A stretch of DNA of 61,934 nucleotides, taken from positions 1 to 61,934 of IMG/VR virus record IMGVR_UViG_3300031455_000003; one strand, written 5' to 3'. Shown here in pieces: positions 1-61,934 of this stretch. Position numbers and translations under genes: made by a program. The notes under the pieces were generated by a model. It was not told the DNA's origin. It saw nothing but the letters and a program-made list of their open reading frames with translations, and searched no databases. Origin of the DNA: a virus (Duplodnaviria > Caudoviricetes). Numbering within the stretch: position 1 is the stretch's first letter; every line of letters begins with the position of its first letter.

Positions 1-143
1 CGGCGGTCGGACCGTCGGTTTCACAGGACACCGGCGGCTCACCGATCAACCGCATCCGGTTTCAGTTCGACCCTAGCCCGACCTACAGCGTCGACGGCTA
101 CGAGTGGGAATTCCGGGTGGCATCCGGCGACTGGGAATCCGGG
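1..143. repeat. Terminal direct repeat, left copy (circular assembly overlap)
   Basis: 1-143 equals 61792-61934 except G127 vs A61918; the tail-tip ORF reads through the junction in frame. Confidence 0.95.
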
Positions 144-308
144 GGCTTCCTTGACGCCGAGACCCTGACGAGCGGCGGCAAGATCCGCGGCTACCTCAGC
201 TTCGTCAAAGAGGGCGAGACCTACGCGATCCGAGTGCGGGCGACCGCGGGCGGCTCGTCTTCCGACTTGCGAACGCTGACCGGCATCGTCGCGGGCAGCG
301 CGACCTAA
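1..308 (+). CDS. C-terminal part of tail tip (gpJ-like) protein that starts at 60270
   Basis: Same frame as 60270-end after removing the overlap; ends with FN3-like segment YEWEFRV...YAIRVRA; joined product about 609 aa. Confidence 0.85.
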   Translation, partial: AVGPSVSQDTGGSPINRIRFQFDPSPTYSVDGYEWEFRVASGDWESGGFLDAETLTSGGKIRGYLSFVKEGETYAIRVRATAGGSSSDLRTLTGIVAGSAT

Positions 309-318
309 GAGGGCATCA

Positions 319-3300
319 ATGGCAGCTCCGACTTTCAACCCGCCCTCTTCGGGCGGGTTTTCCGCGTTCACGGCCGAGGTTCAGCGCTGCCTGAACGCCA
401 TCGACGCAAGTGCGGTCAGCGGCAACCAGCGCAACATGCTGCATCGCCCCGGCGATTTCCCGGGCGGCTTTTCGCTGTCCAGCGGGCAGATCGTCGTCGG
501 GAACAATTCCGATGGCGATGTGGCGCGGATCACCGGACCGAACATCCTCTACAACCTTGGCCGGATCGACCTGACCACCACTTCGGCCGAGACCTACGAG
601 CTGCGCTTCGCCGTTCGCCGCCGCGAAAACCCTACCGACGCCGCCAACGACGCGGTCAAGTTCTGCGTCCGGTTCCTCGATCGGAACAAGGACACCGTCG
701 TCACCCGCACGCTGCGGACGATCACCGATCTCACCACGGCATCGGGGCGGGTCTACGAGACGTTCCGGGTTGCTCGAGGCGCGGGCCTGCCGAGCGACGT
801 CATCGCGCCGCCCGCGACCGGCGCGCCCCGCTACATGATGGCGCTGATCATCTTCGAGGGCGGCGCGAGCACCGTCACCGACGTGGAAATCCTCGGCATC
901 GAAGAGCTTGCCGTCGATCTTACCGCAGCCGAGGAAGCCCCCATTCTTCGGAACCTGGGCCACCGCCCCGGCGACACGCCCGGGGAATTCAACCTCCGCA
1001 TGGAGGGCGCTGCGGACGGCGTCGTCACGACCAACCAGAACGGCAAGGTCGTGCGCTTCACCGGCGTCGGCAGGCTTCTCAGCGAGGCCCCGCACAACAT
1101 CGAAGGAGACAACCTGTATCGGCTCAACTTCGCGTTCCGCCGGAACCTAGACAGTGATGATCCGAGCAACGACGGCGTGCGGATGCGCGTCCGGTATTTC
1201 GATCGGCTAAAGGAATATCTGTCCACCGCGACCCTGCAGAGCGTCACGGACCTGACCATTGCCAGCGGCCGGCTGACCCGCGCATTTTTCGTCGGGCGCG
1301 GCGCGGGGCATCCCGATGGAACCATCCAGCCGCCTATCGGGGCGTGCTACATGGGCGTCGCCGTCGACACGTTCGGCGTATCGTGCCGGACGGACATCGA
1401 GATTGCCGGCATCGAGCGCTTGCCAGCGCTTGCGCAGGGCGAGCAGGGCGTTCCCGGCGAGACGGGCGCTACCGGCACCGCCGGGCGCCGCGGTCCCCCG
1501 GGCGCGCCCGGGTCGTTCATGGGGTTCGAACTCGACGCCACCGGATCGTCACTGCCGGGCTCGGCGAGCAATGGCGACACCTTCGGCCTCATCAGCGGCG
1601 ACACCGTGACCAGCTACGTCTGGCTTGCGGGAGGCTGGAAACTCGTATTCCCGAGCACCCCGATGCACCATCCGAGCTACGGCCCTGCCGCCCCGAGCGT
1701 CTGGTCGATCCGTATCGTCGGCACGGGCTCGGTCGGCCCCTACAACATCGATTGGTCCGGGCCGATCATGCTGTTCGATCCGACCGGCGATTTCATCAGC
1801 CCCGACGACTACACGCGCACCAACGACACGGTGACGTTCGACAGCGCGATCGCCAATGCCGCCGTCATCTCCGGCATAGCCTTCGAGACCGGCGCGGGCT
1901 TCCAGGCGCAGGCGATCAGCATCACGGGCGACGGCACGGTTGGTCCCTATACCGTCCCGGCGAACACCGAGATCGTCATCCTGTTTTCGCCGGAAGGCCA
2001 GATCGCGCAGGAAGACTACACCCTGGTCGGCACTGATCTGACCTTCGACGCCGCGATCACCAACGGCGTCAAGGTGCAGGGCATCGGTATCGTCGGCACG
2101 CTCCGCAAGCAGCTGCCCGACGTGTTCGATAGCCGGGCCGAGGCGATCGCCTACGCCGTGCCGACCGGCATCGACACGATCCTGGTGCGCCACAACGGCG
2201 TTGTGCTGGCCTACAGGCGTGACGTCGACGGCGAGGCCCTGACCACGGCGGGCGGGATCAAGTGGGCTCCTGCGGGCAATCCGTCGCCGCTGCACTACGG
2301 CGCGCCCTGCAACGGGACCGACGATGACGCGCCCTACTTCTACACCTGCGGATTGGAGCACGGCCGCATCTACGGACTCGGCGCGACCTATCATTTCGAG
2401 ACGGGATGCGCTTGGCCGCGGGATCACCACGTGTCGGTCATCGACCTGACCGACACGACGATCAACCTCGACGCGTCGATGGGCTTCGTGCCGGCCTTCT
2501 CAATCCTCGGCTCTGGCCTTGCGGCGGGGACCGGAGGCGCGGGCATCCTCACTACTGCGGCCGAAAACATCGCGGCCGGCGTTCGCACCATCGAAGTGGC
2601 CGACGCCAGCGTGCTGGAAGTCGGCGGCGTCTACGAGATGGCGAGCGACGAATACTGGTCCGGCGTCACGGGCGTCTCGGGGTTCGGCGTGCAGCCGAAG
2701 GGCGAGATGATCCAGATCTCCGAGATCGCCGGAAACGACATCACGCTGCTGACGCCGACGCGGGACAGCTACGACAACGCCACCTACTCGGTTCGCTTCC
2801 GCCCGCTCAATCTGCTGCCCGGAGTGACCATTCGGGGCGGCACGATCAACGGGCTCAACCAGGATATCGGGGGCGAAGAGGGCGCGCTGGTCGAGGACTA
2901 TCCGACCGTCGCTCTGATCCAGTTCGCGCGCGACGTGACCATTGCCGGCATGAGCACGCGAGGCTTCGTCGCCTTCCAGATCAGGGCCTCGTTCTGCTTG
3001 AACGTCGAGGTCAGCAGCAACACCTTCCGCGGGCCGGACGTGGTGGAGGCGAACCTGCCCGAGCCGACGATCTACTGGGGCAAGGGTATCGAGGCCAGCT
3101 CCTGCGAGAGCGTCAGGTTTGTGAACAACTACGGCTGGCGTCTGCGCGCTCCGATCGACTGCCTCAGCTCGTCCACCTCGCTGATCTGCCGAGACGTGAC
3201 GATCGCAGGCAACGCCGCGACGGAGTGCTGGCGCGGCTTCTCCACGCACATGGTGGAGAATCTGACCGTGACGGGCAACGCCTGGCGCACGCGAAACGGG

Positions 3301-4389
3301 TTCTATTTCCGCGGCAAGAACCTGACGTTCGTCGGCAACACGCTCGACATCTACACCACCGATGAAGCCTACGCCTGCGGAATAGGCCTCGCGCCGATGA
3401 CCGTTGCGCACAGCGAGATCCCCGACGCGGGCCACATCGTCTTCAGCGACAACCTGATCGACTGCGGCGGGGCCACGGCGATCCGGGTCGCGACGTCGCT
3501 GCAGAGCTTCACCGCCGAGGGGAACGTCTTCAGTCACTGCGCCAGTGGCGTCCAGATCTGGGCGAAGTATGTCAAGAGCCTGCTGCTCCGGGGAAATACC
3601 TTCATTTCCAAGGAGGCGATGGACGCAGAGGCGACGAGCTACGGCGCGATCGTCACCAATCACGCCAACGTCCCACTGACCGAACTCGGGAACGTCGAGA
3701 TCGCCAGCAACAATTTCGTCGGGCGCTGGGGCTATGGCGTCGCGGTGCTCGGAACCGCCTCCGGCACAGGAGCGCGGCGGATCCGGATCATCACGAACAA
3801 CTTCGGCTCGCTTCGGCTGCGCGGCATCTCGTTCCAGGCGGATGGCTCGGACTACGGCAGCCACGGCAACTTCGCGGTCTCGCCGTTTGTCGATGACAAC
3901 GTGATCGACGTAGAGCCCGGCACCCCTGCCGACAACCTCGTCGTCCATCCGGCTGGGGGCGGCCCTGCCGCGGTCACCGGCTCGCGCCGCATGGGTGCGC
4001 CTCAGTATGTCGCGCGGCCCGAGGTTGCGACGGCGGATCCGCTGCTTGCTGTTTCCTACTCGGCCGGGATGCGCGAGCTCTTCGCGACGCCGATCGCTGC
4101 TGGCTACGAAGGGCGCGCCTGCACCGCTCCGGGAACCGGCCTGACGCTCTCCGGCATCACGGGCGGGATTTCCAGTGGCTCGCCGACGCTCGTCGTCAGC
4201 AGCGCCGCCGACATCTTCGTCGGCTCCTATCTGACCGTGGCCGGGTCCGGCCTCGCCAGCAATACGCGCGTGATCGCCAAGAACGGCACGACGCTGACCC
4301 TGAGCGGCAATGCCGCCAACACCGTCGCCGGCGCAGCCGTCGCGCGGCAAGCCCCGACTTTCAAGGGCTTCGGCGCAGTCCAGGCCTAA
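319..4389 (+). CDS. Tail fibre/tailspike: two tandem N-terminal domains, collagen linker, right-handed beta-helix (putative depolymerase)
   Basis: 1356 aa; duplicated HRPGD...TD(V/I)EI domain; Gly-X-Y run GEQGVPGETGATGTAGRRGPPGAPG; YGAPCNGTDDDAP entry motif followed by Asn-ladder repeats; follows tail tip gene. Confidence 0.8.
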   Translation: MAAPTFNPPSSGGFSAFTAEVQRCLNAIDASAVSGNQRNMLHRPGDFPGGFSLSSGQIVVGNNSDGDVARITGPNILYNLGRIDLTTTSAETYELRFAVRRRENPTDAANDAVKFCVRFLDRNKDTVVTRTLRTITDLTTASGRVYETFRVARGAGLPSDVIAPPATGAPRYMMALIIFEGGASTVTDVEILGIEELAVDLTAAEEAPILRNLGHRPGDTPGEFNLRMEGAADGVVTTNQNGKVVRFTGVGRLLSEAPHNIEGDNLYRLNFAFRRNLDSDDPSNDGVRMRVRYFDRLKEYLSTATLQSVTDLTIASGRLTRAFFVGRGAGHPDGTIQPPIGACYMGVAVDTFGVSCRTDIEIAGIERLPALAQGEQGVPGETGATGTAGRRGPPGAPGSFMGFELDATGSSLPGSASNGDTFGLISGDTVTSYVWLAGGWKLVFPSTPMHHPSYGPAAPSVWSIRIVGTGSVGPYNIDWSGPIMLFDPTGDFISPDDYTRTNDTVTFDSAIANAAVISGIAFETGAGFQAQAISITGDGTVGPYTVPANTEIVILFSPEGQIAQEDYTLVGTDLTFDAAITNGVKVQGIGIVGTLRKQLPDVFDSRAEAIAYAVPTGIDTILVRHNGVVLAYRRDVDGEALTTAGGIKWAPAGNPSPLHYGAPCNGTDDDAPYFYTCGLEHGRIYGLGATYHFETGCAWPRDHHVSVIDLTDTTINLDASMGFVPAFSILGSGLAAGTGGAGILTTAAENIAAGVRTIEVADASVLEVGGVYEMASDEYWSGVTGVSGFGVQPKGEMIQISEIAGNDITLLTPTRDSYDNATYSVRFRPLNLLPGVTIRGGTINGLNQDIGGEEGALVEDYPTVALIQFARDVTIAGMSTRGFVAFQIRASFCLNVEVSSNTFRGPDVVEANLPEPTIYWGKGIEASSCESVRFVNNYGWRLRAPIDCLSSSTSLICRDVTIAGNAATECWRGFSTHMVENLTVTGNAWRTRNGFYFRGKNLTFVGNTLDIYTTDEAYACGIGLAPMTVAHSEIPDAGHIVFSDNLIDCGGATAIRVATSLQSFTAEGNVFSHCASGVQIWAKYVKSLLLRGNTFISKEAMDAEATSYGAIVTNHANVPLTELGNVEIASNNFVGRWGYGVAVLGTASGTGARRIRIITNNFGSLRLRGISFQADGSDYGSHGNFAVSPFVDDNVIDVEPGTPADNLVVHPAGGGPAAVTGSRRMGAPQYVARPEVATADPLLAVSYSAGMRELFATPIAAGYEGRACTAPGTGLTLSGITGGISSGSPTLVVSSAADIFVGSYLTVAGSGLASNTRVIAKNGTTLTLSGNAANTVAGAAVARQAPTFKGFGAVQA

Positions 4390-4417
4390 CCCCCTTACCT
4401 CCGAGAGGAATTACGGC

Positions 4418-5719
4418 ATGGCAACAGGCACGCCTGTCCCGTTCGATTCCGAGGTCCACAAGCCTCAGGTCTGGAACGCCGAAACGAAGCGCCCGGAGAT
4501 AGTCGATCCGGAGACGATGAACCTTGGGGGCGGCGGTGGGGATGCCGACCTTACCGAGATCACGGAGCGTGTCGAGGCGGTCGAGACGGGCGTTGCTGCG
4601 GCGGCCGGCGTGGCTGCTGGCGCGGCGTCCGCCGCATCTGCCGCCGCCGCCGCCGCTTCGGCCGCGCAATCGACGGCGGACACGGCCAACGCCACCGCCT
4701 CGGCGGCTGCCCCAAAGCCGATCTTCGATACGGCGGCCCGCTTCACGAGCGGGGATGCATTCACCGAGCTTTCCCCGCCGCAGACGACGCTACTGGCCGG
4801 GCAGGAAGGTTACGAGACCGACACGGACAAGAGCAAGGTCAGCCCGGACGGAACGACGGCTTGGGGCGACCTCGACTACCGGGAGATCGGCGAGGGCGGC
4901 GGCGGCGATGATGCTGTCGCGCAGATGAATACCGAGGTCGGAAACCCGGTCACGGAGAAGATCGTCCAAACGACCGGCTCTGGCGGGTTCAAGTCGACGT
5001 CGGCGGGCGCTATGCTGTTCGCCAACGCCGCCGAGGTGCTGTCCGAAGCCGCCCTCCCCGTGGGCGTCTCCACGCTCCACGCGATGGACCTCGACAAGGC
5101 CGGCACGCCGCAGTTCGCCGCCATCGAACTCGGGCACGCGTCCGACACGACGATCACCCGAGTTTCTGCCGGCGTGATCGCGGTCGAGGGTGTAAATGTG
5201 CTCCTGTCGGGCGCATCGTCACCCGAGTTCACCACTATTCAACTCGGCCACGCCAGCGACACGACACTTGCCCGCGTCTCGGCCGGCGTGATGTCGGTTG
5301 AGGGCGCGACCGTGCTGGTATCTGGCGGGGCGCTCGGGACGCCCGCGTCCGGCGTTGCCACAAACATTACCGGGCTGGTCGCTGCGAACCTGCTCGGAGG
5401 CACGCTCGCCGCCGGCGTGGGTTACAAGGAGACCGTAGGCGCGGACGGAACCAAATCCTCCGGCACATACACTCCGGACGCCACCACCGGGAACATCCGC
5501 ACCGCGACGAACGGCGGCGCTCATACCCTCGGCGTCCCTACCGGAACCGGGACGGTGATCGTCCACTATACGAACAACGGCTCGGCGGGCGCGATCACGA
5601 CCTCGGGCTTCACCAAGGTCGTCGGGTCGTTCACCACGACGAACGGGCACAAGTTCTATTGCACGATCGTCACCATCGCGGGCGGCGACAGCCTGCTCAA
5701 CATCGTGGCGATGCAGTAA
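4418..5719 (+). CDS. Tail fibre-like protein
   Basis: ATG after GAGAGGA; Ala-rich coil; LLAGQEGYETDT...DGTTAWGDLDY motif typical of Mtd/hyaluronidase-type fibre N-domains; internal repeat P(Q/E)FxxI(E/Q)LGHASDTTxxRVSAGV x2. Confidence 0.7.
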   Translation: MATGTPVPFDSEVHKPQVWNAETKRPEIVDPETMNLGGGGGDADLTEITERVEAVETGVAAAAGVAAGAASAASAAAAAASAAQSTADTANATASAAAPKPIFDTAARFTSGDAFTELSPPQTTLLAGQEGYETDTDKSKVSPDGTTAWGDLDYREIGEGGGGDDAVAQMNTEVGNPVTEKIVQTTGSGGFKSTSAGAMLFANAAEVLSEAALPVGVSTLHAMDLDKAGTPQFAAIELGHASDTTITRVSAGVIAVEGVNVLLSGASSPEFTTIQLGHASDTTLARVSAGVMSVEGATVLVSGGALGTPASGVATNITGLVAANLLGGTLAAGVGYKETVGADGTKSSGTYTPDATTGNIRTATNGGAHTLGVPTGTGTVIVHYTNNGSAGAITTSGFTKVVGSFTTTNGHKFYCTIVTIAGGDSLLNIVAMQ

Positions 5720-6459
5720 TGCCAGGCCTGATCACCCTCGATCGGCCGAAGCTGATCAGGCCAGCCGCGCCCTATCTGTCGCGCGCCCATGTGCGCGACA
5801 TCATGCGGCAGATGCGCAAGGAGGAGCGCGCAGGCCTGACGCCCGGCGGCATCGGTCTGATCGCCGGCACGACCAGCGCATCCGTTTCCCTCGCCGCCAA
5901 CCCCGAGGGCATCAACTCCGACCAGATCACCATGACGGCAGGCGCAAACCGGACCGCCGGCGCGCTCCTGATCACGATCGCCACGAACTTCAGCCTGACC
6001 ATCCCCGACGTCCCGGCCACATCCGGATCGTTCCTGTCGAGCCTCGGGACATGGAGCGCCAACAGCAACGCCGGGCGCGTGTCGGCCGGGATCATCCCCG
6101 GCGCATGGGACGGAGTGCTGGACGGCGACGGAACGCGCATCGCGGCGGCGGTGCTGCTGAACGCAACTGCGACCGCCAATTTCGTCTCTACCACGGCCGA
6201 GGGCTCGGGCGCGTCTTTCCCGTTCCCGACAATCACCCCGACCGGCTCCAAATTCTTGTGGCGCTTCTACTACGGCGCACAGGACGAGGTTCTGCCGGTC
6301 GTCGCTTCCGCGACCGCCAACCACGTATGCTTCGGCACTGGGTTCGGCGGGTCGCTCATCAGCTTCGCCTACCAGTCCCTGTCGTCTGGCTGGACCGCCG
6401 CGAACGGCTCGCGGGTCCTCTACGACTACATGGCCAGCGCCGGCGGCTCGGCGGCCTGA
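5719..6459 (+). CDS. Hypothetical tail-associated protein
   Basis: TAATG-coupled to upstream gene; G/S/T/A-rich beta-type composition. Confidence 0.6.
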   Translation: MPGLITLDRPKLIRPAAPYLSRAHVRDIMRQMRKEERAGLTPGGIGLIAGTTSASVSLAANPEGINSDQITMTAGANRTAGALLITIATNFSLTIPDVPATSGSFLSSLGTWSANSNAGRVSAGIIPGAWDGVLDGDGTRIAAAVLLNATATANFVSTTAEGSGASFPFPTITPTGSKFLWRFYYGAQDEVLPVVASATANHVCFGTGFGGSLISFAYQSLSSGWTAANGSRVLYDYMASAGGSAA

Positions 6460-6671
6460 TGGCGACCCGCGCGGAGCTCGAAGCTGAGATCGCGGCGCGC
6501 AAGGCGGAGGTCGCCGCTCAGCCGCGTGAGCGTGCCGCATGGCTCGATTGGGACGTGAAATACCACCGCGTCACAATCGCCGATCTTGTCTGGACCCGCC
6601 GCGGCTGGGTCGAGGCCGACATGATCGCCGAGGCGGACCGGGTCATCAAGACGCTGGAGGCCCGCGGATGA
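6459..6671 (+). CDS. Hypothetical protein (70 aa)
   Basis: TGATG coupling upstream, ATGA coupling downstream. Confidence 0.6.
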   Translation: MATRAELEAEIAARKAEVAAQPRERAAWLDWDVKYHRVTIADLVWTRRGWVEADMIAEADRVIKTLEARG

Positions 6672-9600
6672 CGTTCTACCTCCAGGCCGACGGCACGTTC
6701 CCGGTCCTCGCCAACGGCGAGGGCGGCGTGCGGGTGGTGCTGGTCAGCAGCCCGACCGAGCAGAGCGTCGAGGGTCGGGCGGTGCTGCGGCTTGAACGCG
6801 GGTCCTTTGCCGGCGAAGGCGGTGGCGGCTCGGCGCTCGACGGCGTTCGCATCACGGTGGAGAGCGTTCCGGGCTCGGAGACCGTGGTCTACGGCGTCGG
6901 TCACGACGGGACGCGGTTCCAGGTCCCGGTCGATACGCCGGCGACCTTCACCTATGCCGAGGTGGGGTCGAGCCCGAACTCTCCGACGCTGTTCCTCAAC
7001 TTCAGCCTCAACGCGGACCTGCTTGGCCTGCAGGCGACGGAAGAGCTTGAGCTAATCCCGACCTTCGCCTGGACCGATCCGGCGGTCCCGGTCCTGACCT
7101 TCGTCAATGGCCCCTACGAGGGCGCAGGGCCGGTCCTGATCGACCTCGCGGTGGCGAACCAGGGCACGTTCCTTGACGTGATGATGCAGAGCCGCGTGGC
7201 CCCGGCGGGGCCGTGGAGCGCGTTCTTCCCCGTCTGGACCACCAGCATCCCGCAGTTCTTCGTGAACCAGCAGGTGCGCGTGCGCCAGCGGCAGCTGGAT
7301 GCGGACGGAGTAACCATACAAGAGGTCTACTCCGTCGAGAGCGAGACGATCCAGACGCCGCCGATCCAGCCGCCCGTCGCGCTGATCAGCGCCGACGTCG
7401 TCTTCGCGGATGGCCTCTGGGTCCCCGAGGATACCGAGCCGGTGTTCCGCCCGGTGCTCAAAATCCCCGGCCTGGTCGACGAGCCCTACGTTGCCGGCGT
7501 GCAGTGGACGAACTCGCCCGGCGACAACGTCCCTGACAGCCAGTGGGAAGATCTTCGCCTGGCGGCCGTGGAGTATGGCGACAGCTCCCCCGCGGATTGG
7601 ATGGACTTCGACGCCGATACCGAGTTCGCGCCTTTCCATTCGAACACGCCGGGCAGCAACACCGGCATCCCTCCCGAGCAGGGCGGCCCCGACTACAGCA
7701 CCTACATCGAGACGAGCGCGCGGCGGAACACCTTCTGGCTGCGGTGGAAGAAGGAGCCGCTACAGCCCTGGTCGCCCAAGTCCGTAATCTTCCCGATCCC
7801 GCTCCCGCCGGACGCGCCGGCTCCCGAGGTGCCGCCGCCGGATCCGACCGCGTTCCTGTGGCGGCAGCGCCCGCGGCGCATCGAGAGCCAGACGAGCGCC
7901 ACGGCGACCTTCGCCAACCCCGCGCCGACGGCGAACTATCCGCAGCACTACCCGAAAGGCCCCTACGGCGGCGAGGGGCTGCAGATCTGCTCCTGCTCGC
8001 ATCTCGCCTCCGACGGCACGCTCTGGCGCGGCGGCGACATGCACGGCCTGCGCTTCTCGCTCGATGATGGCCGGACCTGGGTCTACCCGGACGCGATCGG
8101 CTGCACCGCCTACATCATGCACTCGATCACCACCGACCCGGGCAACCCGGATGTCGTGCTCGTCGCGGGCATGGCCGGATGGGACGCGCGCGGCGCGAAC
8201 ACCGGCGGCATTTTCCGCAGCACGAACAAGGGCAAGACCTTCACGCTCGTCGTGGCGATGAACAACGCCCTGTGCGGCTTCCCGCAGGAGAAGTGCGACA
8301 GCTTCGCGGTGCAGCTCGGGGGCGGCGCGGCCTCGCGGCGCATCCGCTTCTGGCAGTGGAGCGACCGGCTCAGCTTTCAGTCCCGGTTCCATTCGTCCAA
8401 CGACAGCGGCATGACGTGGTCGTCGGTCGCCCTCGGTCTCGGGACGGAGCGATGCCACCGGCTCGAGCCGCACTCGACGCAGGGCACCTTCTACGCCGCG
8501 ACGACGGCAGGGCTGCGCAAGACCACGAACGACGGCGCGAGCTGGGCAACCGTCGGCGGCATGTCGGGCAACATCACCGACCTATGGGTGCTGCCGACGA
8601 ACCGGGATGTCCTCTTCGTCGCCCGCTACTCGGATGGCGTCTGGTATTCGAGCAACGGCGGGGCGAGCTTCACCCGCATCCTCGCGGTCAGCGACGTGAT
8701 GAACATCGCCGTCGGCGCGGTCGATGGCGCAGGCAAGCGGACCCTTGTGGCCGGACGGCACATCTTCACGCAGCGCATCGTCTACCACAACGACTGGACC
8801 GTCGGCACGACGCCGAACACGGGGATCACCGGCAACGCCGCAACCGGCTGGGCGACGAGCGCGCAGAACGGGCCGGACCCGAGCGACAATTCCGGCCACC
8901 TCGCGACGATGAACGGCGGGCCGATCGTCCATGTCGAGGGCCATCTCACCGATCCGAACATCTTCACCACGGACGGCTTCGCCCTGCCGTGGATCAGCAC
9001 GAACCGAGCTCGAAACTTCCGGGCTGCGGATGGCTATTGCGGGTCCAACCCGAGCTGCCTCGCCTTCATACCCGGGCAGGCGGGCCAGGTCGTTCTTGGC
9101 ATCGCCGACGAGCTGATCCACTGGCATTTCGACTACGGCCGCTATGGGACGCGGCCTGCCTATGGCGGCTCGGCTGCTCTCGCCGCCGCCATCGCAGCGA
9201 ACGCGACGCAGGGCAACAACTTCCACGGCATCACCGTCCTGCCGAACGGCCGGATCATCGCGCAGCTCGGCGGGCCGAACGGTGAGGGCTGCATCGTCTA
9301 CAAGAGCGCCGGGGCCGGGGACTGGGTGACCTTCTCCGGTCAGAACGAGGCGGCCGGCGGCCTTGTTCGCGTCAGCGGCAGCGCCACCGGGGCATCCTAT
9401 CGCCGGCGAGGCGGCTACCACCAGCAGAACCCCAACATCGTCTGGCTCGGGCCGAACCGCTCCACCAACGGCGGCCTGAGCTGGGGCAGCATGGGCTCGC
9501 TCGAATACGCCGCGCACTCGATTCAGAACAGCGACATCGTCTTCGGGATCAGCGGCAACACGATCATGCGGAGCGCCAACGCCGGCGCTTCCTGGGCGGC

Positions 9601-10114
9601 GTGGTATGCGCTCAGCCACAATCCCCGCAGCACCGGCGGCGAGCCGCACATCTGGCCGGCGCGGCACGATAGCAGCCTGGTCCTGACGACCCTGCCGAAC
9701 TACGACATTCAGCTGCTCAAGGGCACGACAAGCGTTACGGCGGCGATCGACCTGAACTTGGTCGGCTCGGGCAACCTGATCCCGGACAACCCCCACATCC
9801 TGACCCGGATGGCGACGTGGTGCCCGCTGGACCCCCTGCGGTTCTATGTCGGCTATCACAATCCAGGCGGCCCCGTCGTGATCATGGGCTATTTCAACGC
9901 CGCCTATACGGCCTGCACCTGGACCGATGTCACCCGCAACTTCCCGCGGACCGTGATGGGCGTCGGGGTTCAGTGCCACCCCGATACGGGCGAGCTGTTC
10001 GGCTATTCAGGCTGCGGCGTCTGCGTCCTCGCGCCCCCGACCGGCGCTCCCGTCGGCGGCCACTACGCTCAAGCTGCGCTGCCGTTCTTCAATGGCACGG
10101 TCTATGTGCCGTGA
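6668..10114 (+). CDS. Asp-box (BNR) beta-propeller protein, GH74/sialidase-like putative virion glycosidase or adhesin
   Basis: 1148 aa; about 8 Asp-boxes (SLDDGRTW, STNKGKTF, SNDSGMTW, TNDGASW, SSNGGASF, STNRARNF, STNGGLSW, SANAGASW); Pro-rich linkers. Confidence 0.75.
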   Translation: MTFYLQADGTFPVLANGEGGVRVVLVSSPTEQSVEGRAVLRLERGSFAGEGGGGSALDGVRITVESVPGSETVVYGVGHDGTRFQVPVDTPATFTYAEVGSSPNSPTLFLNFSLNADLLGLQATEELELIPTFAWTDPAVPVLTFVNGPYEGAGPVLIDLAVANQGTFLDVMMQSRVAPAGPWSAFFPVWTTSIPQFFVNQQVRVRQRQLDADGVTIQEVYSVESETIQTPPIQPPVALISADVVFADGLWVPEDTEPVFRPVLKIPGLVDEPYVAGVQWTNSPGDNVPDSQWEDLRLAAVEYGDSSPADWMDFDADTEFAPFHSNTPGSNTGIPPEQGGPDYSTYIETSARRNTFWLRWKKEPLQPWSPKSVIFPIPLPPDAPAPEVPPPDPTAFLWRQRPRRIESQTSATATFANPAPTANYPQHYPKGPYGGEGLQICSCSHLASDGTLWRGGDMHGLRFSLDDGRTWVYPDAIGCTAYIMHSITTDPGNPDVVLVAGMAGWDARGANTGGIFRSTNKGKTFTLVVAMNNALCGFPQEKCDSFAVQLGGGAASRRIRFWQWSDRLSFQSRFHSSNDSGMTWSSVALGLGTERCHRLEPHSTQGTFYAATTAGLRKTTNDGASWATVGGMSGNITDLWVLPTNRDVLFVARYSDGVWYSSNGGASFTRILAVSDVMNIAVGAVDGAGKRTLVAGRHIFTQRIVYHNDWTVGTTPNTGITGNAATGWATSAQNGPDPSDNSGHLATMNGGPIVHVEGHLTDPNIFTTDGFALPWISTNRARNFRAADGYCGSNPSCLAFIPGQAGQVVLGIADELIHWHFDYGRYGTRPAYGGSAALAAAIAANATQGNNFHGITVLPNGRIIAQLGGPNGEGCIVYKSAGAGDWVTFSGQNEAAGGLVRVSGSATGASYRRRGGYHQQNPNIVWLGPNRSTNGGLSWGSMGSLEYAAHSIQNSDIVFGISGNTIMRSANAGASWAAWYALSHNPRSTGGEPHIWPARHDSSLVLTTLPNYDIQLLKGTTSVTAAIDLNLVGSGNLIPDNPHILTRMATWCPLDPLRFYVGYHNPGGPVVIMGYFNAAYTACTWTDVTRNFPRTVMGVGVQCHPDTGELFGYSGCGVCVLAPPTGAPVGGHYAQAALPFFNGTVYVP

Positions 10115-10147
10115 TGGGCGCGCTCCCGATCAGGTCAGGGGCCGCCC

Positions 10148-10723
10148 ATGCCACCCGATAATCGCAAGACGGGTAGCGACCCCGACGCGGTCGCCTTCGA
10201 CGCGCTCGGGCGGTTCGGCACGCCCGAGCAGCAGCATGCGTTCGCCACTGCCGTCGCCCGGAGGCAGGCCGTGACCGACGATCACACCCACCGCATCAGC
10301 GCGCTTGAGAGCGGCGTGGCGGCCGTCGTCAGCCGCGTGGCGGGGGTAGAGCGGACCCTGAGCGACATGAGCAGCGAGGCCGCCAGGAGCGGGGCCAGCA
10401 TGCAGGCGCGCGTGGACACCGTCGGCGCGTCCCTCACGGCCAAGATCGACGCGATGGCGAGCGTGGTCGACGGGGTCGCCAAGAAGCAGATCACGGACAC
10501 CGCGTTTCAGGCCGGGGTCGCGCAGCAGATGGCGGCGAGCGCGGCGGCGGCGGAGAAGGCGGCGGAGAGCCGGATGCAATGGCTCCGGCCGGTCTACGGC
10601 ATCGCCATCGCGGCCCTTGTCGGCGCGCTCGGCTCGCTTCTGGCGCTGGGCGTCATCCAGTTCGTTCGGGACACGGCCCGCGTGCCGACGCAAGTCGAGG
10701 TCGAGGTCGGGCCGGCCAAGTAA
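10148..10723 (+). CDS. Coiled-coil protein with C-terminal TM helix (holin/lysis-associated candidate)
   Basis: Heptad-like N-region, hydrophobic VYGIAIAALVGALGSLLALGVIQF, upstream of endolysin. Confidence 0.55.
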   Translation: MPPDNRKTGSDPDAVAFDALGRFGTPEQQHAFATAVARRQAVTDDHTHRISALESGVAAVVSRVAGVERTLSDMSSEAARSGASMQARVDTVGASLTAKIDAMASVVDGVAKKQITDTAFQAGVAQQMAASAAAAEKAAESRMQWLRPVYGIAIAALVGALGSLLALGVIQFVRDTARVPTQVEVEVGPAK

Positions 10724-10798
10724 TTCCGCGCAAAGCGGTTTCGCCTGCCCGAGCGTCAACGGGCCATGCCGCTGCGGCGGCAGACGGAGACTATCATC

Positions 10799-11047
10799 AT
10801 GATCGAATACAAGGTTCGCCCGGTCACCCGGTATGTCGTCACGCGCTTTGAGGGCCAGACCTCGAATGCCGACGGCTCGTGCAAGTGCGGGTCGTCGACC
10901 CACGGTGAGTTCGACAACTCCGAGACGGCTTATGCGGTCGCATATGCGCTTTGCCGGCTGGAGCACGAGAAGTCGGGCGAGCCACTCGACAGCATGAATT
11001 TCATCTATCCGACCGACCCCACCGTTACGGCGATGCGCGCTGACTAG
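10799..11047 (+). CDS. Hypothetical protein
   Basis: GGAGA RBS then ATG; MIEYKVRPVTRYVVTRF. Confidence 0.6.
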   Translation: MIEYKVRPVTRYVVTRFEGQTSNADGSCKCGSSTHGEFDNSETAYAVAYALCRLEHEKSGEPLDSMNFIYPTDPTVTAMRAD

Positions 11048-11055
11048 GCCACTGC

Positions 11056-11075
11056 GGGGCGGCTTCGGTCGCCCC
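11056..11075 (+). terminator. cUUCGg hairpin (terminator-like or stabiliser)
   Basis: GGGGCGGC-TTCG-GTCGCCCC; no U-tract. Confidence 0.4.
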
Positions 11076-11093
11076 CAACCTTCGGAGATTGCC

Positions 11094-11756
11094 ATGAAGG
11101 ACGTGCAGACCGCGCTGCGGGCCGCAGGCTTCGACCCAGGGGGCATCGACGGGAAGTTCGGCCCCGCGACCAAGCGCAGCATCCTCGCCGCCCTAGGGGC
11201 GCTCAGGGCGTCGCAGGGCGCATCGTCGGAGCCCCTTAGTGTCGTCCCTTTCGACTGGATGCCACAGGCCAAGATGGCTCGGGTAATCGTCCACTGGACC
11301 GCTGGCGCGCATCAGCCGAACCAGACCGACAAGGCGCACTACCACATCCTGATCGACGGGACCGGCAAGCTTCACCGGGGCGAGTTCAGCATCAAGGCGA
11401 ACGAAGCGCCGCAGCCGGGCAAGTATGCCGCGCACACGCTCAACGCCAACACCGGCAGCATCGGCGTCTCGCTCTGCGGGATGCTGGGCGCGCAGGAGCG
11501 TCCGTTCGAGCCCGGGCCGTTCCCGATCAACAAGGTGCAGTGGGCGAAGCTGCTCGAGGTGCTGCGCGATCTCTGCCGGCGCTACGGTATCGAGGTGGAC
11601 CAGCGCACCGTGCTGACCCATGCGGAGGTGCAAGCGAACCTCGGGATCGCTCAGCGGGCCAAATGGGATATCGCCGTCCTGCCGTGGATGCCGGGCGCGA
11701 GTAGCGCTCAGGTCATCGGCGCGATGATGCGCAACGAGCTGCGCGCGTTGGTGTGA
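11094..11756 (+). CDS. Endolysin: PG-binding domain + N-acetylmuramoyl-L-alanine amidase (Amidase_2)
   Basis: DVQTALRAAGFDPGGIDGKFGPAT; IVHWTAG, HYHILID, AHTLNANTGSIGV, LTHAEV motifs. Confidence 0.9.
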   Translation: MKDVQTALRAAGFDPGGIDGKFGPATKRSILAALGALRASQGASSEPLSVVPFDWMPQAKMARVIVHWTAGAHQPNQTDKAHYHILIDGTGKLHRGEFSIKANEAPQPGKYAAHTLNANTGSIGVSLCGMLGAQERPFEPGPFPINKVQWAKLLEVLRDLCRRYGIEVDQRTVLTHAEVQANLGIAQRAKWDIAVLPWMPGASSAQVIGAMMRNELRALV

Positions 11757-11962
11757 TGCCCACCCGCGAGCGCCCGCCCCTGCGCAAGCTCACCCGCGCC
11801 AAGCTCAAGCCCAGCGACGGCCCGCTTGCCCGCATCGTCGCCGAGCATAGCGCGCTCCTGCCGCTCGATCGATCCTGCGGCCCGGACGGCTACAGGGTGG
11901 CCGTGGCGCTCGCGCGATGGCGGAAGGGAAATCTCATCACGTATCGGCCGGAAGGCGATTGA
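11756..11962 (+). CDS. Hypothetical protein
   Basis: Coupled to endolysin stop (TGATG). Confidence 0.45.
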   Translation: MPTRERPPLRKLTRAKLKPSDGPLARIVAEHSALLPLDRSCGPDGYRVAVALARWRKGNLITYRPEGD

Positions 11963-12261
11963 TGCGCGGCGGGCCAGCAACAAGCGATTGGCTGATCGTG
12001 CCTAGCCCGAGGGGCGGCCCAGGGGCCTATTCGACACGCAAGACCCGCCGCAGGGGTCTTCATTTGCGCGCGGTGGGTATTGCGGCCTGCGTCCCAGCAA
12101 GACCCTCTGCCCGATACGCCGGTGCAGGTCTGGGCACTAGACCAGCGCCTCCGCGCGCAAATGCTAGCCGCGGGATGGGGCGCTAGCCCCTAGCACAACC
12201 GTCGTGCCGCCCGCCCGCGAACAATACCCCCAATCCTCTGAAACCGCAAGGAGAGCAGCCC

Positions 12262-12564
12262 ATGGCTGACGAACCGCTAAACATTGCTGTGCAGGACAGT
12301 GCGCAGCCGACGAACAAAGTGGCTGCCGCATCCAATGCGGCCGGCGGCGTGGCGGCCGTGGTCGCTGGCGTGATGGCCGCCTACGGGGGCGATGCTATCC
12401 GCGAGATCATGGGTCCGCTCGCCCAGCAGTATCCGTCCGCAACCACCCTTGTCGTCCTCATGGCGACGGGCGTGGCCGCCTACTACGCCACCAAGTTCGG
12501 CGGTCAGGCGGCTGCCTACAACGTGCTCGACAAGCCCAACGTGCCGCTCGCCAAGGCCAACTAA
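12262..12564 (+). CDS. Putative holin (two TM segments)
   Basis: AAGGAG RBS; two hydrophobic helices; in lysis cassette. Confidence 0.6.
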   Translation: MADEPLNIAVQDSAQPTNKVAAASNAAGGVAAVVAGVMAAYGGDAIREIMGPLAQQYPSATTLVVLMATGVAAYYATKFGGQAAAYNVLDKPNVPLAKAN

Positions 12565-12667
12565 ACCGCTGGCGCGCCGAAACAGCGGGGCAATCCCTCT
12601 AATTCGGCGAAAACCCCTGCGCCATCATGGTCTTAGCCTTGGCGCGCCCCAAATCGGAGACTGCCCC

Positions 12668-13009
12668 ATGAAGAAGCTACTCCTCGCGGCCATCGCCGTC
12701 CTGTCCCTCGCCGCCTGCACGGACGGCTTTCGCCTCAAGTCCGCCGACCAGCTCGCGGTCAGCATCTCGCCGAGCACCAAGGCGAAGATCGACAACTTCT
12801 GCAGCGCCACCCTCGTCAGCGACAACATGGCGGCGATCCAAGGCTATGCGAACCTCTACACCGCCTACATCCAGCCGCTGAGCGACAATCTGCCGGCGCT
12901 CGATCTCGACGGGCTCACCAGCCGCGAGCAGGTGGTGAGCGTCGCGGAGATCCGCACCAAGGCGTGCGATCTCTATGTGGCGGGGATGGTGTTCGGGGTG
13001 GTCGGCTAG
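12668..13009 (+). CDS. Lipoprotein (o-spanin or exclusion candidate)
   Basis: MKKLLLAAIAVLSLAAC lipobox; GGAGA RBS. Confidence 0.7.
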   Translation: MKKLLLAAIAVLSLAACTDGFRLKSADQLAVSISPSTKAKIDNFCSATLVSDNMAAIQGYANLYTAYIQPLSDNLPALDLDGLTSREQVVSVAEIRTKACDLYVAGMVFGVVG

Positions 13010-13221
13010 AACGACAGCGGCCCAAACCGCAGCGGTGCTATCTGCGCCCGGATGCGCATGATCTCGTCGCTCTCCCGGATATACTCCGGGCTCATCTGAG
13101 CTCCGGGCGCAGGATTAAGCGCCCGGAGGCGGGCGTAAGCGGCGTCCAGTTCAGCATCGAGCCGCGCCAGTTCCCCTGCCCGGCTCTCGCTCTCGGCAGG
13201 CCCTCGATACACTGACATCAT
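13006..13221 (-). CDS. Hypothetical protein
   Basis: GGAGAGGAGAGG upstream; convergent with lipoprotein. Confidence 0.45.
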   Translation of the reverse strand: MMSVYRGPAESESRAGELARLDAELDAAYARLRALNPAPGAQMSPEYIRESDEIMRIRAQIAPLRFGPLSF

Positions 13222-13244
13222 CCTCTCCTCTCCAGGGTAATCCC

Positions 13245-13502
13245 ATGCCCTACACCGACGACCCGCACGACGCGCTATCTCGGCTCATCAACATGGCGAC
13301 CGGCGGCGACCCGGAGGAGATGTTCAGTAGCCGGACCTATCGCGAGCGGTGGGATCATCCGGTGAACGTCCTCGTCTGGATCGCCGTCGATGCCTATTTC
13401 TTCAAGCTCCGCCGCGAGTGGGCGCATTGCCGGAAGGCGTGCGCTCGGGAGCGTCAGGAGCGGGCGGAGATGCCGGATCGCTGCCGGGCGGCGGGGCTTT
13501 AG
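13245..13502 (+). CDS. Hypothetical phage protein
   Basis: ORF 85 aa, phage-like codon usage. Confidence 0.5.
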   Translation: MPYTDDPHDALSRLINMATGGDPEEMFSSRTYRERWDHPVNVLVWIAVDAYFFKLRREWAHCRKACARERQERAEMPDRCRAAGL

Positions 13503-13643
13503 ACAGCGCCGCCTCAACGATCACACGGTATCTGGCGATCGTTGAGGCCCGGCTCGCCGCACTCATCGTCTGCCAGTAGCCCGGCACCAGGGCGGAAAGC
13601 GCCGCCGCAACCGCCATTTCATCCGTGCACTTCATCTCACCTC

Positions 13644-13931
13644 CTATATGGGCGGGGCGCTGCGGTCGCCCCAATACTCGCTTACGTCAAAGCTTCGCTT
13701 CTGCGGGTCGTGTCGAATGATGTCCCTACGCTTGATCGCCGCTGCGAGGCAATGATCGCACAGACAAAGCTCCAGCCAAGAACCGCCCTCCATGTCGAAC
13801 ACGGCTGATCCGTAGTGTCCGTAGGACATGAACGCGAGACCCCCGCTAGGCTGGAACGCCGCTTCCATGATGTTCGGCATTTTCACATCGCATCGGATGC
13901 AGGTGCACTGAAGCTTGTTCACCCCGTTCAT
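13644..13931 (-). CDS. Hypothetical Cys-rich (zinc-binding) protein
   Basis: CxxC pairs (CIRC, CDHC); AAGGAG RBS. Confidence 0.55.
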   Translation of the reverse strand: MNGVNKLQCTCIRCDVKMPNIMEAAFQPSGGLAFMSYGHYGSAVFDMEGGSWLELCLCDHCLAAAIKRRDIIRHDPQKRSFDVSEYWGDRSAPPI

Positions 13932-13967
13932 CTCCTTTTTCCGGTTCCGCCGCTTCCGACACCCTCA

Positions 13968-14012
13968 TAACACATTGATATTGCTCGGCAATGGCACTAC
14001 CTCCGGGCCTAC
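13968..14012. other. Candidate attP region
   Basis: IHF-consensus TAACACATTGATA (13968-13980) and tRNA-3'-like CCTCCGGGCCTAC (14000-14012) abutting the integrase stop. Confidence 0.3.
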
Positions 14013-14954
14013 TTACGCCTTTGAATCCTTTCGGCGATTCATCCGAAAAACGACCGGATCGGGCGCGCCCATTTTTTCCAGCTTCCCCGTTGCCGAGTCC
14101 GCAGCCCTCGCGCGATCGTAGTGCTTCGAGTAAGTCATCGCCTGCTTGATGTCCTCGTGGCCCAGGCAACTCATGATCTCGTGCGGCGTGCACCCGGCCT
14201 CGGCGAGCCTGCGCCCCATCGCCTTCCTCAGCCCGTGCGGCGCGAGATAGTGGCCATGCTCGTCCTTGCCGCCAAGCCCGGCCTTCGCCGCCCAGGCGCG
14301 CACGCTGTTGCCTAGTCCCTGCGACGACCGCACCAAGCCCGCGTCCGTCTCCAGAAACGTCATCCCCGTAGACCACCGCAGCGCGGCCGCCAGCGGCGGC
14401 AGAATGGCCAAGTCGACCCGAACGCCTGTCTTGTTGCGCCGGTAGAAGATGCGGCCTCCGCGGACGCTTCCGGGGCCGAGTAGCACAACATCGGACGCGG
14501 CAGCTCCTGTGTAGAGCATCAGCACGAGCGCGCGGTGGGGCAAGGTATCCGACCGGTAGTGGGCGAGGAACGCCTCGATCTCGTCCTCGCGCCATGCCCG
14601 GAAGCCATCCGGCTGCGCTGGGGGTAGCTTGCCGATTTTCGCCGCGACGTTCTCGCGAACCATCTCCAGATCGACGCCGTATTGCAGCAGCGCTCGGATC
14701 ACCTTCATCCAGTTGTTCGCCGCGCCAGGCGTGGCGCTCAGGCTGTCCCGCATCTCGAGCACGTTGCCACGCCGCAGCTGCGCGACCGGGATTTTGCCGT
14801 TCAGCGCCGCGAACTCGGCCAGCACCTTGTCGTTCTTCGCCTTCGTCGGATCGGCCCACGCGCGGAACCGCGGCGATTGGCGGAACTTCTCGACCAGATC
14901 GGAGATTGACCCCGGCTCCAGCTTCCCCCGCCGCTTCACTTCCGCGCCCGCCAC
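14013..14954 (-). CDS. int: Tyrosine recombinase/integrase (atypical active site)
   Basis: HGLRK, LGH and C-terminal Tyr (TYS) present; box I reads YTGAAASD without Arg. Confidence 0.85.
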   Translation of the reverse strand: MAGAEVKRRGKLEPGSISDLVEKFRQSPRFRAWADPTKAKNDKVLAEFAALNGKIPVAQLRRGNVLEMRDSLSATPGAANNWMKVIRALLQYGVDLEMVRENVAAKIGKLPPAQPDGFRAWREDEIEAFLAHYRSDTLPHRALVLMLYTGAAASDVVLLGPGSVRGGRIFYRRNKTGVRVDLAILPPLAAALRWSTGMTFLETDAGLVRSSQGLGNSVRAWAAKAGLGGKDEHGHYLAPHGLRKAMGRRLAEAGCTPHEIMSCLGHEDIKQAMTYSKHYDRARAADSATGKLEKMGAPDPVVFRMNRRKDSKA

Positions 14955-15100
14955 TGATGCTCTTCGACCTTCGCCACCACCGCCCCCCGCTTCGCCGTGA
15001 TCACCAGCGTCCGGCTGGTCACCCTGACTACCGCATCATCGGCGTCCCCGCCAAGCAGGGCGCGCACGGCCTCTACGGCGGCGGCAAGCTGCGGGGTCAT
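14936..15100 (-). CDS. Small protein upstream of int (excisionase position)
   Basis: 54 aa, coupled to the upstream gene; position only. Confidence 0.4.
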   Translation of the reverse strand: MTPQLAAAVEAVRALLGGDADDAVVRVTSRTLVITAKRGAVVAKVEEHQWRARK

Positions 15101-15315
15101 GGGCTGGGCGACTGAACTAGATCGACGCGCGTCCCGTCCGACTTGACGAAATAGACGCGCTCCCCCGCCTCGACGCGATCCATAATCGAAGCCAGGTCGC
15201 TGACGGCGGCCTCGAACATATCGCGCCAGAACTTCCGCTCCTGCTCCAGAAGGAGGAGCCGCAAGCGGTCCTCTGCCCTTTGGCTGTAGCGGTCCGGGTC
15301 TTGAATGTTCTCGTG

Positions 15316-15350
15316 GCTCACCCCTGCCTCCCCAGCGCTTCGGCGACGCG
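15316..15350. repeat. 35-bp gene-boundary repeat A, copy 1 (copy 2 at 16273-16307)
   Basis: GCTCACCCCTGCCTCCCCAGCGCTTCGGCGACGCG identical at both sites. Confidence 0.95.
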
Positions 15351-15602
15351 GACCCCAAGGGGTGAGAGCATCTCACCAACCTCTTCGCCGTTCGCCAGCC
15401 CGCTCGCGTAATCCCACGTGCGGGGCACGATCTGACCGTCAGGCGTTATCGCGGCCCAGCAAGTCAGGCCTGCCCGGTTGGCCTTGTATCCGACATTTCC
15501 GCGTGCGCGCTTCGCCGCCCCCTCTTGCTGCAGGGTCAGCAGCCACCGCTTGACGCCAGGCGTCAGCTCCCGCGCGATCTTCTCGGCTTCGGGGTCCGTC
15601 AT
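15318..15602 (-). CDS. Hypothetical protein MTDPEAEKIARELT...RVAEALGRQG
   Basis: Coupled ORF; termini shared with 16275-16511. Confidence 0.7.
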   Translation of the reverse strand: MTDPEAEKIARELTPGVKRWLLTLQQEGAAKRARGNVGYKANRAGLTCWAAITPDGQIVPRTWDYASGLANGEEVGEMLSPLGVRVAEALGRQG

Positions 15603-15627
15603 TCCCGCTCTCCCTGGTCCTGCGCGC
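15561..15627. repeat. 67-bp gene-boundary repeat B, copy 1 (copy 2 at 16470-16536)
   Basis: One mismatch; encodes AQDQGERE-stop plus MTDPEAEKIAR(E/D)LT. Confidence 0.95.
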
Positions 15628-15999
15628 GGGCAGCCTCCGGTAGATCGCGGCGGCGCTGGTCCTTCCGGCATGTTCCTGCGTCGGCCTCTCGGGCGGTCGC
15701 GGCATACCAGCACCCGTCGAAGCCCTCCGTCGTTGCGAAACCGTCCTCGGCGTGATCAAACCACGCGCCGCACTGGTCGCACCAGAACAGGCTGCTGTCG
15801 GCCGTCGCCGCGTCGAGCAACCGCTCGTAGTCGGCGCGTGGGATCGTCACAAAGCTCTCTGCGTCACCCATCGCCGTCCTCGGCCTCGGCGTAGGTCTCG
15901 CGCTCGACCTCGAAGGTCTCGTCGCGGAGTTCGCCGGCTGCGGTCCTATACGTGACGGTGATTTTCCAGAGCATGGGCGGGAGGATAGGACGGCGAAGG

Positions 16000-16278
16000 T
16001 CATGCGTCGATCCCATCACGGAGCCCGGCAAGGATGCCTTCGAGGACCGCCATGCCTTTGGGCTTGCGGATGCGGTAGCGGATGAGCCTGCTGGTTCGCA
16101 GGGCGTCAGGAGCAACGCTATGCCAATTCACCCAGCGCCAGCACCCCTCGTCCGCCGCTTCCCCTTCCGCTTCGAAAAAGCGGCCAGGCACACCCTCCAG
16201 AACGGCCTTTACCCAAAGCCCCACGCACGGACAGCCTTTGCCGTCATGTTCGACCCAAGGCCCCCACTCCCCGCTCAC
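16000..16278 (-). CDS. Hypothetical phage protein (WGPWVEHDGKGCP)
   Basis: Coupled ORF, 92 aa. Confidence 0.65.
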   Translation of the reverse strand: MSGEWGPWVEHDGKGCPCVGLWVKAVLEGVPGRFFEAEGEAADEGCWRWVNWHSVAPDALRTSRLIRYRIRKPKGMAVLEGILAGLRDGIDA

Positions 16279-16511
16279 CCCTGCCTCCCCAGCGCTTCGG
16301 CGACGCGACGGCCGAGGTCGGAAAGCTCAAAGCATTCGCAGGAGTATTGCCGCCTGATCGCAAGGCCCTTGCGCACCAAAGCGTTGAACACGCGAGTTTG
16401 CCCTGCCAGTCCTTTTGTTGCCTGCGATGCTGTCGCCACCATGATCGACAGGTGAAACTGCTGCGGCTCCGTCAGATCCCGCGCGATCTTCTCGGCTTCG
16501 GGGTCCGTCAT
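16275..16511 (-). CDS. Hypothetical protein MTDPEAEKIARDLT...RVAEALGRQG
   Basis: Coupled ORF; winged-helix-like NALVRKGLA. Confidence 0.7.
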   Translation of the reverse strand: MTDPEAEKIARDLTEPQQFHLSIMVATASQATKGLAGQTRVFNALVRKGLAIRRQYSCECFELSDLGRRVAEALGRQG

Positions 16512-16709
16512 TCCCGCTCTCCCTGGTCCTGCGCGCTGGCGCGGAGAAGGCGCTGAACTGCGGGGAAGTGGTCGGCGCCGCACCTGCCGCACTCCCATCC
16601 GGTGTCGAGGCTGCCTCCGCACTTGACGCAAGCTCCTTCGTCAATGTCGAAGCCTGCAGGCAGGAGGAATACGATGTGATCGGCCCACGCCTGAGACGGC
16701 GGCCTGCGA

Positions 16710-17228
16710 TCAGCACTCATCGCCGTCCTCCTGCGCGCGGGCGAGATGGGCGGCGAGGGCGCTTACATTCTGCGCCATTCGCCCAAGCCGATCCATTTCG
16801 GCTATAGTTGACGCGCGCGATCGCTGCCGAGCATCTTCCTCCTCTGGCGTCAGGTCGGCGATTGCCTTCCACATGAAGGCGTGCGGGTGAACGCCATAGG
16901 CCTCCACATAGGCGAAATCGTAGGGCCATTTACCGGGGAAGTGGCCTGTGAAGATGCCCGTCGAGCCGAACTCGATCGCGGCGAAATCAGTGCCGTCCTT
17001 GGGGCAATAGCTGCCGTCCCGCCACCCAAGCTCGCGCAGCCGCTGCTTGCCGCCGCAGATGGCGTTGAGGGCCGCCGCGGTGTGCGGCAGGCGCGCCGCT
17101 AGGGCTGCCCGCGCCGCCTCCATGGCTTCCCACAGCGCCTTGGCCTCGTCGTGCGTCAGGGGAACATGGCTCCCGTCTACCATTGTCTTGTGGCCGGAGA
17201 AGCGCCGCGCGTCGTCAGCTTCGGTCAT
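16710..17228 (-). CDS. Hypothetical protein
   Basis: 172-aa coupled ORF. Confidence 0.65.
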   Translation of the reverse strand: MTEADDARRFSGHKTMVDGSHVPLTHDEAKALWEAMEAARAALAARLPHTAAALNAICGGKQRLRELGWRDGSYCPKDGTDFAAIEFGSTGIFTGHFPGKWPYDFAYVEAYGVHPHAFMWKAIADLTPEEEDARQRSRASTIAEMDRLGRMAQNVSALAAHLARAQEDGDEC

Positions 17229-17542
17229 GGGCGGGGATCCGACTGCAGATACTTCTCAAGCTTGGCTTCCTTCTTGGTCGCCGCGTTCTCGATCAGGACC
17301 GGGTTCAGTATGCCGCCTTCGTCCGTCAAGCGCGCGAGAACAGCAATCAAGTCGCCGATCTCATCCGCGAGCCGCTCAGCGTTCGTGTGAGGCTGGCCCG
17401 GCTGGACCTCGCTGACGCCGAAGCGCAGCGCCTTGCTGGCGCGCTGGGTAACCTCGGCGCATTCCTCCATGAGGATCACCAGCAGTTCGCGCTCGATCCC
17501 CTCCGGCAGCGGCTCGGGGCTGATGAAACGATCTTCACGCAT
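17225..17542 (-). CDS. MazG-like NTP pyrophosphohydrolase
   Basis: EECAEVTQRASKALRFG ... LADEIGDL acidic motif. Confidence 0.75.
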   Translation of the reverse strand: MREDRFISPEPLPEGIERELLVILMEECAEVTQRASKALRFGVSEVQPGQPHTNAERLADEIGDLIAVLARLTDEGGILNPVLIENAATKKEAKLEKYLQSDPRP

Positions 17543-17840
17543 CGCCGCTCTCCTCGGGCGCTAGGGCCATGACGACGAAGCCCGTCTCTATGCCGAGTTG
17601 CCCGCCGGTCAGGATGTAGGAAATGCGCCGGCGGACCGTGTCGGCAGCGCCGGGGATGACGGTGAACCTTCGCTGCAGGTATCCGATAGAGCCGGTGATG
17701 CTGTCGCGCCCGAACCGCCGCAGCACAAGCACGTCGCCCTTCTGGAAACCACGATCGTCTCGCCTGGACTCGAAATTCTTCTCGCCCGAGGCCAGCGCGT
17801 CGAAGTAGGCCGTATCCACTTTCAGTTCGTGCTCACGCAT
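17535..17840 (-). CDS. DUF3850/ASCH-domain protein
   Basis: HELKVDTAYFDALASGEKNFESRRDDRGFQKGDVLVL. Confidence 0.85.
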   Translation of the reverse strand: MREHELKVDTAYFDALASGEKNFESRRDDRGFQKGDVLVLRRFGRDSITGSIGYLQRRFTVIPGAADTVRRRISYILTGGQLGIETGFVVMALAPEESGDA

Positions 17841-20136
17841 CGCGGCTCTCCTCGGGCTGGGGCGCGGCGCCACGAAAAGCTGCGTTGGCGCGGTCGACCG
17901 CGCGATCGAAATCGCCGACGCGCGTTAGGAAGAACGCATCGGTTTCCGCCTTGGGCGTGATGCCGGCGTATCGTCTAGCGTATTTGCGATACGCGCTCGC
18001 GGCTGCGGCGAGATTGGCCGCCGCGTCTATAAGCGACTCGCGTATGGCGTCACGCTCGGCCTCCGCTTTCATGCAGGCATTCAAGTGACTGTCACCGCGC
18101 GCCTTCGCCACTTCAATCTCGGCACGAACGACAGCCAGAACCCGGCGCATCGTCTTTCGCCCATAGTCAAGGCCATCGACGCCAAGCCCGAGAAGGGCGT
18201 CCTCGCGCGAGCCGCCGTATCCGGCCACCACCATCGCGTCGATCAGCTTGTCGTCGCTCATTTCCCACTCCCGCCGCTCGCGCCGTAGGCCAGTCGATCC
18301 TCGACGCCCGGCAGCAGCCCCTCGTTCAGCATCGCCACCGCCTTTCGGTGATCCCGATTGTGCGTCGCGAGCAGCACGGTGGCGACCAAGTGCTCCAGCG
18401 TAACCAAGATGCCGGCCTGATCCTGTTCGGGGTCGCGCCCGTCGATTATCGACCTTGCCGCTGCAAACGCGCGCTGAGTGTCCTTCTGCGCCTCGGTCAT
18501 TTGCGGCTCTCCTCGGGCTGGGGCGCGGCCGGCTCGCGGACATACGGCCCCGGTGGCAGCAGTCGATCCAGAGCGGTGATGTATTCGTCGTTGTCGATCT
18601 GGAACCAGTCCCCGCTCTCCGGACGCCTGTCCGTGGCGTAGAGGCGGTTGGACGTCACCATCGCGTGGCGGATGTCCTCCAGCGTCTTGCGCCAGTCTGT
18701 GGGCTGGGGCGCGGAGGCGAGGGATGCGGTCAGGGCGGCGCGCATCCCTCGTATGGATAGTCCACGATCTACCTCCGCGTAGGTCTTCATTGCCCGCTCC
18801 ACCATCTCGTCGGTGACCTCGGGAGCCTCCCGCAGAGCGCCTTGGGCGCTGAGGGCTTCGTCTATGCGATCCCTGACCGTCATGAGCGCGGCGAGCTTTC
18901 CGCCCTCGATCCGGCCTTGCAGGTCTCGCGTGACCAAGCCCAACAAACGGCGCGCCTCCACCAGTGCGTCACTCATCGGTGCGTCAGCGCCCTTCATGCT
19001 GGATGCTTCCGCCATCCCCGATGAACATCCAGTAGTGGTCGTTCACCGCGGCTTCGATCATGGCAGGGGACACACGAAACGTTAGCGCCGCCGCTGCCAC
19101 GGTGCTGGTCTCCGGGTTGCAGATGCTCCACACTTGAACCGCAATGCCCAAGCTGTGGAGCACCAGGCCGGTCTGCTGGCCGTCCTCATCGACCTCGTGT
19201 TGGTCTGGGAAGAGGCCGTCGTTCAGTTCGTCACTCATCGGTGCTGTCTCCGGAACGGTCGGACCATCAGAAGTTTGGTTCGTCGGGGTCGTCCCCCTCC
19301 TCGGTCTCGATCTGTGGAACTGGCCGATACGTCACCGGGCGGGGCGGGCGCGGGTCGCGCGCCGCATAGTGGTCGCGCGCGACTTCCTCCGAGATCGGCC
19401 GCAGCGCGTAGATCGACGTGGCTCCGTAGTATTCGGTCGCGTAGTCCTCGCCCTCGGTGGGGATGTCGATCCGCAGCATCATGCCGCCGGCGATCTCTTC
19501 CTCGCGCGCCAAGCCGATGCGCTGGCGATGGCCCATGATCTCGAGCAGCGTCCAGCCGAAGTCGCGCGGCGTTTTGGTTTTGTCGTCACTCATCGGTGCT
19601 GTCTCCCTCGGGGGTGGTGGATAGGGCGCGACGAGCGCGCCAAAGATCTTCCCGCTCGATGAGGCGATGCCCCGTGCCGGTCTCGAACCGGAACGGCCCC
19701 GGAGTGTCGCCGATCGCCCGGTCAGCCGCAGCAAACGGTCTCAGCGCCTCCACCAGCCCAGCGATCCGCGCATCCCTCTCGGCGAGGGCGGCGAGCAGGA
19801 AATTGACCTCGCCCATGAGGCGAATGATTTCCGCGCCCCGCCGTTCGATCTCGTGCATGGCGGCTTCGGCTGCGTCGCTTAGGTCACTCATCCATCATCT
19901 CCATCACGCATGCCTCAGCGCACTGCCCAAGCAGCCCGCCGGCGACGAATGCCTGGAGCGTCCAGGCGGCGAACACGACCGCGAGCAGGCCTGCGAGGCT
20001 GGCGGTCCAGATGGTGCGGGTCATGATGCCACCACGGTGCAGATCGTTACCGCAACGATGATCCAGAACACCGGCCAGCGGATGATCTCCGCCACCGCGT
20101 CTATGATCGGCTGGATGGAGCAGCGCGGCTTGTCGG

Positions 20137-20457
20137 TCACAACTTCGCCCCCTTCACGACTAGAAGTCCCTCGGCGAACAGCTGCGTCATGGTCTCGTAG
20201 AGCGCGCGTAGCCGGTCGTAATCGGTGCAGCCGAGGTTCATGCCCTCGCGATCGTGGCAGTTCGAACACGCCCGCACGCCCATAAAGTCCGAAGGCTTCT
20301 TCGCGATCCCGAGCGCCCATTTGCCCCGCAGGTGAGCGTGCACCGTGGTCTCACCGCCGCCTAGGCAGCCATCCAATCTCAGCGTGCAGTCCTTGCCGCG
20401 CGCGCTCTTGCGGATGGCCTCGGAGACGACGGTGAAGCTTTTCGGGACCGCGTTCAT
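20137..20457 (-). CDS. DUF1364 (YbcO-like) nuclease-domain protein
   Basis: IRKSARGKDCTLRL...TTVHAH...ACSNCHD. Confidence 0.85.
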   Translation of the reverse strand: MNAVPKSFTVVSEAIRKSARGKDCTLRLDGCLGGGETTVHAHLRGKWALGIAKKPSDFMGVRACSNCHDREGMNLGCTDYDRLRALYETMTQLFAEGLLVVKGAKL

Positions 20458-20641
20458 GCCGCCACCTCGCGCCGGAGCGCGATCATGAGGTATCCGCGAA
20501 CCGGATGGTGGCGCGCGTCCAGCCAGCGCAGCCCCGAGGCGATCTCCCGATAGGACATTCCGGTTTTGACGTGGATGTCGTCCACCCCGTATCCCTCGGT
20601 GATCAGGTCAAGAATGCGGGCCGGGGCGATGGGCTTGGGGA

Positions 20642-21043
20642 TCACCGGAACGCCTCCTCATACCGCCGGCGGTCGATAGTGAACGCGACGCCGTGCTTCG
20701 CGCCGTAGGCGAAGGCGAACTCCAGACAGAGCGTCATCTGCGCGACGGTCAGGTGCGACGACCGAAACCCGATAGGAAACGCGCCCGAGCCGTCCAAGCC
20801 GATCTCGAAGCGGATTGCGTGGCCGGTGGCGTGGAGGATGGCGTCGCGCCAAGTCTCCTTCGTCCACTGGCGGCCCTCGGGTTTCGCCTCCTCAAGATCG
20901 GACATGACTTCCCAGAACAGATTGTTCTGCTCGACGCTGCGGGTGCGCTGCTTGATGCTCACCACCGCGCCATGCGGTGCCTGCTCGACGGCCTCGATAG
21001 CCCGGCGTCGGTCGCGCAGATCGCGGAGGGTGATCGGGCGCAT
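20642..21043 (-). CDS. ninB: NinB/Orf recombination mediator
   Basis: RSVEQNNLFW, WTKETWRD, SSHLTVAQM...AYGAKHGV. Confidence 0.85.
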   Translation of the reverse strand: MRPITLRDLRDRRRAIEAVEQAPHGAVVSIKQRTRSVEQNNLFWEVMSDLEEAKPEGRQWTKETWRDAILHATGHAIRFEIGLDGSGAFPIGFRSSHLTVAQMTLCLEFAFAYGAKHGVAFTIDRRRYEEAFR

Positions 21044-21741
21044 CAGTCGTAGACCGGCTCAAGGTCGGGCTCGTTCGGGAGCCCGAACGGCGTGCCGTCA
21101 GGGATGGCGAGGATTTCCGCCTTGCGCTTCTCCTTATCCCCCTCGACCGCTGTGGCGATAGCGGGGTGGTCTCGGTAAAGCCCGGCCCAGACCACCTTGA
21201 GCGTGGCGAGGTCCGGCGCGGTCTGAATTTGCGTCCTGGCGGCTTCGATCTGGAACCCGGACACGGCGCGGCTGTCCGCCGATATTGCCACGCGGGATGG
21301 CTCGCGCTTCGGCTTGGTGTCGTCCTCGACGTTGGCGCGGGTCTTGTCGTAGAGCGCGAGGCCGAAGGGGTTGCCGAAGGTCATCAGGGCGCGCTTTGTA
21401 GCGTCCGTCTCTGCCTCTTTTGCGGCGCTCTCGTAGGCGTCGCCCAAGTCCTTCGCGATCCCGGAGCCGTAGCCCGTGCCGTCGCGGAAGATGCCGCCGA
21501 CCGTCACGCGGACCTTAGCGATGAAGGCCACGCGGTGCTTGTCGCCGACGATCTCGGCGCGGACCTCCCGCATCTCCAGCGTCTCGCGTGTCCACCCATC
21601 CCAGCCGAAAATCCGGTTGGCTTCGGAGAGCGCGTCCCAGCCCTCGATGTAGCTCAGGGTCTGTCCTGCCTGGGAGCGAGACTTGACCCTGGATTGAGCG
21701 AGCGGCTTGGCGAGCTCGCCGGCGATCTCTTCGCGGTTCAT
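21043..21741 (-). CDS. Rad52/Sak-like single-strand annealing protein
   Basis: LSYIEGWDALSEANRIFGWDGW; AKEAETDATKRALMTFGNPFGLALYD. Confidence 0.9.
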   Translation of the reverse strand: MNREEIAGELAKPLAQSRVKSRSQAGQTLSYIEGWDALSEANRIFGWDGWTRETLEMREVRAEIVGDKHRVAFIAKVRVTVGGIFRDGTGYGSGIAKDLGDAYESAAKEAETDATKRALMTFGNPFGLALYDKTRANVEDDTKPKREPSRVAISADSRAVSGFQIEAARTQIQTAPDLATLKVVWAGLYRDHPAIATAVEGDKEKRKAEILAIPDGTPFGLPNEPDLEPVYD

Positions 21742-22369
21742 GCGTATGCCCTCGGGTTCTCGCGCCGCACCCGCTCGCCCCATGCGGCGGTGGCCGGGCT
21801 GATCTCTCCGCGCCAGACGAGCTCGTGCGCCTCGGCCAGGGTCAGGCGCTCCTGGCGGGCGATGACGATCTCGCCGTCAGGAAGCAACTTGGCGTCCTCC
21901 GGGGTGAGGCGGTCATTCATCTTCGATCACTCCGTGCGCCTGAAGGCGGGCGTCCAGCGCGCTCCCGAACGCCTCCAGACGACGGCGAAGCTGCAGCATG
22001 TCCTCCAGTCCATCGGCCGAGAACGGATCGCCCCGACGCAAGGCGGTAGTGAGCCGTTCGATCCCCTCCAGCACCATCAGTCCGTAGGCGGTGCGAGGGC
22101 GGGTCAGGTCTGAGGCGCGGGGGAGGCCGTTCATTTCAGCCCCCACGCGCTCGCCAGCGCCTCGAACTGGTCCAGTTCCGCAGCGGTGATGCCGCCGAGC
22201 GTGAACGAGAACCGGGCGTCTTCTCGTGTCATCTCGATCATCTCCACAACGAGCCGGCGGGATGCCTCGGCCTGCGTTTCCTCGTGCAGGGCGCCGCCAG
22301 GGCGCTCGTCGGCCCAGAAGGAGCCCGGGGTGTTGCGGAGGGAGGGCGTTTCGCCAAAGGTGAGGCCGT

Positions 22370-22831
22370 TCATGGCGTCACCGGCGGTTCTGGAAGGGGC
22401 ATCCAGTGCGTGGGATTGACCACGAAATCGTAGTCATCGTTGAAAAACGCAAACCACCACGGCGGCATCCAGTAGCCGGCGCCGTATTCGTCCACGGTTT
22501 CGTGCCATCCTGGCTTCCACGCTGCGATGCAACAGCCCTTGCCGTCGAGAAAGTCCCCGCCCTCGGCGTGCGCCGCATAATCAGTCAGCTTGCCGTCCCC
22601 AGCGTCATACGGGTCGGTAGCGTGATCGTAGTAGACTAGGACGTTTCGCCCGTCCTTCGGCGCGGTCTCGATCGGCTGCCACTCGCTCATTGCGTCGGTT
22701 AGCGCCGCGCAAAGCGCCGACGCGAGATTGTCGCATGCAGCGACCATCCCTTTCTCGGAACGGAACCACGTGCCATCGTCGCGCCAATCGCGTAGCGTTC
22801 TTGCGACAGCCCGCTGCATCATCTCACTCAC
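22370..22831 (-). CDS. DUF551-like protein with N-terminal RDWRDDG module
   Basis: WQPIETAPKDG ... PTHWMPLPEPP. Confidence 0.75.
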   Translation of the reverse strand: MSEMMQRAVARTLRDWRDDGTWFRSEKGMVAACDNLASALCAALTDAMSEWQPIETAPKDGRNVLVYYDHATDPYDAGDGKLTDYAAHAEGGDFLDGKGCCIAAWKPGWHETVDEYGAGYWMPPWWFAFFNDDYDFVVNPTHWMPLPEPPVTP

Positions 22832-25034
22832 GACACACACTCCCCTATCGGTCGGCTGACACCGGCGAGAATGACGGACGCCTCGAACAGATCGCGCTGG
22901 CGGTCGATCTCGCGGCGCAGTTCGTAGGCGGCTCGGCGGCGCTCGGCGGCGGCTGAGAAGATGAGCGGCCTCATGGCGCTGCTCCTGCGATGCCAGCGGC
23001 CTCGTCATCATCTGCTAGCGCCTCACGAACACGCCGCTCGTATGCCCGGATGCGCTTTTTGAGCCAGACTTCCTCCGGCCCATTCATCGCTATGGGCTGG
23101 TTGAGCATGCCGCAGCCGTAGACCGCGATGTCCTCCATCACGGAGCGCAAGTTGGCGATGCGGGTCAGGGGCGTGGCGTAACCCAGATCAGCAAGGCGAT
23201 TGCGTCGGCGCTTTTCGTCATCGGAAAGCTGGTCGAACAGAGTGCCGCCGGTGGCGGCGCCCAGGCTAACAGCGGGTTGATCGTCTTCCGGCTCAAGCGC
23301 GTTCCAGCGCCGCACGATCTCCTGCGCCAGATCTTCCTGCAGTTGCCCCTCGCCAAGCTGAATTGCGAGCGGTCCGAACGAGATCACCGGCTCGCCGCCC
23401 CAGCCAAATCCGTCGCCACTGTGGACGGGGAAATGCGATAAGACCGCTTTAGGCATCACCCAGACCCCCAATGGCTGCGCGGATAGATTTACAGTCGGCG
23501 TCCACCTTGGCCGTATAGGCCTGCGCTCTAGCGTAGAGGCCGGGATAGTCCCGCAGCCCGAATGAAGTTCGGCGGGAGTCGTCCATGGCTTCCTCGGCGT
23601 AGGTCAACCCGAGACGCAGCGCATCCAGCGCTCCACTCAATGCCCCGGCCAGATCCGCATTTTTGCGGTGCACTGCGCCGTTCTCCTCCCGCAGCACATC
23701 AACCTCGCGATCGTCCGTCACCGCTTCACCTCCTCGTCTGGATCAAGACCGAAGCGCCGGCAAAGCTGACGACTGAATGTCGAGCCTAGGGCGAAGGCGT
23801 CCATAACCGCCGTCCACCGCGGATGCTTCTCACCCCTGCGACAGTCGCGGGCGCGGGCGCTGTTCACAGCACGGCGCAATAGCGCCTCGTCCGGGATTGA
23901 CCCAACATCCCGCATCAACGCGCTCCAAGCGCAGCGCGCAGTCGCGCAATTTCGTCTCTTGCCTCAAGAAGCTCGCGCATCGTCACTTTGTGACTGGCGC
24001 GCTCATCCTCGATCTCAGCACGGAGATGCTCGACCTCGTTGAGGTGACCGAAAAGCTCGTAGGCCGCGGCCCCATCGAAATTCGGTGCGCCCGGCTGAGT
24101 TTCGATGAAGTAAGGCCCATGTTCCTCGCCGGTCATAGCGCGGAGCATCTCGCCGTCCTTTTCGAGTGCGCGTCGCATCTCTTTGTCCATCACCCCGCAT
24201 CCTCCGGGGCGATGTGCTCGACGGTGGCGGTGGCGGCGAGACGCTCGAGGTAAAAGACGAAAGTGCGCGACTGCCACAACGCAAGCGCACCACCCGTGAG
24301 CCAAAGTGCCTTGGCCCGATCCTCACCGCCTTCCCGCGCCTGATCCAGCACGTCGAGGAACATCGCCGCCTGTGCGGCTATGTCGGCGGCGGTGATGGGT
24401 GGCGGCGTCATTTCCCCCACCCCACGATAATGCCGAACTGCACAGTGATGCTGATCATGGCGTTGATCGCCCCGAGCATCTCGGCCGGGTGAACGACGCG
24501 GGATGCGTCGGGCGCGCTGATGTGGTGCGCCCGGCCCGCCCGGATGGTCAGCGCCAGATCGGCGTTGCTCCACGCTGGCGCGGCGATGGTGCGCTCGATT
24601 GTGCGGGTGGTCATGGCCGATCCCCCAGAAGATGGCCGCGCCCTGCGTTGATGACATCGTTCCGGTAGGTCTCGCCGCTGCGCTGGCACTCCTGCCGCCA
24701 CTCCCAGTCGGCCTCGGCCCGGGCCTCGAACTCGGCGACGAGATCGGCCGCGATGTTGCGGACCTGCTCGACGGTGAACTCCATTTCCTCGGCCTGCTCG
24801 CAGATCGAGGTGAGGAAGGTGTTGTGCGTGTCGGTCATGGGTTGAACTCCTTCCCGGACCCCTTGCAGGCGTCACAAGGTCCGACTAGGCGCGGATGCGG
24901 ATCATTCGGGTGGCCGCTGTAGAGCGATCCCTCGCCGCCACACTTGTCGCAGTTGGGCAGCGTCTCGCACTCGTCGCACAGGTCGTTGCCAGTGAAGAAA
25001 TCGCAGACCGGGCAATATCCGCTGCTACTGCGGG

Positions 25035-25244
25035 TCATGGCAGCACCGGAAGGTCGGGGAGGTTGTGCCACATGGGGTTGAGCCCCATGCCCTGAAAATC
25101 CCAGCACGCATCAATCTCGGCGTCATAGGCGCTGATCCGGCCCTTGTGCCAAGTCGCGATGTGCATGCCGGGCTCAAAGCCCTCGTCGGTGACGAGGTAT
25201 GCGCCCGTCTTCGGGAACGTCTCGATCGGCTGCCACTCGTTCAT
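25035..25244 (-). CDS. DUF551-like protein
   Basis: MNEWQPIETFPK ... WHNLPDLP. Confidence 0.7.
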   Translation of the reverse strand: MNEWQPIETFPKTGAYLVTDEGFEPGMHIATWHKGRISAYDAEIDACWDFQGMGLNPMWHNLPDLPVLP

Positions 25245-25513
25245 GGCGCGTCACCGAGGGCGGCGCGGGCACAGTCCTGCATTCGGTAGACGACGCCGAG
25301 AAGGCCATCATCTCCGTGCTCGCGCACCTCTGTTGCGATGTCGGACAGCGCCTCTCGAAGCCGCGCGTTCTCCGCCTTCAAGTGGGAGAGGATGCGCGCG
25401 GCGAGATCGTCGCACTCAACGACCAACTCTTTCTCTGAGCGGAACCACCTTCCGTCGTCGCGCCAGTCGCGGATCATCGACGCAACGGTTTTCACGAGAT
25501 CACCATCCGTCAC
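25241..25513 (-). CDS. Hypothetical protein (RDWRDDGRWFRSEK module)
   Basis: Paralogous to N-terminus of 22370-22831. Confidence 0.65.
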   Translation of the reverse strand: MTDGDLVKTVASMIRDWRDDGRWFRSEKELVVECDDLAARILSHLKAENARLREALSDIATEVREHGDDGLLGVVYRMQDCARAALGDAP

Positions 25514-26370
25514 GTCCGCGCCCTCCGCAGGATCAGCTCAGCCTTCCGCACCCGCTCAGCGAAGCTGTCGCCACGGAGCACGGGGTTGACGCGCAAGCCG
25601 CTGGTGATGCGCCCGCCCTCGCTGATCGTCGCGGCGTAGGGCGTGGCGTCGATGATCTCGCCCTGGGCGAGGATGTGGCTGGCGATGCGGAGGGTGGCGT
25701 AGGTCATGGCTTTAGCACCCCGAGTTGAAGCAGCCGGCCGGACGACCCTGATTGACCCCGTAGTTCGGGCTGTGGATCGCCGAGCCCTTGCGCGAGTAGG
25801 CGCTGGCTTCGTAGTCCCGCTGCTCGCTGACGGACCGGCCGTTGTTGTAGGTCTGCGTGTCCCGCTTCAGCGGGCCGGTGCTGTCGGTTCCAGCCAGCGC
25901 TGGCCCGGCGACGATGACGCCGATGAGCGCAGCGGTGAGCAGGCGGCCGGTGTAGGTGCGGCTGCCGTCGCGGACGGTGGCGGTGGTCCCGTCGCTCTCG
26001 ATCAGGTCGCCGACGGCGCTGATGTGGCTGGCGAAGGCGATAGTGGCGATCATCAGAATTCCTCCGCCATCTCGCGCCGCATCTCGTCGGCCTCGAAAAG
26101 GTCCCAGTAGATTTCGGCGGGGTCGTCGGCCCCGAACTCGCGCTCGATAAAGGCGAGCGCATCACCGAATTCCATTCCGAGGATGGCGCGCTGCTGCGCG
26201 CGGGTCGGGTAGGCCGGTTTAACGATGGTGGCGATCATGGTTCAGGTGGTCTCCCTTGCTCTCCCGTCAGCGGGGTGCGTCTGCGCCGTCTTTCCGGCTG
26301 TCACCCGCTGCTCGCCGGGGTTCGCGCCGGCACCCATACCGGAAGGGCTGCGGGTAGAGCCCCGGAGGGC

Positions 26371-26613
26371 TCAGGCCGCGAGCGTCATGGCCGCGACCCA
26401 CTTCTCGGCCCACGGTTCGATTTCGGACTTGCCTACTGCAGCCAAGGCCGCCGCCAGGACATCGGTGTCCTGGTAGGAGTAGCGGCACCCCTCGGCGCAG
26501 AGCTTCCGCACGGAAGCGATATGCGCGGCCTGCAGCGGCACGGCGGCGTCGAGGCGGGAAATGATCTCGTCGGCGGTGATCGATCCGGCGGGGCTGTAGA
26601 GACTGTAGATCAT
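26371..26613 (-). CDS. First gene of PL operon, hypothetical
   Basis: AAGGGAG RBS, 80 aa. Confidence 0.6.
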   Translation of the reverse strand: MIYSLYSPAGSITADEIISRLDAAVPLQAAHIASVRKLCAEGCRYSYQDTDVLAAALAAVGKSEIEPWAEKWVAAMTLAA

Positions 26614-26680
26614 ATGCGGCTCCCTTGCTCTCCCGTTTCAGCGGCCCGGCTGGGCGATCGGCGGGGTGGTGTTGGGAGCC

Positions 26681-26735
26681 AACATACGCTAAAGCGCAAA
26701 TCGCTGTCTAGAGGAATAATGCGCTATACCGCAAA
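26681..26735 (-). promoter_or_regulatory. PL promoter with two operators
   Basis: Minus strand TAGACA-18 nt-TATGTT; operators TACGCTAAAGCGCA (26685) and TGCGCTATACCGCA (26720). Confidence 0.7.
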
Positions 26736-26947
26736 TTCAGATATCGCTAACCTATGTGGCGCGACGGGCTGGCGCGAATCAGAAAATGGGCCTGACGCTA
26801 AACCGGGCGAATTTGAGAAGCCCATGGGGGGAGATTTTCGGAAAATGGGAGACGGCAGAAACGACGAAATCCGTAGCGCAATCACGGCACTAAGCAGGCC
26901 GGATCGCTCTCGGTTGCGGCAGCTTCTGGACGCTCTGCTTGCCTGGC

Positions 26948-27244
26948 CTACTTCCGGGGAAGGATCGCAGCCAGTCCGTCGCGCTCTCTCCGATCCAAAT
27001 CGCGCACCCGATCAATAAGGGCCTGCGTCTCGGGGTCGTCGCGTTCGTCCTCAAACAAATCGAGCACATGGACTTCGAGAGCCTTTGCGATCGCCGCCAG
27101 CGTGCTCAGGCGCGGATTACCCTTGCCCGTCTCAAGCTCGGAAAGAGTTGCTGCGCGCACTTCCGCTTGGTCCGCTAAAGCCTCTTGGCTCAAGCCGGCC
27201 GCCTCACGAAGTGCCCTGATCCGTGTTCGCATGATAATTGCCAC
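26948..27244 (-). CDS. XRE-family HTH repressor (cI-like, no peptidase domain)
   Basis: IRALREAAGLSQEALADQAEVRAATLSELETGKGNPRLSTLAAIAKAL; divergent from cro. Confidence 0.85.
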   Translation of the reverse strand: MAIIMRTRIRALREAAGLSQEALADQAEVRAATLSELETGKGNPRLSTLAAIAKALEVHVLDLFEDERDDPETQALIDRVRDLDRRERDGLAAILPRK

Positions 27245-27246
27245 GT

Positions 27247-27324
27247 TACGCTAAAGCGCAAACCCAATCCACACGGTATAGCGCAAGAAGGCGCTTGACG
27301 CGTCCTTGCGCTATACCGTATGGT
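27247..27324 (+). promoter_or_regulatory. OR region: three operators and PR
   Basis: TACGCTAAAGCGCA (27247), CACGGTATAGCGCA (27272), TGCGCTATACCGTA (27307); TTGACG(27295)-18 nt-TATGGT. Confidence 0.8.
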
Positions 27325-27331
27325 TAAGGGC

Positions 27332-27541
27332 ATGACACATCCTCTCGAAAACTATCTCGAGCAGACCCGGACCACCGGACGGCAGTTCGCGGCCAAGGTC
27401 GGCGTTCGCGAGGCGACCGTCTCGGCGTGGAAATCTGGCGTTATCCCGAAGCCGGCTCAGATGCAGCGGATCGCCGAAGTGACCGCTGGCGCGCTTCCGG
27501 TGACGGCCTGGTTTCAGTCCGACCAAGGCGACGCGGCATGA
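27332..27541 (+). CDS. cro: Cro-like HTH protein
   Basis: LENYLEQ...RQFAAKVGVREATVSAWKSG.IPKPAQMQRIAEVT; divergent from repressor. Confidence 0.8.
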   Translation: MTHPLENYLEQTRTTGRQFAAKVGVREATVSAWKSGVIPKPAQMQRIAEVTAGALPVTAWFQSDQGDAA

Positions 27542-28104
27542 GCCGGCCGATCTCTTTCTCGGGAGCGACCTATTCCGCGATCAATCCCGAAATGCCGAAG
27601 GCCGAGCGGGATCGTGCGCGCCGTAAGACTGCGAATGCAATCAAACGCGGAGATCTGGTTCGGCCGACGCACTGCGAGGCTTGCGGTGGCTCGGGCCGAT
27701 ATCCGATCCACGCGCACCACCCAGACTATCGCAAGCCGTTCGAAGTGATGTGGCTCTGCCGGCCGTGCCATTGGATCGAGCACAACCGGGTCAGCCGGGA
27801 GGCCAAGTTCGGTTACTACAGCCGAGATGATGTCCGCGAATACGCGCTGGCACGCCGGGAGGCTAGCGACGAGAACCGTGAGCGCAACCGCGCCGCGCAC
27901 CGAGCGCGGTGGGCCGCGATGCGCCCCTATAAGCGGCCGAACCGAGCAAAGCCCGGATCGCTCGCTCTCGCCAAGCGCATGGCAGCGGACGGGGCAACCC
28001 TTACCGCCATTGCGAAAGAGATCGGCCTGACGCTCTCCGGCGCACACCGATTCCTGAAGCGCAACGGCATCGAACGTAGCGCAACGCTCAAGGACGCAGC
28101 ATGA
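27538..28104 (+). CDS. HNH-like zinc nuclease domain + C-terminal HTH
   Basis: CEACG...HAHHPDY..PFEVMWLCRPCH; TLTAIAKEIGLT. Confidence 0.7.
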   Translation: MSRPISFSGATYSAINPEMPKAERDRARRKTANAIKRGDLVRPTHCEACGGSGRYPIHAHHPDYRKPFEVMWLCRPCHWIEHNRVSREAKFGYYSRDDVREYALARREASDENRERNRAAHRARWAAMRPYKRPNRAKPGSLALAKRMAADGATLTAIAKEIGLTLSGAHRFLKRNGIERSATLKDAA

Positions 28105-28214
28105 GGCGAGTGCGCAATCCTGTCGCGATTGCCAGCCCATCCGAACACCGGCGGGAATTCCTCCTTGCCGCGCAGCAGATCCCGCCCGGGGTTTCATGGC
28201 TGCTGCGCACAACT

Positions 28215-28246
28215 GGCCGGGGCGCTCGCGTCTCGGCCGCTTTTCT
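28215..28246 (+). terminator. Putative tR-like intrinsic terminator
   Basis: GGCCGGGGCG-CTCG-CGTCTCGGCC followed by GCTTTTCT. Confidence 0.45.
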
Positions 28247-28348
28247 CCCTTCCGATGATCAGCCTCCCCCGTCCCCTGCGGGGTCCCTGCGCGCCCCTCT
28301 CGCTGACCCGCGCCCCGAGGCTGATCACCCGAACGGAGGAGTAGCCGC

Positions 28349-28540
28349 ATGAGCTTCATCGACCGCCTGCAGCCCGGCAGCTTCACCGAATACGCGCGGT
28401 GGACTTCGGCCGGCCGGCCTGACGCCGACACGCTGGCCGAGGCGAAGGCGCTAGCCGCCCAGGGGCGCATCCAGATCCGGCAGCGCAAGGAATGGGACGA
28501 TCTGGTCTATGAGGCGAGGCCCTGCCATGCGCGAGGATGA
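28349..28540 (+). CDS. Hypothetical protein
   Basis: GGAGGAG RBS. Confidence 0.6.
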   Translation: MSFIDRLQPGSFTEYARWTSAGRPDADTLAEAKALAAQGRIQIRQRKEWDDLVYEARPCHARG

Positions 28541-28898
28541 GATGACGGCCGCGCTCAGCGGGGCATTCCAGGCCGTCTACGGACAGCCGGTCCCGATGAG
28601 GGAGTGGAGGACCTGGCGGAACGGCAGGATACTGGAGGACCTGAAAAAGGGCCTCTCCCCGAAGCAGGTCGCCGGCAGGTGGGAGCTCTCCCACAACAGC
28701 ATCAACCGGATCGCAGCCACCTTCCCAACCCTCCCAGCTCCGCGCGGACGGCGCGGGTCGCGCGCGCAGTCTGCCATGCGCCGAGCCGAGGTCGTTCGCC
28801 TCCGTGGCGAGGGCCGCACATTCACTGAGATCGCCGCGGTGGTCGGGATCACCCCCGAGGGCTGTGCGTATCTCTTCAAGAGGGGCGCGCAGGCATGA
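28527..28898 (+). CDS. Double-HTH DNA-binding protein
   Basis: GLSPKQVAGRWEL and GRTFTEIAAVVGIT. Confidence 0.65.
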   Translation: MREDEMTAALSGAFQAVYGQPVPMREWRTWRNGRILEDLKKGLSPKQVAGRWELSHNSINRIAATFPTLPAPRGRRGSRAQSAMRRAEVVRLRGEGRTFTEIAAVVGITPEGCAYLFKRGAQA

Positions 28899-29197
28899 AC
28901 ACCTATCGCCTCGCCATACTGCTCGCCTTCGCCGCGCTGCCTGCCGCTGCGCAGCAACAGACCTGCGGACCAGCCGCACAGGTCATGCACCGTCTGGCCG
29001 ACCAATACGGCGAGACGCTGCAGAGCGAGGGCTACAGTTCCGACGCCGGCATCATGCAGGTTTACGCCGCGCCCGAGGGCGAGCGGACGTGGACGATCAT
29101 CGTCCTTCGCCCGGACGGCAGCGCCTGCCTCGTCGCCGCTGGCGTGATGTTCGAGCAGATCGAGTCGGAGCCGATCAAGCCGGGAGCGCCGACGTGA
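28895..29197 (+). CDS. Secreted/periplasmic hypothetical protein
   Basis: Signal peptide MNTYRLAILLAFAALPAAA; C...TWTII..PDGSACLVAAG. Confidence 0.65.
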   Translation: MNTYRLAILLAFAALPAAAQQQTCGPAAQVMHRLADQYGETLQSEGYSSDAGIMQVYAAPEGERTWTIIVLRPDGSACLVAAGVMFEQIESEPIKPGAPT

Positions 29198-29318
29198 AAA
29201 GGATCGGGTTCACTGACGAATATCTAGCCATCGTCGGCACTCGCCGGCAGCTTGTCTGGTATCCGATCGCGCTGGTTGCTGCCGTTGCTGTTGAGGTTGC
29301 GCTGCTGTGGTGGCTGGC

Positions 29319-29672
29319 ATGATCCGCCTCTACGCCCTCTCGCTTGCCGCCGGGCTGGCGTTCTCGGCCGCGGTGCAGGTTGCGCACTCCCACAGCTTCT
29401 ATGACGCAGCCTGCTGCCACGATCGGGACTGCTACCCCATCGACAACCCGCGCGTCGATGTCCGGCCGGACGGCTACTTCGTCACCCTGTCCCCGGGCGA
29501 TCATCCGCTGGTGACGCGGACCGTCACCCGCCTGTTCCGCTTCAGCGACATGGACCCCGGCAACAACAACGTGGAGCCGCGGGAGGCCCGCCAGAGCCAG
29601 GACGAGAACTTCCACGCCTGCATGGTCGGCGGGGTGATCTTCTGCCTCTACGCGCCGCTGCAGGGGTATTGA
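29319..29672 (+). CDS. Secreted Cys-rich hypothetical protein
   Basis: Signal peptide then HSFYDAACCHDRDC ... HAC ... FCLY. Confidence 0.65.
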   Translation: MIRLYALSLAAGLAFSAAVQVAHSHSFYDAACCHDRDCYPIDNPRVDVRPDGYFVTLSPGDHPLVTRTVTRLFRFSDMDPGNNNVEPREARQSQDENFHACMVGGVIFCLYAPLQGY

Positions 29673-29674
29673 GC

Positions 29675-30298
29675 ATGATCGCCGCGCTCTACGTCCAGGC
29701 GAATGGCTGCTACTTCGATGTGCCCGAAGTTATCCCGTGGTGTGAGAAGCGCGACGCTAGGCGATACGTGGGGCCACACCCGGTTGTAGCGCACCCACCG
29801 TGTCAGCGATGGGGCCGGTTCTGGCACGGTAGCACGCGCAAACCGCATCAGTTCAAGCTCGGCGACGATGGTGGTTGCTTCGCGGCGGCGCTGGAGGCCG
29901 TCCGCCAGTTCGGTGGCGTGCTGGAGCATCCCGCGGATAGCCGCGCCTGGGCGCACTTCAATCTGAATGCCCCGCCGCGTTCAGGTGGCTGGATCGGCGC
30001 GGACATGATGATGGGCTGGACCTGCTACGTCGAGCAGGGGCGATACGGCCACTTCGCCAACAAACCGACTTGGCTCTACGCCTGCGGAACCGACCTGCCC
30101 GAACTCCGCTGGGGCCGCGGCGAGCAGCGGCTGCATCCGATCGCCCTGGAGCGCCACGGCTACGCGAAGGCCAGACGCATCGGCATGATGGCGATGGTCG
30201 GCGGCAAGAACAAAACGCTCATCCGCGAGGCCACCCCACCAGCATTCCGCGACGTGCTGCTCTCGATCGCCGCAACGGCCCATGCGAGGGCAGCATGA
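29675..30298 (+). CDS. Divergent C5-cytosine methyltransferase-like protein
   Basis: VAHPPCQRW (motif IV-like) and VLEHP (motif VI-like); no clear FxGxG. Confidence 0.55.
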   Translation: MIAALYVQANGCYFDVPEVIPWCEKRDARRYVGPHPVVAHPPCQRWGRFWHGSTRKPHQFKLGDDGGCFAAALEAVRQFGGVLEHPADSRAWAHFNLNAPPRSGGWIGADMMMGWTCYVEQGRYGHFANKPTWLYACGTDLPELRWGRGEQRLHPIALERHGYAKARRIGMMAMVGGKNKTLIREATPPAFRDVLLSIAATAHARAA

Positions 30299-30530
30299 TC
30301 ACCCTCACCCCGATCGAGACGGCCGCCCTGTCGCATCTGGCGACGCTCAGCGAGCCCTACAGGCCGCTCCGTGGCGCGGCTCCCTCTGCCACCTGCCTCG
30401 CCCGCCTCGTGCCCCACGGCCTCGTCACAGGCCAGCGGGAGCCTATCGACGCCGTCCGATGCAGGCGCAGGGAGGTGACCGTCTACAGCATCACCGTGGC
30501 GGGGCTGGCGGCTGTCGAAGCGGTGGCAGC

Positions 30531-31475
30531 GTGAGCGTCACGATCCTGACTGGCGACTGCCGCCACGTGCTCGGCTCTCTGCCTGAGCAGAGCGTACAGT
30601 GCTGCGTCACCAGCCCGCCGTATTTCGGACTGCGCGACTACGGCATGGCGGACCAGATCGGCCTTGAGCAGACGCCAGACGCCTACGTCGCCGAGATGGT
30701 GGCGGTGTTCCGCGAGGTAAAGCGGGTGCTGCGGGATGACGGCACGCTCTGGCTGAACCTGGGGGACAGCTACAACAGCGGAACGCAAAGCAACCACGGC
30801 AAGGGTGGGACGATGAGCCGCGACGGGCTCGCACCTGAAGACGGGTGGGCTGGGCACCGTCCGCTTGTCCCCGGTCTGAAGCCCAAAGACCTGATCGGCA
30901 TCCCTTGGCGCGTCGCCTTCGCCCTGCAAGCGGACGGCTGGTATCTGCGCCAGGACATCATCTGGGCCAAGCCCAATCCAATGCCCGAGAGCACGAAGGA
31001 CCGCTGCACCAAGGCGCATGAATACGTGTTCCTGTTGAGCAAGTCGGCACGGTATTTCTACGATGCGAAGGCCGTTGCCGAGACGGCCACCAACCGCCCG
31101 CCTGGATCGAAAGCGATCGACAAGCACATCGCAGTCGCGCTTACCGATCCGAAGGCGCGAACCAAGGCCAACCTCCACAAGATCAAGGCCGTTGACGAGC
31201 GGAACCGCCGCTCCGTCTGGTCTATCGCGACCCGGCCCTACAGCGGCGCGCATTTCGCGACCATGCCGCCGGAACTCGCCGCGACGTGCATCAAGGCGGG
31301 CTCGCGGCCGGGCGACATGATCCTCGATCCGTTCGGCGGCGCCGGAACCACGGCGCTCGTCGCGGACCGGTTGCGGCGTAACGCCACCATAATCGAACTC
31401 AATCCGGCCTATGCCGATCTCGCCCGAGACCGCATCAACTCAGAGGCGGGGCTGTTCGCCCCGGCGGCAGAATGA
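30531..31475 (+). CDS. N4-C/N6-A DNA methyltransferase (beta class)
   Basis: VTSPPY catalytic motif precedes ILDPFGGAGTT SAM motif. Confidence 0.92.
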   Translation: MSVTILTGDCRHVLGSLPEQSVQCCVTSPPYFGLRDYGMADQIGLEQTPDAYVAEMVAVFREVKRVLRDDGTLWLNLGDSYNSGTQSNHGKGGTMSRDGLAPEDGWAGHRPLVPGLKPKDLIGIPWRVAFALQADGWYLRQDIIWAKPNPMPESTKDRCTKAHEYVFLLSKSARYFYDAKAVAETATNRPPGSKAIDKHIAVALTDPKARTKANLHKIKAVDERNRRSVWSIATRPYSGAHFATMPPELAATCIKAGSRPGDMILDPFGGAGTTALVADRLRRNATIIELNPAYADLARDRINSEAGLFAPAAE

Positions 31476-31837
31476 CCGCCCGCCAGAAATACAACGCCAA
31501 GCCGACCGTGATCGATGGCATCCACTTCGCCTCGAAAAAAGAGGCCGCACGCTACGGGCTGCTGAAGATGCTCCAGTCCGGCGGCGTGATCCGCAACCTT
31601 GAGCTTCAGCCGAAGTTCACTTTCGAGGTCAACGGGCGGCCCGTGCTGATCCGCAGCGAGGGCTATCCGAACGGCAGGCGCGCAAGCTTCAGGGCGGACT
31701 TTGCCTATGTCGACATCGCCTCAGGCGAGACGATTGTCGAGGACGTGAAGGGCGGCAAGGCGACGCTGACCGAGGCGAGCCAGCTTCGCCGGGCGCTGGT
31801 CGAAGCGCAGTTCGGCGTCGTGGTGAGGACGGTATGA
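31472..31837 (+). CDS. DUF1064 PD-(D/E)XK nuclease-like protein
   Basis: KYNAKPTVIDGIHFASKKEA...ADFAY...VEDVKG. Confidence 0.88.
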   Translation: MTARQKYNAKPTVIDGIHFASKKEAARYGLLKMLQSGGVIRNLELQPKFTFEVNGRPVLIRSEGYPNGRRASFRADFAYVDIASGETIVEDVKGGKATLTEASQLRRALVEAQFGVVVRTV

Positions 31838-32181
31838 ACACCCCCGAGCATCCTTTCACGGCCGATCCCGGCGGCCGAGACGATCCAGTGCGCAAGTCAA
31901 CCGCCGTTGCTCGGGGGGGCATGCTATCGGCGGAACTGGATCATCCGGGCGCGGGCACGAGCGAGAACGCCAGATGGCAAGAGCCGGCCCGGCGCGCGAG
32001 GTTCAAGTATCAGCGCGCACGCATGCTCGCCCGCGCCGAGCGCATCCGCCAGATGCACGCCGCCGGCATGTCGTGGGCCGAGATGGGGCGCACGCTCCAC
32101 GTGGACAGCAAGGCGATCGGCCGGCAGGCACGGGCGCTCGGGCTCGCCGCCAACTTCAAGGGGCGGGTGAGAGTTCGGTGA
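31834..32181 (+). CDS. HTH-containing hypothetical protein
   Basis: GMSWAEMGRTLHV; coupled ORF. Confidence 0.55.
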   Translation: MNTPEHPFTADPGGRDDPVRKSTAVARGGMLSAELDHPGAGTSENARWQEPARRARFKYQRARMLARAERIRQMHAAGMSWAEMGRTLHVDSKAIGRQARALGLAANFKGRVRVR

Positions 32182-32942
32182 GCGAGGAGCAGTGGTTCAG
32201 GATGCGCCCGTCCAAGTTCATGGCTGGCTGCCGTGGCCTCAATGCCAACGAGGTCAAGGTCTACATCAGCCTGATCTGCCGCATCATGGAACACGGCTCT
32301 GCGGTCGAGGAAGACCACGAAATTCTGGCGACCTATTGCGAGATGCGGCCAACGTCTTTCGCAACTGCACTCGACCGATTGGTGCGCCTGAAGAAGCTGA
32401 TCCGCACCGACGACGGGCACCTGACAAACGCGTTCTGCGACGGAGAAATTACGTGGCGCGCGTGCTACTCTGAAAATGCCAAGCGGGCCGGGCAGAAATC
32501 TGCGGAGAAACGCAAGGGAAATCAAGCGCCGACGGCAACGGATGTTGAACCGGCGTTCAACCATAAGAGAAGAGAAGAAGAGATAAGAGAAGAGGTAGGT
32601 TCTAACGAACCTACAGCGCGCAAGCGCGCCTTGTCTGCGCGTGACCATCTTGAGCCTGTGATCGGTGCGGATTTGGCGGCGGCGTTCTGCGCTCATCGCA
32701 CTGCACTCAAAGCCCAGATGACCCCGCACGCCGGCAAGCTCATGGCGTCGAAACTGGCCGCCATGCCCGACCCCGTGGCCGCCGTCACGCTCAGCTTGGA
32801 GCGGGGATGGAAGGGCGTTTTCGATCCCGAGCCCGCTCAAGTGCACCAGTTTCCCCGGAGAGGACGGATTTCAGATGGCGAACGACTTGATGACCTACTC
32901 GGCGATCTCACGGCCCGTGTGTCTCAGCAGCGCCTCGAATAA
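32178..32942 (+). CDS. Replication initiator, DUF1376/YdaU-like
   Basis: WFRMRPSKFMAG..GLNANEVKVYISLIC; C-terminal F..HR..LK..MT...GWKG. Confidence 0.75.
   Translation: MSEEQWFRMRPSKFMAGCRGLNANEVKVYISLICRIMEHGSAVEEDHEILATYCEMRPTSFATALDRLVRLKKLIRTDDGHLTNAFCDGEITWRACYSENAKRAGQKSAEKRKGNQAPTATDVEPAFNHKRREEEIREEVGSNEPTARKRALSARDHLEPVIGADLAAAFCAHRTALKAQMTPHAGKLMASKLAAMPDPVAAVTLSLERGWKGVFDPEPAQVHQFPRRGRISDGERLDDLLGDLTARVSQQRLE
32544..32614. other. Candidate replication origin within initiator gene
   Basis: IR GTTGAAC-4-GTTCAAC, direct repeats ATAAGAGAAGAG x2, IR GTAGGTTC-4-GAACCTAC. Confidence 0.45.
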
Positions 32943-33480
32943 CTACCAGGACGAGGCGGCCTACGGCGAATGCGACCAGGCGGTGCTCATCCGCTCGCTG
33001 CGGGATCTTCTCAGCCTCTACTACCAGCCCGACGAGACGCCGCAGATGCGCGCCCGGCAGATCGCGCTGTTCGTGAAGGACATGGCGGATTTCAGCGACG
33101 ACTGCGCCGGCTGGGCGATCGATGAGTGGCGGAGAAACCAAGACCGCCGCCCATCCCCGGCCTCTCTCAGGCAACTTGGGATGCGGCGCAAGCAGGAGGC
33201 GTTCGGCGCGATCAAATCCCGGCCAGAGCCGATGGTTCCGCACATCCCCTACGCCGAGCCCGATCTGGAGGAGCGGAAGGAAGTCATCGAGCGCATCAAT
33301 CGCAACCTCGGTCACGTCCTGCATCGGGGCCGCTACGTCTCCCCTACATACGTCGCCGACGACGTGCAGCCGCGCAAGCCGCACTGGTCGGAGACTGCCG
33401 CACCCGATGATCCGCGATGGGCTGCTCTGCGCAAATCCCGCGCCGCCAACGCGCTCATGAACCCGGAGGCCACCGAATGA
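32875..33480 (+). CDS. Putative helicase loader/replication accessory protein
   Basis: Follows initiator; AIDEWRR....PSPA.LR motif. Confidence 0.55.
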   Translation: MANDLMTYSAISRPVCLSSASNNYQDEAAYGECDQAVLIRSLRDLLSLYYQPDETPQMRARQIALFVKDMADFSDDCAGWAIDEWRRNQDRRPSPASLRQLGMRRKQEAFGAIKSRPEPMVPHIPYAEPDLEERKEVIERINRNLGHVLHRGRYVSPTYVADDVQPRKPHWSETAAPDDPRWAALRKSRAANALMNPEATE

Positions 33481-33833
33481 AACTCCGCGACCGCCTCCTC
33501 AAACAGCCCCCGTGGATGTGCTGGGAGAGCATCCTTAGCCCGCTCCAGCACCGTCAGGGCCTGATGCCATGCGGCATCATGGCTAGCCCGCGCACCAGCA
33601 GCGCAGGCTCCACGGCCCCCTACACCGCCGCCGAGGACCGCACCATCCGCCGGCTGCACGCCGAGGGGTGGGGCTGGCTGGAGATCGCGGTTCATCTCGG
33701 GCGGGGCCGCAAGAGCGTAGGCACCCGCGGCCGTGAGGTGCTGCGCCTGGAGCCGATCGGCCGGGGCAAGCAGGCATACCAGCGCCGCGCCGAGGCCGGC
33801 TATCCGCAGATTGGGGAGACCGCAGATGAGTGA
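33477..33833 (+). CDS. Myb/GcrA-like HTH protein
   Basis: YTAAEDRTIRRLHAEGWGWLEIAVHLGRGRKSV. Confidence 0.6.
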   Translation: MKLRDRLLKQPPWMCWESILSPLQHRQGLMPCGIMASPRTSSAGSTAPYTAAEDRTIRRLHAEGWGWLEIAVHLGRGRKSVGTRGREVLRLEPIGRGKQAYQRRAEAGYPQIGETADE

Positions 33834-34581
33834 CGCACCGGATCGGATTTGGATCGATACCGTGCGCGACACGGGGGCGCAATTGCTGGTCGCGGGTGGC
33901 GTCGAGCCGCTGGCTAACGGGACTTCGGTCGAATACGTCCGCGCCGACATCGCCGCCGCCCGCGAGGCCGAACTGCGCGCCGAGATCGCCGCACTCAAAG
34001 GCACGCACGACGAGGCTGTGCGCTGGGGACAATCCATCGAGGCCGCAGCATATCGCGCGGGGCTGGAGGCGGCGGCGGACTTCTGCGCCAAGCGATCGGA
34101 ACGGCTCGGCGAGTTCTGGCTTCACGCCGCTTCTGTGATCCGTGCGCTGGCGCAGGAAGCCCCGACCTTGCCGGGACAGCCTCAGGGACCGGAAAGCTCG
34201 ACTAGCGCTTCTAGCACGCCTCCCAGCGCCGCTAGGGTGGTGTCTGAGTGCTCATACGAAGGCTATAGCGCGCCCGGCGACTGGATCAGCGGAGCCGGCG
34301 CGCACCCCGCCGACGCGCAAGATCGATCCCAGCATAAAGTCGGGATCAATCCAGTAATCAAGCACCGCACCGACTCGCCCGGCGGGATGATCGCGTCCAC
34401 CAAGCAAGCGTTGAGCGTCGCCAAGGGCGAGACAGCCCACACATGCGTCGTGCCGAACTGTCAGGCCTGCCAGCCGCACCGCAGCGACACGGTCAACGGC
34501 AGGACCCCGGCCGAGTGGGACGCTTTGGTTGCCGCGGTCGTTCCCGGGCAGGGGCCGCTGGATCATGGGTGGGGCAAATGA
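33826..34581 (+). CDS. Hypothetical protein
   Basis: MSDAPDRIW...VEYVRAD; coupled ORF. Confidence 0.6.
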   Translation: MSDAPDRIWIDTVRDTGAQLLVAGGVEPLANGTSVEYVRADIAAAREAELRAEIAALKGTHDEAVRWGQSIEAAAYRAGLEAAADFCAKRSERLGEFWLHAASVIRALAQEAPTLPGQPQGPESSTSASSTPPSAARVVSECSYEGYSAPGDWISGAGAHPADAQDRSQHKVGINPVIKHRTDSPGGMIASTKQALSVAKGETAHTCVVPNCQACQPHRSDTVNGRTPAEWDALVAAVVPGQGPLDHGWGK

Positions 34582-34841
34582 GCGAGGACGAGAAGAAGGC
34601 GCTCTGGCGGCAGATCATGCCGGGCTGCGGCGAGATGGCCGAGCTGGTAGACGCGGCACTATGCGAGATGGCCGATCACTCCACGGTCGAGCCGGGATCG
34701 ACGTTCGATAGCCTGGTCCTCGTCGATGGCAGCTTCAGGCTGAGCGAAGTGCTCTCGTGTGTGCTCGCGGCGCGCTATGCGCAGATCGTTGGGGATGATC
34801 TCAGCTTGCCGCGCCGGCGGTATTCCGGTGGCGACGAATGA
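34578..34841 (+). CDS. Hypothetical protein
   Basis: ATGA-coupled ORF. Confidence 0.55.
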   Translation: MSEDEKKALWRQIMPGCGEMAELVDAALCEMADHSTVEPGSTFDSLVLVDGSFRLSEVLSCVLAARYAQIVGDDLSLPRRRYSGGDE

Positions 34842-35412
34842 CCCCCGAGGAAATCGCCCTCGTCACCGAGATGCGCCACGAGCCGTCCGCGCCCCTGACC
34901 ATGCAGCAGGAGGGCTGGCTGCTCGTCGTCATCCTCTGCGTCGTGGTCCTGGCGGTGCTGGGGATCATGGGGGCGCAGGAGTGACCCTGATCGTCGTGGT
35001 TGTCCTTGCGCTGGTGGGCTACGCTTTCGGCGGTAACGCTGCGCTGTTCGTCTCGTGCTGTCTGTTGGGGTGGTTCTTGGCAGAGCGTGAGGACCGCAAA
35101 TGACCCCCGAAGCCGCCGCCCTGCACCGCCTCATAGCCTCGCTGACGATGATCGTGGACGAGGCGTCGGAGCACGTCGCGGGAGGCGTTGCGCTCGCCTA
35201 CGTCCTTGGCTGGTGCGTCTATCGGGTCGAGGCCGCCACGGAAGAACAGGCCGAGTCGGTCGAACTAGTCGCGGGTTACGTCGTCGGTCAACTGGAAGAG
35301 ATCTGGAGGATGAACTAGTGCCCACCATCCCCATCCTCCCTACCGACGACGCCGAACTGATCAAGCTCAGCGAGGAGCAGATGCGCATCCTGATGCGGCG
35401 AGGAGACGAGAA

Positions 35413-35796
35413 GTGAGCGAGACCGAGAAGGCTGAGATGCTAGCGGAAATAGCGCGGCTCCATGCGCGCCTGGAGGACGACCACGTCTATCGGATCAACC
35501 CGGAAGATCCTGACGGTGAGATGGTCCGTGAGGATGTTGCGCCCGGCAGCATCCCTGATGGGATTGAGGCCCGTGACGCCACAATCGGCTTGCTGGAGGA
35601 CGAGATCAAGCGCCTGCACCGGAAACTGCGAAAGCAGCGCGAGAAGGTCCACGGGCTGAAAAAGGCATACGGCCGCATCTGGCGGCACTGGCGGGTATCT
35701 CAGGACATGCTCGGCCAACAGTGGCTCACCATAGGTTGCGCAGGCTGCGCTGAGCTTGAAGCGATCCGGGCGCGCGCAACCGAGGGACAGAAATGA
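35413..35796 (+). CDS. Hypothetical coiled-coil protein
   Basis: GGAGA RBS; IPDGIEARDATI. Confidence 0.6.
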   Translation: MSETEKAEMLAEIARLHARLEDDHVYRINPEDPDGEMVREDVAPGSIPDGIEARDATIGLLEDEIKRLHRKLRKQREKVHGLKKAYGRIWRHWRVSQDMLGQQWLTIGCAGCAELEAIRARATEGQK

Positions 35797-36431
35797 TGAT
35801 GCAATCCCCCACCGCCTTCGCCCGAGCCCGCGCATCCCTGGGCGAGACGCACTGGTATGCCCTGATGGCGACGCATCAGGCTGGCCTGCGTGAACGCACA
35901 TGGGGCGCCCGAAAGGAGCACGGCCGCTTCACCGGCGGCGAACTCGCCATGCCCGTCGAGCGGTTGCTCGAGGCCCGCGGCTTCAGCGTCTACGTCCCGG
36001 CCGAGACGAAATACATCCGCCGCAACAAATACCGGCGGCAGGAGAAAAAGCGGGTCTACCGCGCCCTGTTCCCCGGGCTCGTATGGGCCGAGATCGCCGA
36101 CGATCGCCAGTGGTATCGCGCCCTCACCACCCCGTTCGTCCGCGGCGTGCTCATGGGCGACAACGGCAAGCCCCGCCCGTTCTACGAGTTCGAGCTGTGC
36201 CAGATCGACGCGATGGTGCGGCAGAACACCGCCAAGCCGTACCACAAGCCCATGCCGACCAACCGCGCCTTCGATCCCGGCGACAAGGTGGAGTTTACCG
36301 ACGGGCCGATGTCCGGCATGGTGTTCGACGTGCAGGCGATCGACGGCGACATGGCGAAGATCACCGCGTGCCTGTTCGGCTCGGAGCGGCTGGTGAAGGC
36401 GCACCTGTCGAACTTGGCTAAGGTGGCGTGA
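35793..36431 (+). CDS. NusG-family (NGN+KOW) antiterminator
   Basis: WYAL...LEARGFSVYVP...LFPGLVW NGN; FDPGDKVEFTDGPMSG KOW; LFG. Confidence 0.88.
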   Translation: MMMQSPTAFARARASLGETHWYALMATHQAGLRERTWGARKEHGRFTGGELAMPVERLLEARGFSVYVPAETKYIRRNKYRRQEKKRVYRALFPGLVWAEIADDRQWYRALTTPFVRGVLMGDNGKPRPFYEFELCQIDAMVRQNTAKPYHKPMPTNRAFDPGDKVEFTDGPMSGMVFDVQAIDGDMAKITACLFGSERLVKAHLSNLAKVA

Positions 36432-36775
36432 TAATGAACTACGAGGCTGGTAGGCACTACCTAATCACGACAACGGACTGGTTTTTCGCTCCTGACGGAG
36501 AGAGTTACAAGGCCGCATATGGACCGCTGGTCGGCGTCTTCTCTAGCGAAGATACGCTCGGAGTTCGGACTAATTCTAGATCAACCAACTGGTATGTTCA
36601 TCTGGGAAACATGATGATTGCCGGTTGTCAAATTAACTATGTCATCCAATCCGACGATGTGAGCTTCGCACCACCGACCGCAGAGGCAGATTATAATGGC
36701 GAGCGAGTTGGAAGCCGTGCGCCGATCACGCGGATTTACGACGCTAGGCAGAGCAGCTTGGCGAAGGTGGCGTGA
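36428..36775 (+). CDS. Hypothetical protein, lower GC
   Basis: YLITTTDWFFAPDGESYKAAYG; T/A-rich third positions. Confidence 0.7.
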   Translation: MIMNYEAGRHYLITTTDWFFAPDGESYKAAYGPLVGVFSSEDTLGVRTNSRSTNWYVHLGNMMIAGCQINYVIQSDDVSFAPPTAEADYNGERVGSRAPITRIYDARQSSLAKVA

Positions 36776-36908
36776 TGGAGAGAAAGGAGACGCACATGGA
36801 AAGATCGGAGCGCTTGGCGCGCCGTTCTGAGCGGGATCTGCGGTTGTGCGCGCTCTGCCTAGGCATTGCCGCGGTTTGCCATCTAATGGCCTTAATTTCG
36901 AGGCTGAC

Positions 36909-37088
36909 GTGACGAAAGCGATCCCACCGCAGGAGGCAGCCAAGCGGATGAAGGAGATCGCGGACAATCCAGACAATCGTCATGATGACCACATCGCCGC
37001 CGACGCTCTTCTGTGCCAGGTGCTGCGGTCTCTGGGCTATGGCGAGGCGGTCTGCCAGTTCAAGCGCATCAAGAAGTGGTATTCATGA
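36909..37088 (+). CDS. Hypothetical protein
   Basis: HIAADALLCQVLRSLGYGEAV..F..IKKWYS. Confidence 0.6.
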   Translation: MTKAIPPQEAAKRMKEIADNPDNRHDDHIAADALLCQVLRSLGYGEAVCQFKRIKKWYS

Positions 37089-37286
37089 GGCACTTGCATA
37101 ACGATTGCGCCTATGGCAATGTGCGCGGTGACGCTGCCGATAACAAAGAACCAAGTAGGATTGTGTCCCGGTTTCCTTAAATTCCATTTTTGGAATTTTT
37201 GAGAAATCTGGGGCGAAGCTATGTCCGGCGTCAGGAATTCCCCTAGAGCGAGCCGCCACGGTGCGCTGGGGTAGCACATCCTCGTC

Positions 37287-37568
37287 ATGAGCGGCAGTAG
37301 CGAGCGCATCCGGGGACGCAGGGCCGTAGCCTTACGCCGTGCGCGCCTGAGAGCCGAGCCACTGTGCAGGGACTGCATGGCCAAGGGCCGCGTCACTGCA
37401 TCGACTGTGCCTGACCACATCGTGCCGTTGGACCATGGCGGCATAGAGGACGGGCTAGCGATAAGTCCGAACATCCGCTGTTTGTGTGACCCGTGCCACG
37501 CCAAGCGGACGCGCGAGCAGTTCAAGCATCAGCGCATGGAGCGCATGGATGGTTGGCGACCCCGATAG
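37287..37568 (+). CDS. Packaging-associated HNH endonuclease
   Basis: PLCRDC...VPDHIVPL..GG...NIRCLCDPCHAKRT; directly before terS. Confidence 0.9.
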   Translation: MSGSSERIRGRRAVALRRARLRAEPLCRDCMAKGRVTASTVPDHIVPLDHGGIEDGLAISPNIRCLCDPCHAKRTREQFKHQRMERMDGWRPR

Positions 37569-37650
37569 GGGGGGGCGGGTGAGAAACCCAGAGCGCCCCT
37601 AGCTGGAAACGCACCCCGCCCTGCAATTTCACCGAGAGCAGTTTTGAAGA
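37568..37650. other. Probable cos region
   Basis: G-run GGGGGGGGCGGGT and CACCCCGCCC between HNH and terS, the usual cos position in HNH-terS-terL phages. Confidence 0.45.
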
Positions 37651-37671
37651 TGGGTAGGGGCTGCTGACCTA

Positions 37672-38055
37672 ATGTCAGATCGCATCGCGCAACCGCGGTA
37701 TGGGTCGATCTTCAGGGACGACCCCGAGAAGGCTGAGACTGCGAAGGCGAAGTGGGCCGAGGCTGTCGCGCACCTCAAACTGAACGATTGGGTTTCCCCG
37801 GGGCGTCTTGCGGTCGCGGATCGCTATGCGCGAGCCTACGCGGAATACGAGGCGCTTTACCCGATCGCAGCGGCAGAGGGGCCGGTGAAGGTCGGGCCGA
37901 ACGGCGGCGATGTGTTCAATTTCACCTGGTCTGCGGTCGAGAAGCTCAACGAGAGGCTGGCCAAGTTGGAGGCCAAGTTGAAGATTGACCCGAACGACGA
38001 AGGCGAGCGCGTTCCGGCCGCGCCAAAGACAGCTGCCGACGCCTACCTCGATTGA
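37672..38055 (+). CDS. terS: Terminase small subunit (P27-like)
   Basis: Position; RYARAY...EGPV...LEAKLKIDP. Confidence 0.8.
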   Translation: MSDRIAQPRYGSIFRDDPEKAETAKAKWAEAVAHLKLNDWVSPGRLAVADRYARAYAEYEALYPIAAAEGPVKVGPNGGDVFNFTWSAVEKLNERLAKLEAKLKIDPNDEGERVPAAPKTAADAYLD

Positions 38056-40894
38056 TCGAACGGACGCCTACGCGAGGGATGTCGTCAGCGGCAAGATCGT
38101 TGCGGGTGAGTTCGTGCGCCGGGCGGCGGAGCGCCATTTGCGCGACAGGGTCGAGGGGCCGAAGCGCGGCCTCAAGTGGGATCAGGCGGCGGCAGACGAG
38201 GCGATCGACTTCTTTCCAGCGGTGCTGAGCATCACGGAAGGCGTAAAGGTAGGGCAGCCGTTCAGCCTGCTGCCTTGGCATGTGTTCGTGGTCGGCTCGA
38301 TCTATGGCTGGAAGGATCGAGACGGAAACCGGCGGTTTCGGTTCGTTTGGATCGAGACCGGCAAGGGTCAGGCGAAGGCATTGGCGCTTGATACACCGAT
38401 CCCGACGCCGTCCGGGTGGACCACCATGGGCGCGCTGCGCGACGGCGACACGGTGGTCGGCGATGACGGACAGCCTTGCCGGGTAGTTCAGGCGCATCCT
38501 GTCGTCACCGGGCAGGACTGTTACCGGGTTCGTTTTGACGACGGGACCGAGATTGTAGCGAATGCCGGACACCTCTGGCGCACGGAGATGCGGAGGTCCG
38601 GGAACAGTGGACGCGCGGCGACGACTAAAGGCGTCCCCTTGGCGCAGCGTGGGGCGTGGCGGAAGGGCATCAGAACCACGGCGGAAATCGCCGCGACTCT
38701 GACCTACAAGAACGGACGCTACGCCTCGGCCAACCACAGTGTCGGGATGACAGAGCCGCTGAATTTGCCCGACGCGGCCCTTCCCGTTCACCCGTATGTC
38801 CTCGGGGCGTGGCTCGGGGATGGGGATAGCGACGGCGCCCGCATGACGGTCGGAGATGAAGACGCAGCGACGATGACTGACATCTTGTCGGCGTGCGGCG
38901 TGGTCCTGTCTCCGCAAGGCGGTCATCGTTTCCGCTTCGGCCTTCGCTCCGGCAGAAGGTGGGGGGCGCGGGCCGAGAATCTGGGTAGCCGCCTTCGGGG
39001 GCTCGGGCTCTACGGGAACAAGCACATTCCACCCGCCTATCTACGGGCATCGCGGGATCAGCGCCTTGCGGTTTTGCAGGGCCTAATGGACACGGACGGA
39101 ACCATCGGGGTCGATGGCCAGTGCTGTCTCGGCGTCACGAACCGGCGGATCGCAGAGGGCGCATTGGAGATAGCGCTTTCCCTCGGGCTCAAAGCGACGG
39201 TGGGCACGGAGACGGCGCGCCTGAATGGCGTCGATTGCGGTGAGGTCTATAGGGTTCGGTTCTACGCGCCGGAGGCGCTGCCCGTCTTCCGCTTGCCGCG
39301 GAAGCTAGAGCGTCAGAAGGTGCGACACGGACGTCGGCGCCTCTCCGGCGAGAGGCGCATCGTGGCGTGCGAGCCGGTTGAAAGCGTGCCGGTCCGCTGC
39401 ATCACGGTGGATAGCCCGTCGAGCATGTTCCTCGCCGGTCGGGAGATGGTGCCGACACACAACAGCCCGCTGATGGCGGGGCTTGGCATCTATGAGATCG
39501 TAGGGCGCAAGAAGCAGCGCGCCGAGGTCTACGCCATCGGCGAGGACCGCAAGACCGCCAATGTGATGTTTCGGGATGCTGCGGCGATGTGTCGTGCCCC
39601 GATCCCCCGGAAGGGCGGGCTGACGCTGGAGGGCGCCGGCAAGGTCGTCATTCGCGGCTTCGGCGACAACGCGTGGAAGATCGAGCATCCGGGTAGCGGC
39701 TCAAAGTTCGAGCCCGTCGCGAACAGCGATGCGATCTCGGGACCGAAGCCAACGATGGTTCTCGGCGACGAGATCCACGAGATGAAGACGAACAAGGCCA
39801 TCTCGATCTGGCGCGCGGCCATCGCCAAGATGAGCGGCGACCCGATGATGGTGCTTGGAACCAACACGCCGTCCGTCGATCAGCAGGTAGGCACGACCTA
39901 CAGCGAGTATTTCCAGAAGGTGCTGCGCGGTGAGTTCACCGACGACGGCGCGTTCGCCTATATCGCCCGGACGGACAAGACAGACGATCCGTTCAATGAC
40001 GAAAGCTGCTGGATCAAGGCGCTTCCGGCGCTGGGGATCACCTATCCGGTCGAGAACATCCGCAAGGAGGTCCAGACCGCCAAGGGAATGATCTCCACGT
40101 CCCTGACGACGAAGCGGCTATACTTTGGCATTCCGGTTGGGACGGCCGGATTTTGGATCGATGAAACGGCCTGGCTGAAGATCCAGGGCGAAGTCGATGA
40201 GCGGGAGATGAAGGGACGCCGGCTGCATCTGGCGCTGGACCTTTCGCAGAAGAATGACCTCACGGCGCTTTCCGGCTGCTGGGAGGGCGAGCATATCCAC
40301 GTCAAGACGTGGTACTGGACCTGCGAGACGAGGCTCGCCGAGCGCAGCACCGCAAATCAGATTCCCTACCGGGAACTGGCGGAAGCCGGGCTGATCGAGA
40401 TCACGCCTACGCCGATCATCGACTATGAGTTCGTCGCGCTACAGGTGCAACGGCTGTGCCGCGAGCACGACGTGTTCCAGCTCGTGTTCGACCCGTCGTT
40501 CATCGGCGACTTCATGAAGGCGTGCGCAGACATCGGGTTTGATGTCTGGCGCTACGAGGGCGACGATAAGCCTGCAGGGGTCGGCCTGCGCCTGGTGGGG
40601 CACGGTCAAGGCGGCAAGGTCGTTTTCGAGGGCAAGCAGCTGTGCATGCCGGTGTCCATCCGGCATTTCGAGGATCATATCCTGAAGGGCACGGTCACTG
40701 TCGACCGCAGCAGGTTGACAGACATCTGCGCGTCGAACGCCGTCATCCAGGCGGATGCGCAGAAGAACAAGTTCTTCGAGAAGAACAAGTCTCGTGGCCA
40801 CATCGACGGGCTCGTGACGATCGCGATGGCGGTCGGGTCGGCGACTTCCGAGATGGAAGCCAACACGATCGACATCATGGCGATGATCGCCTGA
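37985..40894 (+). CDS. terL: Terminase large subunit containing an intein (start codon uncertain)
   Basis: LLPWHVF, Walker A GKGQAK|S, Walker B GDEIHE, ALDLS..NDLTA, IDGLV. Confidence 0.95.
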   Translation: MTRTTKASAFRPRQRQLPTPTSIDRTDAYARDVVSGKIVAGEFVRRAAERHLRDRVEGPKRGLKWDQAAADEAIDFFPAVLSITEGVKVGQPFSLLPWHVFVVGSIYGWKDRDGNRRFRFVWIETGKGQAKALALDTPIPTPSGWTTMGALRDGDTVVGDDGQPCRVVQAHPVVTGQDCYRVRFDDGTEIVANAGHLWRTEMRRSGNSGRAATTKGVPLAQRGAWRKGIRTTAEIAATLTYKNGRYASANHSVGMTEPLNLPDAALPVHPYVLGAWLGDGDSDGARMTVGDEDAATMTDILSACGVVLSPQGGHRFRFGLRSGRRWGARAENLGSRLRGLGLYGNKHIPPAYLRASRDQRLAVLQGLMDTDGTIGVDGQCCLGVTNRRIAEGALEIALSLGLKATVGTETARLNGVDCGEVYRVRFYAPEALPVFRLPRKLERQKVRHGRRRLSGERRIVACEPVESVPVRCITVDSPSSMFLAGREMVPTHNSPLMAGLGIYEIVGRKKQRAEVYAIGEDRKTANVMFRDAAAMCRAPIPRKGGLTLEGAGKVVIRGFGDNAWKIEHPGSGSKFEPVANSDAISGPKPTMVLGDEIHEMKTNKAISIWRAAIAKMSGDPMMVLGTNTPSVDQQVGTTYSEYFQKVLRGEFTDDGAFAYIARTDKTDDPFNDESCWIKALPALGITYPVENIRKEVQTAKGMISTSLTTKRLYFGIPVGTAGFWIDETAWLKIQGEVDEREMKGRRLHLALDLSQKNDLTALSGCWEGEHIHVKTWYWTCETRLAERSTANQIPYRELAEAGLIEITPTPIIDYEFVALQVQRLCREHDVFQLVFDPSFIGDFMKACADIGFDVWRYEGDDKPAGVGLRLVGHGQGGKVVFEGKQLCMPVSIRHFEDHILKGTVTVDRSRLTDICASNAVIQADAQKNKFFEKNKSRGHIDGLVTIAMAVGSATSEMEANTIDIMAMIA
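38378..39463 (+). mobile_element. Class 3 intein with LAGLIDADG homing endonuclease (362 aa)
   Basis: Starts ALALDTPIPTP, ends VPTHN|S; HLW (block B), VRCITV (block F), T-H-N (block G); LGAWLGDG and LQGLMDTDG. Confidence 0.92.
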
Positions 40895-40915
40895 CACCCG
40901 AAAGGGCCTCTCAAC

Positions 40916-42811
40916 ATGACCACCATTCGCAAGGCCGCGGCATCCGCCGTTGGCCCTGATCTCGAGTTTGTCCTCTCCGACGAGACCGTGGATCGCTACG
41001 GCGACAAGGTCATGGCGACGGGCTGGGTGCTCGCGAATTTCCGCAAGAACGCGATCGCGCTGTTCGGGCACGACAGCCATTTCCCGATCGGCACGTGGAA
41101 GAACGTGCGCGTCGAGGGCGGCAAGCTGCTCGGCAAGCTGGAGTTCGCGGCCGAGGGCACGTCCGCCCGGATCGATGAGCTCCGCAGGCTGGTCGAGCAG
41201 GGCGTCCTGCGTGCGGTCTCGGTGGGTTTTCGCCCGCTCGAAGACGAGCCGATGGACGAGAAGAACCCCTACGCCGGCCGACGCTACACCCGGCAGGAGC
41301 TGGTCGAGTGCAGTGTCGTAAGCGTGCCGGCCAACCCGGCGGCGCTGGCGAAGGCTGCCCAACTCGGAATTTCCGCTGACGTCATCACCTTAGCCTTCGG
41401 CGAGCGCGCCGATGGGGGCGGGGTGACGCGTCACGGCGCTAGCGGCGAGAGCGCCGCCCCCCGAAACGCCCCCAACATGAGGCACACAATGAAGACGCTT
41501 TCCCAGCGCATCGAGGATGCGCAGACCGATCTCGTCGCCAAGCGCGACAAGCTCGTGGAGCTGAATGCCGCGGACGCGCTCGATCTCGACGCGATCGAGG
41601 AACTGAACGCCCAGCTCGACATGCAGGAGCGCGCGCTCGCGGCCATGAAGTCGTCCGAGGCCAAGCTCGCCGGCACGACCACCAGGTCCGGTGAGCTGGC
41701 GGCTCCGCCGACCAACCGCCGGCCGCTGGGGTTCCAGCAGCGCGAGGTCGACGGCTTCGACTTGATCGTTCGGGCGGCCGTCGTCAACGGCGTCGCGATG
41801 TTCGGCGGCAAGTCGATCGACAAGGTGCTCGATGAGCGCTACCCGGGCCATGAGGCGACCGCGATCATCTCGAAGACGGATGCCACCATCGGCACGACCA
41901 GCGTCAGCGGCTGGGCTTCCGAACTGATGCAGACGAGCTACGCCTCGTTCGTGGACGCGCTCCGCGGCCGGTCGATCTACCCGGATCTTCGCCAGCGCGG
42001 CATGTCGCTGTCCTTCGACCAGTCCGGCACCGCCTATATCCCGAGCCTTACCGCTGGTGGGGCCAACGGCTCGTTCTTCGGGGAAGGCGCTCCGATGCGC
42101 GTCGGCCGCATCACCACTGCGGCGACCACGATGACCCCGCGCAAGCTGGGCGTGATCGTGCCGTTTTCGCGCGAGGCGGCGAAGCGCAGCACCCCGAGCC
42201 TCGAGGCGCTGGTCCGCGACGCGATCGTGCGGGACACTGCGGCGATCCTCGATGCGGCCCTTCTCGATGCGACGGCCGAAGACTCGGTGCGGCCCGCGGG
42301 CCTGCTGAACGGCGTGTCGGCAACCGCCAGCGGCTACGGCGGCGGCGACTACATGGCGGTGATCGAGGATATCTCGGCGCTCATGGCGCCGTTCGATGCC
42401 GCAAACGCCTCGGACGGGATCGTGCTCGTCATGCACCCGGCGCAGTCCCGGAAGCTAGCGATGATGGCGGGTCCGGACGGCACCTTCGGGTGGGCCGACA
42501 AGTTCCTGTCGGAGTTCACCGTCGTGCGGTCCACGCACGCCACGGCCGGCCGGTTGATCGCGCTCCGCGTCTCCGATTTCATCACGGCGGCGGGCGACGC
42601 CCCGCAGTTCGAGATGAGCACCCAGGCGACCGTGCACATGGAGGACACCACTCCCTTGGAGATCGTCGAATCCGACTCGCCCGACGTGGTCGCCGCGCCG
42701 GTCCGTTCGTTCTTCCAGACCGACACCATGGGCATTCGCATGGTGATGGACGTGTCGTGGAAGATGCGCCGCTCCGGCGTTATCCGGTGGATCAACAGCA
42801 CGAGCTGGTGA
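40916..42811 (+). CDS. Prohead protease - HK97-fold major capsid fusion
   Basis: DRYGD, LFGHD, AVSVGF, ECSVVSVPANPAA; coiled delta-like region; capsid motifs GEG, P.GLLNG, SFFQTD. Confidence 0.92.
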   Translation: MTTIRKAAASAVGPDLEFVLSDETVDRYGDKVMATGWVLANFRKNAIALFGHDSHFPIGTWKNVRVEGGKLLGKLEFAAEGTSARIDELRRLVEQGVLRAVSVGFRPLEDEPMDEKNPYAGRRYTRQELVECSVVSVPANPAALAKAAQLGISADVITLAFGERADGGGVTRHGASGESAAPRNAPNMRHTMKTLSQRIEDAQTDLVAKRDKLVELNAADALDLDAIEELNAQLDMQERALAAMKSSEAKLAGTTTRSGELAAPPTNRRPLGFQQREVDGFDLIVRAAVVNGVAMFGGKSIDKVLDERYPGHEATAIISKTDATIGTTSVSGWASELMQTSYASFVDALRGRSIYPDLRQRGMSLSFDQSGTAYIPSLTAGGANGSFFGEGAPMRVGRITTAATTMTPRKLGVIVPFSREAAKRSTPSLEALVRDAIVRDTAAILDAALLDATAEDSVRPAGLLNGVSATASGYGGGDYMAVIEDISALMAPFDAANASDGIVLVMHPAQSRKLAMMAGPDGTFGWADKFLSEFTVVRSTHATAGRLIALRVSDFITAAGDAPQFEMSTQATVHMEDTTPLEIVESDSPDVVAAPVRSFFQTDTMGIRMVMDVSWKMRRSGVIRWINSTSW

Positions 42812-42818
42812 TCCTCCA

Positions 42819-42840
42819 GCGCGGGGCTTCGGCCCCGCGC
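42819..42840 (+). terminator. Hairpin after capsid gene
   Basis: GCGCGGGGC-TTCG-GCCCCGCGC perfect stem. Confidence 0.6.
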
Positions 42841-42886
42841 AACCCCCTTTCATCTTGTGCGGGATAGTCCGCGGGAGAAGCTCCAG

Positions 42887-43258
42887 ATGGCAGTTCGCCG
42901 TTTCGTCGTTCCCATGACCGTCAATGCTGACGGCGACGGGACTTTCTACACGCCGCCCATCTATGGGCATCTCGTCTCGTTCCGCTACGTGAAGATCGAT
43001 TTCGCGGACGGCATCGACTTCGTTTGCACGCTGGAGGCCACGGGCGAAACGCTCTGGGCAGAGGACAGCGTGGATGCGTCGGCGACGCGCCATCCGCGCG
43101 CGGCGACGCACTCCACGGCGGGCGCGGCCTCGCTCTATGCGGCCGGTGGCGCTGCGGTGAATGGCCGGATCGCCATCGCGGGCGACCGGATCAAGATCGT
43201 CGTGGATGGCGGCGGCGTCTCCAAGAGCGGCACGCTTCACGTGACCGTGGACGGGTGA
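42887..43258 (+). CDS. Virion protein, paralog 1 (head decoration candidate)
   Basis: Beta-rich 123 aa; similar to 43265-43645. Confidence 0.65.
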   Translation: MAVRRFVVPMTVNADGDGTFYTPPIYGHLVSFRYVKIDFADGIDFVCTLEATGETLWAEDSVDASATRHPRAATHSTAGAASLYAAGGAAVNGRIAIAGDRIKIVVDGGGVSKSGTLHVTVDG

Positions 43259-43264
43259 TCTGAC

Positions 43265-43645
43265 ATGGCACGCTCGCGCAAGTTCACCGTCGTCGCAACC
43301 TCGAACGGGTCGCAGGTCGGCACCCACTACACGCCGTGGCTCAGCGGCTTCATCGAGTCGATCCAGTACGTCAAGACCGACTACACCAATGGCGTCGATT
43401 TCGCTGTCACGTCGGACGCTACTGGCGAAGCGATCTGGACCGCCACCGACGCCAACTCGGCCGTGACGGTTCGCCCTCGCGCCGCGACCTGCAACACGTC
43501 CGGCGTCGCGGCGCTGCACGCGGCAGATACCGGCACGGCGGTGAACGACCGCATCGCCCTCAGTCGGGATCGGGTCAAGATCGTGCTGGCGCAGGCCGGC
43601 GCGAACAAGACGGGGACCTTCGTGGTGACCTTGTCCGATGCCTGA
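43265..43645 (+). CDS. Virion protein, paralog 2
   Basis: Shares YTP, YVK.D..G.DF, ATGE..W, PRAAT, VN.RIA...DR.KIV. Confidence 0.65.
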   Translation: MARSRKFTVVATSNGSQVGTHYTPWLSGFIESIQYVKTDYTNGVDFAVTSDATGEAIWTATDANSAVTVRPRAATCNTSGVAALHAADTGTAVNDRIALSRDRVKIVLAQAGANKTGTFVVTLSDA

Positions 43646-43892
43646 TCCGGTCTGGTATATCCTGGACGGGGGCGATGTGGCGGATCCGCTTGACGTCGCC
43701 CCCGACGCCTCCGGGATCCTCAAGCACAAGGACGGCCGCGCGGTGGCTTACAAGCCGCACGGCCCCCGCGCGCGCATGGTCTCCGCCGACGAGGCGGAGG
43801 CCTATCGCACCCGCGAGATGCAGGCAGAGCCGCCACTGGCGGCGGAGCCACCCAAGCGGACCTACCGCACGCGCGAAGTGAAGGCGCGCTGA
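43638..43892 (+). CDS. Hypothetical protein
   Basis: YRTREMQAE / YRTREVKA repeat; usual small gene before portal in this head type. Confidence 0.6.
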   Translation: MPDPVWYILDGGDVADPLDVAPDASGILKHKDGRAVAYKPHGPRARMVSADEAEAYRTREMQAEPPLAAEPPKRTYRTREVKAR

Positions 43893-43894
43893 CT

Positions 43895-45265
43895 TTGGGG
43901 AAGCGGGCCAAGCGGAAGGCCGTCAAAGGCGAGATCGTCAAGGCCGCCGAAGGCGAATATCGTTCCGGCCCCTATGTTCTGGACGACGGCTGGCTTCCGG
44001 CGGGCTCGGCGTGGAATTTCTGGCAGATGGGCCAGAACCCGCGCCCCTACGGCACGCACTCGGCCATGGTCGAGGCTTGCGTTTCGGCCTACGCGCAGAC
44101 GATCGCGATGTGCCCCGGCGACCACTGGCGCTTGCTCGGCAACGGCGGGCGCGAGCGGGTTACGACTTCCGCCCTGTCGCGGATCCTGCGCCGGCCGAAC
44201 GACTACCAGTCGATCAGCGATCTCAAGCTGAACCTAGCGCGCAATCTCTACGAGCACGGCAACGCCTACGCCTATGCGATCCGCAACGACCGCTACGAGA
44301 TCACCGAACTGCACCTGATGCGCCCGAGGCAGTGCGCCTGCTACGTGGGCGATGACGGCTCGATCTTCTACTCGCTCGGCGGGAACGAGATCGTAGATCG
44401 CCGGATCGGCACGACGATGGTCCCGGCTCGGGACGTGCTGCATGTGCGCCTCCACACGCCACGGCATCCCCTGAAGGGCGAGAGCCCCATTCTCGCGGCT
44501 GCGATCGACATTGCGGCGGGCAATGCGGCGATGGAGCAGCAGCTTGCGTTCTTCCGGAACCAGGCCAAGCCCGGCGTGATGTTGGCGACCGACGCCGCCA
44601 TGACCCGAGAGCAGATCAACGAGGCGCGCGAGCGGTTCCGGGACGTGACTACGGGTGAGAATGCAGGCGGGACGCCGGTGCTCGCTCACGGGCTTAAGCC
44701 GATCGTCGTCGCCACGAGCGCACAGGACGCGCAGCTGGCCGAAACGCTCAAGATGAGCGACCAGGCCGTGGCGCTGGCGTTCCGGGTGCCGCTCCAAGTG
44801 TTGGGAATCGGCGGCACGCCCTACGCGTCCACGGAAATGCTCATGCAGTCGTGGGTCAGCACGGGGCTCGGCTTTGCGCTGAACCACATCGAAGAGGCCT
44901 TCGACCGGCTGTTCAACCTGCGCGGCGTCCCAGAGGAATACGTGGAGTTCTCCACAAAATCCCTGCTGCGATCGGCGTTCAAGGATCGCCTGGAGGGGCT
45001 CGCGCGCGGCGTGTTGACGGGCATCTACAGCCCGGACGAGGCGCGGGCCGAGGAAGAGCTCCCCGAGGTCAAGGGCGGCTACGGCGAAGAGCCGCGAGTG
45101 CAGCAACAGGTCGTGCCGTTGAGCGCATGGGAGAAGGGGCAGATCGCCGCTCCTGCCCCCGCTGCTCCGCCGGCCCCGGCTGCGACAGACGAGGGCGAGG
45201 ATGCAGAACGGAATAGCCCAGACGCGATCTTCCGCCGCCTCGATGTCCTCCGCAGCCTACACTGA
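43895..45265 (+). CDS. Portal protein (HK97 family)
   Basis: VEACV..YAQTIA, RPNDYQS, GNAYAY, VLHVR, LKGESP, AFRVP. Confidence 0.93.
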   Translation: MGKRAKRKAVKGEIVKAAEGEYRSGPYVLDDGWLPAGSAWNFWQMGQNPRPYGTHSAMVEACVSAYAQTIAMCPGDHWRLLGNGGRERVTTSALSRILRRPNDYQSISDLKLNLARNLYEHGNAYAYAIRNDRYEITELHLMRPRQCACYVGDDGSIFYSLGGNEIVDRRIGTTMVPARDVLHVRLHTPRHPLKGESPILAAAIDIAAGNAAMEQQLAFFRNQAKPGVMLATDAAMTREQINEARERFRDVTTGENAGGTPVLAHGLKPIVVATSAQDAQLAETLKMSDQAVALAFRVPLQVLGIGGTPYASTEMLMQSWVSTGLGFALNHIEEAFDRLFNLRGVPEEYVEFSTKSLLRSAFKDRLEGLARGVLTGIYSPDEARAEEELPEVKGGYGEEPRVQQQVVPLSAWEKGQIAAPAPAAPPAPAATDEGEDAERNSPDAIFRRLDVLRSLH

Positions 45266-46781
45266 GGCGCTGGAGCGCGCGCTTGCCCGCGTCATCTCGG
45301 ATGCCGAGCGCCAGATGCAGGCTCTGGCGGCCCGCTGCGACGCCACGGTGGCCGCGATGCAGGCCAGAGTGACGGACGCGGAGACGCGGATCCTCGCGGC
45401 GGAGGCCGTTGTTGCTCGCCGTTTGGCGGCGACAGAAGCGGACATAGCGTTGCGCGTAACGGCGCGGCTGGCCGAGATCGAGCCCGTCGACGTCGCGGAG
45501 ACGGTGCGCGGCTTGCTGCCGCCTCCGCCCGAGCCGTTCGACCCATCGCCGCTGATCGATCGGATTGCGGCGGTCGAGGCGCGCGAGATGCCTGCGCCGT
45601 TCGATCCCGAGCCGCTCCGCAGCGAGTTCTATGGCAGCCTTGCCTCCGTCCGGAAAGAGGCAGCCGACGCGCTGGCGGCCATCCCAGAGCCGCAGGAGCC
45701 CGCGCCGCTGCCCGACATCCCCGGGCTGGTGGATGAGGCCGTGCGCGCCGCTGTGGTGGAGCTGACGGTCGAGATAGACGGCCGTAAGGACGCGGCATCC
45801 GCGGAAGTAGAGCGGATGGTTGGCGATGCCGTCGCGCGTGCTGCTGCTGCACTACCGCCGCCTGCACCGGGCAAGGACGCGGATCCCGAGGAAGTGCGGG
45901 CGATGGTGGCCGGCGCTGTGGAGGCGGCTGTGGCGGCTATCCCTGTGCCCAGCGACGGCAAGGACGCGGACATGGATCAGGTCCGCGCGTGGCTTGACGA
46001 GGCAGTTGCTGCGCTGCCTCCACCGAAGGACGGCGAGAGCGTCGACCCCGATACGGTCAAGACGATGGTGGACGAAGCGGTTGCCGCCATTCCTCCCGTC
46101 GATCTTGAGCCGCTGCGCGAGGAAATCGCTGCGGTGAAGTCGGCCATTCCGGTTCTGCCGGAGCCGGCTGACCTGAGCGGCTTCGCCCTGCGGTCGGAAC
46201 TGCCGGTGCTCCCGGAGCAGAAGGACTGGACGCCTGAGATCGAGGCGCTGCGCGAGGAAATCGCCGGCACGCGCACCGAACTCGGCGAACAGGTCGCCAA
46301 GATCGCCGAGCACCGCGGCGTGTTTCCGATCGCGAAGGAATGGGCTGACGCCGTCCACTACGAAGGCGCGGTTGTGCGGCACAACGGCTCGCTCTGGCAG
46401 GCTGTCCGGGACACGGGCAAAGCCCCGGGCGGGGACGATTGGGCATGCCTCGCGGCGGGTGGAGACAAGGGCGACCCAGGTGAGAGCATGATCGCCCGCG
46501 GCACGTTCGACCCGGCCGAAGAATACAGGCGGCTGGACGTGGTGGCCTACGACGGCGGTGGTTGGCTTGCCAGGACGGACAATCCTGGCGCGATCCCCGG
46601 CCCCGGCTGGCAGTCGATCGCCACGCGCGGCGGTCGCGGCAGGCAGGGCGAGAGCATCAAGGGCGATCCCGGCCCGGGCATCGTGGCTGGCGAAGTGTCC
46701 GACCAGGGGCTGGTGACGCTGACCAACGGGGACGGGAGCGAGGTCGAGATCGACCTGTATCCCGTGCTGGTGCGGCGATGA
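45243..46781 (+). CDS. Coiled-coil/Pro-rich repeat protein with carbohydrate-binding-like and collagen-like C-terminus
   Basis: GKDAD/KDGES repeats; YEGAVVRHNGSLWQA; GDKGDPGE. Confidence 0.7.
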   Translation: MSSAAYTEALERALARVISDAERQMQALAARCDATVAAMQARVTDAETRILAAEAVVARRLAATEADIALRVTARLAEIEPVDVAETVRGLLPPPPEPFDPSPLIDRIAAVEAREMPAPFDPEPLRSEFYGSLASVRKEAADALAAIPEPQEPAPLPDIPGLVDEAVRAAVVELTVEIDGRKDAASAEVERMVGDAVARAAAALPPPAPGKDADPEEVRAMVAGAVEAAVAAIPVPSDGKDADMDQVRAWLDEAVAALPPPKDGESVDPDTVKTMVDEAVAAIPPVDLEPLREEIAAVKSAIPVLPEPADLSGFALRSELPVLPEQKDWTPEIEALREEIAGTRTELGEQVAKIAEHRGVFPIAKEWADAVHYEGAVVRHNGSLWQAVRDTGKAPGGDDWACLAAGGDKGDPGESMIARGTFDPAEEYRRLDVVAYDGGGWLARTDNPGAIPGPGWQSIATRGGRGRQGESIKGDPGPGIVAGEVSDQGLVTLTNGDGSEVEIDLYPVLVRR

Positions 46782-47323
46782 GCCTGCGGCGGATCGAAGT
46801 GGCGACCTTGCCGATCTCTGTCGCGGAGGCGCGGGCTAACGGCCGGATCGATGCGGACACGGACGACTCCCTGGTGGAGATCCACATCCGGGCGGCGACG
46901 GCCCATGCCGAGCGGCTGTGCGGCTGCGCGTTCAGCCCGCAAGTGTGGGAACTTGTTCTAGATTCCTTTCCGTCCAAGGAGATCAGCCTCATCATGGGGC
47001 CGGTCTCCGAGGTCGTCTCGATCAAGGCCATCGACCTTGCGGGGGCAGAGCAGACCGTCGATGCCGCTGACTACGTGGTCGATACTGCGTCCCGCGTCGG
47101 CTGGGTCGTCCCGGTCGCATCATGGCCGGCGACGATGGAGACGATCAACGCAGTCGTCGTTCGGTTCATCACAGGAACGATCGAGCCCGATGCAAAGCAA
47201 GCGATCCTGTTGCTGACCGAGCACTACTACGAGAACCGGGCAGACGGCTCGGAGGCGAGCGTCACATCGATCCCGTTCGGGGTGCGCGAGCTCCTGTCGC
47301 TGCATCGCCGCTGGTTCATCTAG
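46778..47323 (+). CDS. Head-tail adaptor (gp6-like)
   Basis: PISVAEAR...DD.LV...I.AA...AE; KQAILLL.EHYYENR. Confidence 0.88.
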   Translation: MSLRRIEVATLPISVAEARANGRIDADTDDSLVEIHIRAATAHAERLCGCAFSPQVWELVLDSFPSKEISLIMGPVSEVVSIKAIDLAGAEQTVDAADYVVDTASRVGWVVPVASWPATMETINAVVVRFITGTIEPDAKQAILLLTEHYYENRADGSEASVTSIPFGVRELLSLHRRWFI

Positions 47324-47414
47324 GCGACCCGCCAACGACTGAAGAAGTCGAGCGCAACTACAGTCATCGCAACCATCCAAACCGCCTACTGGCGGCCGAG
47401 TAGGAGCTAAGCCA

Positions 47415-47831
47415 TTGGCAACGTACGTGAAATACGAGCCCTTCGCACAGAAAATGTGGAACGGCGACCTCGATCTGTTCGGAACCGAGGACACGGTCAA
47501 GATTCTGATCGCGTCCGACGCGCCGGTTGTGGCAACCGATGACGAGGTCGCCGACGTAACGCAGGTCACCGGCACCGGCTACACGTCCGGGGGCGAGGAC
47601 ACGCAGAACAACTCCACGCGATCGGGCGGAACGGTCACCGGGACCGCGGTGGATGTCGTCTGGACCGGCGGCGCTGGCGGCTTCACTGCGGGGCGGTATC
47701 TGATCCAGTTCGATGACACTATTTCCGGAGATCCACTGCAAAACTATTGGGACTACGGGGCCAACTTTACTGTGGCTGTTGGTGAGACCTTTACAGTTGA
47801 CTACGGCGCGTCGGTCTATACTTTTACATGA
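47415..47831 (+). CDS. Beta-rich virion protein (putative fibre subunit)
   Basis: TAGGAG RBS + TTG; DLDL...DTVKI.., GTGYTSGG, DVVWT, WDYG..TV..GETFTV. Confidence 0.7.
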   Translation: MATYVKYEPFAQKMWNGDLDLFGTEDTVKILIASDAPVVATDDEVADVTQVTGTGYTSGGEDTQNNSTRSGGTVTGTAVDVVWTGGAGGFTAGRYLIQFDDTISGDPLQNYWDYGANFTVAVGETFTVDYGASVYTFT

Positions 47832-48421
47832 TGGCGGAAGTTCTTGATGCTCGTCCCGCCTGGGTCGAAGAAACCCTCGCCCGCATCGGCTTCGTCCGCG
47901 AGGGCGTGACCTACTACAACGCCAAGACGCCGCAGGACTTCGAGGCGGTCCACTGGGACGAAACCCAGCGCCTCAATCAGCGCGTCGCCTGCAAGCGGAC
48001 CAAGGTCGCCAAGCTCGGCGCGGACGGGCTGCTCCGTTACAAGCCGTGGCTCGCCGATAACTGGATGGCTCAGAAATGGGTCGCCCAGCTCGAGCAGAAC
48101 CAGCTGCTCGCCTCGTGCTGCCGGCACCCGGAGAACCACGAGATCGGGGCGTTCTATTCCTCGGACGAGGATCAGGCCAAGGGCGTCCCGGACATCTACA
48201 TCTTCTTTTGCACCTGTGGTCGAATGCATCGCAAGTTCTGCGTCGGCGGCACCAAGGGCTTCAAGACCAACCACCTCGGCGAAGTCGAGCACGAGATGGT
48301 GCCGCTGGTCGACCCGGAAACCGGGCAGCCTGCTCTGAGCGAAGAGGGGGCGCCGGTCATGGTTTCGCGCCCCGTTCAGCTGCACGCTCCCCGCCCCATG
48401 TGGATGATCGACGGCAAGTGA
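47828..48421 (+). CDS. Cys/His-rich hypothetical protein
   Basis: SCCRHPENH ... FCTCGRMHRKFC. Confidence 0.65.
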   Translation: MMAEVLDARPAWVEETLARIGFVREGVTYYNAKTPQDFEAVHWDETQRLNQRVACKRTKVAKLGADGLLRYKPWLADNWMAQKWVAQLEQNQLLASCCRHPENHEIGAFYSSDEDQAKGVPDIYIFFCTCGRMHRKFCVGGTKGFKTNHLGEVEHEMVPLVDPETGQPALSEEGAPVMVSRPVQLHAPRPMWMIDGK

Positions 48422-48422
48422 C

Positions 48423-49556
48423 ATGCCTCGCGCGCTAGGGATCAGGATCGGCGTCCCGGGGGCGGCCGAGGAAGCGCCGTCCTATACCTCCGGGCTCGCC
48501 TACGATCTGGAGTGGACGCAGAACACAGCGATCACGTCGATCAACCTGGCGACGTGCTTCAGCGGATCCACGGCGTCCTACAGCGTGGTTGAGGGCGCGC
48601 TGCCGAGTGGCGTCACGCTGTCGTCGGGGATCATCAGCGGCACGCCGACCGGCTTCCGGGGCCGGAACTGGATCACCATCCACGCGGAGAACGGCGCGGG
48701 CGAGGACGATCGCCGCTTCCTGCTCTCGGTGAAGCCGGATGAGGTGAGCGGTGCCTTCGGGACGCCCTACGCTACGATCTACGACCCGACGACGCTCGGC
48801 GTATCGACCATCAGCGCCCAGACCGTCGCGGATCTCAACGACGTCCTGATCCGCGACATGACGATTACGGGGCAGCTCCAGCTCCGCGGCGTTAACAACG
48901 CCTGCATCACCCGATGCGCGATCTCGCACTCGGCCGATGCGGACGGCCTGCGCCTTTCGCAAACCGGCTCCGGCTGCGACCAGATCGTCGCCTACGGCAA
49001 CAGCATAAACTCCAGCGGCCGGGACTCGATCGGCATCTCCGGGGATTGGCCGTTTCACGGTCCAGACCTGCACATTCTGAATAACTACATCTACAACTCT
49101 GGCAACAACGCCTCGCCCAAAGAGCACGGCATGTATATCATGACCATGTGCTATATCCACGGGAACATCGTCTATAACTCCGGCTACGGTAACGCGATCT
49201 CCACGCGCTCTTCGGCGGATATCCGGTGCAACTTCGTCTATACGGCAAACGACGCTGGCGTGAGCTACTACTGCGACCATCCGGAGTCAGACCCGAACAG
49301 CTGGATTTGCCGCGGCAACGTGGTGGTGAATGCCGGTCAGGACGGGATTTCCTACGACTTCCTGCTCCGCGACGTGCCGGACGCGAACAACCGGGTTTCG
49401 ACATTCGAGATCGTCGGTAACTGGGGCACGGCCGACGAGGGCCTCTACGAAGCGCAGACCGGCTACTCCGGCGCGAGCATCACGGCATCAGGCAATACAA
49501 CGCTGGCGAGCGATGCTGCTGGCCTGGCCATGTTCCCAGCGACGCCCTGGGTCTAA
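48423..49556 (+). CDS. Ig-like (He_PIG) domain + right-handed beta-helix protein
   Basis: YSVVEGALPSGVTLSSGIISGTPT; Asn-ladder repeats. Confidence 0.75.
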   Translation: MPRALGIRIGVPGAAEEAPSYTSGLAYDLEWTQNTAITSINLATCFSGSTASYSVVEGALPSGVTLSSGIISGTPTGFRGRNWITIHAENGAGEDDRRFLLSVKPDEVSGAFGTPYATIYDPTTLGVSTISAQTVADLNDVLIRDMTITGQLQLRGVNNACITRCAISHSADADGLRLSQTGSGCDQIVAYGNSINSSGRDSIGISGDWPFHGPDLHILNNYIYNSGNNASPKEHGMYIMTMCYIHGNIVYNSGYGNAISTRSSADIRCNFVYTANDAGVSYYCDHPESDPNSWICRGNVVVNAGQDGISYDFLLRDVPDANNRVSTFEIVGNWGTADEGLYEAQTGYSGASITASGNTTLASDAAGLAMFPATPWV

Positions 49557-49576
49557 CCCCCACCTAGGAGACTATT

Positions 49577-49852
49577 TTGGCCCAGACCTTCAGCTTCCCC
49601 GTCGTCGGGGAGAACGAAACCGCGTTCATTTCGGGGACGTTGACCGTCACGCTCAAGGAGGCGGGGCCGACCTACATCCCGGTTCCCGGCCTGCCGGCGA
49701 CCACGATCACCAAGGGCGGCGCTCCGGTCGTGATCCCGGCCGCGCCGCACTTTAGCGGCGTCACGTCATGGTCGCTCGGTGCAGGCTCGCCGCCTTGGGC
49801 CAGCATCAACCCCGCAACCGGGAACGTCACCCTCACGCCACCGGCGGCCTGA
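49577..49852 (+). CDS. Circularly permuted Ig-like (He_PIG) protein
   Basis: TAGGAG RBS + TTG; ends in PPWASINPATGNVTLTP, begins with terminal-strand-like TFSFPVVGEN...GTLTVTL. Confidence 0.7.
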   Translation: MAQTFSFPVVGENETAFISGTLTVTLKEAGPTYIPVPGLPATTITKGGAPVVIPAAPHFSGVTSWSLGAGSPPWASINPATGNVTLTPPAA

Positions 49853-50712
49853 TGCCGCTGGTTACCGTCGTCGGCACGAACGAGAGTGGCTCGGTCTCCG
49901 CGTCGTTCAATGTGACGGTGAACGAGCCGTCCGGCCCCAACCCGGCCGACTACGGCCAGGTAATCGCCAACCAGAGCTTCCCGAGCGGCCTCTCGCTCGA
50001 TGGCGTGACCAATCGGGCCTACGTCAACTGCACCTTCGGCAGCATGGTGCAGTTGCGAAACTGCCACCACCTGCTGTTTCTCGGCGGAACCCGGATCGGC
50101 GGGGCAGAGCGGGGCTTCAAGATCCGCGAGACCGGCTCGCCGTGCAGCGATGTCATCTTCAGCGGCATCACGATCCGGGATATTCAGGGCGACGGCTTCC
50201 TGATCTCCAACCAGAGCGGGCCGCACACCGGCGTTCAGATCATGGATTGCCGGCTCGACAACATCGGGATCGCCCCGGCCGCCGTTGGATCGGGTCTGGT
50301 GCACGGCATCTACTCGTGGACGGAGGTCTACTTCGCCCGGAACAGGGTCACCCGCTGCGTCGGCGGCAACGGCGTTTCGCTCCGGGGCGGCGGCGTGGTC
50401 GAGGGGAACTGGATCGCGGACTGCCAGAAGGGCGGGATCACCTATTTCGGCGACCACCCGGCCGGGCCGTCGAACCGCTACGTGATCCGCGGCAACGCGG
50501 TGACTGTGCCGAACCCCGGCGGTGGATATGCCGACATCACTCTGCTGACCCCGCCGACCGCGTCCTACCGGGTCGGCAACTTCGAGATCCGCGACAACGT
50601 CATCACGCGGCCGGTGATGATCGGCTCGGGCTACGGCGGCGCGGTGATCACGCAGAGCAACAACCAGATCCGCACCGACGCGCAGGTGAGGGCGCTGTTC
50701 CCAGCGGGGTAG
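49852..50712 (+). CDS. Beta-helix protein with N-terminal partial Ig strands
   Basis: TGATG-coupled; VTVVGTNESGSVSASFNVTV then beta-helix paralogous to 48423-49556. Confidence 0.75.
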   Translation: MPLVTVVGTNESGSVSASFNVTVNEPSGPNPADYGQVIANQSFPSGLSLDGVTNRAYVNCTFGSMVQLRNCHHLLFLGGTRIGGAERGFKIRETGSPCSDVIFSGITIRDIQGDGFLISNQSGPHTGVQIMDCRLDNIGIAPAAVGSGLVHGIYSWTEVYFARNRVTRCVGGNGVSLRGGGVVEGNWIADCQKGGITYFGDHPAGPSNRYVIRGNAVTVPNPGGGYADITLLTPPTASYRVGNFEIRDNVITRPVMIGSGYGGAVITQSNNQIRTDAQVRALFPAG

Positions 50713-50715
50713 CCC

Positions 50716-52926
50716 ATGGCTTTCGTCAGCGGCAGCTATCCCTACCTGAACCTTTCCGGGAATAGCGTAGCCAACGTTCCGATCGGCACGGCCTCGGCTG
50801 GTCGACTGGTTGTCGTTTCGATCATCTACACCGGCACGTTGGGGGCCGCGGGAACGATCGGCGGCGTCACCGCGGCCCGGATCAACACCGGGTCTCGCGT
50901 GCTAATGTGGGCGAACGTCCCGACTGGCACGACGGCGACGGTCGACTTGCCCAGCGTGACGCAGATCGGCGTTGCGGGCGTCTGGGAGTTTACCGGGCTG
51001 CTGGCGACAGCCTTCGATACCGCGAGCGGCACCACTACCACGTCGACCACGATCGACGTTGCTCAGGGTGGCGCGGTCGTCGCGCACTCATGGACATCGA
51101 GCGGAGGCGGAACCACCACCTGGGCCGGCGCGGCCGAGGACACAGACAGCCTGCTGGGGACGATCAACGTCCGCATGTCGGGCGCGAGCTCCACCGGCAT
51201 GTCGGCCGAGACCGGTCGCACGATCTCGTCGTCTCACAACACCGTCTCCCTGCTGGCGGTGTCTTTCGAGCCCGTAACCGCCTACACGGTTGCGGCGGAT
51301 GCCGGGTCCTATGCGGTGGCGGGTCAGACCGCCTCGCTCGAGTTCGGTTACGAGGTTGAAGCCGCCACCGGTGCCTATGCGGTAACCGGGCAGAGCGCGA
51401 CGCTAGCGCGGGCGCTGCCGATGGTGGCGGCGGCCGGTTCCTACGTTGCCACCGGACAAGCGGCCGATCTGGAGCACGGCTGGGAGGTTGACGCCGCTGC
51501 CGGGTCGTACGGCCTCTCGGGGGCGGCGGTCGACCTGGAGCACGGTTGGGCCATTGCTGCGGCAACGGGGGCCTACGCAGTCACCGGCGCTGATGCGACG
51601 CTGACCTACACGCCGATCACCGGCTACACGATCAGCGCCGATGCGTCGTCCTACGCCGTTACCGGCGTCGCCGCGGCGCTGGAGTTCGGCTTCGCCGTCG
51701 ATGCGGACGCAGGTAGCTACGCCCTGTCCGGGTCGGACGCGAGCCTGGAGCACGGCCGCGAGGTCGTGGCCGACGCCTCGGCCTATGAGCACCTCGGCGG
51801 GGCTTCGACTTCGTTCGAGCTGATCGGGTATCAGGTCGGCGCGGACACCGGTTCCTACGCTGTCACCGGCACGGCCGCGTCGCTGGAATTTGGCTACGCC
51901 GTTGACGCGGACGCCGCCGCCTACGCGGTCAGCGGTCAGTCCGCCGACTTGGAGTTTGGTCGGGAAGTCGCCGCAGACGCCGGGTCCTACGCTGTCGCGG
52001 GTTCGAGCGTGGGCCTGTCGCGCGGGCTGCCGATCTCCGCAGGGGCGGGCTCCTACGGTGTCGCCGGGCAGACTGCGGACCTTGAACTTGGCCGTGAGGT
52101 TGCGGCCGAGGCAGGCTCCTATGCCGCGACAGGCTCGGCGGTCGATCTTGAGTTCGGCTTCGCGATCGACGCGGATGCTGGTAGCTATGCGACCACTGGT
52201 CAGGCCGCCGATCTGGAGCATGGCTGGGCGGTCGACGCAGACGCCGGCTCCTACGGCATCACTGGCAGCGATGCCGCTTTGGAGCGAACGTATCTGCTCG
52301 ACGCCGCAGAGGGCTCCTACGGCGTCTCTGGCGTCGATACTGCGCTCACCTACGAGCCCATCGGCGCTTACGTCATCGGCGCTGACGCGGGCTCCTACGC
52401 GCTCGCGGGGGCCGATGCGGCGCTTGAGTTCGGTTACGCGGTCGATGCCGATGGCACGGCCTACGGGATCGCCGGGCAGGATGCCTCGCTTGAGTTCGGT
52501 TTCGCGGTAGACGCGGACGCTGGCGGCTACGGTGTTTCGGGCGCGGCGGCCTCGCTCTACCACGTCCGCGTGATCGATGCTTCGGTCGGGGCGTACCTGA
52601 CCACCGGCTCCGATGTCGGTCTCGCGCAGGCCAGAGCGCTCGCGGCGATCGAGGCGGAATACCTCGTTGCCGGTTCCGATGCCGGTCTTGAAGTCGGCTA
52701 CATGGTCGACGCGGAGGCCGGTTCCTACGGCATATCCGGCGCTGACGTTGAACTGTTCTACGGGCTCACGATCGGCGCAGCGCCCGGCTCCTACGGCGTC
52801 ACCGGCGCTGATGTTGATCTCACCTACCGTGCTCTAAGGCGGCCGACCGGTCGAGGCGTCCTGCGCCCCGCCAGCATCTCAACTCAATCGCGCCCCGCGG
52901 CGCTGTCTACACACAGGAGGCCCTAG
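50716..52926 (+). CDS. Repeat protein: N-terminal beta domain + 23 x ~22-aa repeats
   Basis: Consensus (Y/F/R)xVxADAGSYAVTGxxAxLEFG from 51283 to 52830; basic C-terminal tail. Confidence 0.85.
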   Translation: MAFVSGSYPYLNLSGNSVANVPIGTASAGRLVVVSIIYTGTLGAAGTIGGVTAARINTGSRVLMWANVPTGTTATVDLPSVTQIGVAGVWEFTGLLATAFDTASGTTTTSTTIDVAQGGAVVAHSWTSSGGGTTTWAGAAEDTDSLLGTINVRMSGASSTGMSAETGRTISSSHNTVSLLAVSFEPVTAYTVAADAGSYAVAGQTASLEFGYEVEAATGAYAVTGQSATLARALPMVAAAGSYVATGQAADLEHGWEVDAAAGSYGLSGAAVDLEHGWAIAAATGAYAVTGADATLTYTPITGYTISADASSYAVTGVAAALEFGFAVDADAGSYALSGSDASLEHGREVVADASAYEHLGGASTSFELIGYQVGADTGSYAVTGTAASLEFGYAVDADAAAYAVSGQSADLEFGREVAADAGSYAVAGSSVGLSRGLPISAGAGSYGVAGQTADLELGREVAAEAGSYAATGSAVDLEFGFAIDADAGSYATTGQAADLEHGWAVDADAGSYGITGSDAALERTYLLDAAEGSYGVSGVDTALTYEPIGAYVIGADAGSYALAGADAALEFGYAVDADGTAYGIAGQDASLEFGFAVDADAGGYGVSGAAASLYHVRVIDASVGAYLTTGSDVGLAQARALAAIEAEYLVAGSDAGLEVGYMVDAEAGSYGISGADVELFYGLTIGAAPGSYGVTGADVDLTYRALRRPTGRGVLRPASISTQSRPAALSTHRRP

Positions 52927-53189
52927 GCCGCCCGCATCTCGATCGTCTTCCCCGCCGCGGCGAGGATGTTGATCAGCTTGTCGACGGAGAACAGGTCAAC
53001 CTTCCCGCGCAGAAGGTCGGAGATACGGGGCTGGGTCAGCCCGAGACGGCGCGCCGCTTCCGCCTGGGACCAGGCGCTCTCGCGGATAACGCGCTCGATC
53101 TCGCGCATCAGCTGAGCCCGAACCTTCATGTTCTCTGCCTCGGCGGGGGTATCCTCGATCGCGTCCCAGACGCTCTCGAACTCTTTCAT
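52923..53189 (-). CDS. higA: HigA-like XRE antitoxin
   Basis: SVWDAIED...WSQAEAARRLGLTQPRISDLLRGKVDLFSVDKL; GGAGG RBS. Confidence 0.88.
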   Translation of the reverse strand: MKEFESVWDAIEDTPAEAENMKVRAQLMREIERVIRESAWSQAEAARRLGLTQPRISDLLRGKVDLFSVDKLINILAAAGKTIEMRAA

Positions 53190-53191
53190 GT

Positions 53192-53515
53192 TCAGCCTCC
53201 TTTCAGGTCGCGGAACCGTTTGGCCGCCAAAGCCTTGTCGGCCTTGCTCGTCTTCCCTGTCTTCTTCTGGAAGCAATGCAGCACATAGACGGCGTCGGCG
53301 ATCGTCGCAGTGTAGATGACCCGAAACGCCCCCGCCTCATCCCGGACGCGGATTTCGCGGACGCCCCGCCCGATCGACTGCATCGGCTTCCAGTCCGATG
53401 GGTCCTCGCCGTTCTGCACCTTGTCGATCTGATAGCCGGCTTCGCGCCTCGCGGCCTGCGGGAAGGCCCGAAGGTCTTCGAGAGCGCTACCGCAGAACCT
53501 GACCATCTTGCTCAT
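53192..53515 (-). CDS. higB: RelE/HigB (Gp49-like) toxin
   Basis: LEDLRAFP...GYQIDKVQ.G.DP.DWKPM..IG.GVREIR...FRVIY...VYVLHCFQKKT; toxin-first order. Confidence 0.9.
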   Translation of the reverse strand: MSKMVRFCGSALEDLRAFPQAARREAGYQIDKVQNGEDPSDWKPMQSIGRGVREIRVRDEAGAFRVIYTATIADAVYVLHCFQKKTGKTSKADKALAAKRFRDLKGG

Positions 53516-53521
53516 AGGATG

Positions 53522-53550
53522 GTTATACAGAATTACGCATAAGATGGCAA
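53522..53550 (-). promoter_or_regulatory. Sigma70 promoter of TA operon
   Basis: TTGCCA-17 nt-TATAAC, ATG 6 nt downstream; imperfect IR TTATAC...GCATAA. Confidence 0.75.
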
Positions 53551-53562
53551 GAGGAAACTGTA

Positions 53563-53976
53563 ATGAGCGACATCTCAATCACCGCAGCGAACGTCATTGC
53601 GGGCGCGAACTCCATCCGTGAGGCCGGCATCGCTGGCGCGACGATCACGGCGGGTCAGGTGGTCTACAAGGACGATACGACGCGCAAGTTCCTGTTGGCG
53701 GACGCTGACGGTGCGGTTGCGTTGCGGACGCCCTACGGCATCGCCCTTAACGGCGCGGCGCTCAACCAGCCGCTCGGGGTGCTCCGGGCCGGCGAGATCA
53801 CCATTGGCGCGACCGTGACGGCTGGCGTCGCCTACTACCTGAGCGACGACCCCGGCGGCATCTGCCCGCTCGCGGATGTGAGCGGCGGGGACTACATCGT
53901 GCAGATCGGCCTCGCCAAGAGCGCCACCGTCATCGTCGTGGACTTCCAGATCACTGGCGTCGCGACGGGGGCCTGA
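53563..53976 (+). CDS. Virion structural protein (decoration/DUF2190-like)
   Basis: AGATITAGQVVY...LADAD...GIALNGA...G..YYLS. Confidence 0.65.
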   Translation: MSDISITAANVIAGANSIREAGIAGATITAGQVVYKDDTTRKFLLADADGAVALRTPYGIALNGAALNQPLGVLRAGEITIGATVTAGVAYYLSDDPGGICPLADVSGGDYIVQIGLAKSATVIVVDFQITGVATGA

Positions 53977-54060
53977 TGGCTTGTGAGGGCTGCAAGGCGC
54001 GCCGCCGCTACATCGTCAACGCCCTGGGCCGGCTGGTTCCCTACCTGAAGGACGACAGCG

Positions 54061-54417
54061 ATGGCGACGATCGAAGCGGGAAAGCTGAAGCACCGGATCG
54101 CGCTGGAGCGCCGGCAGGAGATCAACCCCGACGCCCCGAATGACTACGGCAACACCGTGGCCGATTGGGTTTCCGAGGGTGAGGTCGCGGCGCAGTTCAT
54201 TGCGCTTCGCGGCGGCGAAGCCGTCATCGCGGGGCGGCTTCAGGGTCGCCAGCCGGTGGTCATCCGGGTTCGGGCCTCTGCGCTCACGCGGTCGGTCTCG
54301 TCGGACTGGCGCGTAACGGACGTGCGGAGCGGCGTTTCCTACGCGGTGCGGACCGTGACGGAGACCGAGGATCGGGCGGCGGTCGAGATACTGGCAGAGA
54401 GCGGAGTGGCGGCGTGA
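54061..54417 (+). CDS. Head closure (stopper) protein
   Basis: AGKLKHRIAL...DYGN...W...GGEAV. Confidence 0.88.
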   Translation: MATIEAGKLKHRIALERRQEINPDAPNDYGNTVADWVSEGEVAAQFIALRGGEAVIAGRLQGRQPVVIRVRASALTRSVSSDWRVTDVRSGVSYAVRTVTETEDRAAVEILAESGVAA

Positions 54418-54866
54418 CCGCAACGGCTAACATCGCCAACGCGGACCGCCTGCTGAGGAAGCTGCGCAAGCTGCCCGATGCGGCACGCCAGCAGATCAGG
54501 GCCGCAATGGCGGAGCAAGCCGAAGAGATCGTGGAGATGATGCGTCGACTGGCTCCGGCGCACATCAAGCCGACGCTGGGCTGGAAGTGGGGCGGCAGAG
54601 CACCGAAAGGTTCGATGTCGATCGGGCGGGTCCAGGTGCCTACAGGCGATACAGCGATGACGCTGACGATTTACGCCACCGAATGGACATCGCGCTGGTT
54701 CGAGTTCGGCACCGCCGAGCGGTTCCACAAGAGCGGTAAAAGCGTGGGCGCGATCACCCCGCACCCGTTCTTCTTTCCTTCATGGCGGGCTGGACGGAAA
54801 GGCGCAAAAGCGAAGATGCGCACGGCGATCCGAAAGGCCGCCCGAGACGTGGCGCGTAGCGGATGA
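54414..54866 (+). CDS. HK97 gp10-like tail protein
   Basis: FEFGT ... PHPFFFPSWR. Confidence 0.85.
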   Translation: MTATANIANADRLLRKLRKLPDAARQQIRAAMAEQAEEIVEMMRRLAPAHIKPTLGWKWGGRAPKGSMSIGRVQVPTGDTAMTLTIYATEWTSRWFEFGTAERFHKSGKSVGAITPHPFFFPSWRAGRKGAKAKMRTAIRKAARDVARSG

Positions 54867-55285
54867 GCCCGGCCCTTGAGCTTCAAGGCCTCATCGTCCC
54901 GCGCCTCAAGGCGGACGCAACACTGGCCGCGATCATCGGAGCGCGTGTGTTCGACCATGTCCCGCGCAGCGCCACCACTGGCGCGGTGACGGCGGAATAT
55001 CCCTTCGTTGGGATGGGATATTGGAGCGAGACGCAAGATGACGCGGACTGCATCGAAGGCGGCGAGATCTTCGGCCGCATCGAGTGCTGGTCGCGCAGCG
55101 TCGGCAAGCGCGAGGCGCTGCAGCTCGCCGAGGCGGTGCGGGCCTCGCTGCACAATGCCGACCTGACGTTGTCGGAAAACGCCCTGGTTCTGATCGAGTG
55201 GGTCCGGACCGACGTGAACATGGATCCGGACGGCCTTACCGCCCACGCCACGGTTGAAATCCGGGCGCTCGTAGAGCGGCCCTAA
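54863..55285 (+). CDS. Tail terminator/completion protein (DUF3168)
   Basis: LQGLIVPRLKAD...RVFDHVP...YPFV...WSR...DPDGLTAH. Confidence 0.85.
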   Translation: MSPALELQGLIVPRLKADATLAAIIGARVFDHVPRSATTGAVTAEYPFVGMGYWSETQDDADCIEGGEIFGRIECWSRSVGKREALQLAEAVRASLHNADLTLSENALVLIEWVRTDVNMDPDGLTAHATVEIRALVERP

Positions 55286-55306
55286 ACCTCGCCATAGGAG
55301 ACAAGC

Positions 55307-55750
55307 ATGGCACAGCCGACCACCGCCCGGCCGGGCAAGATGCGCATCCTCCTTGGGAATGGAGGCGGCCCAGAGGTCTTTTCCGCTCCCTGCGGCATGA
55401 CGACCAAGGGCCTGACGATCACCAAGAACCTGTCCGAGGTCAGCATTCCCGATTGCGACGACCCCGACGCCGCCTTCTGGCAGGCGCGCGACGTCGAGAG
55501 CCTGTCGGCGGCGATCAGCGGCGAAGGCGTGCTCGCGGCCGAGAGCGAGGACGAGTGGAATGCCGCAGCGTTCAGCACGGACGCAATCAACGTCAAGGTG
55601 GAGATCGAGTTCTCCACCGGCACGCGGACCTATACCGGCGCGTTCCACATCGACAGCTTCGCCGTGTCTGCCCAGCAGGGCCAGCGCGTCAGCGCCAACA
55701 TCTCGATGCAGAGCGACGGGATCCTGTCCTCGGCTTGGGTCGCCGCGTGA
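55307..55750 (+). CDS. Major tail tube protein
   Basis: PCGMTTK...PDCDDPD..W...ISGEGV...QSDG. Confidence 0.9.
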   Translation: MAQPTTARPGKMRILLGNGGGPEVFSAPCGMTTKGLTITKNLSEVSIPDCDDPDAAFWQARDVESLSAAISGEGVLAAESEDEWNAAAFSTDAINVKVEIEFSTGTRTYTGAFHIDSFAVSAQQGQRVSANISMQSDGILSSAWVAA

Positions 55751-56163
55751 GCCGAGACGCCTCCCTGACCCTCGATTGGGCGGACGGAACTTATCCGTTC
55801 CGTCTCGCCATCGGCGAGCTGCGCGAACTGCAGGAGAAGGTGGACTGCGGCCCGCTCGTGCTGTTCCGCCGGCTGCAGGACGGGTCGTGGCGCGTCGATG
55901 ACATGGCTCAGATCCTGCGGCTCGGGCTCATTGGCGGCGGCATGACGCCAGCCGAGGCGCTGCGCCTGACCCGGGTCTATGTCGAGCAGCGCCCCCCGCT
56001 CGAGAACGTGCTCCACGCGCAGGGGGTTCTCTGGGTCGCCCTGGCGGGCGCGCCGGATGAAGCCGCAGTTCAAAAAAAAAGCGCAGGGAAACAGAGGCGC
56101 TCGCCGAACTCCCGCAAGGCAAATGGCGCTTCGCCACGATCTACGGAGCAGGTGGCGCAATAG
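55747..56163 (+). CDS. Tail assembly chaperone (gpG, GTA gp10-like)
   Basis: WADG...FRL.IGEL.ELQE..DCGP; ILRLGLIGGGM. Confidence 0.85.
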   Translation: MSRDASLTLDWADGTYPFRLAIGELRELQEKVDCGPLVLFRRLQDGSWRVDDMAQILRLGLIGGGMTPAEALRLTRVYVEQRPPLENVLHAQGVLWVALAGAPDEAAVQKKSAGKQRRSPNSRKANGASPRSTEQVAQ

Positions 56164-56324
56164 GCTTTCCGCCCCGCGAGGTGGACGCGATGAGCCTCTG
56201 GCAGTTCAACGCTGCGGTTGAGGGCTACCTCGACGCGCACGTGCCGGAATATGGGTTAAGCCATGCCGAGGCAGATGAAATCTGGGCCTGGATGCAGGAG
56301 AAGGAAGGGCTGCGGCCGAACTAG
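56073..56324 (+). CDS. gpT extension made by -1 frameshift at A AAA AAA
   Basis: Open -1 frame KKRRETEAL...IYGAGGAIGFPPREVDAMSLWQF to TAG at 56322-56324. Confidence 0.75.
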   Translation, partial: KKKRRETEALAELPQGKWRFATIYGAGGAIGFPPREVDAMSLWQFNAAVEGYLDAHVPEYGLSHAEADEIWAWMQEKEGLRPN

Positions 56325-56527
56325 TAGCGGTTCAGCTTCACGCCTTCGAGCGGATCCGGCGTCGAGATGCGCGTCTTTTCGACCCGTTGTGCGAAGGCGA
56401 CATAGGCCAGCGCGAAGATCCCGAACACCACGCCGAGCGCGAGCCAGACGAATACGTTGCGACCCTTGGCGGTGGCAACCACGGCAGTCAGCCCGCCGAA
56501 GAACAGCCAGAAGATGAGAAATTCCAT
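56321..56527 (-). CDS. Small two-TM membrane protein (moron)
   Basis: AGGAGG RBS; WLFFGGLTAVVATAKGRNVFVWLALG. Confidence 0.75.
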   Translation of the reverse strand: MEFLIFWLFFGGLTAVVATAKGRNVFVWLALGVVFGIFALAYVAFAQRVEKTRISTPDPLEGVKLNRY

Positions 56528-56592
56528 CCGGTCCTCCTGTTGCGAATGCAGGAGCAAATCGCGTCGGGATGCCGGGCATTCAAGGGGAACAA

Positions 56593-58623
56593 ATGGCGAC
56601 AGACCTCGAAAAGCTCGTCGTCAGCCTTAGCGCGGACTTCAAGAGCTACGAAAACGCAATGGCCAAGGCCTCCGGGATCACCCGGAAGCAGCTTGCGCAG
56701 ATCAAGGCGGATGCCGTCGCGGCTGGCGGCGGATCGGTCGTGGCGTTCGACGGCGCCGCCCGGAGCGCGAAGAAGTTCGGGAGCGGAGCGTCCGCAGCGG
56801 CCCGTCAGGTGGCGCAACTCAAGGGTCAGACGGGAAACCTGGCGGCGCAGTTCAACGATATCGGCGTGCAACTTGCCGGCGGTCAGTCGCCGTTCCTGAT
56901 CGCCCTTCAGCAGGGGACGCAGATCAACCAGGTGCTCGGCGGCGCGGGCGCGCGCGGCGCGGTGGCGGCGCTTGGCGGGGCGTTCATGTCTCTGCTCAAT
57001 CCCGTTTCGCTCGCGACGATTGGCATTATCGCCGCAGGCGGGGCGGCCGTGCAGTATTTCTCATCGCTCTTCCGCGATGGCGACAAGTCAGCCGAGGAAC
57101 TGAAAAAGCAATCCGACCTGATCCGCCAAGTGGCCAAGGATTGGGGCGACGCGGTTCCGGGTATCCGCGCCTACGCAGACCAGCTTGAGAGGGCGGCCCG
57201 TAGCGCCGACATTCTCCAGGCGGCGCAGTCGGTTCAAGATCAGATCGCCGGCAAGCTGCTTGAGAGATTCCGGGCGCTGACCGCAGAACACAAGAACGCC
57301 ATCAGCCTTATCCCGGACGTGAATCGGGAATACGGCGTTCTCGCCGGCAAGATGGAGAGCGGCGGAGCGACCACTGAGGATTTCCAGCGCATTTTGGACA
57401 TCCTTGCGTCGGTTCTCGATACCGAGACTAGCCCTGCGCTGGAGACCCTGCGCGCCGCGCTGGCCGCAATGCAGGCGCAAGCCGCGGGGGCGGCATCCTC
57501 GATCGCGCAAGTTGGTAATGAAGCGGCAGTGGCGGCCGGCAAGGTTCGCGACTTCGCGGCTGCGCAGGCGATGCGCGACAGCACGCGCTCGGTTCTGCAG
57601 GACCAGAAGGATTTCGTCGCCGAGCAGGATCGGCTGAACAGCCTTACGGCCGATCAATTGGCGATGGAGCGCGAGATTGCATCCGTCCGCTCGGACGCTG
57701 AGCGCGACGGAACGGTCATAGATGCCACCACCGCCACACGCCTGGCGCAGGATAGACTTGCGGCGGAGAAGGCCCGCGCTGAAGCCGCAAAGGCGGCGCG
57801 TAGTTCTGGCGGCGGCGGTGGTGGCGGACGCTCCGCGTCTGTCTCCGAGGCCGAGCGCGAGCGCGAAGCGGTCATCAAGCTGATCGAGGCGCTGCAGTTC
57901 GAACAGTCGCTGATCGGCGCTACCGACCTAGAGCGCGAGAAGGCGAACCAACTACGCCGGGCCGGAACTGCCGCAACGGCTGAGCAGCGCGCCCAGATCG
58001 AGGGCATCGTCACTGCGTCCTACGCAATGACGGAAGAGCTTGCCCGCACTGAAGAGCAGATGGAGGCGCTGAAGGATCTCAGCCGCGACGTGCTCGGCGG
58101 GATGGTGGAAGACCTGATCGACGGGGCGGACGCAGCGGATGTTCTGTCGAATGCGCTGGCCCGTGTCGGCGGATCGCTGATCCAGTCCGGTCTGGATGCT
58201 CTGATCGAGGGGGCGTTCGCCGGTCGAACTGGATCGGCTGGCGGCATTTTCGGTGGTCGGATCATCCCCGGCATCCTGCACAGCGGCGGCATCGCCGGCG
58301 TCGATGGCTATGGACATGGCCGCAGCGTTTCGCCGGCAGTGTTCGCCAACGCGCGCAGGATGCACACCGGCGGCATCGCCGGCCTGATGCCGGGCGAGGT
58401 TCCGGCGATCTTGCAAAAGGGCGAGCGGGTCATCCCGCGTGGCGGATCGGGGGGCGGCAACATGGATGTGCGCGTCTACGTCGATCAGGATGGCAACTGG
58501 CAGGCGGCGGTGGAGCGCATTGCCGGCGCGCGCGTGCGAGGCGAAGCCCCCCGGATCGTCGGCCAGTCGGTGAAGGCGGTGCGGGACGGCAATGCCGCGT
58601 CGGCGCGGTTCTTGAGTGGCTAA
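56593..58623 (+). CDS. Tape measure protein
   Basis: NLAAQFNDIGVQLAGGQSPFLIALQQGTQI; C-terminal HSGG / GEVPAILQKGERV. Confidence 0.92.
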   Translation: MATDLEKLVVSLSADFKSYENAMAKASGITRKQLAQIKADAVAAGGGSVVAFDGAARSAKKFGSGASAAARQVAQLKGQTGNLAAQFNDIGVQLAGGQSPFLIALQQGTQINQVLGGAGARGAVAALGGAFMSLLNPVSLATIGIIAAGGAAVQYFSSLFRDGDKSAEELKKQSDLIRQVAKDWGDAVPGIRAYADQLERAARSADILQAAQSVQDQIAGKLLERFRALTAEHKNAISLIPDVNREYGVLAGKMESGGATTEDFQRILDILASVLDTETSPALETLRAALAAMQAQAAGAASSIAQVGNEAAVAAGKVRDFAAAQAMRDSTRSVLQDQKDFVAEQDRLNSLTADQLAMEREIASVRSDAERDGTVIDATTATRLAQDRLAAEKARAEAAKAARSSGGGGGGGRSASVSEAEREREAVIKLIEALQFEQSLIGATDLEREKANQLRRAGTAATAEQRAQIEGIVTASYAMTEELARTEEQMEALKDLSRDVLGGMVEDLIDGADAADVLSNALARVGGSLIQSGLDALIEGAFAGRTGSAGGIFGGRIIPGILHSGGIAGVDGYGHGRSVSPAVFANARRMHTGGIAGLMPGEVPAILQKGERVIPRGGSGGGNMDVRVYVDQDGNWQAAVERIAGARVRGEAPRIVGQSVKAVRDGNAASARFLSG

Positions 58624-59335
58624 GGTCTACGCGTGGCCTCCGGTCTACGCCTTCGGTCCGGAGTGGACGATCGACGCTCCCATCAATTCATCGGCGGCGT
58701 GGCCGAGCGGTGCTCGCTATGCGTCGTCGGCCGGGCCGGTGCGGAGACTGGCGAGCCTCAGCGTCTCAGCGCTCGCCTGTGGGCGGCATGGCGCGGGCTA
58801 CATGGAGGCGCTGAAGCGGTATCTTGAGGGCGGCCAGCACTACGTGCGCCTGGTCTCGCGCCGGATCAACCGCGGCCCAGCCTATCCGGACGCGCTGCGC
58901 CAAAGCGGCGTCCTGACCTACAGCGGCGCGCCAGGAACATGGATCGGCCCATGGTATACCGGCACAGTCCTGACCGCGGCTCGCACGTCGCCGGACTTCA
59001 CGCTGCAGGTCGAGGGGCTGCCGCCCAGCACCACGGTCGCTTGGCCTGGCGAGTTTGTGACGGTCTATCGATCGAGCGATCAGGCCGAAAGCACGGTCAT
59101 GGTCTCCCGCCCGGCTCGGTCCGACGGCTCGGGCATCGCCAACATCCGCACGGTGACTGAGGCGGCATGGAGCGGCCGGATCAACATCGGCACGTCCGAA
59201 ACGGCGGTGTTCGCCGCCATGGGCATCCCGCGCTCGGCCCGGCCTCTGTCCGGCGATTGGTTCTACGACTGGAGCTTCCGCGAGGTCTTCGCGAGCGAGC
59301 TTTCCGGCGGCTTCGAGGAAATCGACCCTTGGTGA
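58616..59335 (+). CDS. Distal tail protein-like
   Basis: Position after TMP; ends WSFREVF..E. Confidence 0.6.
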   Translation: MAKVYAWPPVYAFGPEWTIDAPINSSAAWPSGARYASSAGPVRRLASLSVSALACGRHGAGYMEALKRYLEGGQHYVRLVSRRINRGPAYPDALRQSGVLTYSGAPGTWIGPWYTGTVLTAARTSPDFTLQVEGLPPSTTVAWPGEFVTVYRSSDQAESTVMVSRPARSDGSGIANIRTVTEAAWSGRINIGTSETAVFAAMGIPRSARPLSGDWFYDWSFREVFASELSGGFEEIDPW

Positions 59336-59901
59336 GCAGGGACGCTGGCGGGACGCTTCTGGCCGAGTTCGCCAAGGATTTCTTTCACCCGGTCGTGCTC
59401 GTCTACGTGGACTGGCCCGTAACACCGATCAGGGCGCACACCGGCCGCGGCACGATCGCATGGGGCGGGAACAACTGGTCCGGCGTCTGGCGTTTCGGGG
59501 CGGTTACCCTTCCCCCGGAGACCGGCGGCATGGCGACGGCGAGAGCGACGGCGAGCATCGTCGGCCAGCCGGAGGAAATCTACGCGCAGCTTGACGCGCC
59601 GATCCGCAACCGGGCGTGCGAGATGTGGTTCGGGGCAGTTTCGGAGCGTGCCGGGGACACCCTGGTCGGAACGCCGGTCTCGGTCTTCTCGGGCTACATG
59701 GACGCTGCCCGAGCGCCGATCCTCGAGACGGAGAGCGGCTTCGAAATGGCGATGGAGGTCGAGTTCGCGAGCGGCCCCCCGGCTCGAGCGCGCGGCTCCT
59801 ACTACCACAGCGATGCGGATCAGCGACGCGCCTACCCGACCGACAGCGCGGGGCGGCTGCTGATTTCCAACCTCGCCAGGTCAGCGACGCTGCGGTGGTA
59901 G
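59332..59901 (+). CDS. Tail hub/baseplate protein
   Basis: HTGRGTIAWGG..W.G; FSGYMD; DQRRAYPTD. Confidence 0.7.
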   Translation: MSRDAGGTLLAEFAKDFFHPVVLVYVDWPVTPIRAHTGRGTIAWGGNNWSGVWRFGAVTLPPETGGMATARATASIVGQPEEIYAQLDAPIRNRACEMWFGAVSERAGDTLVGTPVSVFSGYMDAARAPILETESGFEMAMEVEFASGPPARARGSYYHSDADQRRAYPTDSAGRLLISNLARSATLRW

Positions 59902-60269
59902 GTCTGGCGGAAGAAATCATGTCCCGGCCGTTCGTCTGGGGCTGCTGCGACTGCGCTACGGCGGCCTGCGATGTCTACGCGGCCTTGCACGGGGTTGACC
60001 CGCTGGCTGCCTTCCGTGGGGCCTACAGCAGCCACGCAGGGGCCAAGGTGTTTGCAGATAGTCATGGGGGCATCCGCGCGCTGTTCGCCCGCCTGATGGC
60101 CGCCACGGGCGCTGTGCAGCGCGATCCGCTTCCGGGCGATCTCGCGTTGTCGCTCGGGTTTGCCGAGCAGTGTGTTGTGATCTGTGTCGCACCGGACGTG
60201 TTCATGTCGAAGGGGCTGCGGGGTGTCTGGACAAGCCATGCCGCAGAGCTCGCCTACGGCCCGGAATAA
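59895..60269 (+). CDS. NlpC/P60-like tail protein (DUF6950-type)
   Basis: RPFVWGCCDC...D......GVDP....RGAY; PLPGD. Confidence 0.75.
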   Translation: MVGLAEEIMSRPFVWGCCDCATAACDVYAALHGVDPLAAFRGAYSSHAGAKVFADSHGGIRALFARLMAATGAVQRDPLPGDLALSLGFAEQCVVICVAPDVFMSKGLRGVWTSHAAELAYGPE

Positions 60270-61934
60270 ATGCCGCCCCTGATAGCGGCGGCGGGCACCG
60301 CCCTCTCCGGCTGGGTCGCGGCCGGCGGTATCGCGGCTGCGGCAACCCAGCTTGCCATCGGCGCCGGCCTGACGCTCGCGTCGAGGCTGATCGTCGGCGG
60401 CCCGCCCACGCCGGAGGCTCCGAAGACAAATCTTCCGGTCCCGTCCTCGCGACCGGAGTATCGGTTCAACTACGGCGAGCGTTTCGTTGACGGCTCGCCG
60501 ATGTGGTGGCGGAAGGATGGCAAGCTCTACCTCTGCGCGATCCTGAACAGCAGGCCGAGCGCAGGGTCGTTTGCGTTCATGATCGACAAGCGGCCGGTGA
60601 CGCTGAAGGCCGGGAATATCTTCGACTTCAACTCCGGCGGCGTTGAAGTGTCGTCGCCGGAGCGATTGGACGGATACGCCTATCTCTGGATAGGGCGCGG
60701 CGATCAGGTATCGCCCCCCGCTGATATCCTGGCCGGCGACGGCGCGGCTTACTTCAACGCCACGGACGGCTGGCGCGGCAGGACGGTTCTCTGGGCCAGA
60801 TTCCAGAAGGGCGCAGCCAAGGATGCGGCCAAGCGGTGGCCCAACGGCGTCCCGGTGGTTCAGGTTTCGGCTCAGTGGTCGCGGGTCTGGGATCCCAGGA
60901 TCAGCAGTCAGGATCCCGACAACCCGAACACATGGACGTGGTCGGCAAATCAGGCCCTTTGCGTCCTTGACGCGCTGCGAACGAACCCGATCCGGCGGTG
61001 GCCGCTGAGCCAACTTTTGTTGCCGAGCTTCATCGACGCCGCGAACGTCGCCGACGAGAATGTGGCGCGCATTTACCCCGCCGGAACGGAAAAGCGATAC
61101 CGTGTCGACGGGCAGATCATCTTTCGCGACGGCGAACTGGAGGCTCAGATCGAGCCGCTCCTTGCGGCCGGCGCGTCGCGGCTGACGCACATCGGCGGCA
61201 AGCTCGGCATCGTGCCTGGGGCCTGGTCGGCGCCGGTCTACACGGCAAGCGCGACGATCGGCCCGCCCGCCTACGAGCGGTGGAAGCCCGGCAAGAGCCT
61301 GACGACGGGGGCGCAGCTTTCCTACGTCGATGCGGAGGGTGACGAGCAGCTGACGCCGCTCCCGGTCTATGAGGTCCCCGGCGCGATATCGGCGGACGGC
61401 GAGGAAAAGATAGCGACGGACGATCTCGCGTTCGTCATGTCGCCCGGGCAGGGACAGCGCGTGCAGAAGATCAGGGCGATGCGCGCCCGTGCTCAGCGAA
61501 GCCTGATCTGCACGCTTCCGCCGGCCGCCTTCAACGTGGTCGCCGGCTCCAACATCACCGTCGCCCTGCCGGCGCCCTACACCCCGGCGAACGGGGTTTA
61601 TGAGGTGACGAGTTCCGATCCCGGCGTGTTCCTGCGGGAAGATGGCGGCGTCGCGATGCGCGTCGAGGTCGAGGCGACCGAGACATCCGAAGCCGTCTAC
61701 GCGTGGAGCCCCGCGACAGAAGAGCGGGAAATGGCGGCTGCGGATTATGACCCGAACCCGCCAGAGATCGAGCGCGGCGGAGTCATCACGGCGGCGGTCG
61801 GACCGTCGGTTTCACAGGACACCGGCGGCTCACCGATCAACCGCATCCGGTTTCAGTTCGACCCTAGCCCGACCTACAGCGTCGACGGCTACGAGTGGGA
61901 ATTCCGGGTGGCATCCGACGACTGGGAATCCGGG
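60270..61934 (+). CDS. Tail tip / central fibre (gpJ-like), continues at 144-308
   Basis: ATG directly after the NlpC-like stop; YRFNYG, VWDPR, WSANQALC motifs; no stop to window end. Confidence 0.85.
   Translation, partial: MPPLIAAAGTALSGWVAAGGIAAAATQLAIGAGLTLASRLIVGGPPTPEAPKTNLPVPSSRPEYRFNYGERFVDGSPMWWRKDGKLYLCAILNSRPSAGSFAFMIDKRPVTLKAGNIFDFNSGGVEVSSPERLDGYAYLWIGRGDQVSPPADILAGDGAAYFNATDGWRGRTVLWARFQKGAAKDAAKRWPNGVPVVQVSAQWSRVWDPRISSQDPDNPNTWTWSANQALCVLDALRTNPIRRWPLSQLLLPSFIDAANVADENVARIYPAGTEKRYRVDGQIIFRDGELEAQIEPLLAAGASRLTHIGGKLGIVPGAWSAPVYTASATIGPPAYERWKPGKSLTTGAQLSYVDAEGDEQLTPLPVYEVPGAISADGEEKIATDDLAFVMSPGQGQRVQKIRAMRARAQRSLICTLPPAAFNVVAGSNITVALPAPYTPANGVYEVTSSDPGVFLREDGGVAMRVEVEATETSEAVYAWSPATEEREMAAADYDPNPPEIERGGVITAAVGPSVSQDTGGSPINRIRFQFDPSPTYSVDGYEWEFRVASDDWESG
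61792..61934. repeat. Terminal direct repeat, right copy
   Basis: Matches 1-143 with one mismatch. Confidence 0.95.

Follow-up and report, generated by a model that had tools for sequence, protein, structure and literature searches.

A sugar-enzyme-like gene split within its Ig-like domain beside an intact paralog in a soil phage

A soil phage (IMG/VR record IMGVR_UViG_3300031455_000003) carries two adjoining copies of a sugar-enzyme-like gene, the second of which is split within its small Ig-like domain. The window analyzed here is the whole stretch of 61,934 nucleotides. The two ORFs of the second copy, encoding proteins of 91 and 286 amino acids (the latter the enzyme-like piece, called the enzyme below), are probably one gene in two pieces, both of which are made and re-form the Ig domain non-covalently. 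On this reading the locus is a tidy and fairly ordinary split gene, in which a duplicated phage gene was broken by one base. A first-pass annotation of the same DNA had proposed instead that the Ig domain is split and permuted, and that the 91-aa protein polymerizes into a pilus-like fiber capped by the beta-helix protein. The ORFs of that annotation, their quoted starts and ends, the AGGAG, the TTG and the TGATG were all recovered by direct reading of the DNA (Table 1).

Table 1. Features of the split gene and its intact neighbor (positions in the window)
Feature	Position	Strand	Basis
Intact paralog, 377 aa: N-terminal He_PIG Ig domain (residues 27-103), then right-handed beta-helix	48423..49556	+	Pfam
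AGGAG ribosome-binding site, 6 bases 5' of the TTG start	49566..49570	+	Read directly
N piece of the split gene, 91-aa ORF, TTG start, TGA stop	49577..49852	+	ORF, GC3, colinearity with five fused relatives
Residues 1-28 of the 91-aa protein, hairpin-like, resembling the first hairpin of the enzyme	49577..49660	+	Marginal similarity
Residues 40-88 of the 91-aa protein, first He_PIG-like strands up to the ...TLTP loop	49694..49840	+	Family HMM; complex interface
Frame junction, base 49840 common to CCA and ACC	49838..49842	+	Codons; family motif
RNA hairpin, 9-bp stem, UGAUG in or at the loop	49840..49862	+	Fold versus shuffles
TGATG, stop of the 91-aa ORF overlapping the start of the 286-aa ORF; probable translational coupling	49850..49854	+	Read directly
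C piece of the split gene, 286 aa: beta-hairpin (residues 3-20), linker, right-handed beta-helix	49852..50712	+	Pfam, AlphaFold2, family HMM
Residues 1-25 of the 286-aa protein, last two strands of the split Ig domain	49852..49926	+	Family alignment; complex interface

The frame junction lies at 49838-49842. A CCA codon of the upstream frame (Pro, 49838-40) and an ACC codon of the downstream frame (Thr, 49840-42) share base 49840, and reading this base in both frames restores the family loop motif TPTG. Alignment with five fused relatives places the break within the conserved GTPTG loop. CCA makes up 33 of the 551 Pro codons in the 26 genes of the window. Third-position GC content (GC3) favors the 91-aa reading frame until roughly position 49850 and the other frame beyond it, with values of 0.83-0.93 in the 91-aa frame and 0.83-0.97 across both pieces. 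The lesion is a single one, in that both pieces are full length and free of further stops in their own frames, and their summed length (91 + 286 = 377 aa) is exactly that of the paralog. The TGA at 49850-52 overlaps the in-frame ATG at 49852-54, and both pieces are therefore probably still translated; direct reading found no AGGAG-like or other Shine-Dalgarno-like site just 5' of this ATG. ATG 49768 was considered as an earlier start for the enzyme and was rejected, since from there the stretch would be an Arg/His-rich, off-frame product and the other frame fits the Ig consensus.

The protein family to which the pieces belong points to a fused ancestor. The 286-aa protein is 31% identical to the 377-aa paralog over 203 residues (E 2e-19). 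Pfam recognizes He_PIG in the paralog at residues 27-103 (30.8 bits, cut-off 24) and Beta_helix (PF13229) in the 286-aa protein (32.9 bits, cut-off 25.9). Queried with the 286-aa protein, a set of 1.84 billion representatives yielded 163 matches at E<=1e-3, of which only the protein itself exceeded 50% identity, and an ISGTPT-type Ig motif directly precedes the beta-helix in 5 among the 150 matches listed (of 163). These five Ig-bearing relatives (P0002, P0012, P0127, P0136 and P0042, the last being the paralog of the window) are all encoded by single ORFs, and a P0002-like protein was confirmed as one ORF in DNA at another locus, L032. The first-pass annotation had looked to homologs for a conserved split point and had counted one fused ORF against its own reading; all five, the paralog included, have one fused ORF that agrees in length and order with the joined pieces, and thus go against that reading. 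Many other members of the family are beta-helix proteins that lack an Ig domain; the matches of P0005 and P0008, for instance, begin at residues 2-3.

When the two pieces were joined with an X at the break, they aligned end to end and colinearly with the five fused relatives (MAFFT). An HMM of the five relatives likewise recognized the joined pieces as one domain running across the break (positions 29-370), with 154.7 bits versus 152.5 for the 286-aa protein alone, and none of 300 shuffled N pieces reached the score of the joined pieces. The proposal that a single Ig domain is divided over two coupled genes was borne out by this colinearity. Taken alone, the 286-aa protein matches positions 86-370 of the family HMM (E 1.8e-48), and its residues 1-25 align with the family segment ...ITIRA...LSV. 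The 91-aa piece alone gives weak matches, both to the family HMM (E 0.034 at Z=2) and to residues 32-75 of the paralog (BLASTP E 1.5). He_PIG was not matched in the 91-aa piece, or in the first 30 residues of either piece, at E<=10; the only Pfam match of the 91-aa protein was RibLong, at 19.5 bits versus a cut-off of 27. In an Atlas feature search with the 91-aa protein, which is to be read as a lead only, He_PIG clusters made up 17 of 30 matches, at 0.94.

Relatives closer than about 33% identity were found in none of the collections searched, and a homologous-protein search with the 286-aa protein returned only that protein. No stand-alone homolog of the 91-aa protein was present among 5.8 billion proteins, where near lengths gave only the protein itself and longer lengths gave nothing. 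Searches of viral contigs with the 286-aa protein, the paralog or the family alignment turned up no related locus; genome and metagenome scans yielded one fused P0002-like ORF (that of L032) and otherwise unrelated multi-Ig proteins. The paralog, the 91-aa protein and the 286-aa protein had no match in PHROGs. Phage loci related by their portal protein (28 loci, 53-70% identity) were also compared with 13 window proteins by tblastn, and the 197-aa protein, the paralog, the two pieces and the 736-aa protein were found in none of the 28. The cassette was absent from the six-frame pieces of these loci by HMM and phmmer too, and the closest of them (L003) carries a GH26 enzyme at the corresponding place.

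Structure models predict that the Ig domain can be rebuilt in trans from the hairpin of the enzyme and the 91-aa half. Models of the complex reached ipSAE values of 0.76, 0.76 and 0.77, versus 0.01 for the best control, with at least 91% of contacts shared between runs and a partner pLDDT of at least 82. The confident interface joins enzyme residues 2-27 to residues 27-91 of the 91-aa protein, in agreement with the earlier suggestion that the first hairpin of the enzyme supplies the missing strands. The mark applied to such complex models is reached by 58 of 80 solved complexes and by 2 of 110 mismatched pairs; these counts apply here only roughly, because in-house alignments served for the modeling. 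Two halves of one split gene commonly reach this mark through their likeness to single-chain Ig domains, and the model therefore points to a rebuildable fold rather than to binding of these particular copies.

The 286-aa protein was modeled by AlphaFold2 with a mean pLDDT of 94.5, as strands 3-10 and 13-20 and a complete beta-helix with regular short strands. The top Foldseek matches of this model are beta-helix lyases and hydrolases, the best including the Klebsiella K1 capsule lyase (7w1c), depolymerase S2-4 (9k4a), LKA1 gp49 (4ru4) and PL6 alginate lyases. The similarity is weak, with a lowest E of 1e-3, query-length TM-scores of 0.36-0.52 and identities of 9-15%. Sequence searches of the PDB gave nothing for either beta-helix protein. 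The monomer model of the 91-aa protein (mean pLDDT 61.4, pTM 0.51) is too weak to judge self-closure.

The claim that the domain is split and permuted fared unevenly: the split is upheld by the colinearity with the relatives, and the permutation is marginal. Permutation had been argued from the N-terminal stretch of the 91-aa protein, where residues 9-28 share 9 of 20 identities with enzyme residues 6-25 and the hydrophobic positions match (V/V, V/V, I/V, L/F, V/V, L/V). The Smith-Waterman score of this pair, 46, compares with 18.1 +/- 3.9 for shuffles and was reached by none of 5000; at the DNA level 48 of 90 positions are identical. The two stretches are reciprocal best non-self matches among 887 six-frame pieces, with composition-corrected HMMER E values of 0.027 and 0.48. 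When 151 proteins were searched with the enzyme hairpin, E <0.1 was attained only by the enzyme itself and the 91-aa protein. A third copy of the hairpin was not found in the window, nor was a hairpin-first start in any other of the 150 matches listed. Residues 1-26 of the 91-aa protein lie outside the confident interface of the complex model, and the monomer model gives residues 1-17 a pLDDT of <50. The hairpin-like stretch is possibly a diverged duplicate of the enzyme hairpin; most likely, the N-terminal stretch is a leftover or a docking segment for some partner.

The surroundings of the gene bear on the fiber proposal. Gene order in the region is connector (46772-47323), split-gene cassette, head completion (54061), tail completion (54863), tail tube (55307) and tape measure (56569). 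The cassette thus sits between the head-tail connector and head-completion genes, away from the tail-fiber genes, and the word "fiber" in the first-pass annotation is therefore unsupported as well. Chaperone or usher families had no Pfam match among the 24 window proteins scanned, and no signal peptide was evident. The analysis offers no support for a self-polymerizing, pilus-like fiber of 91-aa subunits capped by the enzyme. The parts of the literature on donor-strand and fold complementation in phages that were covered yielded no phage fiber built by Ig donor-strand exchange.

The locus probably arose by a frameshift in a fused ancestor. This ancestor would have been a tandem paralog of 48423-49556, with a He_PIG Ig-like domain followed by a right-handed beta-helix of the carbohydrate-enzyme or depolymerase kind. 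A one-base loss of register in the loop that links the last two strands of the Ig domain to the first ones would have led the shifted frame to a TGA overlapping an ATG in the original reading frame. With the 91-aa piece still made and the 286-aa piece produced by termination and reinitiation, no residue of the fold would be lost. The N-terminal hairpin of the enzyme would insert into the strand-deficient Ig half formed by the 91-aa protein, and the product would be a 1:1, two-chain version of the protein encoded next door. The split, its position, the fused relatives, the matching second assembly and the lack of recoding signals are observations; mutation of a fused ancestor, translation of the two pieces and their binding to each other are inferred.

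The split might also be an artifact, the real gene being one ORF of 377-378 codons, and one extra base at 49838-49842 would indeed give a perfect fused gene with TPTG. The site lies in a GC-rich hairpin, and both available assemblies are contigs, probably of one sample, which leaves a small chance of a systematic read error or of a minority fused variant. A sequencing or assembly error is nevertheless very improbable: a Logan contig of run X1 (depth 23), an independent assembly by a different assembler that provides contigs rather than reads and probably derives from the same sample, matches 48400-51400 exactly, without a differing letter or a gap, and the site itself has no homopolymer run and no listed indel. 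Short chance matches to side pieces (records 2 and 3) in run X1 were ignored. It is more improbable still that a programmed -1 ribosomal frameshift or transcriptional slippage yields a fused 377-aa protein alongside the 91-aa product. The shift needed is in fact -1, and the RNA hairpin at 49840-49862 is stable (-17.7 kcal/mol, z -2.95, with an equally good fold in 2 of 200 shuffles) and begins at the frame junction; but this hairpin encloses the stop/start in its loop rather than standing 5-9 bases downstream of a slip site, and the wider 121-nt fold is without significance (z -1.16). Moreover, 49577-49850 contains no in-frame slippery heptamer X_XXY_YYZ, and 49577-49900 contains no run of five or more identical bases. 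Read-through recoding of the TGA was ruled out by further stops in that frame at 49913 and 49919.

Two further accounts take the split as real and differ on its consequences. The pair could be a decaying pseudogene, in which a recent frame change disabled a redundant copy and translation of the 286-aa protein is poor, or it fails to fold with its 91-aa partner, leaving the pair without function. Loss would be tolerable with an intact fused paralog directly upstream, the ATG lacks a Shine-Dalgarno-like site, the split is unique among the 150 family representatives listed, and the -1 frame just 5' of the ATG still spells the T-G of TPTG, which suggests a young lesion. We nevertheless regard decay as rather unlikely, given that a single lesion leaves full-length pieces with strong GC3 and open frames, that the stop/start overlap favors reinitiation, that the enzyme models confidently as a complete beta-helix, and that the C piece could work alone, as the many Ig-less relatives indicate. 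The other view is that the two pieces are a selected "socket and tagged enzyme" system, which the 91-aa hairpin may extend into chains, the polymer of the first-pass annotation, or into a self-closed, circularly permuted Ig domain. The break in a loop, the TGATG coupling and the lack of lost residues or further lesions would suit such a system, as would the resemblance of the two hairpins (with its matched hydrophobic positions, shuffle test and reciprocal best matches) and a stretch at residues 27-40 that would serve as a 14-residue Pro-rich linker. This view is doubtful, however, since the HMMER values for the hairpin are marginal and no third copy is found, the hairpin is poorly modeled and outside the interface, every Ig-bearing relative is fused, and neither a stand-alone 91-aa homolog nor the cassette appears in the protein collections or portal-related loci searched. 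Quite improbable is the particular version in which a working donor-hairpin system stands beside its unsplit parent, as an enzyme-capped Ig socket with a spare N-terminal plug that chains or self-closes. If true, that version would make the pair a phage fiber of pilus-like construction and, at the same time, an intermediate caught live on the proposed "permutation by duplication" route.

A gene split by one base into two pieces has a close parallel in Pyrococcus furiosus, where a one-nucleotide insertion divides a chitinase between PF1233 and PF1234 (PMC3575233). In both cases, what was once a single ORF now occupies two neighboring ORFs in different frames, and relatives have fused homologs. 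The phage locus differs in having a fused homolog next door as well, in being cut inside a small beta-sandwich domain rather than between domains, and in the overlap of stop and start, which allows production of both halves and could let the domain form again from two chains. With regard to the domains themselves, He_PIG (PF05345) "putative Ig" domains occur fused to enzymes and surface proteins; the paralog passes the Pfam cut-off and the split pair is colinear with it, whereas the domain of the split copy is spread over two polypeptides, neither of which matches the Pfam model alone. The right-handed parallel beta-helix is shared with phage depolymerases, tailspikes and lyases, but the 286-aa protein is much shorter than these, has no sequence match to solved structures, and is encoded outside the tail-fiber genes.

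Chaperone-usher pili (Fim, Pap, Caf1) are built by donor-strand complementation and exchange. The likeness to the phage pair is an Ig-like fold without its C-terminal strand or strands, completed by the N-terminal segment of another chain, here by prediction. The phage pair differs in that two strands are donated rather than one, in that the donor is an enzyme rather than the next identical subunit, in its origin in a visible frameshift of a fused gene, and in the lack of a chaperone or usher among the scanned proteins of the window.

The locus provides a natural before-and-after pair, with an intact Ig plus beta-helix gene standing beside its split copy. After the cut, an Ig half short of strands precedes an enzyme whose first segment is the missing hairpin, and the pair would also be a simple system for asking whether two chains can restore a natural Ig domain. 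If pairs of split Ig domain and enzyme do act as docking systems, then a change of one base in a loop, together with an overlap of stop and start, could be enough to create one.

Sequence comparison identifies the 286-aa protein as paralogous to the beta-helix portion of its 377-aa neighbor (31% identity over 203 residues, E 2e-19), and the combined length of the 91-aa and 286-aa proteins, 377 residues, equals that of this neighbor. In Pfam, the neighbor scores above the cut-off for a He_PIG Ig domain (residues 27-103; 30.8 bits against 24) and the 286-aa protein for Beta_helix (32.9 bits against 25.9); the 91-aa protein gave only a sub-threshold match to RibLong. A HMMER search of 1.84 billion representative proteins returned 163 matches at E<=1e-3 and 51 at E<=1e-10, the query itself being the only one with more than 50% identity. 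Among the 150 matches listed, five have an ISGTPT(G/D) Ig domain directly 5' of the beta-helix (P0002, P0012, P0127, P0136 and P0042, the last being the window's own 377-aa protein). The first-pass annotation had named one fused reading frame in homologs as a finding that would count against its fibre model, and all five of these relatives have one; a P0002-like protein is also a single ORF in the DNA of a metagenome contig.

When the two pieces were joined in order, with an X at the break, they aligned end to end with the five fused relatives. The 91-aa protein ends after ...TLTP, inside the GTPTG loop of the family, and the 286-aa protein begins with the strand just past that loop, which supports the claim that one Ig domain is divided between two genes. 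A profile HMM of the five fused relatives matched the 286-aa piece from position 86, inside the Ig domain, to 370 (E 1.8e-48), and the 91-aa piece weakly at positions 30-60 (E 0.034, two targets). The ordered pair matched as a single domain (29-370) with 154.7 bits, compared to 152.5 for the C piece alone, and none of 300 shuffled N pieces reached that score (mean 151.6, sd 0.5, maximum 154.3). A language-model feature search, which we take as a lead only, placed 17 of the 30 matches of the 91-aa protein in He_PIG clusters at 0.94.

All sequences quoted in the first-pass annotation were recovered where it had placed them, including the AGGAG ribosome-binding site (49566-49570) six bases 5' of the TTG start (49577) and the overlap of the TGA stop (49850-52) with the next ATG (49852-54). 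GC3 is 0.83-0.93 in the 91-aa frame until about 49850, after which it is 0.83-0.97 in the 286-aa frame, so that both ORFs look coding and the frame switch is sharp. At the junction, the CCA codon of the upstream frame (49838-40) and the ACC codon of the downstream frame (49840-42) share base 49840, and reading through at this base would give the loop TPTG, a motif shared with four of the five fused proteins. Proline is seldom encoded by CCA in this phage (33/551 in the 26 genes counted), a small hint that the last base of this codon formerly belonged to the threonine codon.

The model of the 286-aa protein is a beta-helix of high confidence (mean pLDDT 94.5) that follows an exposed beta-hairpin (strands 3-10 and 13-20, pLDDT 81-89) and a linker. 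The 91-aa monomer model is poor, with mean pLDDT 61.4, pTM 0.51 and residues 1-17 below 50. The first-pass annotation had supposed that the downstream N-terminus completes the Ig fold, and ESMFold2 indeed predicts such an interface: three runs gave ipSAE values of 0.76, 0.76 and 0.77 against 0.01 for the best of three controls, with at least 91% contact agreement and partner pLDDT of at least 82. Of 80 solved complexes, 58 attained this mark, as did 2 of 110 mismatched pairs; these counts apply only roughly here since custom alignments were used, and halves of a split gene tend to pass through their likeness to ordinary single-chain domains. The confident interface joins enzyme residues 2-27 to residues 27-91 of the 91-aa protein, with enzyme 4-10 beside 62-67 and 21-22 beside 42-44, so that in the model the enzyme hairpin stands in for the two final strands of the Ig sandwich. 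The prediction shows that the Ig fold can be rebuilt from the two chains; binding in the cell is a separate matter.

The record is a linear IMG/VR virus sequence of 61,934 bases (estimated completeness 72%, G+C 66%) from a soil metagenome. Besides a gp6-like connector it encodes completion proteins for head and tail and a tail tube protein, and together with the integrase and tape-measure genes these make it a temperate siphovirus-like phage. The split pair lies in a run of same-strand genes between the connector gene and the head-completion gene, outside the tail-fibre region.

Coordinates of the split pair, its surroundings and other genes of the record
Feature	Coordinates	Strand	Remarks
Left-end ORF	319-4389	+	1356 aa; NosD/Beta_helix at residues 954-1163
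Left-end ORF	6539-10114	+	1191 aa
Integrase	14013-14954
969-aa ORF	37985-40894	+	C-terminal half large terminase (phrog_9, residues 493-960, E 1e-101)
631-aa ORF	40916-42811	+	Head maturation protease (phrog_80, residues 23-252) and major head protein (phrog_617, phrog_10)
526-aa protein	45201-46781	+	3' of portal gene; Ala/Pro/Glu-rich
gp6-like connector gene	46772-47323		Left of the cassette
138-aa gene	47415-47831		phrog_644
197-aa gene	47828-48421
377-aa gene	48423-49556
91-aa gene	49577-49852
286-aa gene	49852-50712
736-aa gene	50716-52926	+	Directly 3' of split gene
Gp49/HigB-like gene (PF05973, E 4e-28) and HTH_37 antitoxin-like gene (E 5e-26)	52923-53578	-	3' of cassette
Head-completion gene	54061-54417		Right of the cassette
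Tape-measure protein	56569-58623

None of the cassette genes occurs in any of 28 portal-related phage loci (53-70% identity). In the closest of these (L003), the equivalent slot, from a phrog_644 homologue to the tail-completion gene, holds a GH26 enzyme, and the slot from connector to tail-completion genes therefore looks variable and open to exchange among glycan-active proteins. Three proteins fill it in L003 (13385-17140, IMG/VR): one of 259 aa with Ala/Gly/Ser repeats, one of 341 aa, and one of 647 aa that carries the GH26 domain and an internal Ig-like stretch. For the beta-helix itself, no sequence match was found in PDB or PHROGs, and structural matches are generic and weak (best E 1e-3, TM-score by query length at most 0.52), among them the Klebsiella K1 capsule lyase 7w1c, PL6 alginate lyases, glycoside hydrolases and several phage tailspikes. 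H151, Y154, R178, D201, N215 and N249 are conserved across 47 family members, and because of these residues and the fold class our best guess is a putative carbohydrate-cutting or -binding role.

Several other genes deserve mention. A 22-residue repeat occurs at least 21 times in the 736-aa protein (residues 197 to 691, spacing mostly 22), which matches no Pfam or PHROG family above threshold; Tandem Repeats Finder detected no DNA-level repeat in its gene, arguing that the protein repeats are old and diverged. The Gp49/HTH_37 pair, on the opposite strand inside the head-tail block, looks like a toxin-antitoxin moron. The 969-aa ORF is an unusually long, possibly fused terminase whose N-terminal part also matches terminase, primase and DnaC-like P-loop PHROGs, and the 631-aa ORF looks like a protease-capsid fusion. 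Portal-annotated PHROGs match the first part of the 526-aa protein, and tail-fibre PHROGs (phrog_5073) match it close to the C-terminus; its C-terminal part is kept in most of the 28 loci. The two very large left-end ORFs are probably distal tail or host-recognition proteins that continue from the right end in a circularly permuted assembly.

The first-pass annotation had gone further, reading the Ig parts as permuted and suggesting that the 91-aa subunits could chain into a pilus-like fibre capped by the enzyme. Residues 9-28 of the 91-aa protein do resemble enzyme residues 6-25 (9 of 20 identical, with hydrophobic positions alternating in the same way; 48 of 90 bases identical in the DNA), and none of 5000 shuffles reached their local alignment score of 46 (mean 18.1, sd 3.9). 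With HMMER composition correction the two hairpins are reciprocal best non-self matches when 887 six-frame pieces of the window are compared, at E values of only 0.027 and 0.48. The first-pass observation is sound except for the permutation, which is statistically weak. No third copy was found in the window (next best E 0.78) or among 151 family proteins. These alignments make it plausible, without establishing it, that the 91-aa protein (the socket) begins with a diverged copy of the enzyme hairpin (the plug); the models make no use of this stretch, residues 1-26 lying outside the confident interface of the complex. A selected socket-and-plug design, possibly chaining through this spare hairpin, strikes us as quite unlikely, the polymer itself claiming about half of that small chance. 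In the literature, as far as it was accessible to us, we found no phage fibre assembled by Ig strand donation.

The break could also be a sequence error, which we regard as very improbable: an independent Logan contig (20,795 bases, depth about 23) from run X1, probably the source sample, shows the identical sequence over 48400-51400, free of gaps and of other letters. This comparison of contigs rules out a slip by a single assembler and leaves room for an error already present in the reads or for a variant in a minority of them. Homopolymers of five or more bases are absent from 49577-49900. Programmed recoding, the least probable reading, might be sought in a 9-bp GC-rich RNA hairpin with UGAUG in its loop (49840-49848 paired with 49854-49862, plus strand; -17.7 kcal/mol, z -2.95, 2 of 200 shuffles equally stable, the surrounding 121 nt being unremarkable at z -1.16). 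The 91-aa ORF has no in-frame X_XXY_YYZ heptamer, and the RNA hairpin does not show frameshifting; it is compatible with coupling because a ribosome terminating at UGA would already have opened it. That the second copy is simply dead is an unlikely alternative, which would share the loss of register and has to be set beside two frames that both look coding. We favor, with fair confidence, a tandem paralogue that fell into two ORFs by a one-base loss of register in the Ig loop; the TGATG overlap probably allows both halves to be translated, and they probably reassemble as a 1:1 complex. The split locus, with its unsplit parent alongside, may offer a picture of how two-piece Ig/enzyme pairs arise.
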